Origin: a virus
Taxonomy: Duplodnaviria > Caudoviricetes
Virus record (IMG/VR): IMGVR_UViG_3300024331_000007
Span: 295,891 to 359,890 of that record
Strand: one strand, 5' to 3'
Length of the DNA: 64,000 nt
Positions within the stretch are counted from its first letter, which is position 1, and each line of letters starts with the position of its first letter. The notes beneath the pieces were generated by a model. The model was not told where the DNA came from, searched no databases, and was given only the letters and a program-made list of their open reading frames with translations. Both the position numbers and the translations under genes were made by a program. Positions 1 through 64,000 of the stretch are shown here, in pieces.

Positions 1-1482
1 ACACTTGACATCGGAAGTGGTGGTGTTGAACCATTTGCGCTTAATCAAAATGACGATACAGGTAACATAGCTTTTGGTCAGGTATATCCGCATCAATTTA
101 CCGGGGGCAATCCTGCTTATGTCAAAAACGGTCAGATATTCTACCGTTCCGATTTGAACCAGTGGTGTCAGTATACTAGCAGCAGTACTACAGTTTGTGG
201 ATGGGGTTCCAGTAGTGGTGGTGCGTTAAATGGCACGGTTACATACACTAGCTCACAAACAGCAAGTATCGGTGACAACGGAAAACTTGTCATAATGAAT
301 TGCTCCAGTGCATGCTCGTATGCTCTACCTGCGAGTCAGCCATCTACAACATGGGTAGTTTGGGTTCAGAGTGTAGGTAGCACTGTAGCCACTATTACTC
401 TTGCTGGTGGTGACACATATAATGGAACAGCGGGTGTACCTGTACTTAACTCTTTCAGGCCAATACAAATATTTGCCAACACCACTACGGCGACTGACTA
501 CAGAGGTGATGCACCTATTACTGCTACAACTCCGATTGTGATTACACCATCAGCCAATGGATTCAACGTGGCTTGTCCTTCTTGCTCTACTGGCGGCGGA
601 ACAACAATCAACTTGCCAAGCAATAGTTCAGTGGGATCGCTCACTGTTACTGGCGAAGTTCCGTTGCTGTTGAGCGATACTTCAGGAAGCGGAACATCAC
701 AAACAGCCACAAGTTCTCCAACATTTACTCCTGCTAATGGAGTTTGCTGGACTTATCAGACCACAACAGCTAATACTAGCACTGCCTTGACGGTCAGTAT
801 CAATGGTCTGAGTAAGAGTGTTGCTGTCTCTGGTACAAGCGGCTGGACTACTACACTAACAACTGGACAAGTTCCCGCTAACGAACCATTAAAGATGTGT
901 TATGACGGCACTAACTACAATGTGTTCGCTACTGGCATTCTTCCAGCAAGCGGCGGAGGTGGAGCTTGTATGACTCCGATCACTGTCACTACTACAGGGT
1001 CTGCTGCCAACATGAATTTTCCAACCATACCGGGTACTTGTCAGAAGCTGATATTTGACTGTCAGGTGTCATCTAATGACGGCTCTGGTGGTCACAACGT
1101 ATTCATGACAGTCAATGGAGATGCCGCTGGTGGTAACGCTCACTATGATTGGGTAGTACTTGATGGAGGTTACTCGCAGAGCCCCGTAGTCGCGTCGGCG
1201 CAGAATGATCAAGATTCATGGCTGGTGGGCTTCACCATCAGGCGAGACGGTGGGTTCCCGATCTTTACCGTGGAGATTCCACAGTATACCTTCGGATTTG
1301 CTAGCTACTTTGCTAGATACGTTGAACCATGCTACACTACCAGCCCCGCTTGTCATGGACGACTACATGTAGATTCTGTTGGTGGAGAATACCGAGGTGG
1401 CGGAGCAGTTACCTCGGCCAACATCTTCGTAAGTGGTGACACATTCTTCGACGGCTCGAAGTGCACAGTGCACGGTGAATAA
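1..1482 (+). CDS. Tail fibre / receptor-binding-like virion protein, 5'-truncated by the window edge
   Basis: Frame is open from base 1 (TLDIGSGGVEPF...) into the tracked 154..1482 ORF. T/S/G-rich beta-strand composition, a fibre-type 'TANT..ALTVSINGL...CYDGTNY' segment and Cys-rich linkers. Confidence 0.6.
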   Translation, partial: TLDIGSGGVEPFALNQNDDTGNIAFGQVYPHQFTGGNPAYVKNGQIFYRSDLNQWCQYTSSSTTVCGWGSSSGGALNGTVTYTSSQTASIGDNGKLVIMNCSSACSYALPASQPSTTWVVWVQSVGSTVATITLAGGDTYNGTAGVPVLNSFRPIQIFANTTTATDYRGDAPITATTPIVITPSANGFNVACPSCSTGGGTTINLPSNSSVGSLTVTGEVPLLLSDTSGSGTSQTATSSPTFTPANGVCWTYQTTTANTSTALTVSINGLSKSVAVSGTSGWTTTLTTGQVPANEPLKMCYDGTNYNVFATGILPASGGGGACMTPITVTTTGSAANMNFPTIPGTCQKLIFDCQVSSNDGSGGHNVFMTVNGDAAGGNAHYDWVVLDGGYSQSPVVASAQNDQDSWLVGFTIRRDGGFPIFTVEIPQYTFGFASYFARYVEPCYTTSPACHGRLHVDSVGGEYRGGGAVTSANIFVSGDTFFDGSKCTVHGE

Positions 1483-1487
1483 TCAGT

Positions 1488-1925
1488 ATGCCTAATAACA
1501 CATACCAAACCGTTTGGAATCCCACGCTCAATGCCTTACCACAGGATGAGCGTGGGTACTACAAACTATCACATATTGCTGCTCCCAATCGTCAATCGGT
1601 TGGTCAGCCATATTTTCGTGTGTTAAATCAGGTTGCAAATACTCACAGCCCATCAACAGGTCATCCTTGGTCTACAGCCAACATCTCCAACATTCAGTTT
1701 TCTGGTCAGGAAACCCCAATTGGAAACATTGATGGATCAAACAAGAACTACAATCTGAAACATGGCAAGGTCGATCCTGCTACATTCTTTGCCACAGTCA
1801 ATGACAAGATTTTGGTTTCAAATGTTGACTACACCCTCACAGGAGCCACCTTCCAAACCCTGTCCCTGACGAACGCTCCTGCAAAAAGTTCGTGGTTCTA
1901 TGTCTATTACGCTTATGGGGTTTGA
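1488..1925 (+). CDS. Small virion structural protein
   Basis: C-terminal module (PIGNIDGSNKNYNL...VDYTLTGATFQTLSLTNAP) resembles the repeats at 4080-4497 in the giant downstream protein. Confidence 0.55.
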   Translation: MPNNTYQTVWNPTLNALPQDERGYYKLSHIAAPNRQSVGQPYFRVLNQVANTHSPSTGHPWSTANISNIQFSGQETPIGNIDGSNKNYNLKHGKVDPATFFATVNDKILVSNVDYTLTGATFQTLSLTNAPAKSSWFYVYYAYGV

Positions 1926-2599
1926 GATTTTTCCACATCTTTCCTTTTCTTAGTTTCTGAGATTTTTCTTTTAGTTTCATCGGAATGTTTCTTTCCGAAA
2001 AAATGATTTTTAGTTCCTGTGTTGGCCTTGGATATTTTGGCCTTTGTTTCTTCAGTCGCTTTCCGTCCCTTAGATTTTTCTCCGTGTAGTCTCCGCGATT
2101 CTTCATCTAACCACCGCATATTTTGTCCTTTGGACATATTATGTCGTGTCTCGTCTGAAATAATTTTCCCCTTCTTAACAATCGACATTTTGATTTTTGT
2201 TTCTTCGGAAATTATCTTTCCAACACTATTTGTATTACCCGTCAACTGCAATGCTATTTTGGTCTTTGTTTCTTCCGAACATTTTCTTCCTACGCAACCT
2301 TCTCCACCATCCGTTCTATTTTGTAAGCATCCAGTGTTAAGATCAATTCGTCCGTTCAAATGAATTTTTAGCATCTCGGCTTGAAATGCATCGGCTTCAT
2401 TCATTAGAGAAGAAACCAAAATATTATTTTTATCGATTGGTGGTTTGGTTCTATGATTTTTAGAATTTACCCTATCTAGTTTGCCCTTTCCGACATAATA
2501 AGGAGTTCCAACAACTCCATGTTTTGATGTATTAGAGCGCAAATATTCGTATACACAAAATTGCTTATCTTGTGATAATTTTGCCTCATAAATATTCAT
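1913..2599 (-). CDS. GIY-YIG-like homing endonuclease with NUMOD3-type repeats
   Basis: VYEY...YYVGKG...R and NRTDGGEG motifs followed by SEETKxKIS repeats; opposite strand to its neighbours. Confidence 0.85.
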   Translation of the reverse strand: MNIYEAKLSQDKQFCVYEYLRSNTSKHGVVGTPYYVGKGKLDRVNSKNHRTKPPIDKNNILVSSLMNEADAFQAEMLKIHLNGRIDLNTGCLQNRTDGGEGCVGRKCSEETKTKIALQLTGNTNSVGKIISEETKIKMSIVKKGKIISDETRHNMSKGQNMRWLDEESRRLHGEKSKGRKATEETKAKISKANTGTKNHFFGKKHSDETKRKISETKKRKDVEKSQTP

Positions 2600-2666
2600 A
2601 GCTGAAGTCTCCTTGGGACTTTAGGGCGATTGGGTGCTTCAACACCGCGAATCGCATCTGTATTTA
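2600..2666 (-). promoter_or_regulatory. Late promoter plus nested-hairpin leader, copy 1
   Basis: Minus strand reads TAAATA-cagat-GCGATT-CGC-GGTG-TTGAAG-CACC-C-AATCGC-CCTA-N9-GGAG-actt-CAGCT-ATG; same architecture as 28732-28794. Confidence 0.8.
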
Positions 2667-2692
2667 TCTCCAAACCACACATTTTACTAGCA

Positions 2693-2698
2693 TAAATA
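2693..2698 (+). promoter_or_regulatory. T4-like late promoter core (TAAATA), divergent from the one at 2661-2666
   Basis: cATAAATA followed by an AGGAG RBS upstream of the giant structural gene. Confidence 0.65.
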
Positions 2699-2723
2699 TA
2701 GTAGGAGCACAATTAACCCTCAT

Positions 2724-5700
2724 ATGGCCTTATCAAACACAGTAAATTTTCTACCACCATATCTTCAGACTGTAGCCAACCGTCGCTTCTTCGGGGCAAC
2801 ATTAGATTTGCTCGTAAATCATCCTCAAATTACACGATTCAATGGCTTTATAGGTAGAAATGTATTCAATGGTGCTGTGTTACCCGGAAACTATCTATTA
2901 GAATCCACGCCTATTCGAAGTGCTTATCAATTAGAAGCCGCGTTCATCACTCGTGACAACAATAACAACATCGTTGAAGTCTCAAACTTCTTAGACCTGC
3001 TAAATTCTTGCGCAAATAAGGACGCCGTCACAAATGCATGGAATCGTTTGCTCACCAACAATATCTATAGCTGGCGCGGGTTTAACAACCTTGACAAAAT
3101 CATCAACTACCAGAACTACTGCTGGATTGCCACAAGCGGAAACGATTGGTACTGGAAGAACAGCATTCTTATTCAGCCAGCAAACACGGTCGCCACTGAC
3201 ATTCTAGGACAGGTTTCATATACCGATCCAACAGGGGTAGAACTGCTAGACGGAATGATAATTTCATTCCCAATAACCCAACCTGCTCCATATAATGACG
3301 GCGCTGCCTACATCGTAGAAGGTATTGGCCAAGAGATTGCTCTTGTTCCAGTAACAAATATTCTGACACCAACATTCGTACAGGATCAGAACAATCCACC
3401 TGACTATCTAACAATTGAGCGAGACGCTGCTGACTTGAACTTATGGTCAAGAACAAACCTCTGGGTCCACAAAGACACAGTAGATAGCATCATTCAGATT
3501 CAAAGCGCCCGTATTCCAAATTTCGATGTTCCAACCAAGTTTACTCTTGCTAATCGTCCAATCATAGAGTTTGAATCTCTTGTGCTGTTCAATTCTGGCC
3601 TTGTTGGATTACCAGCAGCGACATATTTTGACAACTCCACCACCGATGCGTTCTACATCGTTCAGGGTCAGACAAATTTTGCAGTTGATGGATTCCAGTT
3701 GAATACTGGCGATTCAGTTATCTTTAATGCTGATCATAACCCAGACATTCGCGACAATGTATACGATGTAAATTTTGTTGATACGACTAGAATAAACCAG
3801 ATTCGTCGTCTATATCCAGTTCAGGCACTTTCCACAACAAATATCACATTGGCTGGTTTACAAACTATTGACGGCTATGTCACTCTTCAGGGTGATCGTA
3901 TTCTCGTACTTGGTCAAATCGATCAATCCCAGAACGGAATCTATCTTGCTTCTACTATTGGTTGGACTCGCGCCAGCGATTTCACTGGAACTGAGCAGGT
4001 TGGAGTTCTAGTTCTATATGGAACTGAATTTAAGAACACATACTACATTTATACACCAGCAACCATTATTAACAATGCGATGGTCGGTACTCTTTCACCA
4101 ACAGGTAACGCTCAGGTGTACACGATGCCATTTACGCCTGATCCAAATTCTCTAATGATTTGGGATAATTTCCCATTGATTCCAGAAGTGGGTTATAGCG
4201 TTTCTGGCGACACAGTTACATTCGCAACAGCACCGGGCATTGGGGATACTCTCACCTATCAAGGATGGTCGCAAGGAACTGCCCCTGTTACAACACCAGT
4301 TTCAGGTTTTCTAGTTGGCATTCAAGATGGAATCAACAGAGTTTTCACAGTTCCAACACCACCAGATGATAGTACCCTTCTTATTTGGGATAACTTTCCT
4401 TTGGTTGAAGGCGTTGGGTATACTATCGAAGGTCTAACCGTTACGTTTGACGTTGCTCCATCAACTACTGATATTCTATTTTATCAAGCATGGTCTAAGT
4501 GGACCCTTAGCGCAACAATTCCAGTTATTCAGCTTGTGCTTCGTAACACAGCACAACTACAAAACTGTGTCCTTATTACCAGTGGTCAAACCTTCTCCGA
4601 CAAAATGGTTGTATGGGACGGATCGTTTTGGGTGGTTGCATCTGAAAATAAATCAGCAATCAATCAGGCACCTCTATTCGATGTATTTGATCTATCTGGA
4701 AACAGTTTTGGAAATGTATCCGTCTATCCAGACACTAGTTTTGCTGGAAGCGAACTATTTTCATATGAGATTGGATCAGGTCCAAATGACATTGTTCTTG
4801 GATTCCCTTTGACATTCGGACCTGTTGGAAATCTTAATGATGTCATCTTTAATAACAACTATGTCACTGACACTTTCTCTTACACAGAAGTAACAACACC
4901 ACAATTCATTTCGGATGGTCGAGCACACCTCGTTGATCCACTATCTGATGTTGAAAATATTTTTGATGCTTGGCAATATGTTCCATGTAATTTAGAGTTG
5001 TATCAAAATATTCTCGTAACTGGTCTTTCAACCATTACATTTGCGGGTAATCTGCTTGTTAAGTCAACCCCAAATACTCAGCAGACGCAGGTATTCGTGG
5101 ATGGAACTCCGCTTGCGCCATCTAATTATACTGTAACCCAAGCCAACGGAAATATCACTGTTACATTAGCCACGGCAATTGAAAGTACTAACGAAGTTGT
5201 AATTAAAATTTTGAGTACAACTCCAATACCGGGTGCATGGTATGATGTCCCCCCAGCCTTCGATCATAACCCATTGGGGGTCATGCTTACAACATTCAAT
5301 ATGGGTGAACTGCGTCTTCATGCTCAGACTGAACAAAATAATGCCAACGACACATCAGGAATCGTTGATTTGTTCCGTAACGAATATGCTGGAGTACCGG
5401 GAAGCATCCTATTTCAAGAAGCAGTAAGCATACTTCCAACATTAATGTTGTGCAACAAGACATTCGACCTTGATCAATCGCTTCGAACAGCGGGAGAAGA
5501 TTACAACTTATTCAAGCAGCGATTTCTGAACATTTCAACCCAGATTCCAAACGTCAATAATTTGACTGTTAAACAAGCGGTTGATCAAGTTCTTCAGAAA
5601 ATTGCAGCATCATTTATTACAGGTCAGCCGTGGGCAACAAGTGACATGTGCTATTGGGGAGGTACGCCACAAACAATCAGCGTAACCAATCCACATCTTA

Positions 5701-8700
5701 CAACATTCAATTTGGTGCAAACCTACGACTTCACGCAACCAAATACAAAAGAACTACATGTCTATCTGAACAACAATCAGCTTATTATTGGGCGCGATTA
5801 CACCGTGGCTGGAAACGTTCTGAGCGTTCTTGCACCATTGAACTTTGGAGATGCTCTTGTAATTTATGAAATTGCAAACACGACAGGTAGCTACATCCCA
5901 GCTACTCCAACTAAACTAGGATTGGCGCAGGCATATGTTCCGCAGATTTACATGGATTTTACCTATCAAACTCCGCGTCTTGTTTTGCAGGGTCACGATG
6001 GTAGCATAACAACTTGCTATGGAGACTATCGAGATACATTCTTGCTAGACTACGAACTACGGGTATACAACAATCTAAAGGTTGACAATCAACTTTTATT
6101 TGATACTATTCAATCTCATGTTCCAAACGGTGGAAGATGGAGAAGCGAACAGGCATCCACTAATGCCCTTATTGCTCCATACACACCATCTGAATTGTTG
6201 ACTATTCAACAACGCATGTTCTATGAATGGGCGGCAGAATACAATGTCAGCTACGTCAATAGTTTCTATGATGCTGATGATATGTTCACATGGAACTGGA
6301 GCAGCAGTCTTGACAAACTAAGTGATCACGAGCCGCTATTAGGTTACTGGAGAGGTATATATCGCTGGTTCTATGACACAGAGTACGTTAACACAAAGCC
6401 GTGGGAAGCTCTGGGTCTATCGATCAAGCCTACATGGTGGGATTCTACATACGGCGTTGCTCCATACACAGGAGCTAACTTAGTTCTATGGGAAGATATT
6501 GCTCAGGGCATCATTCGTGACCCTTCTGGTTTGCGTTTCAGCACATATGGGCCAAAAACATTCGGAGCTAACTCTGTTACCTCTGTAATTCCAGTTGACC
6601 CTTCGGGAAACTTGCTTGATCCAAACGACAGTGTTGTAGGAGTTCTTAATACGAGTGCCGCTCAAAATGATTTTATTTTTGGTGACGGAGCGCCAGCAGA
6701 AGAAGCATGGAGACGTAGCAGCATATATCCATTTGCTCAGTTGCGAACACAGATTCTACAGAACCCTCTTTTCATGTGTGGAGTTCTATGGAACACAAAT
6801 AACTATCTTCCAACAGTCGGACTGAATCAGTTTAGATTTGATGGTAACTTCCTCGGAAGTATCAGCCAAGTCACGCTCAACAGCGTTGATGACAATGGTT
6901 CTGCGCTTGTAAATAGCATTCTGAACTACAGCATTGAATACATGCGCCGAAATGGTCAAGACCCGGCACTACTTCGCACAGCCATCAATAACACAGGTGT
7001 ACAATTAATGTATCCGTTGGGTGGATTTTCCGATGCAACCGATTTGATTGCATTTGGATCACCAAACAATCCTACTGACGTAGGTGCAGCAGAGCTAATT
7101 CCAGTTCAGGATTATACTCTCTTCTTGAATGAGAGCACTCCAACCGGGACTCTAAACTACAGCGGTGTTGTTGTTAATATAACTACCTCGGGCAGTTTTC
7201 AAATTTCAGGTTACAACAAAGTAAATCCATTCTTCACAATATATCCAGCCAATGCAATTGGACCATATGTGCAAATTGGGGTTTCTCCAAATTTCTATCG
7301 CTATCCTACTGCTTTCAGCACAACTCCGCAAGTTGTACCGTACAACACTATATTTTCAGATATTCAAAGCCTAATCAACTTCTTAGCTGGTTATGAAAAG
7401 TTTTTGACCATAAATGGAATTACATTCACCACAAATACATCGCAAACCCAAGTTGATTGGCAAGCTGCCGCAATTCAGTTCATCAAATGGAGCCTGACAA
7501 ATTGGGGGACCTCCATTCCGCTATCACTGGTATTGAATCCTAGCTCGTCTATTGTTCAGTACAACGCATCCTCTGGTACTCTGGCTAGTTTGACTGATCC
7601 CCTATCAAGTCTTGTACTTGATGTTAACGGCTCTGTTATCACTCAACAGTTCTTAGACGTATTTCGTGATGTTAACTCGGTAACAATTACTCACCAAGGC
7701 GGAGGAATCTTTGCTTGTATCGCCGCTGATATTGTTAGCTTTGAACATCGCGTTGTTTTTGATAACATTACGGCATTTGACGATACTATCTATGATCCTG
7801 TTTCTGGAATCCGCCAAACTCGTTTGACATTTTCAGGACAGAAAAGCGCAAACTGGAATGGAACGTTGGACAGTCCCGGCTTCCTAATCTGTACTAAATC
7901 AGTTCAACATTGGAATCCAAACCAAGATTATCTATTTGGTACATTGGTTCAATTCAAGAACAACAATTATGTTGCAACTCAGGATGTAATTGGTGCCGCA
8001 ACTTTCCAGTATGCACAGTTCCAGCTAATTTCAACAGTATTCACGAATAGTATTTTGCCTAATCTATCGTTGAAGGCTCAGGACTATCTACAATCATATA
8101 ACGTAAACTATCGTCCGTTCCTAACTGACCTTGTAAACCTACGCAATAACACAATTGGTTATATTGAACGCGATTGGTTAGCTATTCTTGACATCGACTT
8201 AGGGGCGCAAACTGCATTTTACAAGGGATGGATCAAAGAAAAGGGAACTCTTAACTCACTTAACAGCTACGGAAGAGGGTCAACACCACAACTGAATACC
8301 GTTGTTGCTATTAATGAAGAATATGCCATGAAGGTTGGCATATATGGGAGTGACTTGCGCACAGGATATGGTGATGTTAGCTTACCACCAGCAATCAATA
8401 CTCAGAATCCTCTTGTAATCGCCTTTGTTTCGTCACCGAACATCAAGGATGCTAACAGTATTCAGGTTACACCAAACAGTTTGTACGAAAAATCTGCAAA
8501 TTGGACAAATGACTTTATTCAGTATTACGGAAATCTTGAATTGGAAACTAGCAGCCTCATAAGTGGTGGTCCTGTAATCCCACAAGAACTAATTAACGCT
8601 GCTTCCGCATCGATACCCGGCTTCATCAAGACAGATGAACCTGCATTATTCTTTCCAACTGTACCTGATATGATTTTTGGCGTTCAGGAAAGCGTATTAA

Positions 8701-10658
8701 AGATTGCTGAGAATGGTGGTAGTTTCTGGATTGAAAATAACCAGTTAGCGCCCGGTCCTAACCAATGGGATGTTCTCACATTTAGTCCTGTGAGCACAGC
8801 TATATCGTCAATCACACAGGTAAATTCAAATGCCATCTCCTTTATTCTATCAACTGATATTGGAGCAAAGGCAAATAGTGCAATCGTCATCGACTATACA
8901 GATGTTGGTTCGAATATTTCCATTCGAGGAACATTCCTTGTCAATGATTACTTCATTGCTCCGTTTAGAACAGCAAATACCTCTGGTTATGCAAACCTAA
9001 TTGTGGCCACAACTGCTGGTCAGTTTGGAAATGTGTTCATTACCTATCCAAACCCTGTTCCAACAAGCGACATTTATGTTTCCCGCAGTCTACGTTCCAA
9101 TAGCATTGCAGAAGCACCTATTGTTCCTGCCGATTCAACACAATATGTCACAAACGACAAAACAGGCGAGGCCGCTTACAATCTCACTGTACCATATCAG
9201 ACGGAAATCACGTACGCTGACGTATCGGGAAGCATTGCCATCAATTCGATTGCATACGACAGCCCAAATCAGATCATTTGGTGTGGCAAGCCAGCATCGA
9301 TACCTACAGGTGTTGTGGAAATGCGCGTTGTTGGGGCTGAACAAGAACCTAGCGGCGAAGTTCTTCCAACCATCAATACTGAAGTTTATGTAATTCAACC
9401 TAAGAATCCAAGTTCTATAAATCTCGGAAACGCGGTTGTTGCCGCAAACAATTTTGCCGCCGTATCAGCAGATGCAAACTCCTTACCGGGACAAATCTAC
9501 ATCTGCGCCAACAATCCTCGTCACGCGCCATCCGTGTTGCAGATTCTAAATGCGAATACCGCCGCTCCATATGTTATTACTGACATGGCAATAAGCAGTG
9601 ATGCAAACTGGCTCTATGCAGTACAACAACCAACTGGTAACATTGCTCAAATCGCCGTGTTCGCATTGGAATCCAATCCAAATATTGGCCAGCCTTGGTT
9701 CCCTGTGTATCCAATCGTTTCAACTACTGCCAACACGTCTATTACTGTTGGAGAAATTGTTCCAGATGCATTCTCTGTTACAGTTGAAATTACAGACAAT
9801 AATGATCTATCCAGCCGAGTTTTGATACCGAACTATGAATACACAGTGGCTGGTAATATCATTACTGTAAATGTTGCCGCTGCTGGAACAACTTACATAG
9901 GTGATGTTCACCATACTACGACTGTAACTGGTCTATCTGAATACTACAAATATCAGGGAACAATAATTACTTCGGCGTATGGCCTTGATTCGTTCAATGC
10001 TGCAAGTAATTTTGGTGCGTCGATTGCATGTGATGCACTTGGAACAACAATTGCTATTGGTGCACCAGCTAATGGCGGGAATGTTGTGGTGTTTTCTCGT
10101 ATTACTGAGAATCAATATCTACAAACAACAACCAGCATCGTTACGCCTGTCAATCCATTCAGCACTATTACACAGGTAAAGGTAAATGGATTAATCGTAT
10201 CTCCATCGCTATCATTTAGTCCAGCATTACCCGCAGGTACATTGGTTCAGATTGAAGGTTTTTGTTTCAATGTTGAACAGGTAATATCCGCACCAAACCC
10301 AACTGACTTAGGATTTGGCACTAGTGTTGCTATTCAGAATAACCAACTTGTAGTTGGTAGTGTTAACACCGCTGTAGGGAACCAATACAGCAAGGGATCG
10401 GCTTATCTTTACGCTCTTGACACGTCCGTTACCAGCACAAAGATCATTCCAATTTCGGATTTGACTCTTTCAACCTCGCCATTCATGATAAACAGTTGGG
10501 TTATCACTCCACTGGATAATACTCTTTCAGGTCTTGTTACCGCCATCAACGCTGGAAGCGGATATACAGGCGTACGTGCTTCTGTTCAAGGAATGAACCT
10601 CGTCTTAAATATCAATCCAGCCCTTCACACGTCAGGAGTAGGGTTTTTAGGCGCATAA
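2724..10658 (+). CDS. Giant virion structural protein (baseplate wedge-like), 2644 aa
   Basis: Very long ORF in the structural module; beta-rich; contains the common tail motif TTNITLAGLQTIDG...GDRILV...QNGIY...WTRA and repeated small beta modules. Confidence 0.7.
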   Translation: MALSNTVNFLPPYLQTVANRRFFGATLDLLVNHPQITRFNGFIGRNVFNGAVLPGNYLLESTPIRSAYQLEAAFITRDNNNNIVEVSNFLDLLNSCANKDAVTNAWNRLLTNNIYSWRGFNNLDKIINYQNYCWIATSGNDWYWKNSILIQPANTVATDILGQVSYTDPTGVELLDGMIISFPITQPAPYNDGAAYIVEGIGQEIALVPVTNILTPTFVQDQNNPPDYLTIERDAADLNLWSRTNLWVHKDTVDSIIQIQSARIPNFDVPTKFTLANRPIIEFESLVLFNSGLVGLPAATYFDNSTTDAFYIVQGQTNFAVDGFQLNTGDSVIFNADHNPDIRDNVYDVNFVDTTRINQIRRLYPVQALSTTNITLAGLQTIDGYVTLQGDRILVLGQIDQSQNGIYLASTIGWTRASDFTGTEQVGVLVLYGTEFKNTYYIYTPATIINNAMVGTLSPTGNAQVYTMPFTPDPNSLMIWDNFPLIPEVGYSVSGDTVTFATAPGIGDTLTYQGWSQGTAPVTTPVSGFLVGIQDGINRVFTVPTPPDDSTLLIWDNFPLVEGVGYTIEGLTVTFDVAPSTTDILFYQAWSKWTLSATIPVIQLVLRNTAQLQNCVLITSGQTFSDKMVVWDGSFWVVASENKSAINQAPLFDVFDLSGNSFGNVSVYPDTSFAGSELFSYEIGSGPNDIVLGFPLTFGPVGNLNDVIFNNNYVTDTFSYTEVTTPQFISDGRAHLVDPLSDVENIFDAWQYVPCNLELYQNILVTGLSTITFAGNLLVKSTPNTQQTQVFVDGTPLAPSNYTVTQANGNITVTLATAIESTNEVVIKILSTTPIPGAWYDVPPAFDHNPLGVMLTTFNMGELRLHAQTEQNNANDTSGIVDLFRNEYAGVPGSILFQEAVSILPTLMLCNKTFDLDQSLRTAGEDYNLFKQRFLNISTQIPNVNNLTVKQAVDQVLQKIAASFITGQPWATSDMCYWGGTPQTISVTNPHLTTFNLVQTYDFTQPNTKELHVYLNNNQLIIGRDYTVAGNVLSVLAPLNFGDALVIYEIANTTGSYIPATPTKLGLAQAYVPQIYMDFTYQTPRLVLQGHDGSITTCYGDYRDTFLLDYELRVYNNLKVDNQLLFDTIQSHVPNGGRWRSEQASTNALIAPYTPSELLTIQQRMFYEWAAEYNVSYVNSFYDADDMFTWNWSSSLDKLSDHEPLLGYWRGIYRWFYDTEYVNTKPWEALGLSIKPTWWDSTYGVAPYTGANLVLWEDIAQGIIRDPSGLRFSTYGPKTFGANSVTSVIPVDPSGNLLDPNDSVVGVLNTSAAQNDFIFGDGAPAEEAWRRSSIYPFAQLRTQILQNPLFMCGVLWNTNNYLPTVGLNQFRFDGNFLGSISQVTLNSVDDNGSALVNSILNYSIEYMRRNGQDPALLRTAINNTGVQLMYPLGGFSDATDLIAFGSPNNPTDVGAAELIPVQDYTLFLNESTPTGTLNYSGVVVNITTSGSFQISGYNKVNPFFTIYPANAIGPYVQIGVSPNFYRYPTAFSTTPQVVPYNTIFSDIQSLINFLAGYEKFLTINGITFTTNTSQTQVDWQAAAIQFIKWSLTNWGTSIPLSLVLNPSSSIVQYNASSGTLASLTDPLSSLVLDVNGSVITQQFLDVFRDVNSVTITHQGGGIFACIAADIVSFEHRVVFDNITAFDDTIYDPVSGIRQTRLTFSGQKSANWNGTLDSPGFLICTKSVQHWNPNQDYLFGTLVQFKNNNYVATQDVIGAATFQYAQFQLISTVFTNSILPNLSLKAQDYLQSYNVNYRPFLTDLVNLRNNTIGYIERDWLAILDIDLGAQTAFYKGWIKEKGTLNSLNSYGRGSTPQLNTVVAINEEYAMKVGIYGSDLRTGYGDVSLPPAINTQNPLVIAFVSSPNIKDANSIQVTPNSLYEKSANWTNDFIQYYGNLELETSSLISGGPVIPQELINAASASIPGFIKTDEPALFFPTVPDMIFGVQESVLKIAENGGSFWIENNQLAPGPNQWDVLTFSPVSTAISSITQVNSNAISFILSTDIGAKANSAIVIDYTDVGSNISIRGTFLVNDYFIAPFRTANTSGYANLIVATTAGQFGNVFITYPNPVPTSDIYVSRSLRSNSIAEAPIVPADSTQYVTNDKTGEAAYNLTVPYQTEITYADVSGSIAINSIAYDSPNQIIWCGKPASIPTGVVEMRVVGAEQEPSGEVLPTINTEVYVIQPKNPSSINLGNAVVAANNFAAVSADANSLPGQIYICANNPRHAPSVLQILNANTAAPYVITDMAISSDANWLYAVQQPTGNIAQIAVFALESNPNIGQPWFPVYPIVSTTANTSITVGEIVPDAFSVTVEITDNNDLSSRVLIPNYEYTVAGNIITVNVAAAGTTYIGDVHHTTTVTGLSEYYKYQGTIITSAYGLDSFNAASNFGASIACDALGTTIAIGAPANGGNVVVFSRITENQYLQTTTSIVTPVNPFSTITQVKVNGLIVSPSLSFSPALPAGTLVQIEGFCFNVEQVISAPNPTDLGFGTSVAIQNNQLVVGSVNTAVGNQYSKGSAYLYALDTSVTSTKIIPISDLTLSTSPFMINSWVITPLDNTLSGLVTAINAGSGYTGVRASVQGMNLVLNINPALHTSGVGFLGA
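4080..4497 (+). repeat. Tandem ~70-aa module duplication inside the giant protein
   Basis: SLMIWDNFPLIPEVGYSVSGDTVTFATAP...YQGWS versus TLLIWDNFPLVEGVGYTIEGLTVTFDVAP...YQAWS. Confidence 0.85.
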
Positions 10659-10679
10659 ATATTAGAAAGGGAAGGAAAA

Positions 10680-13600
10680 ATGTTTGGTAATAGCCTAAAC
10701 AGCAAATTTGTGCTTGTGGATTCTGTATCTGCTACGGACCCCGCTGCCTCAAAATTCGGCCAAAATATTGAATGGCTCGGCACTGACTTGTTTGCTGTCA
10801 CCAGCAATCTTACAAACCCTTGGGTTGGTGATGATCTTAGTTTTTCTGATGGAGCCTATTTTGACGGCGGTCATACCCAGTTCGGACAGTTATTTACAAC
10901 ATTCAGCCAAAAAGTTGATATTTTCCAAGTTCTCGATACAAATAGAACATGGATTAACTCAACGGACGATATCTTAAATCCTGTTCCTGTTGCCACAATT
11001 CCTATTACTGGTGACTCGACTACAGATGTTGTCTATTCTGGTGCAATCGACAATTTATTTGTGTCTGATGCTGGGAATCCTGCCGAAGCTATAAAGATTT
11101 TCAATAATCCTTCCCTTGCACATGGGTGGGCTGTATTTACTGCTCAAGAACAGCGCCTAGATTCAGGAAGCATCAGTCGAGCATGGATTTATGATTCAAT
11201 CACCAGAATCAAATTAGCAGACCTTGAGGTTGTTGATCTATATGCTGGCATATTACCGGGAACAATTGCCGCTCAACTCGATTTTGTCTGTGATATTGAT
11301 CCAGCTATCTACAATATCTCTCAATGGATACCGGGAACTTCTTATAAAATTGGTGATCGTGTAATCTATAACGGTCTAACCTATCAAGCCTTGTTTGCTG
11401 GCAAGAGCGGAAGCATGTTTAACACTGCTCTATGGACATTAATTCCCGCTAATACAAATACAAACGCAGAAGGTATCGTTCGGTGGGGTTCAGAACAGGT
11501 TGGTAGAACGTGGTTTAAAACTGCAAAACTAAAGGTCATAAATGCACAGTTGGGCACTCTAACTGAACGAGCACAAAATTGGAATCAATGGTTTCCAAAT
11601 GTTGCAATTGAAGTTTATGAATGGGTTAACAGTTCAGTTCCACCATCTCAATATATCAGCAACACAGACAACGGATTTATCCTTGATCCGAATTGTGCGT
11701 TTACATTCAATCCAGCAACAGCACAATACGGATTCTGGGTTTTTGGTAAGGACACCCTTGGTCCAATTCATAATCAAACAGCAGCACAATTGATCGGTGA
11801 CATTATAGATATTCCGGGTTCTGGAATACCGATGATCACCGCTATCGATACTAATGCAGTTGCTGTTTGGAATATCAATCAGTTCGTATCTGCCAATACC
11901 GTTGTACTTCATATTGATTATGTCAACGAGTCTGCCAATAACCAGCTTCATAACGAATTTGCTCTCATCAGCAACGATGGATCAAAGTCATGGTACAAGA
12001 CCGACATCTATCCTAAGTTTGTGGATAGCCTATCGGGCGTGTCTGAAAATAATCAGCTTGTTCCAACCTACACGCTGCCAATTCAGCAACAGGCTGGCAT
12101 TCTAAACAATCCAGTTCAATCGCTGTTTGTTAACCGCGTAACTGCACTTGACATTTATTTCTCAGTCATCAATAAGGAAATTGCTAATCTTGCAATTGCT
12201 ACATCTGCTGTAATTTCAGCATTGAGCGCAGAAGACCCTCTACCTACTTCAGGTTTTAATCAGGAAGTTCCAAATCGCGATGTCCTGAATGAACTCGACC
12301 CTTCATTGTTTCCGTCGAATTACCGTATTCTTGTGGACGAAGACGACACTCTCACTCCAGTTCAATGGAGCATTGTTGCAAACGTTGATAATAACTGGCA
12401 GATTGTTGAACATCAACTTTATAATCTTGTAAATAATTGGGAGTATGCAGACTGGTTCGCGAAAAATTACACCAATGCTACACCAACCTTTATTTTGGAA
12501 AATCCCGGCCAACTATCCCAGATATCATATGTAGCTGGCGACATTATTCAGATCAACAATAACGGAAACGGTAACAAAGTAATCTACCTTGCCGTTATTA
12601 ATGACATTGATCCAGCGGTCACTGAGCTTGATCCTATCTTCATTCAAAACGGAACTATTCAATTCCTACCAAATCTTTATGACTTCTTAGATAGTGGAAT
12701 TGGTTTTGACAATCAGGGATTCGATAGTCAAGGATTCGACAACGATCCTTACATTGCTATTCGTTTAATTACACAAATACTCAACGATACTGTATTTGTT
12801 GGAAGCAACACTCTTACAGCAGCGGCAGATGATGGGTTCTTTGCAATCCTCAACTACATCTTCTTTGAAAATGAAAATCTCGATTGGTTGTTTAAAACTA
12901 GCTTTGTTACGGTTGATTACAACAATCGCAATTTGGATGTTCAAGGAACATTCCAGCCTGATAACCAATCTTCAATTGAAGATTTCGTCAGCGAGACATT
13001 GCCATTCCATACTCGTGTCCGTGAATTTAGAGACACTTATTCCAGCAACGATTACGCAAATGTTGGAGCAGTTGATTTCGACCTTCCATCTCAATACGAT
13101 TCAAATTTTGCTAATATTGTTTTAAACCTTACAGCAAATCCAAAACTGAATATCGATCTTCCCCTTAGTGCATTCAGAAGAAATGTGGGCGTTGCGCTGG
13201 ATAGTCGTTCTGTTTATGTAACCAGCAATGGTATTCCTGCTGCACCAACCATGCCTTCATTCATTCAGGATTGGAATTTTGGCATCGTTAAGAAACCAAT
13301 AACTGAGCCTATCAAATATAGTACCGTTCCAAATACACTTGGACCTATCGGTGTTGCTATTGATGGTGTTCCATTCTTTGGACCAAATAGCGGAATTACT
13401 GAAACTCTATACCAGTATGGAAATATAAGTGCTCCTTTTGCAAATATTGCCAACTCTGCAACATACACTATCAATAGTGTATTCGCAGCAGAAAATCAGG
13501 GCGGCGATCCCGGTCTCGGTTATACAAACCTAAAAGGTCAATACATATATCAGGCAAATCCTTATGCTATGGCAAATGCCGCTGTTGGTCTACATAGTCC

Positions 13601-15749
13601 AATTGTCGGCTATGCATGGGACGGAAATCCTATTTATGGTCCGTTTGGTTATGCAAATGCAGATGGAACTGGCGGAATCATTCTCAATACCAGTAGCTAT
13701 CAGCTATCGACAACTCCGCGCCTAGATAAAACAGGACAGCCGTTTATCAATGGGTTACAAATGGCGCAGTATGCAGCGCCAAACGGAAACTACATTGAAG
13801 ATTTTATCTATATTCCTAATTCTGGAACACTCGATGAATGTAACGGAAGATTTGTTGTTACCCCGGAATATCCAAACGGCGTTTATGCTTACTTTGCATC
13901 AGCTAGTTTTGAGAATGTAATCTTTATCGATACTGAACTTAACGATGACATCATTACAGAAAATGTAATTAATCTCATTACTGAAAATTCAGCTAATGTT
14001 GCATCTCCGCAACTTCCAGCTTATCCATATGTTATAGGACTAGCATATAATTCTCGACCATTTGGAGTACAATATACTTACATCAACGGCGTTAATACCC
14101 CAGTTTACATCAATGGAAATGTCACTGTTCCTTTAACTCCATATATTGATACTGTAAATCTAATTCGCACTCCAGACGGCTCAGTTGCTTCTGATCCATT
14201 GACTCTATTGGAACCCGTATACTCTGCGTGGAGTAATAATCACTCATACTCAATAGGCAGTATGATTGTTGAACGTCCCGGTTCTGGATATTTGGAATTG
14301 TCATCGGACATTATCGTTACACCGACAAACAATGTGGTCGCATCTGTCTCCAGCTTACAATTAGTTTCTGCAAACATTGTAGCTACAGGTAACAATTACT
14401 CCATCGGCGAAAATATCTCTGTAATTGGAGGAATATTTAATAACGTCGCGACTATTCAAGTAACGAATGTAAATGTTGCTGCAAACAATTCCATTGTTAG
14501 CTTCATGCTCAACCCTGTTACCGATGAGGGATACACAATTATTCCTTCTAACATCGCAAACGTAGCAACATCCTCCATTAATGGTAACGGATCAGGTGCT
14601 ACCTTTAATGTTGCGTTCGGTCTTGAATCAATTTTTGTTTCAGAAACTGGTAATAACTTTACATCTACACCGTCTGTAACGGTAATCGATTCTAACGCAA
14701 CCATTCCAGCAACTGTTTATCCTGTATTGGAAAACAACACAATCCGCAAAATCAATACCACAATGGTATTTGATCGAGTCGAGGCACCTGAGTATCCGGG
14801 TGTATTTGTAAATGCTGGAAACTTCGTTACATCATATCCAGTTCCAACCGGAACGATATTTAATTCCAACGATTCTACTGCTGGTCAAATTTCGTTGAAC
14901 ATCTCATGGCGTCCTGAGCTAATAAGCGACACCTCTCTAAGTACTGAATACTCCAGATTTGGTAATACTGCTGGTGTTTTCAACAACGAAATTGGTCAGT
15001 ACATTACGGCAAACGCAAGCAGCCCTGATCTTGACAAGATTAGCATTAATGCAAATAGCTTCACAGTAGAGTTTTTCATGAACTTCAGCAACTTAGATAA
15101 TCCAATCGGAGTCATGGTTGATACTCGCGCAAATGTAGCCAGCGCGAATGGTTTGGTTGTATTCCGTAGTGGTAGCAACCTGTGTGTGGGTTCAAATACA
15201 AATGTTGCCATTATTTCGACTGGTATTCTTCCATTCACCACAAATGAATGGGAATACATTACCGTACAAGGTAACGGCGGAAACATTTATGCTTATATGA
15301 ATGGTCAATTGGTTGGAACTGCAAACATTGCATTCGACTACACTGATCACAATTTGACTTTGGGGGCTGATGTTGCTGGTGGAAATGTCAGCACTGGATA
15401 TATGGACGAAATTCGTTTGACAACCCAACACAATCGCTATGTACCGGGCATCATAAATATTACTGTTCCTACTGCCGCATTCCCACGATCAATCACTGTT
15501 GATCCATTCTTGCTTCCGCAGCATACACCAATTCTATGGGGATTTGAAAACTTTGTTAATGAAAGCGGAACAGACATTACGTTTATATCTGTTAACGCAC
15601 AAACACTCATCAGTGATTTGTCGTGGAATCAAAAGAAGCTGCAACTTGTAAATTACGGAAATGATCTTGTCATTGACGGGTCCACTATCAATGAACTCGA
15701 AAATCCTCAGACAAGCCAAATTTTAGAAGTACGATTGAATCAAGGATAA
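10680..15749 (+). CDS. Large virion/baseplate protein with a YHYH-like domain and a C-terminal LamG/ConA-like domain
   Basis: GPIGVAIDGVPFFGP, HSPIVGYAWDGNPIYGPFGY and GTLDECNGRFVVTPEYPNGVYAYF (YHYH family); FTVEFF...LTLGAD...GYMDEIRLT (LamG). Own TAAATA (10656-10661) and RBS. Confidence 0.75.
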   Translation: MFGNSLNSKFVLVDSVSATDPAASKFGQNIEWLGTDLFAVTSNLTNPWVGDDLSFSDGAYFDGGHTQFGQLFTTFSQKVDIFQVLDTNRTWINSTDDILNPVPVATIPITGDSTTDVVYSGAIDNLFVSDAGNPAEAIKIFNNPSLAHGWAVFTAQEQRLDSGSISRAWIYDSITRIKLADLEVVDLYAGILPGTIAAQLDFVCDIDPAIYNISQWIPGTSYKIGDRVIYNGLTYQALFAGKSGSMFNTALWTLIPANTNTNAEGIVRWGSEQVGRTWFKTAKLKVINAQLGTLTERAQNWNQWFPNVAIEVYEWVNSSVPPSQYISNTDNGFILDPNCAFTFNPATAQYGFWVFGKDTLGPIHNQTAAQLIGDIIDIPGSGIPMITAIDTNAVAVWNINQFVSANTVVLHIDYVNESANNQLHNEFALISNDGSKSWYKTDIYPKFVDSLSGVSENNQLVPTYTLPIQQQAGILNNPVQSLFVNRVTALDIYFSVINKEIANLAIATSAVISALSAEDPLPTSGFNQEVPNRDVLNELDPSLFPSNYRILVDEDDTLTPVQWSIVANVDNNWQIVEHQLYNLVNNWEYADWFAKNYTNATPTFILENPGQLSQISYVAGDIIQINNNGNGNKVIYLAVINDIDPAVTELDPIFIQNGTIQFLPNLYDFLDSGIGFDNQGFDSQGFDNDPYIAIRLITQILNDTVFVGSNTLTAAADDGFFAILNYIFFENENLDWLFKTSFVTVDYNNRNLDVQGTFQPDNQSSIEDFVSETLPFHTRVREFRDTYSSNDYANVGAVDFDLPSQYDSNFANIVLNLTANPKLNIDLPLSAFRRNVGVALDSRSVYVTSNGIPAAPTMPSFIQDWNFGIVKKPITEPIKYSTVPNTLGPIGVAIDGVPFFGPNSGITETLYQYGNISAPFANIANSATYTINSVFAAENQGGDPGLGYTNLKGQYIYQANPYAMANAAVGLHSPIVGYAWDGNPIYGPFGYANADGTGGIILNTSSYQLSTTPRLDKTGQPFINGLQMAQYAAPNGNYIEDFIYIPNSGTLDECNGRFVVTPEYPNGVYAYFASASFENVIFIDTELNDDIITENVINLITENSANVASPQLPAYPYVIGLAYNSRPFGVQYTYINGVNTPVYINGNVTVPLTPYIDTVNLIRTPDGSVASDPLTLLEPVYSAWSNNHSYSIGSMIVERPGSGYLELSSDIIVTPTNNVVASVSSLQLVSANIVATGNNYSIGENISVIGGIFNNVATIQVTNVNVAANNSIVSFMLNPVTDEGYTIIPSNIANVATSSINGNGSGATFNVAFGLESIFVSETGNNFTSTPSVTVIDSNATIPATVYPVLENNTIRKINTTMVFDRVEAPEYPGVFVNAGNFVTSYPVPTGTIFNSNDSTAGQISLNISWRPELISDTSLSTEYSRFGNTAGVFNNEIGQYITANASSPDLDKISINANSFTVEFFMNFSNLDNPIGVMVDTRANVASANGLVVFRSGSNLCVGSNTNVAIISTGILPFTTNEWEYITVQGNGGNIYAYMNGQLVGTANIAFDYTDHNLTLGADVAGGNVSTGYMDEIRLTTQHNRYVPGIINITVPTAAFPRSITVDPFLLPQHTPILWGFENFVNESGTDITFISVNAQTLISDLSWNQKKLQLVNYGNDLVIDGSTINELENPQTSQILEVRLNQG

Positions 15750-15750
15750 G

Positions 15751-17316
15751 ATGAGTCAAATAAGCTACATTAGAGCCGCTGGTGATCCCGACTATAACTT
15801 CGCGTATAGCGATTTCACTGTGGAATTTTTTGTTGAAACTAGTGATAATGATGGAGTCCAAACTCTGTTCGAAATCGCCAACAACGAATCGGCTGCTGCA
15901 AATTTATATACTCAGACTCGATTCTTTACAGCAATCGAAAACGGAAATTTGAATGCGTATGCCATTCAAACGGTAACCCCTTTTATAGTTGGTGCTGGTG
16001 TTACTGTTTTCACCAGTCCAACTCCCGTGGGTCCAAACGATAGAGTATTCTATGATGGTCAGTTTTTGACCACTGGCGAATACACAATTTCTGGTTCAAC
16101 GATAACCTTATTAATTCTACCCAACAATCTTAATAATGTTTTGGTTGAAATTGGCCAAGTTCTATTTCAAGTTCAAGGTCAGTCAGTTACAACTGGCAAC
16201 GTTCATTTTGTAAGTGCTGAACGTTTTCAAAATCAATTCTACTTATTCCTTGATGGTGAAGCGCAAAGTACTCCAGTTCCAGCATTCAATGCTATTCCAA
16301 CACAGGTTATCTCAAACACCGTTGGAACAGGAAACCTCGCCAGATATGATAGCCCAGCCTTATTGACTATTGGCGCAAACAAAAATGGTAAAGATGCTCT
16401 ATTCGGAAAATTTGGCGACTTTAAGATTACTAATGGAGTTTCTCGTCATGTTCAACAGAGTCAAATTCAACAAACGATAAGCAGTTTATTTACGGATGCC
16501 AATCTTGGCATGCAGCCATCATCTATTGAAATTGACGGTGGTGGATTCGTTGACAGCATTAGTAGCTACACCCCCGAAGAACTTGTACCGGGGCAAATTT
16601 TTGACACCTTGTACATGCAGGTTTATCAGAGCAGTACATCCAATGCAAATGCAAATGTACTCAGCTTTGCCATGTTTAAACCAACAATTCTTATCGGACC
16701 AACTGGTTCATATTCTTTTACAATGCCAACAAGCGGAAAAGTAACTGTTCCGTGGACATCTATCGACGCAGCCGCAGCGAGCGTTCTGGTTAACGGAAAT
16801 GCAATTCCATCGACTTCATGGGCTATATTTAACGGAAAACTAACGATCATTGCTGGACCGGGCGATGCAGTGGATATTATTTCCACTGGACCAACGAATT
16901 ACTACGATGTTTGCTCAAATTCTGTGTCTACTATTGTTGGAAATGTATACGCCAATAGCAATTCTATCATTGTTTCTTCCACAACCCCTTTTATTACACC
17001 AAACGCGAATAGTAGAGGTCAGGTGTTCATAAATCAGGAATGCATTACCTATTTGTTTATTGATCGAGTAAACAATATTCTATCTGGTTTAATGCGGGGA
17101 ACATCAGGAACTGGTGTCCCAAACATACATTTGGCCAACTCAAGGATTATATCGGCCTCAAGTAATTGGGATATTGAGACTCTTGCTAATGTTGATCCAA
17201 GAACATCAATTTGGTATTCAGTTCCATTAGCAAATACTAGCTTACAGAACACAAATACAGCCATTTCAACAGTATTGGTAAATTCAGGCGGGTTACCGCC
17301 AGTTACACCATTCTAA
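15751..17316 (+). CDS. Virion protein with a LamG-like domain (baseplate/tail associated)
   Basis: DFTVEFF...LFLDGE...LTIGAN...FGKFGDFKITNGVSR; also a DGGGFVD...PEELVPGQIFDTL segment. Confidence 0.65.
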   Translation: MSQISYIRAAGDPDYNFAYSDFTVEFFVETSDNDGVQTLFEIANNESAAANLYTQTRFFTAIENGNLNAYAIQTVTPFIVGAGVTVFTSPTPVGPNDRVFYDGQFLTTGEYTISGSTITLLILPNNLNNVLVEIGQVLFQVQGQSVTTGNVHFVSAERFQNQFYLFLDGEAQSTPVPAFNAIPTQVISNTVGTGNLARYDSPALLTIGANKNGKDALFGKFGDFKITNGVSRHVQQSQIQQTISSLFTDANLGMQPSSIEIDGGGFVDSISSYTPEELVPGQIFDTLYMQVYQSSTSNANANVLSFAMFKPTILIGPTGSYSFTMPTSGKVTVPWTSIDAAAASVLVNGNAIPSTSWAIFNGKLTIIAGPGDAVDIISTGPTNYYDVCSNSVSTIVGNVYANSNSIIVSSTTPFITPNANSRGQVFINQECITYLFIDRVNNILSGLMRGTSGTGVPNIHLANSRIISASSNWDIETLANVDPRTSIWYSVPLANTSLQNTNTAISTVLVNSGGLPPVTPF

Positions 17317-17329
17317 GCAGGATAAATAT

Positions 17330-17461
17330 ATGAAGCGACCAGATGAAGTGCCAGCGATTAGTGTTCAAGAACACCTAAAAATCACAGTTAGCGATAAAAG
17401 TCTTACTGGAAATTTGGAAACTGTCACCACAAAGACCGTCATCTGCCAGCGAGTTAAATGA
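17330..17461 (+). CDS. Small hypothetical late protein (43 aa, not in the ORF track)
   Basis: MKRPDEVPAISVQEHLKITVSDK...; ATG directly follows a TAAATA at 17323-17328; fills the gap between larger genes. Confidence 0.55.
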   Translation: MKRPDEVPAISVQEHLKITVSDKSLTGNLETVTTKTVICQRVK

Positions 17462-17467
17462 GGATCA

Positions 17468-18124
17468 ATGCCAAATATTTACAAAACGGTAAACATTATA
17501 AATGCTACTTTTGGTATTAAACCGTTTATGTACATAGGTAGTGATCAGCACGATAACCATAATTATTTTGGGTCAAGCAAAAAATTGAAAAATGATGTGA
17601 GGATATTTGGGTCACAATTCTTTGAAAAACAGATACTACAACATTTTGATAATATCTCAAATTTAGAGTTACGAAAAATCGAGGAGCAATACCTGAAAAG
17701 TAATAACGTAAAAAATGATCCCGCTTTCTATAATAAGATAGACACCTTATTACCGGGTCAAGGTTGTGGGGTTAAGGGTATGAAGCATCGAAGGAAATAT
17801 CAACGCTCTCAAAAATGGATAGATTCAAGAACTGGAAAATCATATAATATTTCAGAAGAAACGCGAAAAAGATGGTCAGCTAAAAGAACAGGTGTTTCCA
17901 CATCCGATAGACAAAAAACGGTTTCTCGTGAATACTCGGGTTCAAAACACGCTTCTTCTAAATGCTGGGAACTAACTGATTCGTTAGGAAATAAATATAT
18001 AGCAAACGAAGGACTACGAAAATGGTGTCGAGATAGAAATATAAACTATCTATCACTATACCAACATCACAATGAATTTCGCAACTGGTCTTTTAGGAAA
18101 TTGGGAGCATCAAATGAAAGATAA
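17468..18124 (+). CDS. GIY-YIG (Seg-like) homing endonuclease
   Basis: NIYKTVN...MYIGSD...YFGSS...E...FYN motifs plus a K/R-rich NUMOD-like C-terminus. Confidence 0.8.
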   Translation: MPNIYKTVNIINATFGIKPFMYIGSDQHDNHNYFGSSKKLKNDVRIFGSQFFEKQILQHFDNISNLELRKIEEQYLKSNNVKNDPAFYNKIDTLLPGQGCGVKGMKHRRKYQRSQKWIDSRTGKSYNISEETRKRWSAKRTGVSTSDRQKTVSREYSGSKHASSKCWELTDSLGNKYIANEGLRKWCRDRNINYLSLYQHHNEFRNWSFRKLGASNER

Positions 18125-18716
18125 CGCATTATTTCAAATAGAAGGTTTTGTAAAAATTACCGATACACTCACTAATGAACTTCTATTTGAAGGATTCAAT
18201 TCGGTTCATTTTGAAAATCTTTCAGTTGCTATTGCTCAAAGTCTGGGCGCTGGTCCTCTCGAACCTTCTTGTCCCGGTTTCATATATACTATGAATTTTG
18301 GTAATGGCGGAACAACCGTCAATTCCAGCGGTATTGTAACCTACAATCCACCCAACACTGTTGGAGCTACCGCACAACTTTATAACCAAACGTACAGCAA
18401 GGTTGTTAACAACCAATTTGCAGCAGATATCGATACTGTCAACAACAACATCACCTATAGTCATATTCCCGGTAAAGCCTACACCGATATTATCGTAGTA
18501 TGTCGTTTGGATTATGGTGAACCAGCCGATCAGTTGCCGTTCGACAATTCAAATGACATCAACAGCACATACGCCTTTGACGAATTAGGTTTGTTCACGT
18601 TTAATGGTCAGCTTCTCACTCACGTTATATTTTCACCAGTTATCAAGTCGTTGAACCGACTCATTGACATTGCCTACACTGTGAGAATTTCAACCCTTAG
18701 CTCACTAAGCGTGTAA
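18114..18716 (+). CDS. Virion structural protein (baseplate/tail region)
   Basis: GGAG RBS before the ATG at 18114; FGNGGT...LYNQTYSKVV...LDYGEP...FDELGL...LTHVIF motifs, which I recall from large-phage structural modules. Confidence 0.6.
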   Translation: MKDNALFQIEGFVKITDTLTNELLFEGFNSVHFENLSVAIAQSLGAGPLEPSCPGFIYTMNFGNGGTTVNSSGIVTYNPPNTVGATAQLYNQTYSKVVNNQFAADIDTVNNNITYSHIPGKAYTDIIVVCRLDYGEPADQLPFDNSNDINSTYAFDELGLFTFNGQLLTHVIFSPVIKSLNRLIDIAYTVRISTLSSLSV

Positions 18717-18729
18717 CAGAGGAATCAGA

Positions 18730-20430
18730 ATGAGTTACCAGATCGTCCTAACTAACGGAAATATTCTTACAACTGTACCAGATACCCAACTTGTGTCTAC
18801 CTACGGTGGTTTAGACCTTATCGGTAAGAACTATGCTGGCTTCGGAACAGCATTCAATAACAATCTTGTACATATGGTGGAGCATTTTGCTGACAGCACA
18901 CCTCCAACCAATCCGTTCATTGGTCAGATTTGGTATGATACTGTTTCTAACGCCATCAACTTCTGGAATGGAACTCAGTTTAAACCTATCAGTGTTATTA
19001 CAAGCAGCCCAACCGCCCCTCTTGATCCACAGGAAGGCGATGAATGGTACGACAGTGTAAACCAACAACTTAACATCTGGAATGGTTTTGAATGGGTTCT
19101 TATTGGACCGCCAAATCAAGGTGGTGCTAAGGAAGGATTCGTAGTTGCCAGCATTCAGTCTAACACAGGCAATATTTTCTATCTTCAACTTTATGCAAAC
19201 AACAATCTTCTTGGAATCGTTTCAGGTGTAAACCTCACCAATCCTGACATTGTTGGTTTTGGTAACCTTCGCGTGGGTTGGAACTTTGTAACCAATCCTG
19301 AATCTGCTCCTGCAATTCTTGAATCTGGCATCTACAATGTTTCAGAAATAACTCTTGGAAACGACGATCAGCTTGGATTTCTAACAGACGGAAACGACAA
19401 TGCAATCGTTCAAGTTAATAGCGGAAATGTAATGATTGCCACAAATGGAAATGCAGCATCAAACGTTGCAGCATTTACTGAATGGTCAAATGGAAATATT
19501 GAGGGCATCGTATATTTCAATAAGATTGTCGCTGGAAGTTACGGAAATCTTCCAGCGGGAGCAGCAACCCCCGGTTTAAATAGTCAAGTAATTTATAACA
19601 ATGGTGGAAATTTAGCTGGCTCAGACGCTCTTACTATTCTAGCTGGAAATATTACCGCTCGTGTCGATCATCTTAACGTATCTGCTGATGCCACTGTCAT
19701 TGGTAACGTTCAATCATCTGGATTGACGGTAAATGGCAATTCACACACCTCTGGTAATAATTCATCACACATTGTATATGCGGACATATACCAAAATCTT
19801 CCACCGTTCACTGTACCCGGTTCTACTGGCGAGGTTTTATACAACAACAGCGGAGCGGTTGGAGGTACATCAGCATTAGTTATTGAAGGATCAATAGTTG
19901 GCGTTAATCAGCTTACTGTTAACACCACTGCACAGATCAACGGAACATTGAATGGCAATATAATTAATTGTGCATCTGCTAACGTTTCTGGCCAAACACA
20001 CACAGGAACTCTGGCGGTAGATGGAGCGGCATCATTTAACACGGGCGGTAATCAATTCAATCTTCCAACAACACGCGGAAGTGCTGGTAATCCACTTATA
20101 AGTAATGGCGATGGAACAACCCAATTCTCATCCACTGCCAATCTTGCCCTTGTTTCAAGCGGCACATCAGGTGGCAATTTTTGGGATCGCAATGCAACTG
20201 GAAGATATACCATGTGGGGTACAATTAGCACTGATATTGGTTCTGGGCCTGTTACTGTCACATTTCCAGTTCCATTCACTAACCTGTTATCAATTTCAAT
20301 AAACGTAACGACGCTATCACCTACAGATCGTATTACATTTGTGGTTGATGGATCAGTTACTGTGAATCAATTTACCGTTTCAAATAACGGTTCAAGCGGC
20401 TTTGCCATGTGGCAAGCAGTAGGTTACTAA
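18730..20430 (+). CDS. Tail fibre protein
   Basis: N-terminal LIGKNYAGFG...N..HM.EHFA..TPP.NP..GQIWYD; repeated G.V.YNN.G..GG segments; C-terminal MWG...VTFPVPF domain typical of fibre tips. Confidence 0.7.
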   Translation: MSYQIVLTNGNILTTVPDTQLVSTYGGLDLIGKNYAGFGTAFNNNLVHMVEHFADSTPPTNPFIGQIWYDTVSNAINFWNGTQFKPISVITSSPTAPLDPQEGDEWYDSVNQQLNIWNGFEWVLIGPPNQGGAKEGFVVASIQSNTGNIFYLQLYANNNLLGIVSGVNLTNPDIVGFGNLRVGWNFVTNPESAPAILESGIYNVSEITLGNDDQLGFLTDGNDNAIVQVNSGNVMIATNGNAASNVAAFTEWSNGNIEGIVYFNKIVAGSYGNLPAGAATPGLNSQVIYNNGGNLAGSDALTILAGNITARVDHLNVSADATVIGNVQSSGLTVNGNSHTSGNNSSHIVYADIYQNLPPFTVPGSTGEVLYNNSGAVGGTSALVIEGSIVGVNQLTVNTTAQINGTLNGNIINCASANVSGQTHTGTLAVDGAASFNTGGNQFNLPTTRGSAGNPLISNGDGTTQFSSTANLALVSSGTSGGNFWDRNATGRYTMWGTISTDIGSGPVTVTFPVPFTNLLSISINVTTLSPTDRITFVVDGSVTVNQFTVSNNGSSGFAMWQAVGY

Positions 20431-20437
20431 ATTTTTC

Positions 20438-20467
20438 TTGACATGGTTGTCAAACATCTTGTAACAT
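20438..20467 (+). promoter_or_regulatory. sigma70-like promoter
   Basis: TTGACA-N18-TAACAT upstream of the lipoprotein gene. Confidence 0.45.
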
Positions 20468-20485
20468 ATACATGAGGTATAAACT

Positions 20486-21085
20486 ATGAAATTATTGCAA
20501 TTTCCACTCGTCGCTGCATTATGTGGATTAATGGTTATCACTCCTATGACTGGATGCTCAGTTTCACAGGCAAAGATCAATACCGTAGTTCAGGATATTG
20601 CCACTTACGGACCAATTATTTCAACAGATGCACAAACACTCGCCGCTCTTGCAACTTCTCTTGATCCAGCCGATGCTGCTCTTATTGCATCATCAGTTGC
20701 AACTCTTCAGAAGGACAGTGCATTCCTAACTACTCTCAGCAACCAGTATTTGGCTCATCCTTCACCAAGTTTGCTTAACCAAATCGCTGCTCTTGTGAGT
20801 GACATCGCAACAACTGATTCTGCCGCCTTGATTCAGGTAGCACAAATCAAGAACCCACAAAGCATCGCAACCGCTCAGGCTGTTCTTGCTGCCGTAGCAA
20901 CCGCAGTTACCATTCTCAGTGCATATCTTTCATCTGTTAATGTTACTGTAACTCCAGCAGCAAACACAGCAATCAAAACAATGAAACCTGTTGTACTAAA
21001 AACAACTCTGGTAAGTGAATTAAACAAGGCAAAATCTCAAGGTATCATTCCTGAAAATACTACTTTACAATCACTTGGATTCTAA
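20486..21085 (+). CDS. Predicted lipoprotein, alanine-rich and helical
   Basis: MK + hydrophobic stretch + lipobox-like MTG|C. Confidence 0.6.
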   Translation: MKLLQFPLVAALCGLMVITPMTGCSVSQAKINTVVQDIATYGPIISTDAQTLAALATSLDPADAALIASSVATLQKDSAFLTTLSNQYLAHPSPSLLNQIAALVSDIATTDSAALIQVAQIKNPQSIATAQAVLAAVATAVTILSAYLSSVNVTVTPAANTAIKTMKPVVLKTTLVSELNKAKSQGIIPENTTLQSLGF

Positions 21086-21118
21086 CTTATACTTACAATC
21101 ACAACTATAATTGTATTC

Positions 21119-21139
21119 GGGGCCGAGCCTATCGGCCCC
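21119..21139 (+). terminator. GC-rich hairpin (possible terminator)
   Basis: GGGGCCGA-GCCTA-TCGGCCCC directly after the lipoprotein gene; no strong U-tract. Confidence 0.5.
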
Positions 21140-21848
21140 ACAATTTCGCTGATTGGGGTTTTATGATTTGCGGTCAGATTTACAAAATTACAAATAAAAT
21201 CAATGGCAAAATCTATATCGGTCAAACGATTAGCAAAAATCCATTAACGAGATGGAAAGACCATCTTTCTGTAGCCAACCATCCTCTATATAAAGCAATG
21301 GTTTTAGAAGGTACTCATAATTTTTGTTTTTCGGTAATGGAAACTGGTATCAGTTCATCCTTAACTCTGAACGCCCTAGAAAAAAATTACATCTGCAACA
21401 ATAAATCATTTGATCCAAAATTTGGTTACAATACATCAAAGGGAACCGTTGGCGTAACCGATAGACAGATAAATGGTCAGATATATTGTATCCTAAATTT
21501 AAGGAACAACAAGATATATATCGGGCAAACATCATATCCAAACTACAGAAGATGGAATGAACATCGTAAATATGCAAGTCACCCTTTGTATAGGGCAATG
21601 ATACAAGAAGGCATAGACAATTTTTCTTTCGCCATCATTCACAATAACATTCGAACCAGAACATTATTGAATAAATTGGAGACTCAGCTTATATTTTCGA
21701 GTCAATCATTTTTAAAAAATGTTGGCTATAATCAAGATTTTGGTAAATCAAGTTATCTGGTTAAAACATATCACAGACAAGGTTTCAAAGCACAATAATG
21801 ATTGTATATTTACAAATTCGTCAAAAATTTGCACAATCTCGCTGATTG
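21139..21848 (+). repeat. 17-bp direct repeat flanking the double GIY-YIG gene
   Basis: CACAATTTCGCTGATTG (21139-21155) and CACAATCTCGCTGATTG (21832-21848), 16/17 identical. Confidence 0.8.
21163..21798 (+). CDS. Tandem double GIY-YIG endonuclease
   Basis: IYKITNKINGKIYIGQT...RW..H...LE...YN occurs twice (second copy IYCILNLRNNKIYIGQT...RWNEH...LE...YN). Confidence 0.85.
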   Translation: MICGQIYKITNKINGKIYIGQTISKNPLTRWKDHLSVANHPLYKAMVLEGTHNFCFSVMETGISSSLTLNALEKNYICNNKSFDPKFGYNTSKGTVGVTDRQINGQIYCILNLRNNKIYIGQTSYPNYRRWNEHRKYASHPLYRAMIQEGIDNFSFAIIHNNIRTRTLLNKLETQLIFSSQSFLKNVGYNQDFGKSSYLVKTYHRQGFKAQ

Positions 21849-21886
21849 AGAACAATTAGGTAATTAAACCTACCGAGGGACTTATC

Positions 21887-22027
21887 ATGAGTGAAGGTAA
21901 ACTAATAGAAACGAGAGGTATAACAACCAATCCTCACATAGTTATCATCGTATCCGAAGACTACCTTGATAATTGCGTTGGCACGAATCAAAAAATGTCA
22001 AACAGGTTGAGCACTCAGCCGTCATAG
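21887..22027 (+). CDS. Possible 46-aa hypothetical protein
   Basis: GAGGGA RBS-like sequence before the ATG; no recognisable motif. Confidence 0.25.
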   Translation: MSEGKLIETRGITTNPHIVIIVSEDYLDNCVGTNQKMSNRLSTQPS

Positions 22028-22029
22028 TA

Positions 22030-22630
22030 CAACACAACCGCTATGATTTCATTGAATCCCCACGAACCCAAAAAGTGGTAGTGGATCAGGAGGGAATGGA
22101 AGGTTTGGAACTTCGAAGATAATCATACGCATTATCTTTTTACCCAACTTTGACGCCTGCGGCGTTTCTGTCTTTAAAAACAGACCAAAATACTCCCTAG
22201 AAAGGAAAAAACAAGAAAATGCGACGACGAGAAATTGTGGGTTGAGCAAAGCGAAACACACAATTTTGAGGAGACGCGGGTCGCAACGAGACGCGAAGCG
22301 GATCGGCGGGACCACTCACAAAGTCCCTTCTGCAATGCACTAATCAATTACAATTAAAAGCTATTATCCTTAAAATCAAGGACGGCCCGAGGTGTGTGAA
22401 CCAAGCGAAAATTGCTCCTTTGGAGCAAGACCGGGTTGTGCTTCGCACAACGCCAACCGCTTCGCGGCTGGCCTTACGTGTAAAGAGGTCTTTCGTTCGT
22501 CTGCGCTCGCTCGCGCTCCTTCGTCGCGGCTCCTCGCTTGACTCACTCAATACCATGTCGCTTCGCTCTTTTTCTTTTGAGGAACCAGAGGTTTGTTGTT
22601 TTGTTCTTTAGAAGGTGTTCCGCTTTTCTG
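22030..22630. other. Hairpin-rich non-coding region, candidate replication origin or structured element
   Basis: No convincing ORF; multiple short inverted repeats with 3-nt loops and GCGAAGC/GCTTCGC motifs; locally GC-rich. Confidence 0.5.
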
Positions 22631-22651
22631 ACTAAATACGCCAGAGGTATT

Positions 22652-23104
22652 ATGTCAGAAACAGGTCATTGGGTTTTTCCGAAAGAATTTGATCCAGAGC
22701 AATTCATAGGTTTTGTATATCGGATAACTCATATTCCGACAGGCAGATCATATTTGGGGAAGAAATTTTTTCACTCGACTATTCGCAAGATAGTCAAAAA
22801 CCGAAAAAACAGAAAGAAGGTAATAAAAGAATCGAATTGGAAAAAATATACTGGCAGCAGCAATTGGCTAAACTCAGAAATTGCACTGTATGGAAAAGAC
22901 CAATTCGCCTTTGAAATTTTAAGTCTCCACGAATCTCGTGGAACCTTAGCATATGCTGAAGTTGAGATTTTGGTTACGAAAAATGTATTGAGGGCTAAAC
23001 TTTTGGATGGGTCTAAAGCCTACTACAATGGATTAATTCCTCCCATCAAGTTCACACCGGGAGATGAAACTGAGATAGAAAAGCAGTACAAAATTCAAAC
23101 ATGA
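22652..23104 (+). CDS. GIY-YIG-like protein of a type conserved in T4-like phages
   Basis: GFVYRITH...YLGKKFF...ESNWKKYTGSS; start placed after TAAATA (22633-22638) and a GAGG RBS. Confidence 0.7.
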   Translation: MSETGHWVFPKEFDPEQFIGFVYRITHIPTGRSYLGKKFFHSTIRKIVKNRKNRKKVIKESNWKKYTGSSNWLNSEIALYGKDQFAFEILSLHESRGTLAYAEVEILVTKNVLRAKLLDGSKAYYNGLIPPIKFTPGDETEIEKQYKIQT

Positions 23105-23126
23105 TGTAAATTATGGAGGTGCCACA

Positions 23127-23729
23127 TTGTCCGACCAAAATATTTCCAGCGACCAGTTGCACCAAAATTACATTAAACTTGCTAAGATTTTACATCCTGA
23201 TCTTAATCCTGATGATCCAGATGCTGACAAAAAGTTCCAAGATTTGCAGGAACAATACGAAAAAGCACAAAAACTTCTCGGAAATAAAGCCCAGTATCAA
23301 GCATCTGTGTCCATTCCTCTTTCGGAAGCGATTTCAGGTACTGAGAGATTCTTTGTTTCTGATGATGGAAAACGATTTTTGCTGACAATTCCTGCTGGTG
23401 TAAAAAACAAGCAGACAATTTTATATAGAGGCATTCAAGTCAATTCGGATAATGATGCTGTTTTACATATTCGTGTTCATATCGATGCCCCAACCAAATT
23501 TAAAATTATTGGTGATCATCTCATACTTAATGAGCACATCCCTTTCTGGAAATTAATTTTTGGTGGAAGGCATGAGATTACTGGACCAGATGGCAAAATA
23601 ATTCCAGTGACAATTCCTCGTAAAACAAAGAATGGAAAGATGTTTAAGGTTCAGAATGCTGGTCTTTGGAATCGAGCCGATAAGAAGAGGGACCCTCTTT
23701 ATATTCAATTTTTTGGTTCTGCTATTTGA
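23127..23729 (+). CDS. dnaJ: DnaJ/CbpA-like co-chaperone (J domain plus C-terminal domain, no zinc finger)
   Basis: LAKILHPDLNP HPD motif; C-terminal IP...GKMFKV...GL...RDPLYI; TTG start with GGAGG RBS. Confidence 0.85.
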   Translation: MSDQNISSDQLHQNYIKLAKILHPDLNPDDPDADKKFQDLQEQYEKAQKLLGNKAQYQASVSIPLSEAISGTERFFVSDDGKRFLLTIPAGVKNKQTILYRGIQVNSDNDAVLHIRVHIDAPTKFKIIGDHLILNEHIPFWKLIFGGRHEITGPDGKIIPVTIPRKTKNGKMFKVQNAGLWNRADKKRDPLYIQFFGSAI

Positions 23730-23754
23730 CACCGTATTCATATTCTGCTATTCT
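23726..23754 (+). promoter_or_regulatory. sigma70-like promoter
   Basis: TTGACA-N17-TATTCT upstream of the Clp ATPase. Confidence 0.6.
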
Positions 23755-23774
23755 CATTTTGAGGGTCACACATA

Positions 23775-26084
23775 ATGTCTAATTTCAAGACCAGTTCCAG
23801 AATCATTGAGCACGTAGTTGAAATGAGTCTAGCTGTTGCATTCAGTTTTGAGCACACAACCGTAACAACTGAACATGTACTTCTCGGAATCATGCAAAAT
23901 TCAATTTTGCGGCGATTTATGGCTGCGAGTAATGTTCAGGTCAATGAACTACTTACCGATGTAATTGATTATGTTGATCAAAATTCTCATCTCCTGAAAA
24001 ATCCAACTCAACAACTCGGCGGAGAGGGATATCTCACAGGACAACTCACGTCTGAACTGATTGTTCTGTTTAAAAATCTTGAGAATTACGCAAAGTCTGA
24101 GAATCGAGAAGTTGATCTTTCGGATGTTTTGCTTGGGCTTTTGAATCTGCGGGAAACATACACAAGCTACTTCATGACGAAGTATGGAATCACTGAAGAC
24201 ATTATTTTGCAGTTAAGAAAGGGATTATCGATGGCGTCTCAATCGCTGTCCGCTGTCAATGACATTAAATCATCACAAGGTAGAGGGCCAAAGCAGAGTG
24301 CATTGGAAACTCATTGTGAAAATGTAAATGAAAAGGTCAAGAACGGTCTTTCCGATCCTCTAGTCGGACGTTCAAATGAAATTCTCACAATTGCACATAC
24401 GTTTTGTAAGCGCAAGAAATGCAATGTAATTCTTGTCGGCGATCCGGGTGTAGGTAAGAGCATGATTATAGAGGGTCTTGCCCAAAGAATCAATTCTGGA
24501 GATGTTCCTGAACCTCTTAAGAATAAGATTATCTATAGTTTAGATGTTGGACAGCTTGTTGCTGGCGCAAAATATCGCGGGGATTACGAAGATAAGATCA
24601 CTGACATTCTTGAAGAATTGTCATCTCGTAAGGATGCAATTTTATTCATCGATGAAGCCCAGACAATGGATGCTGGTGATGGAAAAGGGCAAATGGGACT
24701 CGGCCTATCTTCAATGATTAAGCCTTATTTGAGTAGAGGAGCGGTGAAAGTTGCCGCAGCGACTACATGGGAAGGTTTCCGTCAAACATTCGAAAAAGAT
24801 ACAGCATTGATGCGTCGATTCCGCGTGGTAGGAGTGAGTGAACCATCTAAGGTTGAGACTGTTGAGATTTTGAAGGGTGTTCGATCCTCAATGGAATCTT
24901 TTCACACAGCGACTATTACAGATTCAGGCATTGAAGCTGCTGTTGAATTGACTGGAAAATATCAACCAGAAAAACGTTTTCCAGATAAAGCAATCGATAT
25001 TATCGATAGCGCCTGCGCACGGATCAAAGTTGCTGTTGATGGTTCAAATGTAATTGATAGAGCAAGTATTATTCGTGAAATTACAGACATGACTGGAATT
25101 TTGATTAAAACAGAAACAACAGATGAGGGTGCGGCGAAGCGTGTTCTTGAATTAGCTTCCAGATTGAAGACTGTTGTTATTCATCAAGATAAGGCCATCG
25201 ACACTGTTGCGAAAAGCATTATCGTAAGTCAGGCTGGCCTTAAGGAAGATAAAAAGCCAATTGGATCATTCTTGTTTGTCGGACCAAGCGGAGTTGGAAA
25301 AACATTCCTTGCTCAAGAACTTGCCGCAGATTTGAACATGACATTCATTCGCTTTAATATGAGCGAGTTTATGGAAAAGCATGCTGTTGCAAAGTTGATT
25401 GGCGCACCACCGGGATATGTCGGATTTGGTGACGGAAAATCCGGGGAAGGTTTGCTTATCAATGAACTTACACGCAAGCCAAACAGTGTGGTTCTGTTTG
25501 ACGAAGTCGAAAAGGCTCACCCTGATATTTTCAATATATTCCTCCAACTGTTTGATGACGGTGAGGTTTCGGGTAGCGGAAAGACAGCAGATGCCAAAAA
25601 CTGCATCTTAATCATGTCAAGTAACCTTGGTTCTAAGGAATTGAAGAAAAAGTTGTCGGGTTTTAGAACTGAAAAAACTGGTAAGAGCGAGACTTCTAAG
25701 GCCGTTGATAACTTCTTCCTCACAGAACTTCGTGGAAGACTGACGGCAACTGTTGAATTTGATGAACTTGATGATTTGAGCTATCGTCGAATCATTGTGG
25801 ACCGAATTAACGATATTACGAAGATGCTTAATAATCGTGATGTTCGTGTTGTTGCCACAGAAACATTAGTATCACATATTCTGGAACTAAATAAGGATAG
25901 TGGTTATGGCGCACGAAACATTGCTGGTATCGTCAAGGACATTATTAACTATCCTCTCAGCGTAAAATTGCTGAGTTGCGAAATTAACAATGGCAGCAAT
26001 GTATCGTTGGATTGGGTCAATGAAGAACTAATAATTGACCAAAAATTGATTAAGGTTCCTGTAGAGGCACCTATCGAAAAGTGA
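23775..26084 (+). CDS. clpA: ClpA-type Hsp100 AAA+ ATPase
   Basis: Clp N-domain (EHVLLG), Walker A GDPGVGKS and GPSGVGKT, FIDE, PDKAID, GAPPGYVG, FDEVEKAHPD; no ClpB middle domain evident. Confidence 0.9.
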   Translation: MSNFKTSSRIIEHVVEMSLAVAFSFEHTTVTTEHVLLGIMQNSILRRFMAASNVQVNELLTDVIDYVDQNSHLLKNPTQQLGGEGYLTGQLTSELIVLFKNLENYAKSENREVDLSDVLLGLLNLRETYTSYFMTKYGITEDIILQLRKGLSMASQSLSAVNDIKSSQGRGPKQSALETHCENVNEKVKNGLSDPLVGRSNEILTIAHTFCKRKKCNVILVGDPGVGKSMIIEGLAQRINSGDVPEPLKNKIIYSLDVGQLVAGAKYRGDYEDKITDILEELSSRKDAILFIDEAQTMDAGDGKGQMGLGLSSMIKPYLSRGAVKVAAATTWEGFRQTFEKDTALMRRFRVVGVSEPSKVETVEILKGVRSSMESFHTATITDSGIEAAVELTGKYQPEKRFPDKAIDIIDSACARIKVAVDGSNVIDRASIIREITDMTGILIKTETTDEGAAKRVLELASRLKTVVIHQDKAIDTVAKSIIVSQAGLKEDKKPIGSFLFVGPSGVGKTFLAQELAADLNMTFIRFNMSEFMEKHAVAKLIGAPPGYVGFGDGKSGEGLLINELTRKPNSVVLFDEVEKAHPDIFNIFLQLFDDGEVSGSGKTADAKNCILIMSSNLGSKELKKKLSGFRTEKTGKSETSKAVDNFFLTELRGRLTATVEFDELDDLSYRRIIVDRINDITKMLNNRDVRVVATETLVSHILELNKDSGYGARNIAGIVKDIINYPLSVKLLSCEINNGSNVSLDWVNEELIIDQKLIKVPVEAPIEK

Positions 26085-26090
26085 GGAAGT

Positions 26091-26261
26091 ATGGCAAGGA
26101 TTGTAGAAGAAAAAATTACAGTTGTGTTGAGCAGAATTACTTCAAACAAACATGATGATCTTGGTCCTGTCTTGGACGAGGATCAACTTGAAACATTGAA
26201 ACAGGCTTTTGAAGGACTGATTGACGATTCATCTGTTGTAGTTGAAATAGAGAAAATGTAA
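26091..26261 (+). CDS. Small acidic hypothetical protein (56 aa, not in the ORF track)
   Basis: MARIVEEKITVVLSRI...VVVEIEKM; GAGG RBS; fills the gap exactly. Confidence 0.65.
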   Translation: MARIVEEKITVVLSRITSNKHDDLGPVLDEDQLETLKQAFEGLIDDSSVVVEIEKM

Positions 26262-26262
26262 G

Positions 26263-26703
26263 ATGAAGAACAAAACAGATTGGGGTGAGGTATTGGTGTC
26301 TGGATTTGGATATGATTCTGGATTACAGAACGCCAATGCTCACCAAACATCTTATATTAGTCCACCTTGCAAAGGTGACGGTCTAGTTCATCGAGCAAGT
26401 GGTCAGCATACGATTCAAATTCATACAATTAATTTCAGTGGAAACATTGCAATCTGGGCTACGATGGACAAGGACCCTAATAGTGGTGCGTATCTTCCTG
26501 TTCAATTAACGGACACACAAACAGGAAATGTTTCAACCAGTCTGTCATATGTATATCCTGTTAATGGAACTGGAACACAAGGCTCAGGAAAAACAGTGCA
26601 GATCAATAAATTTTATACAGCAATCGGTCAATATGCATGGCTTTATGCAAATATCAGCGGCGTGAAGGGCGGTTTTGTAGACTCCATCAAGATTGCATTC
26701 TAA
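26263..26703 (+). CDS. Hypothetical protein, probably a beta-sandwich virion protein
   Basis: KGDG...GQHTIQI...FSGNIAIWATM...W...N composition. Confidence 0.5.
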   Translation: MKNKTDWGEVLVSGFGYDSGLQNANAHQTSYISPPCKGDGLVHRASGQHTIQIHTINFSGNIAIWATMDKDPNSGAYLPVQLTDTQTGNVSTSLSYVYPVNGTGTQGSGKTVQINKFYTAIGQYAWLYANISGVKGGFVDSIKIAF

Positions 26704-26837
26704 TGATTCGAAGATTTCTAATACGAATGATTCGAAAAGACCAAAGCATTTGCCCAATCCACAAAATGAAAATGCAAGCAAACTACCGCGAAGGAACCAA
26801 TGTAATTTATTGGGTATGCCCGATATGTCATGGTTGA
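26703..26837 (+). CDS. Small zinc-ribbon-like protein
   Basis: MIRRFLIRM...CPIH...WVCPICHG; TAATG stop/start overlap with the upstream gene. Confidence 0.45.
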   Translation: MIRRFLIRMIRKDQSICPIHKMKMQANYREGTNVIYWVCPICHG

Positions 26838-27007
26838 TTAAAGAGATTCGAAAACTAAATTACATTTGTAATCGTTGCAAGAAAAAAGGCATCCATCGCG
26901 GAAACAACTTTTATGATTGGTGGTGGTGCGAAAACTGCAAACTACATCTTACAAAAGTTGAAAGGAATGAAACTCCGTTTCCGGGTATTCCCAACTTTCC
27001 TGATTAA
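26825..27007 (+). CDS. Small zinc-ribbon-like protein
   Basis: MSWLIKEIRK...CNRC...WWWCENC. Confidence 0.45.
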   Translation: MSWLIKEIRKLNYICNRCKKKGIHRGNNFYDWWWCENCKLHLTKVERNETPFPGIPNFPD

Positions 27008-27082
27008 ACTTATTGCTTGACATTCATTGATCATTCTGTTCCAATAAGACATATCTATACCTGTTACAAGGAATATCTATAA

Positions 27083-28093
27083 ATGAACATTACACAAGAG
27101 CAAGTAGAATTTCTAAGGAAGCAACATATTCAGTTTGGTCTTCCCTGTTATGGCGGCATGATGTATGAAAGTGTAGCCACGAGCCTCATCAAATTTGCAC
27201 TTTACTCTCAACGTATCGGCATGAACTTCAGCCTTGATACGATGATTAACGAGTCTCTCGTACAACGAGCCAGAAACCATCTAGTTGCTAAGTTTCTCGA
27301 AAGTTCTGTTGCAACACATTTGATGTTCATTGACAGTGACATTGGCTTTGAACCAGAACACATTTTTAAGCTGTTGCTTCACGATAAGGACATTATCGGT
27401 GGACTGTATCCAAAGAAAACTCTGCCACCAGACTACGTTGTTAACGTTAGTCCAGAGGCAGTAGACGAAAAGGGACAGATAAAGATTGTCGATGGATTGA
27501 TTCCTGTAAGCCGTTTGGGAACAGGGTTCATGCTTATTAAGCGTGAAGTTTTTGAGAAGCACATGGCCGCTTATCCGAATTGCAAGTTCACAAACAACAT
27601 CGGCCTTGATCCAAAGTTCAATCCTTTCTGTTACACATTCTTTGATTGTTGGATTAGTCAGGATGAGAACCGTGAATACCTATCGGAAGATTGGGGATTC
27701 ATTGTCAAGAGTCGCGTTATTGGTATTCAGGCTTATGCTGACCCAACAATTCGCCTTAACCACAGCGGAACATTCTTATTTCCGGGTGATCCAACAAACC
27801 TATATAACAGCATGGGATTGAAACCTGAAAATAATCCTCAGCTTACACCAAGAATTGCAATGCGCAAGGATGAGATTGCAGACGACAGCGCACGTTTGGT
27901 AGTTCAGCCTGATGCAGCAGCATTAGCACAATACATAATGAAGAAAGAACAGGAAAAAGCAGAACAAGCTGTTCTGGAAGCAAAGGCAAAGGCAGAGGCA
28001 GCAGAAAAAGCTCTGGCAGACGCACAAGCCAAGGCCGCACCAGCAATGCAAAAACCAATTATTCAGGGAACTCGAAAGAAAAAGTCTAATTAG
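27083..28093 (+). CDS. GT-A-fold glycosyltransferase-like protein with an A/K/E-rich C-terminal tail
   Basis: PCYGG...ESLVQRARN...LMFIDSDIGF (DxD)...GTGFMLIKR...LSEDWGF. Confidence 0.7.
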   Translation: MNITQEQVEFLRKQHIQFGLPCYGGMMYESVATSLIKFALYSQRIGMNFSLDTMINESLVQRARNHLVAKFLESSVATHLMFIDSDIGFEPEHIFKLLLHDKDIIGGLYPKKTLPPDYVVNVSPEAVDEKGQIKIVDGLIPVSRLGTGFMLIKREVFEKHMAAYPNCKFTNNIGLDPKFNPFCYTFFDCWISQDENREYLSEDWGFIVKSRVIGIQAYADPTIRLNHSGTFLFPGDPTNLYNSMGLKPENNPQLTPRIAMRKDEIADDSARLVVQPDAAALAQYIMKKEQEKAEQAVLEAKAKAEAAEKALADAQAKAAPAMQKPIIQGTRKKKSN

Positions 28094-28102
28094 AGGAAAT
28101 AG

Positions 28103-28126
28103 AAAGCCTGATTCGTCAGGCTTTTT
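28103..28126. terminator. Intrinsic terminator between convergent genes
   Basis: AAAGCCTGA-TTCG-TCAGGCTTTTT. Confidence 0.85.
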
Positions 28127-28731
28127 CAATCTCTACCTAATATTCTCTTTGGAAGCATTCCATTTATCCAATTATCGCCTATTGGTTTTTCTTTAGTTGA
28201 AAGTTGGATTGATCCATTATTATACCATTTACATCCTTTTGTGGATGGTTTTTGGTTTAACCTCCCTCGTCTCCATCCTATAGGACAGGTTGGTAAAAAT
28301 TTAGTGTCGGTTCCGTTGTTGTACCACTTTCTTATTGAATTTGTTCTTGATCTTCTCTTCTTAGAATTTTCTCTTACAATCCCAGAATGCTTTTTACCAA
28401 ACATCGGATTTCCAGAACCAGAATTACTTTCTCCGCCATTTGTTCTATTATGTAAACAACCGGATTTCAGATCATACCTACCATATAGGTAAATTAGTAG
28501 CATTTCAAGTTGTAAAGCCTCTACTTCTAGCATTTTGTCTTGAATTATGATTATGTTAGATTTGTCGGCTGGAACCGCTATTTTATGATATTTGCTATAC
28601 GCCCGATCACGAACTCCTTTACCAATATAGTATGGAGTTCCAATCAGTCCATTTTTTGAATTTTTGGACCTTATATATTTATATACATAGAATTTGGGTT
28701 CTTGTGAAAAGGATGATACACTAAATATCAT
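28126..28731 (-). CDS. GIY-YIG-like homing endonuclease, paralogue of 1913..2599
   Basis: FYVYKYIRS...GTPYYIGKG...NRTNGGES, NPMFGKKHS and WYNNG repeats; start reassigned to the ATG at 28731 using the shared leader. Confidence 0.85.
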   Translation of the reverse strand: MIFSVSSFSQEPKFYVYKYIRSKNSKNGLIGTPYYIGKGVRDRAYSKYHKIAVPADKSNIIIIQDKMLEVEALQLEMLLIYLYGRYDLKSGCLHNRTNGGESNSGSGNPMFGKKHSGIVRENSKKRRSRTNSIRKWYNNGTDTKFLPTCPIGWRRGRLNQKPSTKGCKWYNNGSIQLSTKEKPIGDNWINGMLPKRILGRD

Positions 28732-28794
28732 AGCTGTTGCTCCAAGAAGCGATAGGGTTGGTGGGATCGTCAAATCCGCGACCAACAGTATTTA
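28732..28794 (-). promoter_or_regulatory. Late promoter plus nested-hairpin leader, copy 2
   Basis: Minus strand reads TAAATA-ct-GTTGGT-CGC-GGAT-TTGACG-ATCC-C-ACCAAC-CCTA-N9-GGAG-caa-CAGCT-ATG. Confidence 0.8.
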
Positions 28795-28811
28795 GCCTGA
28801 AAGGACTAAGA

Positions 28812-29345
28812 ATGAAGATTTCTGAAGTTGAAAAAAATATCAGTACAGCCTTTGTTGATTTAGATGGCGTTATTGCGTGGCTAGATAAAGGAGTCGCGGA
28901 TTACAATAATATCTCTTTGGTAGAGCAGGAAGCCGCAGGATGGGATAACGAATATTGGCACAATGTTTTAGATACAGCTAATATTGAGCAGTTTTTCGCC
29001 AACCTTGAATGGATGCCCAATGGAAAGAATCTAGTCGGATGGTTTCAACAGAGACATTTACCAATGAAGTTTCTTACAAGACCAGTCAAAGAGCCAAACG
29101 AGGCTGCTTGCATCGCTGGTAAGAAAAAATGGCTTCGCAGCAAAGGTATAGGAAACATTCCAGTAATTTTCGAAAGGGATAAAGAAAAATATGCCGTAAA
29201 TTCAGATGGAACCGTAAACATTTTGATAGATGACCACAGCGGCAACGTTCAAAAATTTAGTGATGCTGGGGGCGTGGGGATTCATTATAGAGATTTTTGG
29301 TTTCCAGATGTGATAGCAAAACTTGAAAATCTCTATAATCTATAA
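28812..29345 (+). CDS. HAD-family 5'(3')-deoxyribonucleotidase (NT5C-like)
   Basis: FVDLDGVIA, FLTRP, GKKKWL and ILIDD motifs. Confidence 0.85.
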   Translation: MKISEVEKNISTAFVDLDGVIAWLDKGVADYNNISLVEQEAAGWDNEYWHNVLDTANIEQFFANLEWMPNGKNLVGWFQQRHLPMKFLTRPVKEPNEAACIAGKKKWLRSKGIGNIPVIFERDKEKYAVNSDGTVNILIDDHSGNVQKFSDAGGVGIHYRDFWFPDVIAKLENLYNL

Positions 29346-29348
29346 ATA
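29341..29348 (+). promoter_or_regulatory. T4-type late promoter TATAAATA (exact match)
   Basis: Exact consensus 5 bases before the ATG at 29354. Confidence 0.75.
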
Positions 29349-29353
29349 TCTTC

Positions 29354-30364
29354 ATGAAGATTAGGGAAGTAATTGAAAGTTCCACAATGACTCTCTGGAA
29401 CGGAGGGCGTGGATTACAATTCAACCATATGGAAATGCTTCCAGCTAAGCACGGAAGATGGGAATATGGACCGGGACTTTATCTTACAACTCACTATGAT
29501 ACCGCACGTTCATACGCAAAAGGCGGAGGATCAGTCTACAAAGTTATAGTTGAAATAGGAACAGAACTCAGTGAAGTTGATGTTCCTTTGGAAGATGCAA
29601 TAGACTTTGTAAAGAGATACGCAATCGGTAAACATCGCAAAGACCTAATCACAGACCTCCAAAATAATCTTAATAGAACTGGCGTTCTAAAGCTTGCAGT
29701 TCTCATAAATCTGTGCGTAAACTATGAATGCCTAACGCCAAAGAATACTGTTGCTCTACGCAAATTTGTAGTCGAACACGGTGCTGATTATGAGATTTCC
29801 AAAGGTTTCAATGGTCGTTCAGAGACAATTGTGATCGTATTTAATCCTACTGTAATCAAGGGCGTTACGCCTGTCAAGGCGGCTGATGTTAAATCTGACG
29901 AATATGAGCAGACAATCAACGAAGTGACCATTGATAACAAAAAAGGCGCCGGTGCCACCCCAAACAATGAAGAAATTGACTACTTTGGTTTCAGAATCCT
30001 TATGAAGCCATCCACTTTCCTTAAATTGGCTGCAACAATGGACAGTGAACAGGTTGATCGTCTTGTGAACTATGTAAAAGACGGCGGTGCGATTGCTTCG
30101 CCATTTTTGAGAGTCAGTATTCCCGATGGATGGGAAAAAGGGGAGTATTCTGATCCAGCTACTATCTATTCCCATGAAGGACGCCATCGTATGATTGCCG
30201 TCCAGAAAGTAGATGGCGATATTCCCATTGAAGTACATATGATTTTTGCTGGCGGTTTACGAGCCAGAAACATCAAGCCTGAATGGTTTCAGTTGATGAA
30301 TAATGAAATGGTTAGTGAGGAAGGCAGGTTGATAACTGGTCCGTTCTTTCAACTCAAAAAGTAA
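29354..30364 (+). CDS. Two-domain protein: ADP-ribosyltransferase-like N-terminus and ParB/Srx-like C-terminus
   Basis: LWNGG...YGPGLYLT...A.SYA (ART-like) and HEGRHRM (ParB-like), separated by TINE|V; leader MKIREVIE|S. Confidence 0.55.
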   Translation: MKIREVIESSTMTLWNGGRGLQFNHMEMLPAKHGRWEYGPGLYLTTHYDTARSYAKGGGSVYKVIVEIGTELSEVDVPLEDAIDFVKRYAIGKHRKDLITDLQNNLNRTGVLKLAVLINLCVNYECLTPKNTVALRKFVVEHGADYEISKGFNGRSETIVIVFNPTVIKGVTPVKAADVKSDEYEQTINEVTIDNKKGAGATPNNEEIDYFGFRILMKPSTFLKLAATMDSEQVDRLVNYVKDGGAIASPFLRVSIPDGWEKGEYSDPATIYSHEGRHRMIAVQKVDGDIPIEVHMIFAGGLRARNIKPEWFQLMNNEMVSEEGRLITGPFFQLKK

Positions 30365-30374
30365 ACCACCGGGA

Positions 30375-30403
30375 TAAATAAACTAGAAGGATAACTAGTT
30401 TAT
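30375..30403 (+). promoter_or_regulatory. Late promoter overlapping an RBS/start-codon hairpin
   Basis: TAAATA overlaps the left arm of ATAAACTAG-aaggataa-CTAGTTTAT(G). Confidence 0.7.
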
Positions 30404-31142
30404 GAATATCTATTCGGACCAAATACAATCAATTTGCAATAACAAATATATTCAAACATATAAACGCTTGTGTGAACGGGCGGATTCCAGAGCCAAAACA
30501 AAGAAATCAGCTAATAACTTAGTCGGATATGTTGAAAAACATCATATTCTTCCAAAAGCCTTTAAATTGGGTGGAGAGAAGGACACGATGAACTATGTTT
30601 ATTTGACAGCTAGAGAACATTTCATTTGTCATAAGCTATTGGTTTTTGGATTTCGCGGAACACTATACTATTATTGCTGTTTGAACGCTATGAAAAAATT
30701 CATTCAAGCGTCTTCTAAGCAAAAAAGAATTTTGTCATCGCGAGATTATCAATTTGTAAGATCATGTTTGTGAGAGTCGATGAATGGAAAGAATAATCCA
30801 ATGTTTGGTAAAACTGGAAAATTATCTCCTCGATATGGAGTTAAACATTCGGAAGAAACCAAAGCTATAATAAGAGAAAAACGTAAGACTCAACAAATAA
30901 CTGAGGCCATGTTGTTGTCGTTAAAAAATGGAAGAAAAGATAGTTCAGGAACAACTCCCACGGATGAAGTTTTGATAAAAATGAAAGCAGCACAGTCTGG
31001 AAGAATGTGGGTTCACAATGATACAGAAAAGCATCGCATAAAAAAAGAACAGGCTCAAAAGTATCTTGATTTGGGATTTTTGCTCGGTAAAGGAAAATCT
31101 CCTAAATATAATCATGCTGCTAAACGAGATAGTTCAACCTAA
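30402..31142 (+). pseudogene. HNH/NUMOD3 homing endonuclease interrupted by one in-frame TGA (30771-30773)
   Basis: EKHHILPK...N.V.LTAREHFICH in the first part; the frame continues tga-gag-tcg-atg into NPMFGK...HSEETK repeats. Confidence 0.7.
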
Positions 31143-32649
31143 AATTCGTAAAGTTTTATGTATTCTTCCCGGTGGGTTTCATATTTTTCATTCGGGGCAT
31201 TTGTCTGTTTACCAATATCTCAAGCATAAGTTTCCACAAGCAGATGTATTTGTCGCTTCAACGAATAACACAAAGGAACGCCCATTTCCATTTAAAGAAA
31301 AGCAATTTCTGGCTTCTCAGGCTGGAATCCCCTCTGATAGATTTGTTGAAGTTGTCAGCCCATACAAGGCAATAGAAATTACAGAACATTATAACCCAGA
31401 AGATACGGTTCTTATTTTTGCTCTCAGCGAAAAAGACAAGGATCGTCTTGGAAATCCTCTGAAAAAAGACGGAACTCCAGCATTTATGCAGCCATACCCC
31501 GGCTCTATTGCCAAATGTCAACCATTTGCAAAGCATGGATACTATGTTGTAACTCCAACAATCAAATTTACAGTTTTAGGTAATATGATTAGTTCAGCTT
31601 CTCAGATTCGTGAGATGTACAAAAATGCAGATGACCAGACTAGACTGGATATTGCAGAAGACCTCTATCCAATCTCGCAACAAATTCCAAAGGTGAAGAA
31701 GATTTTGGATGATGTGTTGGGTTCTGCGCCTATTACGGAGGCAATAAGTAAAAGTATTGTACCCGGTTGGTTACTTCCAGATGGTAAAAATTTACCAATA
31801 ACCAAAAATGTAACTCACCACAAAATTTTGAATCAATATGGAATGCAAGATTATTACGAAGCATACAATAAGGGTTGGATTAGAATTTCAATTGCACAGT
31901 TTCAATCTCATAATGTTGCTTGTTTAGAAATTGATCGACCAATTAAACAGGTTGAAAATCGTTTGGAAGCAGCAGCTAAGCAACTACAAACCAAATATCC
32001 AGAGGTTGTTGCGTATTGTGGTTCTGGATCAACATATGGAAAATATCTTTGGGACGGTAAAGAGTTTGTAAAAATTCATAAAGTAGTTGGAATATCGGAA
32101 CACATCGTAAAGCTGAAGAGTGGCAAGTATCGTTTGCTATCACATAAGGGAAAGAACCTTGGAACCTTTGACAGTCGCGCAGCCGCAGCGAAGCACGAGG
32201 GCGAGGTTGAATACTTCAAGCACATGAAGGAATCACCTGACTACGGATACAGCAGCTATTTTGATAGAGAAGACGAGTTGAAGAAATTGATTTGGTCATC
32301 AAAGAATCTTCTTCCAACTGGAGAAGCTGTTGGAATTTATGCTCGTACACCAGATTCTTCATCTCAAGAATGGGTTGCCAGAATGGGTTTACAGATTGAA
32401 GAAGAGAACGGAAAGCTGTTCAGAGCAACAATTCGTCAGACTACAATAGGTCACGATTGGACTGGAACGGGTCTTGGTCAACAACTTTACGATCATGCAA
32501 TTTCATATGCAAAGAAGCGAGGATGCAAGTTTTTCTGCTCCGATATTCAACGAACAATGGATGCTGAGGGTGCGTGGAAGAGATTGTCAAAGCGTTACCC
32601 AGTTGAGAAGCACACCAACTACTACATTATTGATTTGAGTAAGGTGTAA
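31114..32649 (+). CDS. Multidomain protein: cytidylyltransferase-like domain, two small domains and a GNAT acetyltransferase
   Basis: PGGFHIFHSGH (HxGH); GTGLGQQLYDHAI...A..AWKRL (GNAT). Start MLLNE after TAAATA at 31103-31108. Confidence 0.7.
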   Translation: MLLNEIVQPKIRKVLCILPGGFHIFHSGHLSVYQYLKHKFPQADVFVASTNNTKERPFPFKEKQFLASQAGIPSDRFVEVVSPYKAIEITEHYNPEDTVLIFALSEKDKDRLGNPLKKDGTPAFMQPYPGSIAKCQPFAKHGYYVVTPTIKFTVLGNMISSASQIREMYKNADDQTRLDIAEDLYPISQQIPKVKKILDDVLGSAPITEAISKSIVPGWLLPDGKNLPITKNVTHHKILNQYGMQDYYEAYNKGWIRISIAQFQSHNVACLEIDRPIKQVENRLEAAAKQLQTKYPEVVAYCGSGSTYGKYLWDGKEFVKIHKVVGISEHIVKLKSGKYRLLSHKGKNLGTFDSRAAAAKHEGEVEYFKHMKESPDYGYSSYFDREDELKKLIWSSKNLLPTGEAVGIYARTPDSSSQEWVARMGLQIEEENGKLFRATIRQTTIGHDWTGTGLGQQLYDHAISYAKKRGCKFFCSDIQRTMDAEGAWKRLSKRYPVEKHTNYYIIDLSKV

Positions 32650-32651
32650 CC

Positions 32652-33146
32652 ATGCTATTGAGAGAATTGTTTGAGTCTCCCGACTTTGGTTACAAGATGT
32701 TTGTGGATCGTGATGATGATATTGCAAAGTTAATTTGGAATGTGGAATTTGAAAAGGACGGGTCTAAACTCGAATCCATCATAATTCGCGCACTGAGCAA
32801 TGTTGGTAAAACAGAAATGCTCAGCAACAACGGATTGAACAGAGAAGGAATCATAATTATCAGAAGAAACGGGGAAAAGTTTCAGATAACCCGAAGTCAG
32901 TTGACACAATACAGACAGGGACATGAAGGCTGGGCATCTACAGGTCTTGGACAACTTCTATACGACAAGGCTGTTGCTGAATGCAAAAAAGCTGGTATTA
33001 GATACTTGATGAGTGACTATACATTATCCATTGAAGCTAGAAAAGCATGGAAAAAGTTGGCTACTCGATACCCTGTAACTAAGGAAACAGATAGTCTGGA
33101 AGGTGATAAAGTTCACTACTTTCAGATTGATTTGAGTAAGGTGTAA
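32652..33146 (+). CDS. GNAT-family acetyltransferase, paralogue of the upstream C-terminal domain
   Basis: STGLGQLLYDKAV...ARKAWKKL; the last 21 nt are identical to those of the upstream gene. Confidence 0.75.
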   Translation: MLLRELFESPDFGYKMFVDRDDDIAKLIWNVEFEKDGSKLESIIIRALSNVGKTEMLSNNGLNREGIIIIRRNGEKFQITRSQLTQYRQGHEGWASTGLGQLLYDKAVAECKKAGIRYLMSDYTLSIEARKAWKKLATRYPVTKETDSLEGDKVHYFQIDLSKV

Positions 33147-33157
33147 GGAGAAGTAAA

Positions 33158-33592
33158 ATGAAGAACCTAGAAGTAACCATGAAAATCGCCTCATCGTCTG
33201 TGTTTTGTTTTTATCTCAAGACACATTTTGTTCACCTGAACATCGTTGGGCCGAATTTTTATGAGTATCACAAGTTGACGGACAAAATCTGGAAGGACAT
33301 GATTGATTCTTTTGACGCAATAAGTGAACAGATTCGCTCTCTTGACATCTTCGCTCCAGCATCATTGATAGCATTCAACGAATATAGTGTCGTTGAAGAT
33401 ATGGATAACGTTTCAGAAGCTCAATCAATGATTTACGAACTCCTATTGGACAATGAATCTGTTATAGAAACATTGAAAGAAGCAAACGCAATGGCAACAG
33501 ATCATCCCGGTCTTCAGAACTTCCTTCAGGGACGTATTGAAGCACATGAAAAATGGGGATGGATGTTGAGAGCCACCGTAAAGGGTAAATAA
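33158..33592 (+). CDS. dps: Dps / ferritin-like DNA-protection protein
   Basis: H.VHLNIVGPNFYEYH...D.ISEQIR...H.KWGWMLRA. Confidence 0.9.
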   Translation: MKNLEVTMKIASSSVFCFYLKTHFVHLNIVGPNFYEYHKLTDKIWKDMIDSFDAISEQIRSLDIFAPASLIAFNEYSVVEDMDNVSEAQSMIYELLLDNESVIETLKEANAMATDHPGLQNFLQGRIEAHEKWGWMLRATVKGK

Positions 33593-33605
33593 TACAGGTG
33601 ATACA

Positions 33606-34550
33606 ATGAGACTTTCCCAAATCAAAGAAACAGCCTCGGCTGGCGCAACAGGAGCAGGAGCGATCTGCACAAATCTTGCTGGCGGAACACCACCAAAGGG
33701 ACAATTCTTCGGTGGCGATCCCGCGTCTTCAATCTATCCAACAATCAAAAAGCATCGCAAGGCGCGTAAGGAAGAAACTGTTGAGGAAGCAGTTAAAACA
33801 GCTAAACAGCCAAAGAAGCCATCTGGAAAAGCAGAAGTCATTGGTACTACGAAGCCATACAAGCAACCAAATGTCCTTAGTCCAACAATGAAGGTTAAGT
33901 CCACTGGTAAAATGTTGGGTGGTTCTGAAAAGAAGAATCCTACTCTTTCTACAAAGTTCTTCGGAACATGCAGCGCAACAAATGATCCCGGTAACAAGTC
34001 AATCATTGCTGAATTGAGTTACAATGAGTTCAGAAATGCAAGCAACGCAATCACAAAGATGTGTCCAACTTGTTCTTCACCATTCAAGAACATACATGAC
34101 GCAAAACAAAAGTTTTGCTCAAAGGAATGTGAGGGACCGGGCCAAGTAGCTGAAAAGCTGAAAGAAGCATTCGACAGAATGTGGGAACAGTTTGAAACCA
34201 AAGATGGAAAAATCATTGATGTGAAAACTGTTAGAGATTTGGTGAAGCGTGTAATGGATGACAGTGGTGGACAGATGGGCAGACTTCAGGCTTGTTTGTT
34301 TGTTGCTGGAATGTTGAAAAATTGCACAGGATGGACCGTTCATTTTGCTTTGGAAGATTTGGCAAAGAAAGAAGCAGCGGAGATGTATAAACCAGTATCG
34401 GAATCCATTCATTCCATTAAAGTTTTTGTGGGTAAAAATTTGACTCGCGAGGAAGCCATTTCGGCATTCGATGAAAAGAACACTAAAACCCAAATGGACC
34501 AAAAGATTATCGCGGGTTCAAATACGATACCAAAACAGGAATCGCAATAG
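33606..34550 (+). CDS. Modular hypothetical protein, probable internal head protein
   Basis: Leader MRLSQIKE|TASAGATGAGAI; K-rich segments; CPTC...KFCSKEC zinc motif; late TAAATA at 33586-33591. Confidence 0.55.
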   Translation: MRLSQIKETASAGATGAGAICTNLAGGTPPKGQFFGGDPASSIYPTIKKHRKARKEETVEEAVKTAKQPKKPSGKAEVIGTTKPYKQPNVLSPTMKVKSTGKMLGGSEKKNPTLSTKFFGTCSATNDPGNKSIIAELSYNEFRNASNAITKMCPTCSSPFKNIHDAKQKFCSKECEGPGQVAEKLKEAFDRMWEQFETKDGKIIDVKTVRDLVKRVMDDSGGQMGRLQACLFVAGMLKNCTGWTVHFALEDLAKKEAAEMYKPVSESIHSIKVFVGKNLTREEAISAFDEKNTKTQMDQKIIAGSNTIPKQESQ

Positions 34551-34588
34551 TAACGTAATGTATTGAAAATAAAAGATTTACAAATTTC

Positions 34589-34617
34589 TTGACATTAGGT
34601 ATCTCTTTTGATATACT
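34589..34617 (+). promoter_or_regulatory. sigma70-like promoter
   Basis: TTGACA-N17-TATACT. Confidence 0.8.
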
Positions 34618-34643
34618 ATTTTAGTAGTCGAAAGGGAAAATTT

Positions 34644-34979
34644 GTGAATAAAGGTCTTGAGCCTCTGTCGGAACGCCAGAAAACCCTTATTGTAAATAAC
34701 GTCCTCGCCGCATGCAAAGACATTAACAAGTTGAATGGAACTGGCTACAATTTTCTGTATCTTGCAAGCGGCTTCATTGCGCACCACAATAGGTTTGGAT
34801 TCGTTCACTATTATTCTGACGGCAGTTTGGCACAAGATATTCTGTATAACGCGCAAAATAATCAATGGAACAATTTTCGTCCCGGTGAGCGTGACTACGA
34901 ATATTACATGGCGAAGAAAGATGTTTACAATCGGATCGTCGGTGAAATCAATCGTTATTTTGATCGCGTAAATCAGTAA
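34644..34979 (+). CDS. Hypothetical early protein
   Basis: GTG start after an AAGGG RBS, downstream of the promoter; GYNFLYLASGFIAH motif. Confidence 0.6.
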   Translation: MNKGLEPLSERQKTLIVNNVLAACKDINKLNGTGYNFLYLASGFIAHHNRFGFVHYYSDGSLAQDILYNAQNNQWNNFRPGERDYEYYMAKKDVYNRIVGEINRYFDRVNQ

Positions 34980-35125
34980 TCGATTCAAAGTTTGAACCAA
35001 CTGAGGTTATGCTCAGAAAATAACAAAGTCAGCTTCCGCAGGTTCACGAACTTTTATATATACAAACGCCTGTTCTCCGATCTATAATAGGGGAACGGGC
35101 AAATCTATACATTAGAGAATAGTAA

Positions 35126-35641
35126 ATGCCACAAACAAAAGAATCAAAGAAAGAGTATAATCGAAAATATAGGTTGGAACACATAGAAGAACATGAAACC
35201 TATAATAAAGAATGGCGAACTAAAAATAAAAAACGTTATCTTGAATGGTCTAAGAATTATTATAAAGAGAACAAAGAACGACTTCTCATAGATCGTCAAA
35301 AATATCAGGAACGTCTTAAAAAAGATGAACCCGTCAAACGACTTCTAATATATAAGAAAAAGGAATGCAAGCAGAAAAATTTGCCATTTGCTTTGACTGT
35401 CGCAGATATTGTTGTCCCATCACATTGTCCTATTTTGGGAATACCTATTTCATTAACTGAGAAGCATGGAAATGATAATAGAGCCGAACTTGATAGGATA
35501 TTTGGTGATCTTGGGTATATAAAGGGAAATATTCAGATACTATCAAGAAAAGCAAATAGAATGAAATCGAATGCTTCTTTTGAAGAATTGGTTAAAATAG
35601 GAAAATGGGCTTCAAAGCAAATAATAGATAAGGAGAACTAA
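35126..35641 (+). CDS. HNH-type (His-Me) endonuclease
   Basis: CPILGIPI...ELDRI...GYIKGNIQILSRKANRMKSNA; K/E/Y-rich N-terminal repeats. Confidence 0.75.
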   Translation: MPQTKESKKEYNRKYRLEHIEEHETYNKEWRTKNKKRYLEWSKNYYKENKERLLIDRQKYQERLKKDEPVKRLLIYKKKECKQKNLPFALTVADIVVPSHCPILGIPISLTEKHGNDNRAELDRIFGDLGYIKGNIQILSRKANRMKSNASFEELVKIGKWASKQIIDKEN

Positions 35642-35642
35642 A

Positions 35643-35906
35643 ATGTCAGTATTACCAGCAAGTTTTGGACCCGCAGAAATCAAGAGACTAAAAGACTTGA
35701 TCTATGATGGGGTAAAAACTAAAGAAGAGATTCAATCACTAACGGAAGGAATGGCCGATACGATAAAAGCAATTGCAGAGGAATTACAAATCCCAGCAGG
35801 ACTATTGAAGAAAGCAATTTCTGTGGCCCATCGCGGTAACTATGCCGATGTTGAAAGCGAACTGGCAGATTTGGAAAAGATTCTTGTAGCAGTTGGCAAA
35901 AAGTAA
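35643..35906 (+). CDS. T4 DsbA-like double-stranded DNA-binding protein
   Basis: 87-aa helical protein with IKAIAEELQIP...L.KAI..AH pattern, immediately before the polymerase. Confidence 0.5.
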   Translation: MSVLPASFGPAEIKRLKDLIYDGVKTKEEIQSLTEGMADTIKAIAEELQIPAGLLKKAISVAHRGNYADVESELADLEKILVAVGKK

Positions 35907-35988
35907 AGCTGCGCAAAACCAAAATGGTAACAACAAAGCAGAGACTATGGTCCATGTTGGACGCGATAGTCACTAGGTAAATTATTAA

Positions 35989-38652
35989 ATGTATGTAAGC
36001 GCACGTCTAAACAAGAAAACTGAGAAAATTGATGTAGTGGAACGAGTCAACAGGAAAAGAGTTTTCAATTCTTATCCTGTTGACTACAGTTTCTATTTTG
36101 ACGATCAAAACGGATCGTACAAAACAATCTATGGAACTCGCGTATCTAAAATCGAGCCAAAAACTACATCAGAATTTCATCGAGAACTAGCCTCGCTTCA
36201 CAACAGGCGAGTATGGGAAACAGACCTTAATCCCATTTTCAAATGTTTAGCACAGCACTATCGTCATCAAAATCCTCCCGATTTGCATGTGGCCTTTGTT
36301 GATATTGAAGTTGACTTCGATAGAGAAAAGGGCTATGCGCCAATCAACGATCCATTCAGTCCAATCACAGCAATTACAGTTAAGCAACAATGGGTTGATG
36401 AACTCATAACGCTTGCATTGCGTCCTCGAACATATACACAGGATCAGGCAAATGCAATTGCATCAAAGTTTGACAATACAATGGTTTTCGATAACGAAGT
36501 TGATCTCATTACTGCGTTTTTCGAATTGATTGATGATGCCGATGTAATATCTGGGTGGAATAGTGAAGGATTTGATATTCCATATTTGGTGAATCGGATT
36601 GCTCGTATCATGAGTAAAGATGATACTCGCCGTTTATGCTTATGGGGAGAACGACCAAAAGATAAGGTTGTTCAGAAGTACGGAACTGAATTTAACACCT
36701 TTGAACTCATCGGCAGAACGCATCTTGATTTAATGAATGTATATCGTAAGTTTACTTACGAAGAAAGGCATAGCTATTCTTTAAACGCAATTGCTGAGCA
36801 CGAACTGGAACAAAGCAAAACTCCCTATTCTGGAAGTTTGGATAAATTGTATTACGAAGACTTTGAAAAGTTTATCGAGTATAACAGACAAGACGTTATT
36901 CTTTTATCATTGCTGGAGAACAAGCTGAAGTTGCTTGAACTTTTGAATGACGTGGCACACAATACAACAACCCTTATGCAAACCTGCATGGGAACAGTTG
37001 CAGTTATTGATCAAGCAATCACAAACCGCGCACACGACTTCGGTATGATTGTCAACAATAAGAAGAGAAACATAATAACCGAAGACAATGTTGAAGAAGA
37101 TGAAGGAGCAGCAGGAGCGTACGTGGCTGCACCAAAAGCTGGATTACATGAATGGGTGGGAGTCATTGACATCAATTCACTTTATCCAAGCTGTATTCGC
37201 GCTTTGAATATGGGATTGGAAAAGATTGTTGGACAGCTTCGTCCGATCATGACAGATCAATTCATCGAAGATAAGATGCGAGAAGGACATTCATTCGCCG
37301 CAGCGTGGGAGGGTTTGTTTGGTTCTCTTGAATATCAAGCGGTCATGGCAAAGCGTCCCGGTGTTGATGTAACAATTGATTGGGAAATGTCTGGCACAAA
37401 TGATACCGTCTCGGCAGAAGACTGCTATGATCTAATCTTCAATAGCGGTCAGCCTTGGATGCTGAGTGGAAACGGGACGATCTTTTCGTATGATAAGGAT
37501 GCAATTTTTCCGGGTTTGCTTGCCGAATGGTATCGCGAACGTAAAGAGTTTCAGAAGAAAATGCATGAGGCAGTAGAACCGAAAGAGAAGGCATTTTATA
37601 AGCGTCGTCAGCTTGTGCAGAAGATTCTTCTGAACTCCGCATATGGAGCAACACTCAGCCCATCTTGCCGATTCTACGACAAGAGATTTGGTCAGAGCGT
37701 TACGCTGTCAGGTCGAGTCATTTGTAAGCATATGAACTCATATGTGAATGAATGCATCACAGGAGATTACGCCATCGACGGCGCAGCAATTATTGCAGCA
37801 GATACCGATTCAAGTCAATTCAGTGCATGGTCAACACTCAAGCCAATGGTTGATCGTAAAGAACTTGAATGGAATAAGGAATCCGCCGTTCAACTATACA
37901 TTGCGATTGGTGAAAAAGTTAATACATCATTTCCTGAGTTTATGGCGAAGGCGTTTAATTGTCCTGAAAATTTTGGTTCGTTGATTGCAGCAAGTTGCGA
38001 AAGTATCGGCTATCGCGGATTGTATATCACGAAAAAGCGATACGCAATCCTCAATTATTTTGTTGATGGGACTTGGTTGAAGGAACCAAAGCTAAAGGCT
38101 ATGGGCCTTGATCTTCGACGCAGTGATACTCCTGCAATCTGTCAAAAATTTTTGAAAACATTGTTGATGGATTATCTAAAGGATGGCACAGAACAAAAGA
38201 TTATTGATGCCATTAACGAATTTAAGAAGAAGTTTAAATCTCTTCCTCCTGCTGAGCAAGGAACTCCAAAGAGAATTAATAAACTCACGACATACTCAGA
38301 GATGATTCAAAAGGGTAAAGGAAAACGTGTACCGGGCCACGTAAGAGCAGCGATTAATTGGAATCTTCTTCGTGAAATCAATCACGATAAGGTTCATACA
38401 AGGATTGTTGACGGAATGAAATGTGTTGTGTGTCCGTTGAAAAATAACAGCATGAACATGACATCTGTGGCGTATCCAATTGATGAAATACATTTGCCTG
38501 ACTGGTTTACCAAGTTGCCATTTGACGAGGAACATATGATTGCGTCAGTTGTGGACAAGAAGATTGAAAACCTTTTTGGAAAACTCAAGAACTGGAAGAC
38601 AATTGAATCTGCAACAAAAAAGGCGAATACATTCGATGACTTCTTTTCTTAA
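35989..38652 (+). CDS. polB: Family B DNA polymerase (T4 gp43-like)
   Basis: Exonuclease motifs DIEVD, GWNSEGFDIPY and YNRQD; polymerase motifs DINSLYPS, KILLNSAYG, ADTDS and KKRY; no intein evident. Confidence 0.95.
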   Translation: MYVSARLNKKTEKIDVVERVNRKRVFNSYPVDYSFYFDDQNGSYKTIYGTRVSKIEPKTTSEFHRELASLHNRRVWETDLNPIFKCLAQHYRHQNPPDLHVAFVDIEVDFDREKGYAPINDPFSPITAITVKQQWVDELITLALRPRTYTQDQANAIASKFDNTMVFDNEVDLITAFFELIDDADVISGWNSEGFDIPYLVNRIARIMSKDDTRRLCLWGERPKDKVVQKYGTEFNTFELIGRTHLDLMNVYRKFTYEERHSYSLNAIAEHELEQSKTPYSGSLDKLYYEDFEKFIEYNRQDVILLSLLENKLKLLELLNDVAHNTTTLMQTCMGTVAVIDQAITNRAHDFGMIVNNKKRNIITEDNVEEDEGAAGAYVAAPKAGLHEWVGVIDINSLYPSCIRALNMGLEKIVGQLRPIMTDQFIEDKMREGHSFAAAWEGLFGSLEYQAVMAKRPGVDVTIDWEMSGTNDTVSAEDCYDLIFNSGQPWMLSGNGTIFSYDKDAIFPGLLAEWYRERKEFQKKMHEAVEPKEKAFYKRRQLVQKILLNSAYGATLSPSCRFYDKRFGQSVTLSGRVICKHMNSYVNECITGDYAIDGAAIIAADTDSSQFSAWSTLKPMVDRKELEWNKESAVQLYIAIGEKVNTSFPEFMAKAFNCPENFGSLIAASCESIGYRGLYITKKRYAILNYFVDGTWLKEPKLKAMGLDLRRSDTPAICQKFLKTLLMDYLKDGTEQKIIDAINEFKKKFKSLPPAEQGTPKRINKLTTYSEMIQKGKGKRVPGHVRAAINWNLLREINHDKVHTRIVDGMKCVVCPLKNNSMNMTSVAYPIDEIHLPDWFTKLPFDEEHMIASVVDKKIENLFGKLKNWKTIESATKKANTFDDFFS

Positions 38653-39139
38653 ACTCGCAGCACTTATGATTTTTGGTTCAACAGTCGCGTTATCCCAAAC
38701 TCCAATTCCTCCAGCCTCTCCAACACCAGTGCGTAATCTTTATGCCGCTGGTGTTTCGTATAACTTTAATGCCAATCCAAACGTTGCTGGAACTGCGCTG
38801 TATGCTCATCTAGTAACTTCTCCCGGTACATATGCATTCACTGTAATCGATGTCCTTCCAAATACTGTGAAACCATTCACAGTAACAAGTAACATTGGTG
38901 CTGGACTTGCCCAGAAAATGTTTACGATTGGCAGAACAAGTTTGATTATGCCTACCACCGCTGGAATTAGTTGGTCAGGTCAAAACACAGGCTGGCAATG
39001 GACTGGTGGCGTGGCTGTAACGGTTTCTTTAAAGTCAGGTTTATATTTGGTTCCTACCGCACGATACATCAAATCGTCAGTATCGAACGGATCAGGATAT
39101 CAACCTATTCTTGGACTTGCTGTTGGATTTGGTAAGTAA
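38636..39139 (+). CDS. Secreted / outer-membrane beta-strand protein
   Basis: Signal peptide MTSFLKLAALMIFGSTVALSQ, then alternating amphipathic strands ending LAVGFGK. Confidence 0.55.
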   Translation: MTSFLKLAALMIFGSTVALSQTPIPPASPTPVRNLYAAGVSYNFNANPNVAGTALYAHLVTSPGTYAFTVIDVLPNTVKPFTVTSNIGAGLAQKMFTIGRTSLIMPTTAGISWSGQNTGWQWTGGVAVTVSLKSGLYLVPTARYIKSSVSNGSGYQPILGLAVGFGK

Positions 39140-39187
39140 CCAGATTTATCAGTTGACTCCCACTATGTTTTCATCTAACATAAAACT

Positions 39188-39409
39188 ATGCAAGATTATC
39201 TAGGAACAGAACTCCAAGTTGGAGATTATATTTTTGGTGGAGATAGTCCGCGCCTGTTTACCGTTACTGAAGATATTGGTATTGATGGATATGGGATGGT
39301 TACAGAACTAGGCGGCAGGACTCCACGAAAAGTGTTTTTGGCAAAGTTCATTAGAATATCTAAAGAGCAACTCACGCTCTACTTTATGCAAAAAGGATAC
39401 AAGTCATGA
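39188..39409 (+). CDS. Small hypothetical protein (SH3/KOW-like start)
   Basis: MQDYLGTELQVGDYI... Confidence 0.5.
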   Translation: MQDYLGTELQVGDYIFGGDSPRLFTVTEDIGIDGYGMVTELGGRTPRKVFLAKFIRISKEQLTLYFMQKGYKS

Positions 39410-40140
39410 TCGACACCCTAAAAGAAATCATTGCGTATACACACGCATTGGGATTTTTGGAATTGGTAAAGGTAACAGCCACTCCAACTACAACGGAATT
39501 AAATTCAATGGCCGCTGACAAGACTGTTGTTCTGAACAGTAAGTTTGTTCAGCCAGTTGCTGAACTAGAAGGAATTTTTGGTTTGCACGATCTTGGTCGT
39601 TTAAACACTATTCTGAACATTCCTGAATATAAGGACAACGCTTCAATTACTGTTACTAAATTGGTTGTTAACGGAACAGATATTCCAACGGGAATTGCAT
39701 TTTCAAATGCAAACAAAGATTTCAGAAACGAATATCGCTTCATGAGTCAGGAAGTTGTTGAGACACAATTGCCCCCTCGTAATCGCAAGAACATTACATG
39801 GGACGTTTCTATTCAGCCGTCAGTGAACGCAATTCAGCGTTTGAAATTTCAATCACAGGCAGCGGGTAGTGCAGCAGGAACATTTCAGGCTCGTGTTGAT
39901 AAACGAAATCTAATATTCACTCTTGGTGACCACAGCACCCATAGTGGAGATTTTGTTTTCGAAAGCAATGTTGCTGGTTCATTAAAAGACCCTCGTGAAT
40001 GGCCGTTGGAGCATGTCAAGGGAATCCTAGGATTGACAGGCGATAAGGTTATGGAAATCAGTGATGAAGGCGCAATGCAAATCACAGTCACAACTGGTCA
40101 GGCTGTTCACCAATACACTATTCTTGCTCGCAGCAAGTAA
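39406..40140 (+). CDS. Sliding clamp (gp45-like processivity factor)
   Basis: 244 aa, alpha/beta pattern with FGL.DL..L..IL and YRFM motifs; located near polB. Confidence 0.65.
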   Translation: MIDTLKEIIAYTHALGFLELVKVTATPTTTELNSMAADKTVVLNSKFVQPVAELEGIFGLHDLGRLNTILNIPEYKDNASITVTKLVVNGTDIPTGIAFSNANKDFRNEYRFMSQEVVETQLPPRNRKNITWDVSIQPSVNAIQRLKFQSQAAGSAAGTFQARVDKRNLIFTLGDHSTHSGDFVFESNVAGSLKDPREWPLEHVKGILGLTGDKVMEISDEGAMQITVTTGQAVHQYTILARSK

Positions 40141-40154
40141 ATCGGAGTAGTACA

Positions 40155-41687
40155 TTGCCTTTATCTAATCTGGTCATACCACAAGATGATATGACGGCCA
40201 AGATTGTTGGTAAAAATGGATTGCCAGAAGTGGCTCTGTTTTTGCCAGCAATCAGTCCGTTTTTTGCAGGATATATTGGTCGTCAGCATTTTATGTCTCG
40301 CGGACATATTGATCCGTCGCGAATCAGTCCATTACTTGAAAATGGAATTGCTGGTCTTAACTGGATGGACAAGAATGAAGGATATTTCTACTATAAGCAC
40401 AATCTATTCAGTGCTGGTCACGTAAATTTAGATGACAAGAAAAAGAAAAAGTCCATTCGCGAGTATATGGTTTACAATCGTGACCGCCAGAATACTTTTG
40501 TATTGGGAGACTCTGGTGGATACCAAATTGGTAAAGGCGTATGGAAAGCAGACTGGAAAAATCCAAGCTGTCCTGCCGCCGCAGTAAAACGAAAACAAGT
40601 TTTGGAATGGATGGATCATCATATGGATTATGGTATGATCCTTGATATTCCAGCGTGGGTTCGTAAAACACAGAAGGGGATTGAATCGTCGGGTATATCC
40701 ACTTTTGATGACGCTATTCAGGCTACATCTATTAACAATGAGTATTTCATGCGTAATCGAACAGGTGCATGTAAATTTCTCAACGTAATGCAAGGCGGCA
40801 ATCACAAGGAATCGGAAGATTGGTATCAGAAGATGAAAAAATTCTGTGATCCAAAGCAGTACGAGACTCCTTTCAATGGTTGGGCATGTGGAAGTCAGAT
40901 TGCATGTGATCCGCATTTAACTTTGAAGCGTTTGATTACGGCTCGTTTTGATGGACTTCTGGAACCGGGCATTCATGATTGGATTCACGTTCTTGGTCAG
41001 AGCGACTTTGAATGGGTTTTGATTCTGAGCGATATGCAAAGATCGATACGAAAGTATCACAACCCAAATATGACAATCAGCTACGATTGCGCGGGCCCGT
41101 TTATTGCTGGCGCTCATGGTCTACTATATTATGATCTGATTCGTAAAAATAAGGGTTACTGGAGTTTTCCGACGAAGCGCGGCTTTAACAATAAGAAGTA
41201 TGCGACTGACACTCGCAGCATTAAAGATGCTGTGTTGCAGGATAACATTTATGAATCGTGGGTGGATTCTCCAATCACACAACGTTTGAAGATGAACGAT
41301 TTTTGTCATCTCGGTCCCACTGATCTAAACAGACTTGGAAAGATCGGGACAACAAGTATGGATACTTTCAGCTATGCATTGCTTATTGCACATAATGTGT
41401 GGACTCACATAGAAACAGTTCAGGAGGCCAATCGTCAATACGGTATTGGAAATTTTCCAGCCGTCATGTCAACGGTTACCACAAGAAAGAAAGCTGTTAT
41501 CTTTGATCGTGCATATTGCAGCGATATTATTGACGATATTTGGGCAACAAGCGATTATGGTAAGGCAATGAAGTTAATTGACCATTACAGCGAATACTGG
41601 ATGCAATTCCGAGGAGTTCGTGGAAACGTGGGCAGGTTTACAAAAAATTCAACTACGGCTTTCGATCACATCTTTCAAGAGGTATAG
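40155..41687 (+). CDS. dpdA: TGT-fold DNA deazaguanine transglycosylase (DpdA-like)
   Basis: LGDSGGYQI, GMILDIP, FLNVMQG, IHVLG and SYDCAGP motifs; adjacent to queD/folE/queE. Confidence 0.75.
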   Translation: MPLSNLVIPQDDMTAKIVGKNGLPEVALFLPAISPFFAGYIGRQHFMSRGHIDPSRISPLLENGIAGLNWMDKNEGYFYYKHNLFSAGHVNLDDKKKKKSIREYMVYNRDRQNTFVLGDSGGYQIGKGVWKADWKNPSCPAAAVKRKQVLEWMDHHMDYGMILDIPAWVRKTQKGIESSGISTFDDAIQATSINNEYFMRNRTGACKFLNVMQGGNHKESEDWYQKMKKFCDPKQYETPFNGWACGSQIACDPHLTLKRLITARFDGLLEPGIHDWIHVLGQSDFEWVLILSDMQRSIRKYHNPNMTISYDCAGPFIAGAHGLLYYDLIRKNKGYWSFPTKRGFNNKKYATDTRSIKDAVLQDNIYESWVDSPITQRLKMNDFCHLGPTDLNRLGKIGTTSMDTFSYALLIAHNVWTHIETVQEANRQYGIGNFPAVMSTVTTRKKAVIFDRAYCSDIIDDIWATSDYGKAMKLIDHYSEYWMQFRGVRGNVGRFTKNSTTAFDHIFQEV

Positions 41688-41688
41688 T

Positions 41689-42000
41689 ATGAGGAAAATT
41701 AACACAACAAAGGTATTAAACCCATCTAGTTATGAACCAGCAATAGCCATCTACGTTATCAACGAAGACGGATCGAAGGAACAGTTTTTAGCTAACGATC
41801 ACCAACAATATACGCCCGCTCAAATGCATTTGATTAACCGAATCAATACAACCTTCACTAAAAACGGAAAACCTGTTCTATCGGAGGAAGAAATCAATTA
41901 CCTTCTTCGCAGCGATGAACTTGTAGAACCAAACGAAGAGGAATTGCAGAAACTAGCTGGATTTACGGTTGAGAAAAAGATCATCTACAATGACAAGTAA
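41689..42000 (+). CDS. Hypothetical protein
   Basis: ATG after a GAGG RBS, directly behind the dpdA stop. Confidence 0.55.
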   Translation: MRKINTTKVLNPSSYEPAIAIYVINEDGSKEQFLANDHQQYTPAQMHLINRINTTFTKNGKPVLSEEEINYLLRSDELVEPNEEELQKLAGFTVEKKIIYNDK

Positions 42001-42279
42001 ATGAAAACGTCACCAAAAGTTGGAGATTATGTTGCTCTTAAAAAGCCGCATGTCGTAAAGTATCCCATTGGAGTGGTTAAATCAATTGAACTAAGACCAT
42101 TTCCTGTTGGTAAAAACTTTGATGGTGTTAGCCCAGTTTATGTAGTGGATATACCAACAGATGATCCTAAAAGTGCTAGGTGTGATACAATTCCAGTATG
42201 GCGTCAGGCGACTGGATTGAAAAAGTCTTCATATAAACGATACATGAACCAATTATTTCTAAGAATGCTGGAGCTATGA
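42001..42279 (+). CDS. Hypothetical protein (SH3/KOW-like)
   Basis: PKVGDYVAL...GVVKSI. Confidence 0.55.
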   Translation: MKTSPKVGDYVALKKPHVVKYPIGVVKSIELRPFPVGKNFDGVSPVYVVDIPTDDPKSARCDTIPVWRQATGLKKSSYKRYMNQLFLRMLEL

Positions 42280-42719
42280 AAACACAGGGTAAGGAACTAA
42301 TTCTTGAAGGAATCAATATGCCAAACAAGCAGAAAACATTCGTATATACCACATTGCAGAAGGAAGGTTATCATTCATTTCCAGAAGCGGCGACCCTACC
42401 TAATTTCGCAACGGGCGATTCTTCAGATGTGTCTCATCTGGCTTATAAGCATATGCATTATTTCATAATCAAAGTTTGGATTCAGGTTCCCCATTCAAAT
42501 CGTGATATTGAGTTTATTCAGCTTCGTCGGTGGCTTGACAATTATTTTGGACCTGAACCAATCGACTTTGGAAATCGTTCATGTGAAATGATTGCTGAAG
42601 ACCTTTCATTGGAATTGTCAGAAGCATATCCAGATAGTGAATTGAGAATTGATGTTGCGGAAGACAATATTAATGGTGCGTATATTGAAGTAACGCCTGA
42701 GGAAAACGATGGCATTTGA
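42276..42719 (+). CDS. queD: QueD-like (6-carboxytetrahydropterin synthase, T-fold)
   Basis: EGYH...HMHYF...RDIEFI...SCEMIA; adjacent to folE. Confidence 0.7.
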   Translation: MKTQGKELILEGINMPNKQKTFVYTTLQKEGYHSFPEAATLPNFATGDSSDVSHLAYKHMHYFIIKVWIQVPHSNRDIEFIQLRRWLDNYFGPEPIDFGNRSCEMIAEDLSLELSEAYPDSELRIDVAEDNINGAYIEVTPEENDGI

Positions 42720-43425
42720 TAAACACAAAACAAATCCAACTCTCGGTATTCGTATTGATGAGATGTTGCGCAAGGCAGGGGTGCACACACCTTCTAACGG
42801 CACGTTTTTTATTAATGAAGATGATACTGCAACTATAATTGAACCAGCAGACAGCGATCTTCAGATCGCTAAGATTTCTCAGTACTTTACAAACATCATG
42901 ACTGTTCTTGGTTTGGATTTGAACGATGACAGTATGAGCGATACACCAACTCGTGTTGCTAAGATGTTTGTTAATGAATTATTTTGGGGTCTGAAAGCGG
43001 AAAACTTCCCAAAATGTACGGCTGTTGAAAACAAGATGCGTTATGACGAAATGGTAGTCGTCAAGAACATTAAGTTGCAATCAGTATGTGAACATCACTG
43101 GCAGAACATTACAGGAAAGGTGACGATTGCGTATATTCCAAAGAATAAGGTTTTGGGCCTCAGCAAGTTTTCTCGCATAACAGAATATTTCAGCCGCAGA
43201 CCACAAATTCAGGAACGATTGACAGAGCAGATTTTCCATACTCTAGTTGAGATTCTGGAAACGGAGGATGTTGCAGTTTTCATTGATGCAGAACACGCAT
43301 GTATGACTGGTCGCGGGGTTGAAGATATTGATGCAACTACTGTAACAAACAGGCTGGGTGGAAGATTTAGAAATGATCCTGCTGCACGAGTAGAGTTTAT
43401 GCATGTTGCAACAAGTAAGGAATAG
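42709..43425 (+). CDS. folE: GTP cyclohydrolase I
   Basis: TPTRVAKM, SVCEHH, GLSKF.R...RRPQIQERLT and H.CM..RG motifs. Confidence 0.95.
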   Translation: MAFDKHKTNPTLGIRIDEMLRKAGVHTPSNGTFFINEDDTATIIEPADSDLQIAKISQYFTNIMTVLGLDLNDDSMSDTPTRVAKMFVNELFWGLKAENFPKCTAVENKMRYDEMVVVKNIKLQSVCEHHWQNITGKVTIAYIPKNKVLGLSKFSRITEYFSRRPQIQERLTEQIFHTLVEILETEDVAVFIDAEHACMTGRGVEDIDATTVTNRLGGRFRNDPAARVEFMHVATSKE

Positions 43426-43426
43426 T

Positions 43427-43639
43427 ATGAGAGCATTTATCGCATTGATAAAAACTTTAGGTGTATTAATTAGTGTGACATCGTGTATCGTTATTGTGGG
43501 TATCGGCATGGATTATCCGCTTATAAGACACATAGCTGGGTTGAGTATTTTTGCTATGATAGTTATCGCTCTTATTGGCGCATTGTTCATGAGTTTTTAT
43601 GAAAATGAAACCAATATAAATGATTCTGGACGAGGATAA
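43427..43639 (+). CDS. Small membrane protein (2 TM)
   Basis: Two hydrophobic stretches. Confidence 0.5.
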   Translation: MRAFIALIKTLGVLISVTSCIVIVGIGMDYPLIRHIAGLSIFAMIVIALIGALFMSFYENETNINDSGRG

Positions 43640-44492
43640 GATGGGCATCAAAATATCAGAAATTTTTATGTCCCTTCAGGGAGAGGGAAAGTTTGTTGGA
43701 GTGCCAAGTCTCTTTGTGAGAACTTTTGGTTGCAATTTTACTTGTTCTGGATTTGGAATGCCGCACAATGAACGCAGTGAAGAAAGATTGTCAATCGATC
43801 CTTCTCAATTCACATTATATAAAGAGTTGCCTCTTGTAAAAACAGGATGCGATTCATATCCGTCATGGGATGTTCGATTCAAGGATTTGAGTCCGTTGAT
43901 GGCAGTGGAAGATATCGTTGATGAGATGACGCAACTTCTTCCAAACGGTGTGTTTGGTAAGGACAAGCATCTCATTCTCACAGGCGGAGAACCTCTTCTC
44001 GGATGGCAAAAACAATATCCAGAGTTTCTTGATGAAATATATGGAAGAAATCTTGGATTGACAGATATTACATTTGAAACAAACGGAACACAAAAGATCA
44101 GTCCTGAACTTCGCAGAGGATTGTCCGATAGTTTTAACTATTACAAACTCCATACCACATTCAGTGTGAGTGCCAAACTTCCTGTATCTGGAGAGAAATG
44201 GGAAGACGCAATTAAGCCTGAAGTAGTAGTTGATTATCAAACAATACCGGGCAATTCTACGTATTTGAAATTTGTAGTTGCCACAGAAGAAGACGTTGAA
44301 GATGCCAGAGTTGCCGTTGAGCAGTATCGAGATGCAGGATTCACAGGCTCAATATACTTGATGCCTGTTGGCGGGACCGACGAAGGGTACTATCTAAATA
44401 ATAAGAAAGTCGCAGAATTGGCGTTGAAAAATGGATACAGATACTCTCCAAGATTGCAGGTTGATCTTTGGAAAAATAGTTGGGCATCATGA
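43620..44492 (+). CDS. queE: 7-carboxy-7-deazaguanine synthase (radical SAM)
   Basis: EIFMSLQGEG, RTFGCNFTC...GCDS, LTGGEPLL, ETNG, SAKL and PRLQVDLW motifs. Confidence 0.9.
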   Translation: MILDEDKMGIKISEIFMSLQGEGKFVGVPSLFVRTFGCNFTCSGFGMPHNERSEERLSIDPSQFTLYKELPLVKTGCDSYPSWDVRFKDLSPLMAVEDIVDEMTQLLPNGVFGKDKHLILTGGEPLLGWQKQYPEFLDEIYGRNLGLTDITFETNGTQKISPELRRGLSDSFNYYKLHTTFSVSAKLPVSGEKWEDAIKPEVVVDYQTIPGNSTYLKFVVATEEDVEDARVAVEQYRDAGFTGSIYLMPVGGTDEGYYLNNKKVAELALKNGYRYSPRLQVDLWKNSWAS

Positions 44493-44665
44493 CAAGGCTA
44501 TTCACACCATTCTTAAGTTTTTCGTTGGCAATGTATATGGCATTTGTAGCTGGGAAAAGTTACTCACTGCATCCAACCAAAATCGGAGACGTGATCTTGT
44601 GTATGGGATTTTCAATCCTACTCGTCCTGATTGGAATCATCACGCTACCGAGGGCGAACAGATAA
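44489..44665 (+). CDS. Small membrane protein (2 TM)
   Basis: Hydrophobic 58-aa ORF with ATGA overlap of the queE stop. Confidence 0.45.
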   Translation: MTRLFTPFLSFSLAMYMAFVAGKSYSLHPTKIGDVILCMGFSILLVLIGIITLPRANR

Positions 44666-44674
44666 GGAGTCATA

Positions 44675-45076
44675 ATGGGTTTTTTTAGCAAGGTTTGGGA
44701 ACAGTGGAAACTCGAACGCGCAGAAAGAAAATGGAAAAAGAAGTTCGATAGTATTAAGGTATCTCCTGAAGTTCAAAGTGAGAAAGACGCCTTTACTGCT
44801 AAGGGAGAGCCTTGGGTTTCTGTTCTTCGTATGGATATCGATCCAACCAATCTTTCTGACGGTGCATTCGAACTGGACTGGAATGAAATCTTTGTTGCTC
44901 GTCTTATAAAAGCTGGATACAACGGAAGAGACGACAAGGCAATTGTTGAGCAATGGTTCAATAACATTTGTGCAAATGTAGTTGCTGGAACATACGAGCA
45001 GGAGATGGCCGATCCTGAAAAGAGACGAAGAGTTCAGCGTAAGAGAATCGACAAGTCTACCACTGAGGTTTCGTAG
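44675..45076 (+). CDS. Hypothetical protein
   Basis: GEPWV...FELDWN..F...L...GY...D..IV.QWF motif; clean ORF in the operon. Confidence 0.6.
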   Translation: MGFFSKVWEQWKLERAERKWKKKFDSIKVSPEVQSEKDAFTAKGEPWVSVLRMDIDPTNLSDGAFELDWNEIFVARLIKAGYNGRDDKAIVEQWFNNICANVVAGTYEQEMADPEKRRRVQRKRIDKSTTEVS

Positions 45077-45345
45077 TGATCTTGCCGTTTGACGATTTTT
45101 GCAAACTGTTCCCGCAAGATCGTCCAAGCCAGTACATCTTTATAAAAGAAGATGGATACTATCGGCATGTTATAGCTAATGGAAGTTTTGAGATTACATA
45201 TGATCTGTTGAAAGATTATGAGCATGAATCAAACAATTATCATAAGATCATTCTCGAAATTTATGATGACTTGCCAATTTTTGTTCATAAGGATTTGATT
45301 GAACAAAAAGTGAGATTGACAGTTGTATCCAAGTCCACTAAGTAG
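45076..45345 (+). CDS. Hypothetical protein
   Basis: GTG start overlapping the upstream stop. Confidence 0.5.
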   Translation: MILPFDDFCKLFPQDRPSQYIFIKEDGYYRHVIANGSFEITYDLLKDYEHESNNYHKIILEIYDDLPIFVHKDLIEQKVRLTVVSKSTK

Positions 45346-45400
45346 ATAACCAAACTTTATATTAGACTTCCAGTTCACTTTAATTTATACTGGAAGAACT

Positions 45401-46396
45401 ATGAACAAATTCCTACTAGTTGATGCAAGCCACATGTTTCACAGGGCCAAACATTCTGTCCGTGGCGACCAAGGTGAAAAGATTGGTATGTGTTTGCATA
45501 TCATTTTTAATAGTTTGGGCAAAGCTTGGAGAACGCAGGGTGCCAACCATGTTGTTTTCGCATTTGATGGACGAAGCTGGCGCAAGGATACATACAAACC
45601 ATATAAAGCTAATCGGTCAGAATCATCTTCATCCCCATCTGAAGTTGCAGAGAACAAGTTGTTCTTTGAAGCTTTTGATATTTTTAGGAAGTTTGTAAGC
45701 CTTAAAACAAATTGTACTATTCTTGAGCATCCAATTTTGGAAGCTGACGATTTGATTAGCGCATTTATAAAATCCCATCCAGATGATACCCACGTCATTG
45801 TGAGTAGTGATGGCGACTTTGATCAACTTCTAGCGCCGAATGTCGTTCTCTATAACGGCGTGGCTGATACCACAACAACGCTTTCAGGAGTTTTCGATTA
45901 CAAGGGAAAGCCTGTTATTGATAAGAAAACAGGAAACCCCAAAGTAGCACCAGAACCAGAATACAGTTTATTTGAAAAATCAGTTCGGGGATGTACGACT
46001 GATAATATTTTCAGCGCGTATCCCGGTATTCGAGAGAACGGATCGAAGAATAAAGCTGGACTTCGCGAAGCGTTTGCTGATCGAAAGAAGCAAGGATTCG
46101 ATTGGAGTTCCGTAATGATGCATCGTTGGACAGATCATCATGGAAATGAGCATAAGGTTTTAGATGATTACACTCGAAACAGACAGCTTGTTGATTTATG
46201 TTCGCAACCAGAAGATATTCAAATTGCAATGTATGAAACTGTTGCGGTAGCCTGCCTACCAAAATCCATACCGCAAATTGGATTACATTTCCTGAAGTTT
46301 TGTGGTCAGTATGAACTGATAAAGATGAGTGAAAGAGCCAATGAATATGTGACTCTTCTTTCATCTAAATACCCAGTGAATGGAAAGATTAACTAA
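45401..46396 (+). CDS. rnh: 5'-3' exonuclease / T4 RNase H-like (FEN family)
   Basis: LLVDASH, FAFDGRSWRK...YKANR, EADDLI, SSDGDFDQL and G..TDNI..AYPG motifs. Confidence 0.9.
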   Translation: MNKFLLVDASHMFHRAKHSVRGDQGEKIGMCLHIIFNSLGKAWRTQGANHVVFAFDGRSWRKDTYKPYKANRSESSSSPSEVAENKLFFEAFDIFRKFVSLKTNCTILEHPILEADDLISAFIKSHPDDTHVIVSSDGDFDQLLAPNVVLYNGVADTTTTLSGVFDYKGKPVIDKKTGNPKVAPEPEYSLFEKSVRGCTTDNIFSAYPGIRENGSKNKAGLREAFADRKKQGFDWSSVMMHRWTDHHGNEHKVLDDYTRNRQLVDLCSQPEDIQIAMYETVAVACLPKSIPQIGLHFLKFCGQYELIKMSERANEYVTLLSSKYPVNGKIN

Positions 46397-46757
46397 ACAC
46401 GAATGGGAAAAGAAGATTCTGGATTATCACGCCGATGTGTTAGGTCAGCCGATCCCCGCTGACGAAATTGCATTTTGGTGGTATCGGGGTGGAAATTCTG
46501 GAATGCGTTTGGAAAAACTGGGATTCAATCGTTTTGTTCAAGCTGGCATTTCGTTTAATAAGTATGATGTGACAGTTGAACAATGGTTTGGTTCCATTAC
46601 AGTTGGATTGAGTCGAATGCCATGTCCGTTTTATATTGAACCGACAGCGAAGTATTCGATGGATTACGAATTTTACTTGCCAGATGAAGAGTATGCCATG
46701 ATGTTTATGTTCATGGAAAATAATTTGGTAATGTTTGCGAAAGGGTTTATGACATGA
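46380..46757 (+). CDS. Hypothetical protein
   Basis: WW...GG.SGMRL...G...F...CPFY pattern; overlaps both neighbours. Confidence 0.55.
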   Translation: MERLTKHEWEKKILDYHADVLGQPIPADEIAFWWYRGGNSGMRLEKLGFNRFVQAGISFNKYDVTVEQWFGSITVGLSRMPCPFYIEPTAKYSMDYEFYLPDEEYAMMFMFMENNLVMFAKGFMT

Positions 46758-47239
46758 AATTATTCAGTGAGTACCTAGCAGAAGCCGAAGAACACAAAGA
46801 TGGAACATATGGTGCATTGCTGCCAACACAAACCAGCAGAGAGAAGTTGCATGAATGGATGGAAAAACAAGATATCCCAAATCTTGTTGAATCAAAAGAA
46901 TACCATTGCACTGTTGTTTATTCCACAAAACCAGTTCCAGAAGTTGCAGACATTCTCGCTCCTGTCCCATTCAGTGCAACAGTGCGTGAATGGAAAGTTT
47001 TTGGTGAAGATAAAATGCTTGTGGCGGCACTTGATTGTCCACAGGCCCAAAAACTTTTTGATAAGACAATCGATATGGGAGCAAAAAATGATTATCCCGA
47101 ATACGTCCCGCATATAACAGTTGCTTTGAAATATGAAGGCGACGTGCCAAAAGAGAAACCAGAATTTAAGATTGTTTTCCATAAATTCAAAGTATCCCCG
47201 ATGGACGCCGATTTTTCGTATAGTGACACTGAAGATTAG
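46754..47239 (+). CDS. acb1: Acb1 / T4 57B-like 2H phosphoesterase (anti-CBASS candidate)
   Basis: Two HxT motifs (EYHCTVVYS, YVPHITVA) and GTY, LV..LD and GA..DY.EY layout matching T4 57B as I recall it. Confidence 0.8.
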   Translation: MKLFSEYLAEAEEHKDGTYGALLPTQTSREKLHEWMEKQDIPNLVESKEYHCTVVYSTKPVPEVADILAPVPFSATVREWKVFGEDKMLVAALDCPQAQKLFDKTIDMGAKNDYPEYVPHITVALKYEGDVPKEKPEFKIVFHKFKVSPMDADFSYSDTED

Positions 47240-47265
47240 CCCAAAAGGGCCAAATAGCCTCCCAT

Positions 47266-47288
47266 AAACCCTTCAAAATGAAGGGTTT
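47266..47288 (+). terminator. Intrinsic terminator
   Basis: AAACCCTTCA-AAA-TGAAGGGTTT followed by a T-run. Confidence 0.75.
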
Positions 47289-47297
47289 ATTTTTTGG

Positions 47298-47326
47298 TTG
47301 ACTTTAATGGGGAAGTTTGGTATACT
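47298..47326 (+). promoter_or_regulatory. sigma70-like promoter
   Basis: TTGACT-N17-TATACT, with TGG just before the -10. Confidence 0.75.
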
Positions 47327-47350
47327 ATATATGTTGGTGAGAGGAACAAT

Positions 47351-47527
47351 ATGACTGTTTTCGGAGCGTTTGCTGACTGGTCGTATGAGGGAGATGAGTT
47401 GCTTGGAATTTTCTTGCATTCGCCGTCACATGAAGAAATCAACGCTGTATGGCGTGAAAACCCCGAACACAGGTTTGATCTTGCTCCCGAAGACGTTTTT
47501 GTGAAAGAAATTCCAGTTCGTTTGTAA
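47351..47527 (+). CDS. Small early hypothetical protein
   Basis: GAGG RBS and ATG downstream of the promoter. Confidence 0.55.
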   Translation: MTVFGAFADWSYEGDELLGIFLHSPSHEEINAVWRENPEHRFDLAPEDVFVKEIPVRL

Positions 47528-47553
47528 AAAATGAGTTTTCCACAGGCTGAGGG

Positions 47554-47582
47554 TTGACAACAGACCCAAAGTACGAGATAAT
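47554..47582 (+). promoter_or_regulatory. sigma70-like promoter
   Basis: TTGACA-N17-GATAAT. Confidence 0.7.
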
Positions 47583-47620
47583 CAAAGAGTAGCAGAAACC
47601 CCGAAAGGAAAAGCATTCAA

Positions 47621-48808
47621 ATGGCAAAGGGAAACGCAATCGATACCACGGAAGCATACACAATTAATGAGTTGATTCCGCTTCTGAAACGCGCAATGCG
47701 TGTCAAGCTCCCCGTATTTCTCTGGGCACAGCCGGGTGTCGGCAAGTCGTCCATTATTCGTCAGATCGCTTCAGACATGGGCGGAAAGTGCGTGGATATG
47801 CGCCTCAGCCAAATGTCTCCTACTGACATTATCGGCATTCCGTATTACGACAAGGCAACTTGCAAAATGAAGTTTGCCGAACCGTCGCGTCTTCCTTCGG
47901 AAGCATTTGCGAAGGATCAGCCAATTATCATTCTCTTCCTTGACGAAATGAACTCTGCTCCGCCTGCCGTACAGGCAGCAGCATACGAACTCGTTCTGGA
48001 TCGCCGCTGCGGTGAATACGAGTTGCCTGATAACGTTCGCGTTATGGCAGCGGGTAACCGCGAGTCTGACCGTGGCGTTACCTATCGCCTTGCTACTCCG
48101 CTGGCGAACCGCTTGCTCCACTACGACCTGAAGGTGGACTTCGATTCATGGCTGGATTGGGCGCTTTCTGCCGTTCAACATCCTGACGTGATTGCGTATA
48201 TCACCACCTACAAGTCTTCGTTGATCGATTTTGATCCGAACAGCGCAAGCAAGTCGTTCCCGACGCCGCGTTCGTGGGAGTTTGTTTCGAAGCTTCTCTT
48301 TACGAACACTGACGAAGACCAGATGACTGACAGCGACATTCGCGCTTGTGTAGGTGCGGCGGTTGGCGCTGGCGAGGCTGTGAAGTTCATGAACTACCTC
48401 AAGGTTGGCAAGAATTTGCCGAAGCCCGGAGATGTTCTGAGCGGCAAGGTGAAGGAAATTGGCACGAAGGAAATTTCCGCTCACTATCAGCTTATCATCA
48501 GCATGCTCTATGAGATGCGCGACTTCTGGCATTCCAACAGTGTTCAGACGGACGAGATGGTGAATCTCGGCCAGAACAAGAAGGTGAACAAGCGCAAGTG
48601 GAACAACGACAAGGCTCAGGAAAACTGGCTCCGTATGTTCGACACGTTCAATACGTTCATCATCACGCAAATCTCGCTCGAAATCGGCATCATGGTAATG
48701 CGCATGGCTGTTTCGAACTACCACTTCTCTACCAGCACGGACATGACGAAGTTGAAGACGTGGCCGAAGATGGCAGAAAAGTATTTCCCGTATATGAAGG
48801 AAGCATAA
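47621..48808 (+). CDS. MoxR-family AAA+ ATPase
   Basis: AQPGVGKS, LFLDEMN, AAGNR and PLANR motifs. Confidence 0.85.
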   Translation: MAKGNAIDTTEAYTINELIPLLKRAMRVKLPVFLWAQPGVGKSSIIRQIASDMGGKCVDMRLSQMSPTDIIGIPYYDKATCKMKFAEPSRLPSEAFAKDQPIIILFLDEMNSAPPAVQAAAYELVLDRRCGEYELPDNVRVMAAGNRESDRGVTYRLATPLANRLLHYDLKVDFDSWLDWALSAVQHPDVIAYITTYKSSLIDFDPNSASKSFPTPRSWEFVSKLLFTNTDEDQMTDSDIRACVGAAVGAGEAVKFMNYLKVGKNLPKPGDVLSGKVKEIGTKEISAHYQLIISMLYEMRDFWHSNSVQTDEMVNLGQNKKVNKRKWNNDKAQENWLRMFDTFNTFIITQISLEIGIMVMRMAVSNYHFSTSTDMTKLKTWPKMAEKYFPYMKEA

Positions 48809-48822
48809 GCTAACCTTCAAGA

Positions 48823-48847
48823 GTGGCAGGATGAAAAGTCCTGCCAC
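48823..48847 (+). terminator. Hairpin after MoxR
   Basis: GTGGCAGGA-TGAAAAG-TCCTGCCAC. Confidence 0.6.
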
Positions 48848-48988
48848 AGTTGTTCTAACCCGAAAAGGTGACTCTGTAAATGATTGATTCTAAAGGAGCC
48901 AAAACATGAATTTGTATGTTTTTTAACAGTTAGTGTATCCTAGCATGTTTGAGACATAAAAGTTTGATTTTTGAAAGGATATTGAATC

Positions 48989-49297
48989 ATGACTCTTGAA
49001 ACTCTCCGCGAATATTGGCATGATCACAGCACTCCTACAGGCAAGGTCCAAACTTTTAGCGAAAACAAGAGCATCGACCTTCGCGAATGGAAGGATCAGG
49101 AATCGCACGAAACATTCAAGGCAATGTTCAATGATTTTATCGCGAGTGCGATGGCCGAAAATGATTCGGATCGAGTTTACAATGTCATCATGCGCGAGGC
49201 CGTAAATAAGTATAATCTGCATGCAGCAACGGATATCACCTTCCTCAAAGCGTGGTCTGACTTGGTTGAAGGAATAAAGGCCAACCTTACTCGTTGA
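48989..49297 (+). CDS. Hypothetical protein
   Basis: AAGGA RBS; 102-aa ORF between MoxR and vWA. Confidence 0.6.
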   Translation: MTLETLREYWHDHSTPTGKVQTFSENKSIDLREWKDQESHETFKAMFNDFIASAMAENDSDRVYNVIMREAVNKYNLHAATDITFLKAWSDLVEGIKANLTR

Positions 49298-49337
49298 TAA
49301 TCAACGACTTAGCCTGTGGAAAATCCTTGAAAAAGGG

Positions 49338-49366
49338 TTGATTTTACCACCAAACTTGTGTATACT
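49338..49366 (+). promoter_or_regulatory. sigma70-like promoter
   Basis: TTGATT-N17-TATACT. Confidence 0.65.
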
Positions 49367-49393
49367 AGATGTATGAGGAATAAGGTGAGTCGC

Positions 49394-50755
49394 ATGAAGC
49401 CCGTAATGACAATCTCAAAAGGCAATATAACTGTGTCCAAGGCAATGCGCAGCATGGCCGCAAAGGGTGCTTCTCTCAAGGAACAAAAGGCTACTCGTTT
49501 GACCGACAAGCCGATTCCTAAAGATTTGATGAAGAGTGTTGAAACGAAGATCACGAAGGCTCGTGTGAAGATGTTGTTCCAACAGCCATTTTTTGGTACG
49601 CTCGTGACTCGTCTTCAGATTTTCGCTGCCGACTCGTGGCTTCCGACGATGGCCGTTGACGGCAAGTATCTCTATTTCAATCACGCATTTGTGGATGCGC
49701 TGGAAATGGACGAACTTATTTTCGTCTTTGCGCACGAAATTCTCCACATGGTTTATGATCACATTCATCGTGGCGCTGGCCTCAATCACGATCTGTACAA
49801 TTGTGCAGCCGACTATGTTGTCAACGATGAATTGATTCAGGTGAATGTTGGCAAATTCCCCACAACTGTGCCGGGATTGCATGACATTAAATATCGTGGG
49901 TGGAGCAGCGAAAAGGTCTACGAAGATTTGCAGAAAAAGCAGAAGAATGATCCGAATGCTGGCAAATCTTTGGAAGAGATGCTTGACAAGTTGTTGGATG
50001 AGCACCTTGACCCGTCCAGTGGACAGGGACAGCAAGGCAAGCAGGACGGCAAGGGAAGCGCACCAACTGCCGCTGGCCCCGCGAAGCTTACGGAAGAGGA
50101 ACGCAAGCAGCTAAAGGCTGAGTTGAAGCAGGAGATTATCAATTCTGCGCAGATGGCAGGAATCGGTAACCTTCCCGCTGGCATTCAGCGCATGGTTAAC
50201 GAACTCATTGCGCCAAAGATGGACTGGAAGACACTCCTCCAGAGCCAGCTTAACAGCATTGTTCCTGCCGATTATAGTTTCTTGCGCGTCAATCGCAAGG
50301 GATGGGATTTGGATGCGGTTCTTCCCGGTATGACTGAGATGCCGATGTTGTCGATTGCTTGCGCTCTTGATATGAGTGGTTCAATCAGTCAGAAGATGGT
50401 TCAGGAATTTCTTTCGGAAGTCAAGGGCATCATGGATCAGTACCCAATGTACGAAATCCGTGTGTTCTGTTTCGATACCGCTTGCTACGCTGACCGCACT
50501 TTCAGCAGCGACAATGGCGAGGATATTCGAACCTATGTACCGAAGGGAGGAGGCGGAACTGACGGCGGAGCGATCTTCCGTTACATGAAGGATGAGGATT
50601 TTGTTCCCCTCAAGTTGGTAATCTTCACTGATGGTTACGTTGGTGACTTCGGCGACGAGAACTACTGCCCTACCGTTTGGATCATCAAAGGGTCCAATGT
50701 CGTCCCTCCGTTTGGTACTCATGCCTATTTTGATGAGACTCCAGACGAAGATTAA
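49394..50755 (+). CDS. Metallopeptidase-like (HExxH) plus vWA domain protein, MoxR partner
   Basis: TMAVDG...FVFAHEILH...N.AADYVVN; MIDAS-like DMSGS and GGGGTDG; start moved downstream of the promoter. Confidence 0.85.
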   Translation: MKPVMTISKGNITVSKAMRSMAAKGASLKEQKATRLTDKPIPKDLMKSVETKITKARVKMLFQQPFFGTLVTRLQIFAADSWLPTMAVDGKYLYFNHAFVDALEMDELIFVFAHEILHMVYDHIHRGAGLNHDLYNCAADYVVNDELIQVNVGKFPTTVPGLHDIKYRGWSSEKVYEDLQKKQKNDPNAGKSLEEMLDKLLDEHLDPSSGQGQQGKQDGKGSAPTAAGPAKLTEEERKQLKAELKQEIINSAQMAGIGNLPAGIQRMVNELIAPKMDWKTLLQSQLNSIVPADYSFLRVNRKGWDLDAVLPGMTEMPMLSIACALDMSGSISQKMVQEFLSEVKGIMDQYPMYEIRVFCFDTACYADRTFSSDNGEDIRTYVPKGGGGTDGGAIFRYMKDEDFVPLKLVIFTDGYVGDFGDENYCPTVWIIKGSNVVPPFGTHAYFDETPDED

Positions 50756-50771
50756 TCAAACCAAACCACTG

Positions 50772-50797
50772 AACCCCGCTTAAACAGCGGGGTTTTT
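50772..50797 (+). terminator. Intrinsic terminator
   Basis: AACCCCGCT-TAAAC-AGCGGGGTTTTT. Confidence 0.85.
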
Positions 50798-50912
50798 GGC
50801 GTCTATGGGCGAAGTGTCAAAACCAAAAAAATTCCTAAAATAATTCATGAATTTACTGTTTTCCGTGCTAAATACTTTTGCTTGGAAAGAAGCTGAATTT
50901 AGGAGAAACAGT

Positions 50913-51665
50913 ATGTTAAAACACGTAGGGCTGCATAATGCCCAGAAAATCACCATTGTATTGCATCAGATGCCCACAGAAGATCATATGTGCCTTATCA
51001 TGTATGACCAAAAACTTCCACCACGTTACTATGATGCAGTCAAGAGAGTGCTTAATACACCAGAAGGACAGGCAGCAAAGGATTTTGCGTCAGCATTGGA
51101 AAATGCCAAACTTGACGATGATCGAAATCTAGCAAAGGTTCTTTACACAGAGGGACATTTGAAGAAGGTTCCTTGCAATCAAGTGTTCGCAACTCCATAT
51201 GGTTATGAATCAGCTAACAAAATCAAGCTGAATGAACTAAACCAATACACATCGAAGATCAGTGAAGGCGGAGAAGCACTACAGAAGTTGGCAGAGTTTG
51301 ACGCTAATAAGGGATATAAGGGAAAGAACCGCAAGGAAAACTTGGGTGAAGGAACAGCGGTATCAATCGCTCCATCACCAACACCAGCGCAAACTTCTGC
51401 ACTAGCCCGTCCACAGATTCCCCATTTTAACAACGTGGAAGAGATGAGACAGGAAACGCATCGTTTTGCTGTTGATCCACAGATTGCAAGCGCAGAACTC
51501 CGCAATCAGGGAGATATTCTTCGCACAGCAGCAGTTCAGTTGTTACAACAGGCTAAGATTTTGGCAGAGAAGGCGGAAAGACTCTTCCCAACCGCGCCGA
51601 AAAGGGGTCGAGGTCGTCCAAAGGGATCAGGAATTAAAGCAATTGCAAAGGTACAAGGAAAGTAA
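50913..51665 (+). CDS. Hypothetical late protein with a C-terminal AT-hook-like RGRGRPKG motif
   Basis: TAAATA at 50869-50874 and AGGAG RBS before MLKHVG. Confidence 0.6.
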   Translation: MLKHVGLHNAQKITIVLHQMPTEDHMCLIMYDQKLPPRYYDAVKRVLNTPEGQAAKDFASALENAKLDDDRNLAKVLYTEGHLKKVPCNQVFATPYGYESANKIKLNELNQYTSKISEGGEALQKLAEFDANKGYKGKNRKENLGEGTAVSIAPSPTPAQTSALARPQIPHFNNVEEMRQETHRFAVDPQIASAELRNQGDILRTAAVQLLQQAKILAEKAERLFPTAPKRGRGRPKGSGIKAIAKVQGK

Positions 51666-51670
51666 ACCAC

Positions 51671-51694
51671 AAACCCATCCGAAAGGATGGGTTT
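51671..51694. terminator. Bidirectional terminator between convergent genes
   Basis: AAACCCATCC-GAAA-GGATGGGTTT. Confidence 0.8.
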
Positions 51695-51699
51695 AGTGT

Positions 51700-52713
51700 T
51701 TATAGAAGGGCAAGGCCCGATTCTTTAGTCAATTCAATGTTGCCCTCGATGATTTTGGCAATGCATTGTCGTTCATAAAACGATAACGAGAGTGCCTCAC
51801 TGTATGAAATGCTACCCCGCATGAACCAAATCATTTTCAAAAGGTCATTTGTAATGGTTTTGCACTCTTCTCCCATCTGTTTGATAGTGCCAAAAATCTC
51901 TTCTTCCGAAGCAGGTATAAGTTTTTGGCGAAATTGATTACTGGCATCCAAATCAATTGGTGCAGAAAATGGATGTTGACATTTTGTGCAAGAAACAGAG
52001 ATATCTGGAAGTATTGTTTCCTTTTGAGCCTCAGTAATATAGTCCACAAGCTGTTTTTGCAACTTCACATCGCATTGAGATAGCCATTCGTAGATGAATC
52101 GGCTGTTATTTGTAGTATTTTCTCCGTTTGAAACCTCACTAAGACATAAAGATTGATAATCCAAATGCAATGTTCGTTTTTGGTTGAGCAAAGTTGCAGT
52201 GTACGGTAGATATTCATCAGGCGAGTCGAGTTTTGCGATCTGGTTTAGTTGTTTACTTATTTTAAAGTCTGCAATTGCAAATCGCGTGAACTCTTCATAT
52301 GTTGGCGAACGAAAAGAAAATTCAAAATCATCGATGTTCAATGGTGTAAACCATTTCTTTGCAGATAATCTAGGCAGAACTTGTTGAAGATTGATGTCGT
52401 ACGGGTCCAACTCTTGACATTTTGGGCATTTCAGAATAAGTTCCAAGTCTGGTCCCTGTGTGGCAACTTTAATACTGGCAAGCAAATATTGAAGATCACA
52501 CGCCGGTATCTTACTTGGATTGATTAAATCAGGGCAACAGTTTTTGATATACAGTTCTGTTGCAGAACCATTCATTAATGCATCTGGTGTTCGAATAGTA
52601 AACTCATCAATAGCAGTAGACGAATAAACTGGATGCTTCGCATTGACATTCATGGCCTGCTCGCTGGGCAATGAAATATAGAGAACAGGCCGATTGAATA
52701 CTGGTTTAGCCAT
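51700..52713 (-). CDS. Baseplate hub assembly protein (gp26-like) with a gp51-like C-terminal extension
   Basis: R P.LYISLPS, TPDALMNG, D..YLLASIK.AT.G, CPKC and CTKC; C-terminal WFMRGSISYSEAL.LS.YER. Confidence 0.65.
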   Translation of the reverse strand: MAKPVFNRPVLYISLPSEQAMNVNAKHPVYSSTAIDEFTIRTPDALMNGSATELYIKNCCPDLINPSKIPACDLQYLLASIKVATQGPDLELILKCPKCQELDPYDINLQQVLPRLSAKKWFTPLNIDDFEFSFRSPTYEEFTRFAIADFKISKQLNQIAKLDSPDEYLPYTATLLNQKRTLHLDYQSLCLSEVSNGENTTNNSRFIYEWLSQCDVKLQKQLVDYITEAQKETILPDISVSCTKCQHPFSAPIDLDASNQFRQKLIPASEEEIFGTIKQMGEECKTITNDLLKMIWFMRGSISYSEALSLSFYERQCIAKIIEGNIELTKESGLALL

Positions 52714-52714
52714 T

Positions 52715-53722
52715 TTACACCATTGTTTTTACTTCAGGAAGAAAGCTGCTACCCATAAATGTGAGTTCAGCAGTCCAACTGGCTGGAGCGCCAGCGGCAA
52801 GTTCTTCGGTTGTGCTAGTCTGCTCGGGTGAGAAGAAAGCATACTTTTTTCGCTGAGTGTCAATATGATCGCGAATAGCGTTGAAGTAGCCAACATCCAA
52901 TTTTTGAACAGTTTGTTTGATTTGAATTTCATCTTGGGGATTAGTTGCGTCAAGAGAAAGCAATACAGTTCCAGATGGATCAGTTATAGCCATCTTTGCG
53001 ATACTTGTTGCCAGAAGGTTGAGAGCGCAAAGAGCAAGTTCATTCATATTCGCAGAGAAACTGGCTTCGTCCTTGATGTTTTCATCGCCATCGAAGTTTT
53101 TGGTCATTGCTCTACGAATTGTAAAGATGTTCTTGGAAACCCCAAACAGATTTTTAAGAGGAATTGGCGTAACCAAAAGCTCCATTGCTTGTCCAGTCTC
53201 ATCTTCAATCCGAACTTCTTCGTCCCATTTGTCTGATCGCGAAGAAATTTCGGTTAAAAGATCATATGCGTTGATCTTAATGTTTCGTGTAAGTTTGGTA
53301 TTGGGGACAGACACTGAAAAATCGAACTCTGCTCCATAACTTGCAACACGAATAGCTAAAAGAATCGAATCAATATCGATATGAGGTATCAAACTGGCGT
53401 CTGTAATATTTGGTATGCAACTTTTGACAACCTCATATATGTTTGTTCCGCTCATTGTGGCATCGCCAGTTCGAAATTTAATGTCATCCGTGGCATTCAT
53501 AGCAAAAACTGGCAACTTTCCACTTTCATCAAACGTCAATCCGTTCTTTGGATACCATTTACCATGACTAGGTAAAGTTAAAGATAGCTTACTCTTTCGG
53601 AAGAAGGAAGCCAGTGGATTTTGTGGTTGTTTTGGTGTTTGTTGTTCTGTTTTTTCCTGAATTGTTTTGAGGGGTCCAACGGGGATTCCCTCTGGATTAA
53701 ACTGCCTAGTGCGTGTTGTCAT
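52715..53722 (-). CDS. Baseplate hub assembly protein (gp26-like), second paralogue
   Basis: NPLASFFRK.KL.L.LPS.GKWY, LPVFAM.A.D and DIDSILLAIRVASYG motifs. Confidence 0.7.
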   Translation of the reverse strand: MTTRTRQFNPEGIPVGPLKTIQEKTEQQTPKQPQNPLASFFRKSKLSLTLPSHGKWYPKNGLTFDESGKLPVFAMNATDDIKFRTGDATMSGTNIYEVVKSCIPNITDASLIPHIDIDSILLAIRVASYGAEFDFSVSVPNTKLTRNIKINAYDLLTEISSRSDKWDEEVRIEDETGQAMELLVTPIPLKNLFGVSKNIFTIRRAMTKNFDGDENIKDEASFSANMNELALCALNLLATSIAKMAITDPSGTVLLSLDATNPQDEIQIKQTVQKLDVGYFNAIRDHIDTQRKKYAFFSPEQTSTTEELAAGAPASWTAELTFMGSSFLPEVKTMV

Positions 53723-53739
53723 ATGTTTCCTCTACCCAT

Positions 53740-53767
53740 TATTTATGCTGCGAAATTATGCTAAATA
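53740..53767. promoter_or_regulatory. Divergent late-promoter pair
   Basis: TAAATA on minus (53740-53745) and on plus (53762-53767), between the hub genes and the tape measure gene. Confidence 0.65.
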
Positions 53768-53794
53768 CCTGAAAGTCTACTAAGCGGTGATAGA

Positions 53795-56149
53795 ATGGCG
53801 TCTACTGTTCGTATAAAAACTCATGGCAATACTACCTTGGAGGGTATCGAACTGGAGAATTTCTCCACTGAAGAAACTCTTGCGGCGTTGCTGGAACAGT
53901 TCAAAACGTTTTCTTCTGCATTTACTGCTTCGCAAACAGATACTAAGACCAAAAAAGAAAAATCTCAAACCAAACTTGAAAAATTGCTGGAGGGTTTGGC
54001 TGGAGGAGCTATCGGCGGAGCCGCAGTAGGCGGATCGGGAAAAATTTCAGATGTTGTTACCAAAATGATTGGTCCAGCATTGAATATGTTCAATCCACTA
54101 ATCAATCTTTTCGAAGATATTGCTGAATTGACACCCGAGGTTCTTCTTGCTGTTGCAGCTTTCAAGATTCTGTCGGTTGGCCTTTCTATTTTTCAAGGTG
54201 CTCTCAATATTGTATCACGAAGCATTACATCTTTGTTTAGTGTTGCTGGAAATATTGTAGGAACTTTTTTATCTGGAAAGACGGCGCTAACTGACTATAT
54301 CGCTGCTGTTCAACGTGGAACAGCAACAATACCGATTATTGGAACATTCATTGGATTGCTAGCTAGCGGTGCTGCTATTTTGGATGGTTGGAATCAAACG
54401 TTAGTAGAGCTAACAAAGATGGGCGGAAATTTCAGCGGAAATATTTCAGATATGATTGTTGGCGCAGCCGACGCTGGATTAAGTGTTGAACAGTTTGCCA
54501 GTGTGATTAAGGAAAATGCAGATCAACTTGCAACTTTTGGAACAGTAATGAACGGTGTTAACACCTATACAAAGGTTTCAAAGATCAGCATGCAGGAATA
54601 CTCAGGACAACTGTCGGCTTTGGGGATTTCATTTTCACAATATAGTGAAGAATTACCCAGATTGCTAAGTTTGTTTGGTGCTACAATGAAGGCGCATGGC
54701 GCGAGTGATAAAGAATTGGCTCAGAGCGCAATGAATCTCACAGCACAGTTCGACGCAATGGGTCAGATTACAGGAAAGACTCGCGAACAGCAAGCAAATG
54801 ATTTGGCACAATTGACACAGGATGCTGCATGGCAGCAATCAATGACAAAGATGACCAAGCAGGAACAGGAAGGTTATCTATCAGCGTTAAATGAAATTTC
54901 AAGCACATCAGGAAAGGCATACGCTGAATTATATAAACTAAGCGTTATTGGAATGCCGCCTCTTACGAAGGAATTGCAGGTTCTTTTGGCTACAACCCCC
55001 GGTCTAAATACAGAGTTTCAAAGAATGACTGCGGCTGTTAAATCAGGAATTAAGGGTGTAGAACTTGGCGCAAAGATGGATGATATTGCATCCGACATGG
55101 TTGCAAATGGTTTGAAAGCTGGTCAAACCTTCGAAACTCTTATTGCAGCAAGTACTGCTGGGCTTGGCTCTGCCGATGCTATTGCCAGTGCCCAAAAAGA
55201 CCTATTAGCTCACTCAAAAGAATTTTTTGATGCAGATGGTAATTTCCAAGAAGATCGTTATCGAGCACAGCTTGCTCGTGATCGTAAGAGGGCCGCTGCT
55301 GAAGATGGTGTTAGCAAGAACTTGTTAGTTTTCAGCAATATGTTCACTGAACTTCGAGAAAATTTCTACGTGAAAGTTATAGGTCCGTTGGTTAATAAGC
55401 TTGCCAAACCAGTTCAAGAAATCGTTGATGCGATGACGAAGAACGCTCCAGCGTTCAGTGGTATAATTGATGTGGTTACAAAGGTAGTTCAAGATTTCGC
55501 AAACTGGATTAACAATCCAACAACAGATGTTAAGGGAACGATTGATGGCTTTATCAGTACAGTAAAGACTATTATTAGTTTAACTCTTGGTGCAATTCAA
55601 TTTGTTTGGGGTATCATAAAATTTGTTGCCGATAACTGGAGCATCATTAAGCCAATCCTTGATGTTTTGGTTGGAATGGTTCTGGGAATTGCGCTTGTTA
55701 CTGTTGTTGCGGGATTTCTGGCACTATCAAGCATTATTGGTCCTCTTGTTGCTGGATTTGGTAGTCTTCTAGGATTGATTGGTGGCGCAGGCGGTGCCGC
55801 AGTTGCAGGCGGCGGAGCAGCGTTGGCTGGCGAAGCAGGTGGTCTTGCGGCATTAGTGGGCGGCGAGGCAGCAACGGGAATAGGAATACCAGTGGCTGTG
55901 GCAACTGGCGCGATTGGCGGCGGTGTTCTTCTGTGGCAGTATCTTGCAAATAAAAAGAAGGAAGAAAAAGCCAAGGAACATGTTGAGAAACAGTCATATA
56001 CGCAGTCTGAGCCAGTGGATAATGTATCAGACCATATGGCAAGCATTAGTGAAACATTGGCAAACCACGAAAATCTTCTTCGCCAAATTGCAGATAATAC
56101 AGGTATGGGCGCGAAGTACACTAAGAAAACAGCGGGTGCTGTTGCATAA
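53795..56149 (+). CDS. Tape-measure-like protein
   Basis: Long helical A/L/Q-rich protein with hydrophobic G/A-rich segments, next to the hub genes. Confidence 0.7.
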   Translation: MASTVRIKTHGNTTLEGIELENFSTEETLAALLEQFKTFSSAFTASQTDTKTKKEKSQTKLEKLLEGLAGGAIGGAAVGGSGKISDVVTKMIGPALNMFNPLINLFEDIAELTPEVLLAVAAFKILSVGLSIFQGALNIVSRSITSLFSVAGNIVGTFLSGKTALTDYIAAVQRGTATIPIIGTFIGLLASGAAILDGWNQTLVELTKMGGNFSGNISDMIVGAADAGLSVEQFASVIKENADQLATFGTVMNGVNTYTKVSKISMQEYSGQLSALGISFSQYSEELPRLLSLFGATMKAHGASDKELAQSAMNLTAQFDAMGQITGKTREQQANDLAQLTQDAAWQQSMTKMTKQEQEGYLSALNEISSTSGKAYAELYKLSVIGMPPLTKELQVLLATTPGLNTEFQRMTAAVKSGIKGVELGAKMDDIASDMVANGLKAGQTFETLIAASTAGLGSADAIASAQKDLLAHSKEFFDADGNFQEDRYRAQLARDRKRAAAEDGVSKNLLVFSNMFTELRENFYVKVIGPLVNKLAKPVQEIVDAMTKNAPAFSGIIDVVTKVVQDFANWINNPTTDVKGTIDGFISTVKTIISLTLGAIQFVWGIIKFVADNWSIIKPILDVLVGMVLGIALVTVVAGFLALSSIIGPLVAGFGSLLGLIGGAGGAAVAGGGAALAGEAGGLAALVGGEAATGIGIPVAVATGAIGGGVLLWQYLANKKKEEKAKEHVEKQSYTQSEPVDNVSDHMASISETLANHENLLRQIADNTGMGAKYTKKTAGAVA

Positions 56150-56196
56150 TAACAAAGTAAATACAATAGACACTACGCAATTAGGATTGATATAAC

Positions 56197-57948
56197 ATGG
56201 CATGGAAAAAGTACTTCCGTAATGCAGCTAACAACAATGGCACTTTTAGCCCGTTGTCTCGTCGAGGTGGACGAACATCTGGTGAGGATGCTGCCAGCAT
56301 TTTGAATTATCCGAATTTGCTGCAAGAAAGCTACATGGGTTGCCCAAACAGAATTGAGCGATACCAAAATTTTGAAAGCATGGATCAGGATAGCGAAATC
56401 AACGCTGCACTGGATATCCTCGCTGAATTTAGTACCCAAAGCGGAGAGGATGATCAGGTATGTTTCGATCTTCAATATAAAGAACCTCCAACGGAAACAG
56501 AGTCTAAGATTATCAAGGAGCGTTTGAATAATTGGTATCGTTTGAATGAGTTTGATAAGAGAGCATTCAGAATGTTCCGCAACGTACTCAAGTATGGCGA
56601 TCAGGTATTCCTGCGCGATCCAGAAACATTTAAATTGTTCTATGTTGAAATGGACAATGTAATCAAGGTCATCGTAAACGAAAGTAAGGGAAAGAAACCA
56701 GAGCAGTACGTCATCCGTAACATCAATCCAAATTTTCAAAATTTGACCGTCACTCAGGTTACATCACAAAACTTGTACAACGTTATTCCAAGTGGACCGG
56801 GATTCACTTCCCCGTCCGCTGGATATAATACACAGAATACTCCATACAGTAGCAGCAGTCGATTCACGCATGGTCAGAATGAACATGCAATTGAAGCACA
56901 ACATGTATTGCATCTTTCGTTGACCGAAGGACTTGATCCTAACTGGCCGTTTGGTACAAGCATTCTCGAAATGGTTTTCAAGGTCTTCAAACAGAAAGAA
57001 TTGCTGGAAGACTCAATTGTTATCTATCGGGTACAACGTGCGCCAGAACGCCGAGTGTTCAGCATTGACGTTGGCGACATGCCTAGCCATTTAGCTATGG
57101 CGTTTATCGAAAAAGTAAAGAACGAAATACATCAACGTCGCATTCCTTCATTCGGTGAAGGGCAACACATGATGGATTCAACATATTTTTCGTTGGCCCC
57201 AAATGCTGACTTCTTCTTCCCAATCACTTCCAGCGGACGTGGTTCGAAGGTTGATCAGCTTCCCGGTGGTCAGAATCTTGATCAGATCAATGACTTGTTG
57301 TATTTCAATAATAAGATGGTTCGAGCACTTCGAATCCCAAGCAGCTATTTGCCAACTGGTCCAGAAGAAAGTCCCGCGACTTTGAATGATGGGCGCGTTG
57401 GTACTGCTTTGATTCAGGAGTATCGTTTCAACCAATATTGTCAAAGACTTCAGCGTTTAATTTGCTCACCGCTTGATCTTGAATTTAAAGCATATTTGAA
57501 GTGGTGCGGAGTCAATATTGATTCCAGCATGTTTCAACTTACTTTTAAACCACCACAGAACTTTGCTCACTATCGTCAGGCAGAACTAGACGCAACGAAG
57601 ATTGGAACCTTCACGCAACTTGAAGGCTACGCATACTTCAGCAAACGTTGGTTGATGAAGCGTTACCTCGGATTGACTGAGGACGAAATGGTTGATAACC
57701 AGAAGTTGTGGAGAGAAGAAAACGAAGAAGCATTTGCAAACGAAGGTGAGCCAGTATCTTCTCGTAATCTTGGAATCACACCGGGAGGTATCCAGTCTGA
57801 TCTGGATACATTCGCAGCAAATGAGAATCCAGAAGGAACCACTGAGGGTCCAGCAGGACCTGAAGCCCAAGGTGGTCCTGAAGGTGGAGCAGGACCTGAA
57901 GGCGGCGGAGCAGCGCCTCCAGCAGGAGGACCACAACCGCAATTCTAA
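56197..57948 (+). CDS. Portal protein (T4 gp20-like)
   Basis: RY..FESMD.DSEINAALDI, FR...KYGD, LLEDSIVIYRVQRAPERRVF.IDVG, LPGGQNL and YF..KM.RALRIP motifs. Confidence 0.95.
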   Translation: MAWKKYFRNAANNNGTFSPLSRRGGRTSGEDAASILNYPNLLQESYMGCPNRIERYQNFESMDQDSEINAALDILAEFSTQSGEDDQVCFDLQYKEPPTETESKIIKERLNNWYRLNEFDKRAFRMFRNVLKYGDQVFLRDPETFKLFYVEMDNVIKVIVNESKGKKPEQYVIRNINPNFQNLTVTQVTSQNLYNVIPSGPGFTSPSAGYNTQNTPYSSSSRFTHGQNEHAIEAQHVLHLSLTEGLDPNWPFGTSILEMVFKVFKQKELLEDSIVIYRVQRAPERRVFSIDVGDMPSHLAMAFIEKVKNEIHQRRIPSFGEGQHMMDSTYFSLAPNADFFFPITSSGRGSKVDQLPGGQNLDQINDLLYFNNKMVRALRIPSSYLPTGPEESPATLNDGRVGTALIQEYRFNQYCQRLQRLICSPLDLEFKAYLKWCGVNIDSSMFQLTFKPPQNFAHYRQAELDATKIGTFTQLEGYAYFSKRWLMKRYLGLTEDEMVDNQKLWREENEEAFANEGEPVSSRNLGITPGGIQSDLDTFAANENPEGTTEGPAGPEAQGGPEGGAGPEGGGAAPPAGGPQPQF

Positions 57949-57998
57949 AGGCGGTTTTATTGATGGAATCTATAAATACGGATGATGATGAGGTAAAA

Positions 57999-58238
57999 AT
58001 GAACATCACTGAAATGTTTCAAGAACAAGACGAGGACACACGCAGAGACGAATATATGGACCCTGCTGATGATAATGAAGTCCCAAAATTAAATGATCTT
58101 CGCAAGACAAAACTTACCTTGGGTCAGATTAATCGACTGCGTTTAATTCGCGATGTTCGAAATTTTGAACTCAAGAACAATTTGGAAAATATTCGTAAGC
58201 AGTACGGAACACCCGCTCAGACTGAGCCGGGAATGTAA
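57999..58238 (+). CDS. Small head-assembly-region protein
   Basis: Exact TATAAATA at 57971-57978 and GAGG RBS; RKTKLTLGQINRLR motif. Confidence 0.65.
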   Translation: MNITEMFQEQDEDTRRDEYMDPADDNEVPKLNDLRKTKLTLGQINRLRLIRDVRNFELKNNLENIRKQYGTPAQTEPGM

Positions 58239-58306
58239 CACGCGCAATCCTTGTACGATTTGGTAATAACATTCATCGCATCATCCATCACTTCTGGGGT
58301 CCATAC

Positions 58307-59083
58307 ATGAAATTTCCTACTCGCTTTAAGACTCGCCCCGTAAAGGCGTATTGGTGGAGGAAGGTGCCTAATTTTGGCGATGCAATAACGCCTTTCCTCC
58401 TCAAACATTTTGCAGACATAGACAACGTGGAATGGGATACAGTTTCACGAGCAAGAGTTGTATCGTGCGGTTCAGTTTTAGAGCACCTCCCTCCTGATTG
58501 GGATGGATTCATTGTGGGAAGCGGTAAGCTAATAGAAAATTCTCGATTGAATGGATTTGGACAGACAGCAAAGATTTTGGCACTGCGCGGCCCATTGACA
58601 GCAAGAGGATTCAAAGGAAATTTTGCAATTGGTGATCCCGGTATTCTAGCAAATGAATTGGTCGGACCACAAGAAAAGAAATGGGATTTGGGAATTGTAC
58701 CTCACTGGCAGGATACAGAACTGGCTGATCGTTTCCAACAGCTAATACCTGAAAAATTTTCAGTAAAAGTAATAAGTACAGCGGACGATCCAATTGATGT
58801 TGTAAAGCAAATTGGTTCTTGCCGACGAATCGTAACATCTTCATTACACGGAGTAATCATTGCTGATTCTTTTGGCGGTATTCCTCGTCGTGTAGAGATT
58901 TGCGATAAAATGTCTAATGATGGAGGATTGTTCAAGTTTAGAGATTATAGTGAGTCGATTAAGACTCCGTTAGTAATTGGCAAGATGATCGAGCCATCAA
59001 GATTTTTCGTGGAGGATGTTAAGTTTTCCATCTATGATGCGTACAGAGAATTGAGTGAGGCCATTAAACATGACAATATTTGA
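58307..59083 (+). CDS. Polysaccharide pyruvyltransferase-like protein
   Basis: NFGD..TP, GSG, LRGPLT, GDPG.L, G.VPH and VTSSLHG.I.ADSFG motifs. Confidence 0.8.
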   Translation: MKFPTRFKTRPVKAYWWRKVPNFGDAITPFLLKHFADIDNVEWDTVSRARVVSCGSVLEHLPPDWDGFIVGSGKLIENSRLNGFGQTAKILALRGPLTARGFKGNFAIGDPGILANELVGPQEKKWDLGIVPHWQDTELADRFQQLIPEKFSVKVISTADDPIDVVKQIGSCRRIVTSSLHGVIIADSFGGIPRRVEICDKMSNDGGLFKFRDYSESIKTPLVIGKMIEPSRFFVEDVKFSIYDAYRELSEAIKHDNI

Positions 59084-59975
59084 AACGCTCAGCGCCATCA
59101 TTAGTAAGTTTAGATTTAAAGCATGCGAACTACTTAAAACAAAAGGACACGGAATAAGCATTATTGTTCCATTCCACTCGTCCGATCCAACAAACCAACG
59201 CGCCAAAAATTGGAAGTGGCTGCATAAATATTGGCGCAAACAGCTTCCCGGTGCTGAGGTTATTATCGGAGCCGATCATGAAGCTGGTAAAAACGGTAAA
59301 GCTTTTTCAAAATCATGTGCAGTTAATGAGGGTGTTAGTCGATCCAATGGCGATATTTTGGTTATTGTAGATGCTGACGGATACATTCCAGTTGAATCAA
59401 TTTTATATTGTGCCGAGGAAATACGCGAGGCCAGAGCCAGAAATAAGAGACTTTGGTTCATTCCGTATCGTCAGTTTTATAGATTAACCGAAGAGGCATC
59501 GCAAAAAGTATTGCAGTCCAAACCATCACACCCATATTCTTTTGGCAAAAGACCTGACGTAGATGATGTTTTGAATATGGCTCAATTTAATGGAACCTCA
59601 GGTTCAGCAATCGGTCATTGGTATGGAGCATTAATTCAGGTTATGCCGTGGGAAGCATTTGAAATGGTCGGCGGTTGGGACCCAAGATTCAGAGGTTGGG
59701 GCGGTGAGGATCATGCTGCTATGAGAGCGATGGATACACTCTATTGGCCGCATAAAACTTTACCAACACCTGTTTATCATATTTGGCACCCTTTCAAGAA
59801 TGTCACATCTGGAAATCCTGCTAAGGGCAAGAATAGATTATGGGAGAATCAAGGCGAAAATAGCAACAATGATACCCTTTCACATAGGTACTATTATTCA
59901 CAGGGTCATTGGTCCAGAATGCGAAAATTGGTGGATGAGTGGAAAAAGCCCTCAGACAACAAATTAGCTAAATAG
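59070..59975 (+). CDS. Glycosyltransferase family 2 / GT7C-like
   Basis: ISIIVPF, FSKS.AVN.G, IVDAD (DxD) and GGWDPRF.GWGGED motifs. Confidence 0.85.
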   Translation: MTIFETLSAIISKFRFKACELLKTKGHGISIIVPFHSSDPTNQRAKNWKWLHKYWRKQLPGAEVIIGADHEAGKNGKAFSKSCAVNEGVSRSNGDILVIVDADGYIPVESILYCAEEIREARARNKRLWFIPYRQFYRLTEEASQKVLQSKPSHPYSFGKRPDVDDVLNMAQFNGTSGSAIGHWYGALIQVMPWEAFEMVGGWDPRFRGWGGEDHAAMRAMDTLYWPHKTLPTPVYHIWHPFKNVTSGNPAKGKNRLWENQGENSNNDTLSHRYYYSQGHWSRMRKLVDEWKKPSDNKLAK

Positions 59976-60060
59976 AATTGAATGATTTAACTCTTATAAG
60001 TGAGTTTTACGGAAAAACTTGTAAATAAGACAAGGAAGTTTGCAGTTAAGGAGATATACG

Positions 60061-60939
60061 ATGGCATCCACCAAATTTGAGAAACTTATCGAATACGTTA
60101 TTGCTAACGACGACAAGAAGGCCCGTAGCCTTTTCCATCAGATCGTTGTTGACAAGAGCCGCAAAATCTATGAGGCGTTGGATGTTGACGATACCGAACG
60201 CGCATTTGACGATGTTGAGGCAGATCACACAGCATCAGGCGAACTTGATGAACTTGGCGGCGATCAGGCAGACGATCTACAGTCTGATGTATTTGTAGAC
60301 GGCGCTGAAGCAGGTTCTGACGAACTCGGAATGGGCGAAGAAGGTGCAGACCTTAACCCAGAAATTGATGACCGTGTCGCCGATCTTGAATCAGAATTTG
60401 ATGCTCTAAAGGCAGAATTTGAAGAACTCCTTCACTCCGAAGAAGCAGAAGAAAAGGAAGAGGAAGAAGGCTTCGAAGAAGAAGGCGAAGGACTAGAAGA
60501 CCTTGAATCAGCAGTCGAAGGCGAAGAGTCTGAAGAAGAAGGAATCGAAGACCAAGTCGAAGGCGATGAAGAAGCAGAAGCAGAAGAAGGCGCTGCTGAA
60601 GGCGAAGAAGAGAAGGAAGAGGAGCCAGTTGACGAAAGTGTTATCCGTGAGTACGTTCTAAAGGTAACTCAGGGTCTTTCCGACGATAAGGAAGAGGGAT
60701 TTGTTAACAAGAAGAGTCCAGTTTCCGCAAAGCCAAGCATCGTTCCCGGTATTTCCGCTAAGAACTTGAATCAGGGCGGAACATCTGAAGGTCGCCCAAA
60801 TCCAAAGGCAGGCGAAATGATCGGTGACAAGGAAGTTGTTAACAGACCGGGTCGTAAGACAGTTGACTTGAAGCCAGCACCAAAGCCAGTAACCACAAAG
60901 GAAGAGGGAAGCGTTAACAAGAAGTCCGTTGAAGCATAA
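60061..60939 (+). CDS. Highly acidic prohead core / scaffold-like protein
   Basis: E/D-rich central tract; located between portal and prohead protease; TAAATA at 60022-60027. Confidence 0.6.
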   Translation: MASTKFEKLIEYVIANDDKKARSLFHQIVVDKSRKIYEALDVDDTERAFDDVEADHTASGELDELGGDQADDLQSDVFVDGAEAGSDELGMGEEGADLNPEIDDRVADLESEFDALKAEFEELLHSEEAEEKEEEEGFEEEGEGLEDLESAVEGEESEEEGIEDQVEGDEEAEAEEGAAEGEEEKEEEPVDESVIREYVLKVTQGLSDDKEEGFVNKKSPVSAKPSIVPGISAKNLNQGGTSEGRPNPKAGEMIGDKEVVNRPGRKTVDLKPAPKPVTTKEEGSVNKKSVEA

Positions 60940-60964
60940 CCAAACAGTAGTTTAAGTAACAATG

Positions 60965-60994
60965 ATTCGGCTGGTTTATCCAGCCGAATTTTTG
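60965..60994 (+). terminator. Intrinsic terminator
   Basis: ATTCGGCTGG-TTTAT-CCAGCCGAAT-TTTTG. Confidence 0.8.
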
Positions 60995-61036
60995 TTTGTG
61001 CATAAATAATAAGGAAATACCATAAGAGGTCTAACC

Positions 61037-61684
61037 ATGAATAAACAGGCACTATTTGAATACCAAAATCCTTCTGCATTTTCAACTGAAATATCAGAGT
61101 CCGTTGACTCTTTGGGACAAAAGCGCAAGGATTTGTACATGAAGGGTATCTTCATTCAGGGAGACGTTCGTAACCACAATCAGCGCGTCTATCCTGTATA
61201 TGAAATTTCAAAGGCCGTTGATAGCATCAACTCGCTTATCAAAGAAGGCGTCTCTGTTTTTGGTGAGCTAGATCATCCTGCCGATTTGAAGATCAACCTT
61301 GATAGAGTGTCACACGTAATAACTTCAATGTGGATGGAAGGTGCAAATGGACACGGAAAACTAAAGATGCTTCCAACCCCAATGGGTAATATTATTCGTT
61401 CAATTTTAGAAAGTGATGTAAAATTAGGCGTTAGCAGCCGTGGAAGCGGAAACGTTAACGAAAGCACAGGTCAGGTTAGCGACTTTGAAATCATTACTGT
61501 GGATATTGTCGCGCAACCTTCGGCCCCCTCTGCTTTTCCAAAACCCGTATATGAAGCACTGATGAATATGAGACATGGACATAATGCATTGGAACTTTCT
61601 GCTGAAGCCACATATGATCCTCGTGTTCAAAAATATCTAACTGAATATGTAACAAGACTGATTAAGGATTTGAAGAAAAACTAA
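61037..61684 (+). CDS. Prohead protease (T4 gp21-like)
   Basis: GIFIQG..RN.N.RVYP, GELDHP, RVSH, LGVSSRG.G and DIVAQPSAP.A motifs. Confidence 0.95.
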   Translation: MNKQALFEYQNPSAFSTEISESVDSLGQKRKDLYMKGIFIQGDVRNHNQRVYPVYEISKAVDSINSLIKEGVSVFGELDHPADLKINLDRVSHVITSMWMEGANGHGKLKMLPTPMGNIIRSILESDVKLGVSSRGSGNVNESTGQVSDFEIITVDIVAQPSAPSAFPKPVYEALMNMRHGHNALELSAEATYDPRVQKYLTEYVTRLIKDLKKN

Positions 61685-62403
61685 TGAGACTGGTTACCCA
61701 AGCATTTGTATATAAATGGACGGAACTTTCCACTGGAAAATGGTATATCGGTTCCAGAGCAAAGAAAGGATGTCACCCAAATGACGGATACTTGTGTTCA
61801 AGTAAGTTTGTAAAGAGGCTTATAGAAGAAAATCCTTCTGATTGGAGAAGAGATGTTGTTTTGATGGTTTCACAAGAAGATGCTGTTCCTTATGAAACTG
61901 GCTTGTTACAGGGACTTGATGCGAAGAATGATCCAATGAGTTATAACCTACATAATGGAGACGGAAAATTTTCAATGGCTGGAAAAACAGGTTGGTGGAA
62001 GGGTAAACCAGCATGGAATAAGGGTAAGACTGGAATATACACGCCTGAGCAGTTGAAAAAGATGTCTGAACAAGGCAAGAAACGAATCGGTGTTGGGCCA
62101 ATAGGAGCAATAGGAATAAACAATCCCCAGTTTGGTAAGAATCCTTGGAATAAAGGGAAGATAACGCCACTGGCTGTACGAGAAAAAATTTCGTCTGCAA
62201 CTAAAGGAAGAGAAGGAAAGCCAATCACAGAAGCAGTTAAGAAGATTCTCAGCGAACAAAAACTAGGAAGAAAGAATCCTCAATTTGGAAAGAAGGCTTG
62301 GAATAGTGGAAAGAAACTTGGAAAACAATCTCCTGAACTAGTTGCGAAACGAATTGCTGCTATGAAAGAAGCGAAATTGAAAAGATTGCAAAAGGAAATT
62401 TAA
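61684..62403 (+). CDS. GIY-YIG homing endonuclease with NUMOD3-type repeats
   Basis: FVYKWT...KWYIGSR...Y..SS...YNLHNG and repeated PAWNKGK/NPQFGK. Confidence 0.85.
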   Translation: MRLVTQAFVYKWTELSTGKWYIGSRAKKGCHPNDGYLCSSKFVKRLIEENPSDWRRDVVLMVSQEDAVPYETGLLQGLDAKNDPMSYNLHNGDGKFSMAGKTGWWKGKPAWNKGKTGIYTPEQLKKMSEQGKKRIGVGPIGAIGINNPQFGKNPWNKGKITPLAVREKISSATKGREGKPITEAVKKILSEQKLGRKNPQFGKKAWNSGKKLGKQSPELVAKRIAAMKEAKLKRLQKEI

Positions 62404-63123
62404 ATGTCAACGATTCTGGAAGAACTGACCAAATATCGAACGATTCTTTCTGAGGATAGTTATACTCGAAGAAATGATCGCTCACCAATAAAACTACCCA
62501 AGAAGAAAATGGGACAAGAGTCTTATCGTCGATATTTGCATAATAATCAAACGGTTGGAAATGTTGATCGTTTGCTAGAATTACTAAACAGTTACGCTGA
62601 AAAGATAAATCAACTATCAATGCGTGGACAGAATACTGAAAAATATCAACTCATGATGGATAAGGTAGAAGAAACAATAGGAAGTTATCCAGATGGTCAA
62701 CAGCGCCTAGACGATTTTTGGACAGAATACAACAATAGTTTTGAACACGATTATGAACCAACAATTCGTGAAAGCGTTGTAAATGAGTATCAGAATCCAG
62801 CCGAACTTCCTCCAATTGAAGCCAAGTCGGCGGGTATTGAACTTGGAAAGCACAATGCAATGGAAGAGTTGGGCGAGATTGTAGCAAGGATTCCAGCCAA
62901 TCAAGAGATTCCATACGCAGAATTTGGCAAGACCCTTGTTGGATTGCACAGAACATTCAAGAAAGGCAGCGATCCGAAGGTTGTTGAGTTTACTCGTGGT
63001 TGGAATAGCATTTTGCAGAAGGTTAACGAATTGATACCAAAAAGCAGAGTTCAGCATTTGACTAAAGATGAGTTACAGTCTGTTATTGCATTCGTTGGCG
63101 AAAAAGAGCTTAACTGGAACTAA
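62404..63123 (+). CDS. Hypothetical modular protein, probable internal head protein
   Basis: Contains ILSE|D, IRE|S and VNE|Y sites; lies in the head cluster. Confidence 0.5.
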   Translation: MSTILEELTKYRTILSEDSYTRRNDRSPIKLPKKKMGQESYRRYLHNNQTVGNVDRLLELLNSYAEKINQLSMRGQNTEKYQLMMDKVEETIGSYPDGQQRLDDFWTEYNNSFEHDYEPTIRESVVNEYQNPAELPPIEAKSAGIELGKHNAMEELGEIVARIPANQEIPYAEFGKTLVGLHRTFKKGSDPKVVEFTRGWNSILQKVNELIPKSRVQHLTKDELQSVIAFVGEKELNWN

Positions 63124-63153
63124 TTCCGTAAATAGACATTAGAGGTTCACACA

Positions 63154-64000
63154 ATGAAAACACTATCTGAATTGATGACTGACTACCGCGCTCCTCTGCT
63201 TGAAGCATGGGACACAGAAATGCATACCGCCAAGAAGGACAAGGGTATGTTTAAGGGCAAGTCAAAGGGCGAAATTGGCTCTGCTTTGTCCAAGAACAAG
63301 AAGACTGCCGAAAATGACCGCAAGAAGGGTAAGGCAGAACCAGAGTCTCTGAAGAAGAAGATCAAGCAGGAAGAGTTTGCTCTCCGTGCAAAGAATAATT
63401 TTGGTAAGGTTAGCGAATCCATCGAACTTCGTGAAGGCGCTGGCCTCAGCTTTGAACACCTTTTGAAGCAGCATCACGCCGATGTTGATACATTTATCGA
63501 GACAGGAGAATTAACAGACGGATTGTTCGATACCCTCTATGAATATTTCTTTGACGAAATGCCTTACGGCGTTGCAAAAGCACGTACTGGCGATCCTCAC
63601 AACTGGATTGCTGCTAAGTTTACAGATTGCTTGGAGCGCGAAGGTTTGATGAGCGGAACGCAAGGTCAAGATCGCGAATCTTATAGCGACATACAGGATC
63701 GCGATTCATATGTTCCTTCTTTGCCATTGGGTGAAGGCAAGACAATGCGTAAGTGCAAGGGTAAGGGCTGTGACAAGAAATGCTATGATGGCAAGGAATT
63801 TTGTTCAGCCGCTTGCAAGAAGTCAGCGGGTGTGAAGGAAAGCTACACACCGGGCCCATTCTCAAAGGCAGCAAAGCAGCTATCTGAAAATGTTGGCGAC
63901 GAAGAAGGTTGCACACATGAATGGAAGAAGGGCGAAAAAACTGCTAACGGAACACATTACAAGTGTGCCTGTGGTGCCACAAAGACTGAAAAAGGAAAAT
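63154..64000 (+). CDS. Modular head-region protein, 3'-truncated (absent from the ORF track)
   Basis: Open from ATG 63154 (MKTLSELMTDYRAPLLEAWD...) to the window end; TAAATA at 63129-63134 and GAGG RBS; several zinc-type Cys motifs. Confidence 0.75.
   Translation, partial: MKTLSELMTDYRAPLLEAWDTEMHTAKKDKGMFKGKSKGEIGSALSKNKKTAENDRKKGKAEPESLKKKIKQEEFALRAKNNFGKVSESIELREGAGLSFEHLLKQHHADVDTFIETGELTDGLFDTLYEYFFDEMPYGVAKARTGDPHNWIAAKFTDCLEREGLMSGTQGQDRESYSDIQDRDSYVPSLPLGEGKTMRKCKGKGCDKKCYDGKEFCSAACKKSAGVKESYTPGPFSKAAKQLSENVGDEEGCTHEWKKGEKTANGTHYKCACGATKTEKGK

Follow-up and report, generated by a model that had tools for sequence, protein, structure and literature searches.

A covarying two-hairpin cassette at the start of homing-endonuclease genes in a giant soil phage, with a predicted cis-antisense RNA

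Homing endonucleases are common selfish genes of phages. The window analysed here, a stretch of 64,000 nucleotides, makes up the final 64 kb of an IMG/VR phage record of 359,890 bp. The record is that of a giant soil phage, whose DNA polymerase, of family B, shares 40-45% identity with the polymerases of Phosso, of Atu_ph07 and of the jumbo phages of the 121Q/Rak2 group. Two genes on the minus strand of the window encode GIY-YIG-like paralogues with NUMOD3 repeats, 53% identical over the N-terminal 96 amino acids, and both lie antisense to their neighbours, as an earlier note on this DNA had described. Each gene is preceded, also on the minus strand, by the same order of elements: TAAATA, outer stem, CGC, inner stem, 6-nt loop, C, closing arm, CCTA(A/T), GGAG, CAGC and ATG. 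This layout matches letter for letter at both places where the earlier note had put it. The stem sequences are unlike between the two copies, yet they are paired within each. Without mismatch the core pattern occurs at two sites only in the window, namely copies 1 and 2; with one 2-mismatch match counted there are three matches, against 0.45 expected from shuffles. The features of copy 1 are the following.

1913 to 2599, minus strand: gene for a GIY-YIG-like/NUMOD3 homing endonuclease of 228 amino acids, N-terminus M-N-I-Y.
2588 to 2594, plus strand: inner box ATAAATA, candidate late promoter P_as, the reverse complement of TATTTAT in nuclease codons 2-4 (TATTTA at 2594-2589, minus strand); predicted start at 2600, 1 nt ahead of GCUG (2601-2604).
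2625 to 2621, 2604 to 2601 and 2599 to 2597, minus strand: CCTAA, CAGC and ATG, with GGAG between the first two.
2602 to 2624, plus strand: hairpin 2 (HP2'), stem of at least 8 bp, base CUG/UAG with an invariant G·U, 5' arm and loop containing CUCC, complementary to the nuclease GGAG; on the minus strand 4-5 bp are possible at most (AAGTC/GACTT).
2626 to 2655, plus strand: hairpin 1 (HP1'), built of a 6-bp outer stem (GCGATT/AATCGC, 2655-2650 with 2631-2626), an isolated G:C between two bulged G, a 4-5-bp inner stem (GGTG/CACC) and a variable 6-nt loop, with CGC at 2649-2647; followed on the plus strand by the U-rich AUCUGUAUUUAU, a candidate terminator for the antisense RNA.
2661 to 2667, minus strand: outer late-promoter-like box ATAAATA (P_HEG, for the nuclease mRNA), with TAAATA at 2666-2661; predicted T4-type start at 2655, the first base of hairpin 1.
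2693 to 2698, plus strand: separate late-promoter box GCATAAATAT of a divergent gene for 2644 amino acids (ATG at 2724), downstream of HP1'.

Copy 2 is arranged in the same manner.

28103 to 28124, unstranded: bidirectional terminator-like hairpin AAAGCCTGA CGAA TCAGGCTTT, between the 3' ends of the copy 2 nuclease gene and the upstream plus-strand gene.
28126 to 28731, minus strand: gene for a GIY-YIG-like homing endonuclease of 201 amino acids.
28721 to 28727, plus strand: inner box CTAAATA, candidate P_as, the reverse complement of TATTTAG (TATTTA at 28727-28722).
28756 to 28752, 28736 to 28733 and 28731 to 28729, minus strand: CCTAT, CAGC and ATG.
28734 to 28755, plus strand: hairpin 2 of the antisense fold (CUGUUGCU / AGCGAUAG, 8 bp with two G·U); on the minus strand GCT/AGC (3 bp) at most.
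28757 to 28786, plus strand: hairpin 1, outer stem GTTGGT/ACCAAC (28786-28781 with 28762-28757), CGC at 28780-28778, inner stem GGAT/ATCC.
28789 to 28795, minus strand: outer late-promoter-like box CTAAATA (P_HEG), with TAAATA at 28794-28789, 2 nt from hairpin 1; predicted T4-type start at 28783, base 4 of the outer stem.
28812 to 29345, plus strand: divergent neighbour, 5'-nucleotidase-like (NT5C/phrog_2643), its ATG 26 nt past HP1' with no late box between.

A scan by structure only, for a 6-bp stem, CGC, the closing arm and YCTA, identified 15 copies in the genome of about 360 kb, and the covariance model added a 16th, in which CGC...C is changed to CAC...T. Over the genome and the IMG/VR contigs, a pattern scan followed by the covariance model, whose E-values are rough, gave 79 matches, 65 of them distinct; seven were found by the model only. 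Every cassette stands at the 5' end of a homing-endonuclease gene, and at least five unrelated nuclease families are represented. The covariance-model search and the table of downstream genes that had been proposed thus yield 65 distinct copies tied to homing-endonuclease genes. The view of the element as a leader common to two GIY-YIG genes is right in that both carry it, but too narrow, as there are 16 copies in the genome and several nuclease families among their genes. Among these 16 genes are members of the main GIY-YIG/NUMOD3 family and of two other GIY-YIG types, an ORF of 106 amino acids, two HNH genes (phrog_655) and one gene for a DUF723/DUF4379 zinc-finger nuclease (phrog_559); four paralogues of the main family are without the cassette. 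The 56 distinct complete downstream proteins carry NUMOD3, GIY-YIG (several subfamilies), HNH, HNH_3, TnsA-like and DUF723/DUF4379 zinc-finger nuclease domains. An M-x-I-Y start was reported for all downstream proteins; window copy 2, in the other frame, reads M-I-F-S.

Comparison with Rfam 15 gave no match in the window at gathering thresholds, and a search of eight loci at E values up to 10 on both strands returned nothing at the cassette, in agreement with the earlier note, in which it was not recognised as a named motif. No real match was obtained in cultured phages, either by megablast of the locus or by blastn of the 83-nt element. Eleven cultured genomes, the nearest jumbo relatives among them, contain no cassette according to covariance model R1 (S-SRM01, Phosso, Atu_ph07, Vibrio 2.275.O, 121Q and XaC1) or R2 (S-PM2, B23, S-N03, RN05-S and ACG-2014f). 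The cassette is best explained as a portable control module that measures about 85 bp and is joined to homing-endonuclease genes at their first four codons.

The "exactly 9 nt" between CCTA and GGAG, which the earlier note took for a spacer, belong to a second hairpin that also covaries, and make up its 5' arm and loop; its stem variants include CACT/AGTG, CGCT/AGCG, AGTC/GACT and TGTC/GACA. GGAG, formerly described as unpaired, is not fully free, because the 3' arm of this hairpin overlaps it. The fold was at first attributed to the leader of the nuclease mRNA. In the sense alignment, however, the cells that are not Watson-Crick number 47 A·C versus 7 G·U. The isolated pair of hairpin 1 illustrates this well: on the sense strand it is G:C in 42 copies, A:U in 12, A·C in 11 and G·U in none, which on the antisense strand becomes GC in 42, AU in 12 and GU in 11. 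Since an A·C on one strand is a G·U on the other, the excess of sense A·C points to pairing of the antisense strand.

An antisense covariance model (R2) was built and all copies were realigned to it. In this alignment 99.5% of 1221 pair cells, a count that exceeds the number of independent events as the copies share descent, are standard, compared with 29-47% in slid controls and 73% in shuffles. HP1' is 99.7% paired in the 65 copies and shows compensatory change in 11 of its 11 pairs, so that the selected structure with compensatory changes claimed for the two window copies extends to every pair of hairpin 1 over 65 sequences. The antisense consensus pairs CAGC and YCUAW, two invariants that had seemed single-stranded, at the base of an 8-bp hairpin 2 (CUG-N with N-UAG). 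Its C:G, U:A and G·U are each invariant (65/65), though the IMG/VR copies had been pre-filtered by the pattern CCTAW...CAGC...ATGNNTATTTA so that only the 16 genome copies and the seven model-only matches give an unbiased measure of how conserved those letters are. The next pairs inward covary (AU39/UA13/GU10/GC2, then UA25/UG20/CG13/AU5). The minimum free energy is lower for the antisense strand in 63 of the 65 copies (mean -19.8 kcal/mol, versus -14.4 for sense), and the RNAalifold consensus is -25.3 for antisense versus -16.0 for sense.

The folded molecule might nevertheless be the leader of the nuclease mRNA, serving as a 5' stabilising stem-loop, as an operator bound by an RNA-binding protein of the phage or the host, or as both, with hairpin 2 presenting the Shine-Dalgarno sequence. 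The position of the outer box is in keeping with this idea in the 20 copies with a 5-nt spacer, where late transcription is predicted to begin with the first base of hairpin 1, ideal for a 5' protective hairpin; GGAG sits in the loop and 3' arm of hairpin 2, and the bulges and linkers are conserved. Such a leader would, however, have to accommodate the roughly 120 antisense wobble cells that read as A·C mismatches in the sense sequence, one of them invariant, and an isolated pair with no sense G·U in any copy. Sense hairpin 2 has 3-5 bp, covers one or two bases of GGAG and is reduced to 3 bp in a third of copies. In addition, the outer box lies 2-3 nt from hairpin 1 in 28 copies, which places a T4-type start at stem position 3-4, but the first two outer pairs of these copies are Watson-Crick in 28 of 28 and covary. 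Pairs kept upstream of the predicted late start indicate that the selected fold is not that of the late nuclease mRNA, and a leader function of this kind is quite unlikely. The wobble asymmetry, the invariant G·U and an 8-bp stem present on the opposite strand only argue instead that the fold has very probably been selected on the strand antisense to the nuclease gene, contrary to the earlier attribution. A stable fold selected on the antisense strand is also what one expects of an RNA of the IS10 RNA-OUT type.

Conservation does not stop at the start codon but runs to TATTTA in codons 2-4, 0-2 nt past ATG, which is the reverse complement of TAAATA. In T4 the late box spans -13 to -6, and transcription starts at the 6th nucleotide after the box (PMC1524935). 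In the present genome TAAATA is rarer than expected (256 versus 467), and 40% of its sites lie within 100 nt upstream of ORF starts on the same strand, a placement expected for a promoter word. The outer TAAATA is found upstream of hairpin 1 in 64 of the 65 copies, at distances from 2 to 44 nt, most often 3 nt (23 copies) or 5 nt (20 copies). The inner box keeps a distance of only 4-7 nt to GCUG, so that a T4-type start would fall 0-2 nt ahead of the 8-bp hairpin. TATTTA is present in 15 of the 16 genome copies and the 16th has TACTTA; codon 2 is reported to end in T in all of those 15. Frame-shifted variants (ATG-A-TATTTAG in window copy 2, where TATTTA is one base nearer to ATG, and ATG-TATTTAG elsewhere) retain it, which indicates a nucleotide signal and not a peptide. 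ORFs of at least 100 amino acids starting with ATG-N0-2-TATTTA are confined in the genome to cassettes, with the single exception of an internal ATG in a cassette nuclease gene (genome position 254904). At -1 the two boxes carry A in 80-84% of copies and T in none, and in this they resemble the other late boxes of the genome. Codon 4 is TAC in seven of the 16 genome copies, which gives GTAAATA; just 12% of the other late-type boxes of the genome have G in that position. The (A/G)TAAATA at codons 2-4, with its near-fixed distance to GCUG and its late-box-like flanks, is considered a candidate antisense promoter on these sequence grounds.

A promoter that points out of the nuclease gene could also serve the gene beyond it. 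Under this explanation the inner promoter and the structured RNA, as an outward late promoter and a stable 5' UTR, would keep the gene beyond the insertion expressed. Promoters that serve downstream genes are known from within T4 endonuclease genes (PMC2988022). Of the 16 nuclease genes in the genome, 13-14 are antisense to their neighbours, and among 57 scorable copies from the genome and IMG/VR the upstream neighbour is divergent in 35, its ATG often 25-70 nt past hairpin 1. The 5'-nucleotidase-like neighbour of copy 2 has no promoter box of its own, and the antisense transcript of copy 2 may simply be the mRNA of this neighbour. On the other hand, 22 of the 57 neighbours are co-oriented, and there the antisense RNA would run against the upstream gene. 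The neighbour of copy 1 has no need of P_as, having its own late box GCATAAATAT beyond HP1', and the U-rich tail past HP1' would oppose read-through. Given the co-oriented copies and the late box of copy 1's neighbour, feeding of a neighbour may occur at some loci but is unlikely to be the general function of the cassette.

In the nine nucleotides that follow HP1' on the antisense strand the fraction of U is 0.54, and at least four U are found in 60 of the 65 copies; runs of U5-U8 follow HP1' where the outer box is remote. The first base of this tail is always A, the tail is moderately U-rich and the stem is bulged, and a simple terminator scan did not call hairpin 1 on either strand. On the sense side hairpin 1 is bordered by an A-rich tract. 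These tracts on the two sides would also suit a hairpin 1 that acts mainly as an insulator or terminator against transcription from the nuclease side, the remainder being an ordinary translation-initiation region, and the 3' end of the copy 2 nuclease gene does possess a bidirectional terminator-like hairpin. An insulator would, however, leave HP2' with its 8 bp unexplained, as well as the invariant G·U, the fixed inner box and the conserved bulges beside the loop-distal stem, and it is the least probable of the explanations considered, with very little likelihood.

The discrete antisense RNA that these features suggest is probably made from the cassette. The outer box would give the nuclease mRNA and the inner box the predicted antisense RNA of about 70 nt, consisting, from its 5' end, of (A)G, an 8-bp hairpin with CUCC in the 5' arm and loop, a single G, an 11-bp bulged hairpin and a U-rich tail. 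By position, the predicted RNA is complementary to the ribosome-binding region from -1/-2 of AUG to the 5' end of the mRNA. It would pair with the mRNA 5' UTR, most likely beginning from complementary loops, and by analogy with IS10 RNA-OUT acting on RNA-IN the duplex could block ribosome binding, expose the RNA to RNase III, or both. The obligate G·U would leave the antisense RNA stably folded and its mirror image, the mRNA leader, weakly folded. We infer from this arrangement that the two boxes are active, that transcription of the antisense RNA stops past hairpin 1, and that this RNA acts as a repressor. For the complete scheme, in which two facing late promoters produce the nuclease mRNA and a two-hairpin antisense RNA of about 70 nt over the 5' UTR and Shine-Dalgarno sequence, and in which the antisense RNA restrains the nuclease, the chances are judged to be about even.

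The outer TAAATA is complementary to TATTTA in 60 of the 65 copies, and the helix so formed (P0) may provide a second layer of control. Its inner extension exceeds that of permutations (mean 1.08 versus 0.62, p=0.0005). P0 reaches 11-15 bp in all in nine of the 60 copies, crosses ATG where the inner extension is 5-7 bp, and is longer by 4 bp on average in copies with spacers of 10-15 nt. In most copies it is weak, with 6-8 A·U pairs over codons 2-4, and its probability is above 0.5 in 21 of 60 folds. P0 has no strand bias, the wobble counts being similar both ways. A candidate late promoter is thus contained in the 5' arm of a helix, and the start region supplies the other arm, which is the arrangement of the T4-type mask. 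The earlier note had set the T4 I-TevI model aside as not explaining the locus; the complementarity of TAAATA with TATTTA past the ATG, and the helix of 11-15 bp in nine of 60 copies, restore it in part. The I-TevI/segB/mobE design applies only to transcripts that carry both arms of P0, that is, P0 could mask the start region of read-through transcripts.

The module is joined to unrelated nuclease families at the same point, after codon 4, and an xIY is duplicated at the junction in some GIY-YIG genes. Assemblies and the assembly graph break at hairpin 1, because hairpin 1 is repeated, and among DNA contigs from sequencing runs no empty-site allele was found. A signal at the level of DNA, either a strand-specific hairpin in single-stranded DNA or a conserved 85-bp homology block for the exchange of ORFs between loci and phages, with incidental promoters, would account for the common junction in at least five unrelated families, for the duplicated xIY and for the graph breaks, and G·T is tolerated by DNA hairpins as well. 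But no recombinase or transposase is associated with the cassette, little uninterrupted homology is left because the stems differ between copies, and neither the start-compatible promoter boxes nor the anti-Shine-Dalgarno position would be explained. A DNA signal is therefore a poor candidate, with a low probability, and the earlier suggestion that the hairpin marks the end of a mobile cassette found no direct support.

Several further readings were considered and rejected. A tRNA-like minihelix, with its 7-nt T-loop and 3' NCCA, does not agree with a loop variable in sequence and length, or with the tail YCUAW. For a pseudoknot between the loop of hairpin 1 (often YUG) and CAGC the loop is too variable, and the antisense stem accounts for CAGC. 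Autoregulation by the nuclease is unlikely because unrelated nuclease families share the cassette. PeSL (promoter-early stem-loop) cassettes were dismissed as the boxes are late-type TAAATA and a promoter scan found no sigma-70-like site at the cassette. As to a link with "fractured genes" and split inteins, the co-oriented flanks are core genes such as those for terminase subunits, sliding clamp and tail tube, and no split inteins were seen beside the copies examined.

The broadest form of the antisense scheme is put forward only tentatively, and it is more doubtful than not. In this form the cassette would be an autonomous, portable sense/antisense switch that has been recombined onto many unrelated nuclease families in uncultured T4-like and jumbo phages. 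Each copy would have a private antisense RNA, as the stems differ between copies, and this RNA would couple nuclease translation to timing as well as to the copy number of the template; an RNase or RNA-binding factor would recognise the invariant G·U and the bulged G's. Such a switch, if true, would represent a general and unrecognised way for phages to tolerate large loads of selfish nucleases.

To our knowledge, control of homing endonucleases is known only from a handful of T-even examples, all of them read as mRNA hairpins, and antisense-RNA control is so far known to us for transposases and toxin genes. If the antisense scheme is true, it would add antisense-RNA control to the regulation of homing endonucleases, where it has not been described so far, and a new RNA family to be used in annotation, and it would explain the odd conserved M-x-I-Y N-termini together with the antisense late box inside nuclease genes. 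As a compact two-promoter module, the cassette is directly testable with T4 late transcription.

Known systems offer several points of comparison. Lambda OOP and the type I toxin-antitoxin RNAs (Sok; CopA-type bulged stem-loops) are short cis-antisense RNAs that act on the mRNA of a harmful gene. The short cis-antisense RNA predicted for the cassette shares their bulged stems and recognition loops, but it has no sequence or family relation to them, and they act in plasmids and temperate phages and not on homing endonucleases. Nearer in setting is CfrI of cyanophage S-PM2, an antisense RNA of about 225 nt to a homing-endonuclease gene and psbA (PMC2984593). Here too a free-standing homing-endonuclease gene is faced by an antisense RNA (a predicted one in the cassette), and the phage of CfrI is T4-like; CfrI, however, is longer, covers the ORF and the end of psbA, and is not a repeated portable module.

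Dassa et al. (2009) described conserved 5'-UTR hairpins, with two complementary motifs and TATAAATA, before Vsr-like and GIY-YIG genes in the marine "fractured genes" metagenomes, and read them as sense-strand translational hairpins (PMC2677866). Compared by description, they resemble the cassette in the TATAAATA box, the complementary motifs, the several nuclease families and the source in environmental phage DNA, and they could be identical with the cassette or related to it.

Start-site masks with an embedded late promoter are known in the T4 family for I-TevI, I-TevII, I-TevIII, segB and Aeh1 mobE (PMC2988022). As in the cassette, TATAAATA lies just upstream of homing-endonuclease genes, the promoter is the 5' arm of a helix (P0 in the cassette) whose 3' arm is in the start region, and late transcripts are without that promoter arm. 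Unlike these masks, which have no known antisense partner, the cassette has a P0 that consists mostly of 6-8 A·U pairs over codons 2-4 and not over the Shine-Dalgarno sequence, and inside P0 it contains two extra covarying hairpins selected on the opposite strand.

In IS10, the promoter pOUT lies within the transposase gene, at its 5' end, and gives a 69-nt RNA-OUT from the opposite strand, which pairs with the translation-initiation region of the transposase (PMC5006887). The cassette differs from IS10/Tn10 in having two hairpins instead of one, boxes of the phage late (gp55-type) class, and an overlap that comprises the whole 5' UTR and ends just before AUG; it is also common to many unrelated nuclease families. 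It is like IS10/Tn10 in that the nuclease gene of a selfish element would have its start region covered by a cis-antisense RNA that is small (about 70 nt) and folds stably, as predicted here, and that would be produced from a candidate facing promoter at the very start of the gene.

Endonuclease paralogues of the same family also occur in the phage genome without the cassette, the element of about 85 bp found at the 5' end of homing-endonuclease genes, and the cassette is therefore dispensable for having such a gene. In three cassette-less paralogues a TAAATA box, the late-promoter core, is located upstream of the ATG, at distances of about 5, 6 and 30 nt, and one is preceded by a clean terminator hairpin. 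A large HNH endonuclease gene in the window likewise carries no cassette.

Genome about 95,400-96,010, minus strand: same-family endonuclease paralogue, no cassette
Genome 290,144, plus strand: same-family endonuclease paralogue, no cassette
Genome 9,876-10,208, minus strand: same-family endonuclease paralogue, no cassette
Window 49358-50755, plus (main) strand: HNH endonuclease, 465 aa, phrog_1314

The sixteenth cassette, at locus L033, heads a short ORF belonging to no known family.

Genome 103,401-103,718, plus strand: 106-aa ORF headed by the cassette

Directly after it, starting at about 103,767, stands a GIY-YIG paralogue without a cassette, whose start reads ATG AAC ATT TAC and so has CATTTA instead of TATTTA, the reverse complement of the promoter core found at codons 2-4 of cassette genes. 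The ORF looks like an insertion that came in between the cassette and the nuclease. Among the IMG/VR loci, the classical GIY-YIG genes in L059, L108 and L127 (2756-3514) begin with the shared M-x-I-Y N-terminus, which runs straight into each gene's own (S/T)-(I/V)-Y-K motif, as in MSIY-SIYKATN. The motif duplication in these genes looks like a recombination scar at the joining point of the cassette.

The window also contains the following features.

2724-10658 and 10680-15749, plus strand: giant ORFs of 2644 and 1689 aa, immediately following copy 1
23775-26084, plus strand: phage-encoded ATP-dependent protease of Lon/AAA+ type (phrog_4871, E=2e-197)
28103-28124, both directions: bidirectional terminator-like hairpin, AAAGCCTGA-CGAA-TCAGGCTTT

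The endonuclease gene of copy 2 and the plus-strand gene upstream converge on this hairpin, which separates their ends, so that the nuclease gene is boxed in transcriptionally. Preceding the copy-1 endonuclease gene, a small ORF (1488-1925) shows a weak match to the T7 tail-fibre N-terminal.

Across the whole genome TAAATA occurs at 256 sites, about half of the 467 predicted from base composition, and half of these sites are non-coding. Such depletion and placement suggest that spurious late promoters are avoided throughout the genome.

Rfam freshwater-2 gave a weak, sub-threshold match (30 bits, E=0.18; gathering score 49.9) at L018:828-912 on the plus strand, corresponding to about 51,318-51,402 of the genome, just downstream of one endonuclease gene. 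The segment 1547-2605 of IMG/VR contig L127, which adjoins two cassettes, shows similarity to intergenic sequences in hundreds of unrelated phages and is probably a tRNA cluster.

Follow-up and report, generated by a model that had tools for sequence, protein, structure and literature searches.

Proteins carried in phage heads

[quoted passage not shown] CTS function and gp21 processing are established (PMC9026906, PMC3012670). In the T4 record (NC_000866), Alt starts with MELITELFDE, while IPII and IPIII start with MKTYQEFIAE. The T4 internal proteins are single, small and basic. Their sets are diverse and evolve fast with only the leader conserved (PMC3012670, PMC9026906), a trait shared with the proteins described below.

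Polyvalent proteins combine unrelated conflict-type domains in one polypeptide. In the proposal of Iyer et al. (2017, PMC5512222), they travel with the invading DNA and are split into their units by a zincin-like metallopeptidase domain of their own; the same paper lists nucleotidyltransferases (NTases) of the pol-beta type as specific to conjugative elements.

In the giant phages phiKZ, 201phi2-1 and SPN3US, inner-body or ejection proteins are matured by gp175/gp245 proteases, distant relatives of gp21. These head-internal proteins are cut after Glu, often at several sites each (PMC9026906, PMC10052503). Most of the cuts trim off long propeptides at the N-terminus (111-254 residues in SPN3US) and do not set enzymes apart. 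A portable short leader has not been described for them. The Dar system of phage P1 (DarA/DarB/DdrB) places DNA-protecting enzymes in the head, including the proteolytically processed ParB-like DdrB (PMC5512222). They are incorporated by another route, which is ordered and depends on proteins, and neither a hydrophobic-x-Glu module grammar nor an S77 protease context is present.

Source genome and head machinery

The window analyzed here comprises 64,000 nt of the IMG/VR record IMGVR_UViG_3300024331_000007 (positions 295,891-359,890; Caudoviricetes). In contrast to T4, the phage is a 360-kb Rak2/GAP32-like jumbo phage, uncultured and T4-related. All features located below lie on the + strand. 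Four genes starting at 29354, 31114, 32652 and 33606 had been read in an earlier note as late genes for proteins packaged into the head. With a probability of roughly 70%, they encode precursors of capsid-addressed cargo, which the prohead protease would cut and which would reach the host with the DNA.

The gp21-like protease claimed in the same note at 61037 is confirmed as a prohead maturation protease of the T4 gp21 type (61037..61684; Peptidase_S77, Pfam PF03420, E = 3.3e-24; phrog_207, 2e-55). The portal protein matches Portal_T4 (E = 5e-97) and the capsid protein matches Gp23 (E = 7e-96). Both phages thus have a T4-like portal and capsid protein together with a gp21-family S77 protease. 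An LRE↓A site of the capsid protein aligns approximately with the cleavage region of T4 gp23, in a loose part of the alignment (arrows mark the putative cut after Glu).

Some observations count against a cargo function. The four genes adjoin DNA polymerase and nucleotide-metabolism genes, outside the head cluster. In the relative CBB, for which a virion proteome is published, two small proteins begin in a leader-like way, and their annotation is hypothetical rather than structural. The sole leader-bearing module found in a cultured phage is ORF385 of RsoM2USA, whose virion study sequenced ten gel bands only (PMC8504454). The co-occurrence of leader and S77 protease was compared on IMG/VR contigs, a comparison without discriminating power. 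A contrast that speaks for the cargo reading is provided by the Tunturiibacter phage Tunturi_5, which has no S77 protease and carries the same GNAT module inside a multidomain protein of 1489 aa; there the SPDF start is preceded by RVA, without Glu.

Modules of the four proteins

The earlier observation is confirmed, in a stronger form than first noted. The four N-termini are those described earlier: MKIREVIES (29354), MLLNEIVQP (31114), MLLRELFES (32652) and MRLSQIKET (33606). A similar leader ending in Glu is present overall; the leader of the 31114 protein (MLLNEIVQ) is degenerate and has no second Glu.

The 336-aa protein begins with the leader MKIREVIE (29354..29377), which holds two nested hydrophobic-x-Glu sites, IRE5 and VIE8, and is modeled with pLDDT <50 over residues 1-8. 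In its homologues, MKIxELxE or MKTFKxFxxE stands ahead of a conserved TMTLWHGG. An ADP-ribosyltransferase (ART)-like module of the ART-PolyVal type follows (residues 9-190; 29378..29923) and ends with TINE190. Its Pfam PF18760 match is below the cut-off (E = 4.7e-4); several homologues bear PF18760, the module is modeled with pLDDT >90 and Foldseek matches the ART fold. The earlier ART reading needs one correction. Residue 16, the His position of LWHGG in 36 of 36 aligned homologues, is Asn (codon AAC), while Y43 and E157 are retained. The H-Y-E set of a competent ADP-ribosyltransferase is therefore incomplete, and, given Asn at the invariant His, this copy may be inactive or altered.

The second module of this protein, ParB/Srx-like (residues 191-336; 29924..30364), starts with VTIDNKKGAGATP. 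It resembles ParB_N-bearing clusters in Atlas features (0.93) and in structure (TM ~0.5, in a region of low AF2 confidence), while neither a Pfam nor a PDB profile match was obtained. Language-model and predicted-structure similarity make the ParB-like label no more than a lead. The model of the 336-aa protein is disordered at residues 1-8 and 191-209, and confidence falls at TINE190↓V.

A homing endonuclease (30402..31142) is located between the two cargo genes. It is split into two ORFs, the first with the N-terminal part (phrog_655) and the second with the NUMOD3 part. It is missing from the syntenic relative L007 and is an insertion outside the cargo system.

The 511-aa protein starts with the short leader MLLNE (31114..31128). 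The second Glu is lost in comparison with the syntenic relative, IVQ replacing LFE; this relative has a homologous ATG with a homologous TAAATA upstream, and its protein starts MELRELFE↓A. An HxGH nucleotidyltransferase module of the cytidylyl/adenylyl-transferase-like type (residues 6-209; 31129..31740; Pfam PF01467, E = 3.8e-5) ends with PITE209. The 2175 representative clusters matching this family are split into leaderless members and members with an MxLx(D/E)LFE leader. Module B (residues 210-329; 31741..32100) ends with GISE329 and occurs in up to four copies in relatives; its look-alikes are solely viral hypothetical proteins of ~111 aa. Module C (residues 330-373; 32101..32232; HIVKLK...EYFKHMKE) is a mini-domain of 44 aa with three strands plus a helix and Glu sites on both sides. 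Among its structural look-alikes are small domains of the integrase N-terminal and YegP types, as a lead. The C-terminal GNAT acetyltransferase module (residues 374-511; 32233..32649; Pfam PF00583, E = 3e-4) extends from SPDYGY to IDLSKV.

AlphaFold models the 511-aa protein with a mean pLDDT of 88.7, and a pLDDT <50 is found only at residues 206-212, 324-328, 365-375 and 379-382. These stretches coincide with PITE209↓A, GISE329↓H and HMKE373↓S, the P1 residue of GISE329 lying one position past 324-328. Three of the ten internal hydrophobic-x-Glu sites fall in or beside the ~29 linker residues, against 0.6 expected (P ~0.02, a binomial estimate). The borders proposed from the sequence at these sites and at TINE190↓V are thus borne out by the predicted structures of both proteins, in which they are linkers. 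The Met at P3 of HMKE is atypical for T4 gp21 and counts against the cargo reading.

The stand-alone GNAT paralogue (32652..33146; 164 aa) starts MLLRELFE↓SPDFGY. It had been claimed that the duplicated unit begins at the Glu site, and BLASTP agrees: homology runs from FKHMKE-SPDYGY and LRELFE-SPDFGY onward (E = 8e-29), with 37% identity from the SPD(Y/F)GY start. The homologue P0102 starts MRLEELFE↓TPDFGY.

The 314-aa protein (33606..34550) carries the leader MRLSQIKE↓T and is modular. Its conserved Ala/Gly-rich N-domain leads into a basic stretch; the junction IIAE136↓L comes next, and then a Zn-ribbon-like module (LSYNEFRNA..CPTC..FCSKEC) and a further module at the C-terminus. Its relatives place other modules between ILGE↓ and xxE↓(S)LxYKEFRNA.

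Junctions and module shuffling across relatives

In metagenomic relatives, P1 is Glu and P3 is I/L/V/F/M at 23 of 23 distinct GNAT junctions and at 12 of 12 distinct starts of module C, against a background of 2.3% per residue for this short motif and with homologous junctions not being fully independent observations. P2 and P4-P6 are unconstrained. Stand-alone ParB-like modules start MRATEFITE↓VTIDNVKGAGATP, and 19 of 20 pattern matches to ParB-like starts are preceded by hydrophobic-x-Glu, the remaining one being a false match.

Order and number of modules vary at the Glu sites, the shuffling that had been predicted for related phages. Arrangements include ART-ParB, ParB-ART, GNAT-ParB-ART, three GNATs in a row and four copies of module B. 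The syntenic relative joins NTase and GNAT directly (NTase-PITE↓SPDFGY-GNAT), so residues 210-373 of the 511-aa protein are an insertion between PITE↓ and HMKE↓. Cleavage after Glu at the linkers would agree with the motif and with the predicted disorder.

The internal sites may also be read as scars of gene fusion. Only the N-terminal leader would then work, internal hydrophobic-x-Glu sites would be relics of the leaders of fused genes, and the proteins would stay uncut, whether packaged or not. A 487-aa homologue (P0044) retains a complete internal MRATEFITE, Met included, directly before its ParB-like module. The junction EQTINE↓VTIDN in the window resembles the stand-alone TEFITE↓VTIDN, and neighboring leader genes are just 2-20 nt apart, making read-through fusion easy. 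Against this, the 35 distinct junctions retain P1 and P3 alone, with all other traces of a leader decayed, which argues for selection on a protease-type motif rather than for neutral relics. The motif is also present at tandem-repeat junctions and where module C ends (YFKxxxE↓), and the linkers are disordered and accessible in the predicted structures. Uncut fusion products are hence unlikely, and fusion as the origin of the sites is compatible with their use.

The proteases of phiKZ, 201phi2-1 and SPN3US prefer a small residue (S/A/G) at P3. Here, P3 is I/L/V/F/M at 35 of 35 junctions and the leaders comprise 5-8 residues instead of long propeptides.

Leader family and late-promoter-like motif

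The leader form M-x-(L/I)-x-E-(L/I/V)-x-E is found in ~13 genes of the genome, far above chance. For a generic (I/L/V/F)-x-E among residues 1-10, no enrichment is seen (12% of N-termini, 10% at internal Met). The specific pattern M[KRL][ILV]x[EQ][ILV]xE, which was derived from the data, occurs at five N-termini, against 0.08 after shuffling and at none of 1957 internal Met. A DNA pattern for M-x-hydrophobic-x-E-hydrophobic-hydrophobic-E has five occurrences against 0.15 expected, four of them at gene starts, and a broad leader pattern yields 15 against ~5. In each leader, Glu5 already completes an (I/L)-x-E site, which aligns with ITE of T4 Alt, a feature missed in the earlier note. The leaders, e.g. 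MLLRELFE and MKIREVIE, share the short N-terminal form ending in (I/L)-x-E with T4 IPs and Alt; with 5-8 residues they resemble the Alt type more than the IP type, which has 10 residues.

The octapeptide recurs at the head of unrelated families, namely ART, ParB-like, NTase, GNAT and the 314-aa family. Some ART and NTase members are leaderless and start at the first core residue, and part of the ART and ParB-like homologues bear leaders of the T4 IP type, e.g. MKTFKQYIVE and MQTFKQFLSE. An Acb1 homologue in this genome also has a CTS-like leader.

A late-promoter-like motif, TATAAATA (29341..29348), ends 5 nt before the ATG at 29354, a spacing which suggests a leaderless or near-leaderless late mRNA. 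TAAATA occurs within 45 nt upstream of 73 genes against 8.7 expected, including portal, protease, scaffold and tail genes. It precedes 8 of 13 leader genes and, among the four genes, 29354, 31114 and 33606, in the last case by 14 nt. By this motif, the assignment of the leader genes as late gains support.

The spacing also fits a reading without packaging, in which the proteins are ordinary cytoplasmic late enzymes and the octapeptide serves translation of leaderless mRNAs, stability, a degron function or some other localization. TAAATA lies 5 nt before the ATG in three genes, implying leaderless mRNAs with possibly constrained first codons, and the locus lies among replication and nucleotide-metabolism genes. 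Yet 17 other TAAATA-N5-ATG genes do not encode the peptide, and ordinary Shine-Dalgarno leaders precede several of the leader genes. Silent codon positions differ among the leader copies; therefore the leader is constrained as a peptide, not as RNA. The same motif at internal module borders and the T4 CTS-type leaders at the same place in other homologues are left unexplained. This reading is somewhat less probable still than fusion scars.

Module exchange occurs exactly at leaders and junctions, but a role of these points as mere recombination sites for cassette exchange, without a peptide function, is highly improbable, since leaders and junctions of this genome encode the same residues by different codons, junction DNA already seen is no more similar than the protein requires, and junction peptides differ (PITE, KINE, SLKE, LFE and others), leaving no conserved run of identical DNA that would suffice for homologous exchange.

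Proposed packaging and delivery pathway

The late modular enzymes probably enter the head as precursors, are cut there and reach the host together with the DNA. Each cargo gene would be transcribed from a T4-late-type TAAATA promoter during prohead building. By analogy to the T4 CTS, the Alt/IP-type leader M-x-(L/I)-x-E-(L/I/V)-(F/I)-E would carry the product into the scaffolding core. The body consists of independently folding modules (ART-like, ParB-like, HxGH nucleotidyltransferase, two small modules, GNAT acetyltransferases and Zn-ribbon), joined by disordered linkers with an (I/L/V)-x-E each. The Peptidase_S77 prohead protease (61037) would strip the leader and cut the linkers inside the prohead. 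The separated enzymes would remain with the DNA, enter the next host and act before any phage gene expression. Wherever sequence allowed a test, the earlier interpretation was supported. We infer capsid loading, protease cleavage, head retention and injection from the likeness to T4; the enzymatic roles are putative.

As in T4 with Alt, an ADP-ribosyltransferase-like protein is part of the presumed cargo. Unlike the T4 internal proteins, the products here are mostly multi-module enzyme precursors with internal cut-site linkers and permuted module orders. The polyvalent character is given by at least two unrelated effector domains of the characteristic repertoire in one polypeptide (ART-PolyVal, GNAT, nucleotidyltransferase and, as a lead, ParB-like). 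Differing from polyvalent proteins, the borders bear the motif of a separate prohead protease, the proteins carry a T4-type address leader and the NTase is of the HxGH class. Pfam revealed no built-in peptidase domain in any of the four proteins, and all four folded domains in the model of the 511-aa protein are accounted for. Leader and module grammar together would unite T4-type capsid targeting with a polyvalent architecture; we found no paper on such a module grammar.

Implications for T4-related and jumbo phages

The odds are about even that uncultured T4-related and jumbo phages widely use a general, portable grammar of address tag and cut sites. In this grammar, an Alt/IP-type leader at the head and a hydrophobic-x-Glu in front of a module would suffice for its entry into the prohead, its release by the S77 protease and its delivery along with the DNA. 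One gene would then supply the next host with several enzymes, and phages would exchange modules at the cut sites, which would account for effector shuffling. The cargo would include ready-made counter-defense enzymes, with the Acb1 homologue of this genome as a candidate. The grammar would serve as a sequence-only predictor of injected effectors in metagenomic phage genomes. It would also offer natural design rules (leader, linker, module) for engineered phage protein delivery, beyond existing T4 CTS tools.

If the cargo reading is true, capsid targeting is a widespread mode of modular delivery beyond the few internal proteins of T4. Large phages would pre-load enzyme kits, comprising NAD-linked transferases, nucleases, acetyltransferases and possibly anti-CBASS enzymes, which would act in the first seconds of infection.

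Candidate cargo genes and their modules

Four candidate cargo genes encode proteins with a short N-terminal leader of the M-x-(L/I)-x-E-(L/I/V)-x-E type, followed by one or more modules with similar Glu sites at their borders (↓, predicted cut after Glu). The 336-aa protein (29354-30364) starts with the leader MKIREVIE and continues with an ART-PolyVal-like module (residues 9-190) and a second module (residues 191-336). A homing endonuclease in two ORFs (30402-31142, plus strand), a phrog_655 N-terminal part followed by a NUMOD3 part, sits between this ART-ParB gene and the nucleotidyltransferase gene, and runs at its end into the gene that starts at 31114. The syntenic relative L007 lacks this insertion. 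The 511-aa protein (31114-32649) comprises MLLNE, an HxGH nucleotidyltransferase (residues 6-209), an unassigned middle (modules B, 210-329, and C, 330-373) and a GNAT module. The 164-aa protein (32652-33146) consists of MLLRELFE and a GNAT module. A Dps/ferritin-like protein without leader (33158-33592) and a 314-aa protein starting with MRLSQIKE (33606-34550) follow. The alignment of the two GNAT modules begins at KE-SPDYGY and FE-SPDFGY, so the duplicated unit does start at the Glu site, as had been claimed. An NT5C-like gene at 28812 (MKISEVEK) was not counted as a fifth leader gene, since its L007 orthologue starts with MKISDIDL. L007 carries an extra 288-aa gene (14325-15191, start MRLYELQRKKKKEQ) directly after the 314-aa homologue, with no counterpart in the window.

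The Pfam family ART-PolyVal was below cut-off for the window protein and present on several homologues. Foldseek searches with the ART-bearing model retrieved ART folds, i.e. Tpt1/KptA, the catalytic domains of cholix and diphtheria toxin, RES toxins and an anti-CRISPR protein. With the model of 29354-30361 as query, the top PDB match (E 8e-5) was 9k3a_B, which is chain B of the pre-ejectosome of cyanophage A4. This structure was published with no mention of an ART domain (PMC12002296), and the modelled likeness is taken as a lead only. Tyr43 and Glu157 of the ART module are conserved. Residue 16, in the LWHGG motif, is Asn (codon AAC, 29399-29401), and His in 36 of 36 aligned homologues. Asn16 could indicate an inactive or altered enzyme, or a base error of the metagenome assembly. 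The name ParB-like for the second module is only a lead: the resemblance to ParB_N-bearing clusters is one of Atlas features and structure, and Pfam and PDB profile searches gave no match. The 44 aa of module C form a sheet plus a helix, with look-alikes among N-terminal domains of integrases and among YegP-type domains. A similarity search with module B yielded no informative match.

Module borders and shuffling

For the 511-aa protein, AlphaFold predicts four folded domains (alignment of 37 sequences, mean pLDDT 88.7). Values below 50 occur only at residues 206-212, 324-328, 365-375 and 379-382, and these stretches correspond to PITE209↓A, GISE329↓H and HMKE373↓S. The protein has ten internal hydrophobic-x-Glu (hyd-x-E) sites, three of them in or right beside the approximately 29 linker residues (0.6 expected). 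In the 336-aa model, disorder is predicted at the leader and at residues 191-209, and TINE190↓V lies at the margin of the confidently modelled ART domain. The proposed sites thus fall into or right beside low-confidence stretches of both models, and structure prediction supports the view of the borders as linkers.

The strongest part of the case is the comparison with sequences of relatives. The ART-ParB protein of L007 shares 87% identity with its window counterpart. The nucleotidyltransferase gene of L007 encodes 348 aa in the order MELRELFE↓A...PITE↓SPDFGY...GNAT. PITE↓ is joined directly to SPDFGY, and therefore residues 210-373 of the 511-aa window protein represent an insertion whose limits are exactly PITE↓ and HMKE↓. 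In L007, the gene that follows encodes three GNAT-type modules in a row (MLLAELFE↓SPDFGY..., ALKE↓D..., ARLIE↓SPDFGY...). Module orders in other relatives are ParB-ART, GNAT-ParB-ART, GNAT-ParB and ART-other, and module B occurs in up to four tandem copies. Stand-alone ParB-like proteins start with MRATEFITE↓VTIDNVKGAGATP, at the position that corresponds to TINE↓VTIDNKKGAGATP in the window, and one protein retains the complete MRATEFITE internally. The same rule applies to the 314-aa family, with ILGE↓ ahead of variable inserts and xxE↓ ahead of a Zn-ribbon module. Across related phages, modules have been permuted, repeated and inserted at hyd-x-E, which is the shuffling at Glu sites that the earlier note had proposed. 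A nucleotide search of the phage collection with the locus gave no match, and the phage records that tblastn retrieved with the ART-ParB and 511-aa proteins were three or four at most, all distant, with no cultured close relative that has a proteome.

Among distinct junctions, Glu at P1 together with I/L/V/F/M at P3 was found at 23/23 GNAT starts and 12/12 mini-module (module C) starts, against a motif background of 2.3% per residue. P2 and P4-P6 are unconstrained. Judged by these residues, the junction motif is of the T4 gp21 type. The internal sites may instead be uncut scars of gene fusion. Fusion accounts for their origin, but not for why P1 and P3 have been kept selectively. The Tunturiibacter phage Tunturi_5, whose genome has no Peptidase_S77 match, encodes gp273 (PP885688.1, 225802-230271), a 1489-aa multidomain protein annotated as MutT/NUDIX hydrolase. 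Its C-terminal part holds the same SPDF-type GNAT module after RVA↓SPDF, with no Glu and no such leader. The Glu is therefore not intrinsic to the module. In the cultured jumbo phage RsoM2USA of Ralstonia, ORF385 (L106, 1477-1974) starts with MQTFKQFLSE, followed by a ParB-like module, two genes from the major capsid gene ORF383. The virion study of this phage covers ten abundant gel bands only and gives no information on ORF385 (PMC8504454).

Expression timing

The hexamer TAAATA matches the core of TATAAATA, the late promoter of T4, and in the whole genome it is found at most 45 nt ahead of 73 genes (8.7 expected). It precedes scaffold, portal, protease, tail and baseplate genes as well as 8 of 13 leader genes, including 29354, 31114 and 33606 (sites at 29343-29348, 31103-31108 and 33586-33591). 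The 8-mer TATAAATA is not enriched in the window (3 vs 3.0 expected), and the upstream 6-mer is the informative form. A scan of the locus for sigma-70 promoters and terminators remained at background level. On the TAAATA motif alone, the cargo genes are plausibly late genes. Its distances peak sharply at exactly 5 nt ahead of the ATG (20 genes), a spacing that points to many late transcripts with little or no 5' leader. Alternatively, the candidate cargo proteins may act as enzymes in the cytoplasm and use their N-terminus for translation or stability, but the peptide is missing from other leaderless-type genes, and this explanation ignores the internal sites. The leader peptide as a mere consequence of leaderless mRNA was rejected, as other genes of this type do without it.

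Leader peptides

A generic hyd-x-E near the N-terminus is not enriched (12% vs 10% at internal Met). The pattern M[KRL][ILV]x[EQ][ILV]xE occurs at 5 N-termini, compared with 0.08 in shuffles and 0/1957 internal Met, a contrast that is optimistic because the pattern was taken from these same data. On the DNA level, there were 5 matches for 0.15 expected, and 4 of the 5 coincide with gene starts; a broad leader pattern yielded 15 versus about 5. The specific leader is thus enriched, and the earlier note's observation of similar leaders and of Glu sites at module borders is confirmed. Leader-type starts occur on approximately 13 genes of the genome. An operon on the minus strand (46399-50077 of the whole record) has confirmed leader-type N-termini together with GP88 and GNAT domains, and more leader genes are located at positions 41217, 74535, 268410, 269985 and 288577 of that record. 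Starts in this further set are MRASEFITE (GNAT), MRLREIICE, MRFEEFIVE (GP88 domain), MLLHEIE, MKVAELFE, MKYHQLLE, MRISEIINE and MRLHELFE; most of these genes belong to no known family. The same leader residues are encoded by different codons in different copies, and therefore the constraint acts on the peptide, not on the DNA. Leader and junction motifs as DNA-level recombination signals were rejected, since silent sites differ.

The leader is portable. Most ART homologues stand alone, with a length of about 190 aa and a conserved TMTLWHGG core that is preceded by an MKIxELxE-type leader, a T4 IP-type leader (MKTFKQYIVE, MKTFKEHFEE, MRTFKQFLLE) or nothing. The nucleotidyltransferase family (2175 representative clusters at E <= 0.001) has two forms, one with M-x-(L/I)-x-(D/E)-L-F-E plus about ten residues, the other starting at the first beta-strand. 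In the T4 record, IPII and IPIII start with MKTYQEFIAE, IPI with MKTFKEF and Alt with MELITELFDE. Alt gives the best leader alignment for the window phage, x-L-x-x-E↓L-F-(D)-E. Glu5 in every window leader is an (I/L)-x-E site by itself, which explains how the second Glu can have been lost at 31114 (MLLNE↓IVQ). Ten residues of the T4 IPIII capsid-targeting sequence (CTS) are enough for head targeting, and gp21 removes a short N-terminal propeptide of Alt (PMC9026906).

The leader pattern had three matches in Pectobacterium phage CBB, for which a virion proteome has been published: one within a baseplate gene and two in small hypothetical proteins without structural annotation, an uninformative outcome. 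Among ten large IMG/VR contigs, Peptidase_S77 was present in both complete leader-bearing records and in the one complete leaderless record, and absent in all seven incomplete records, a distribution without discriminating power. A homologue of Acb1, the anti-CBASS 2H phosphodiesterase, is encoded at 46754-47239 (plus strand; Pfam PF23474, E 5e-23). It starts with the T4-IP-like leader MKLFSEYLAE↓AEEH; the alignment to the Pfam family starts at residue 17 and that to T4 Acb1 at residue 10. T4 Acb1 is 57B, which adjoins ipI. The homologue may, by its start, be a pre-packaged anti-CBASS enzyme.

Phage and head machinery

The window forms the final 64 kb of the 359,890-bp IMG/VR record, which has an estimated completeness of 90% (CheckV). 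About 65 bases of the record's start (1-100) recur at its end (359791-359890). Circular closure or permutation of the assembly is probable, and the ORF leaving the window end (63154-) probably carries on at the genome start. The major capsid protein belongs to the Gp23 family. It shares 71% identity with the protein of Vibrio phage 2.275.O; for GAP32, CBB and related jumbo phages of the Rak2-like group the value is 67%. The protein of the window phage has L-R-E↓A, which aligns approximately with the T4 gp23 cleavage region, where the alignment is loose. Profile matches identified a T4-type portal (56197) and a Peptidase_S77 prohead protease (61037), the latter correctly named gp21-like in the earlier note. 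Syntenic genes of L007 encode a DnaJ-like (200 aa) and a ClpB/AAA-like protein (775 aa), with size-matched window ORFs at 23127-23729 and 23775-26084 (region 22538-26084, plus strand). If these ORFs are DnaJ/ClpB-like, a phage chaperone pair would lie just upstream of the cargo cluster.

Known systems and proposed mechanism

For T4, short leaders that direct proteins into the capsid and the processing by gp21 are textbook knowledge. The cleavage motif of phiKZ-type phages has a small residue at P3, whereas junctions of the window type have I/L/V/F/M there. Head proteins of these giant phages are cut after Glu, mostly with removal of long propeptides (PMC10052503). The loading of diverse proteins by T4-like phages by means of the CTS has already been suggested in reviews (PMC9026906). 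Polyvalent proteins, which combine several domains and travel with the phage DNA, have been known since 2017; a metallopeptidase domain of their own was proposed to process them (PMC5512222), and Pfam searches show no such domain in the four candidate cargo proteins. T4 targeting and polyvalent proteins are thus known, and the combination of leader and cut-site modules is apparently undescribed: the papers open to search gave no description of a T4-type address leader with modules that are separated by prohead-protease motifs and permuted between phages, in Rak2-like or other uncultured T4-related phages.

The analysis shows the grammar of leaders and modules, the linkers between them, a gene for the protease and a motif of the late-promoter type. 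The interpretation as head-packaged polyproteins is partly supported: it passed all sequence-level tests; its steps of packaging, cleavage and injection are carried over from T4. Targeting, cleavage, retention and ejection would proceed as in that phage (PMC9026906, PMC3012670). The whole model, from late synthesis to delivery, is given a probability of roughly 70%. The cargo proteins would be made late and brought by the leader into the scaffolding core. The S77 protease would take off the leader and cut the linkers, and the freed enzymes would remain with the DNA and be delivered into the next cell.
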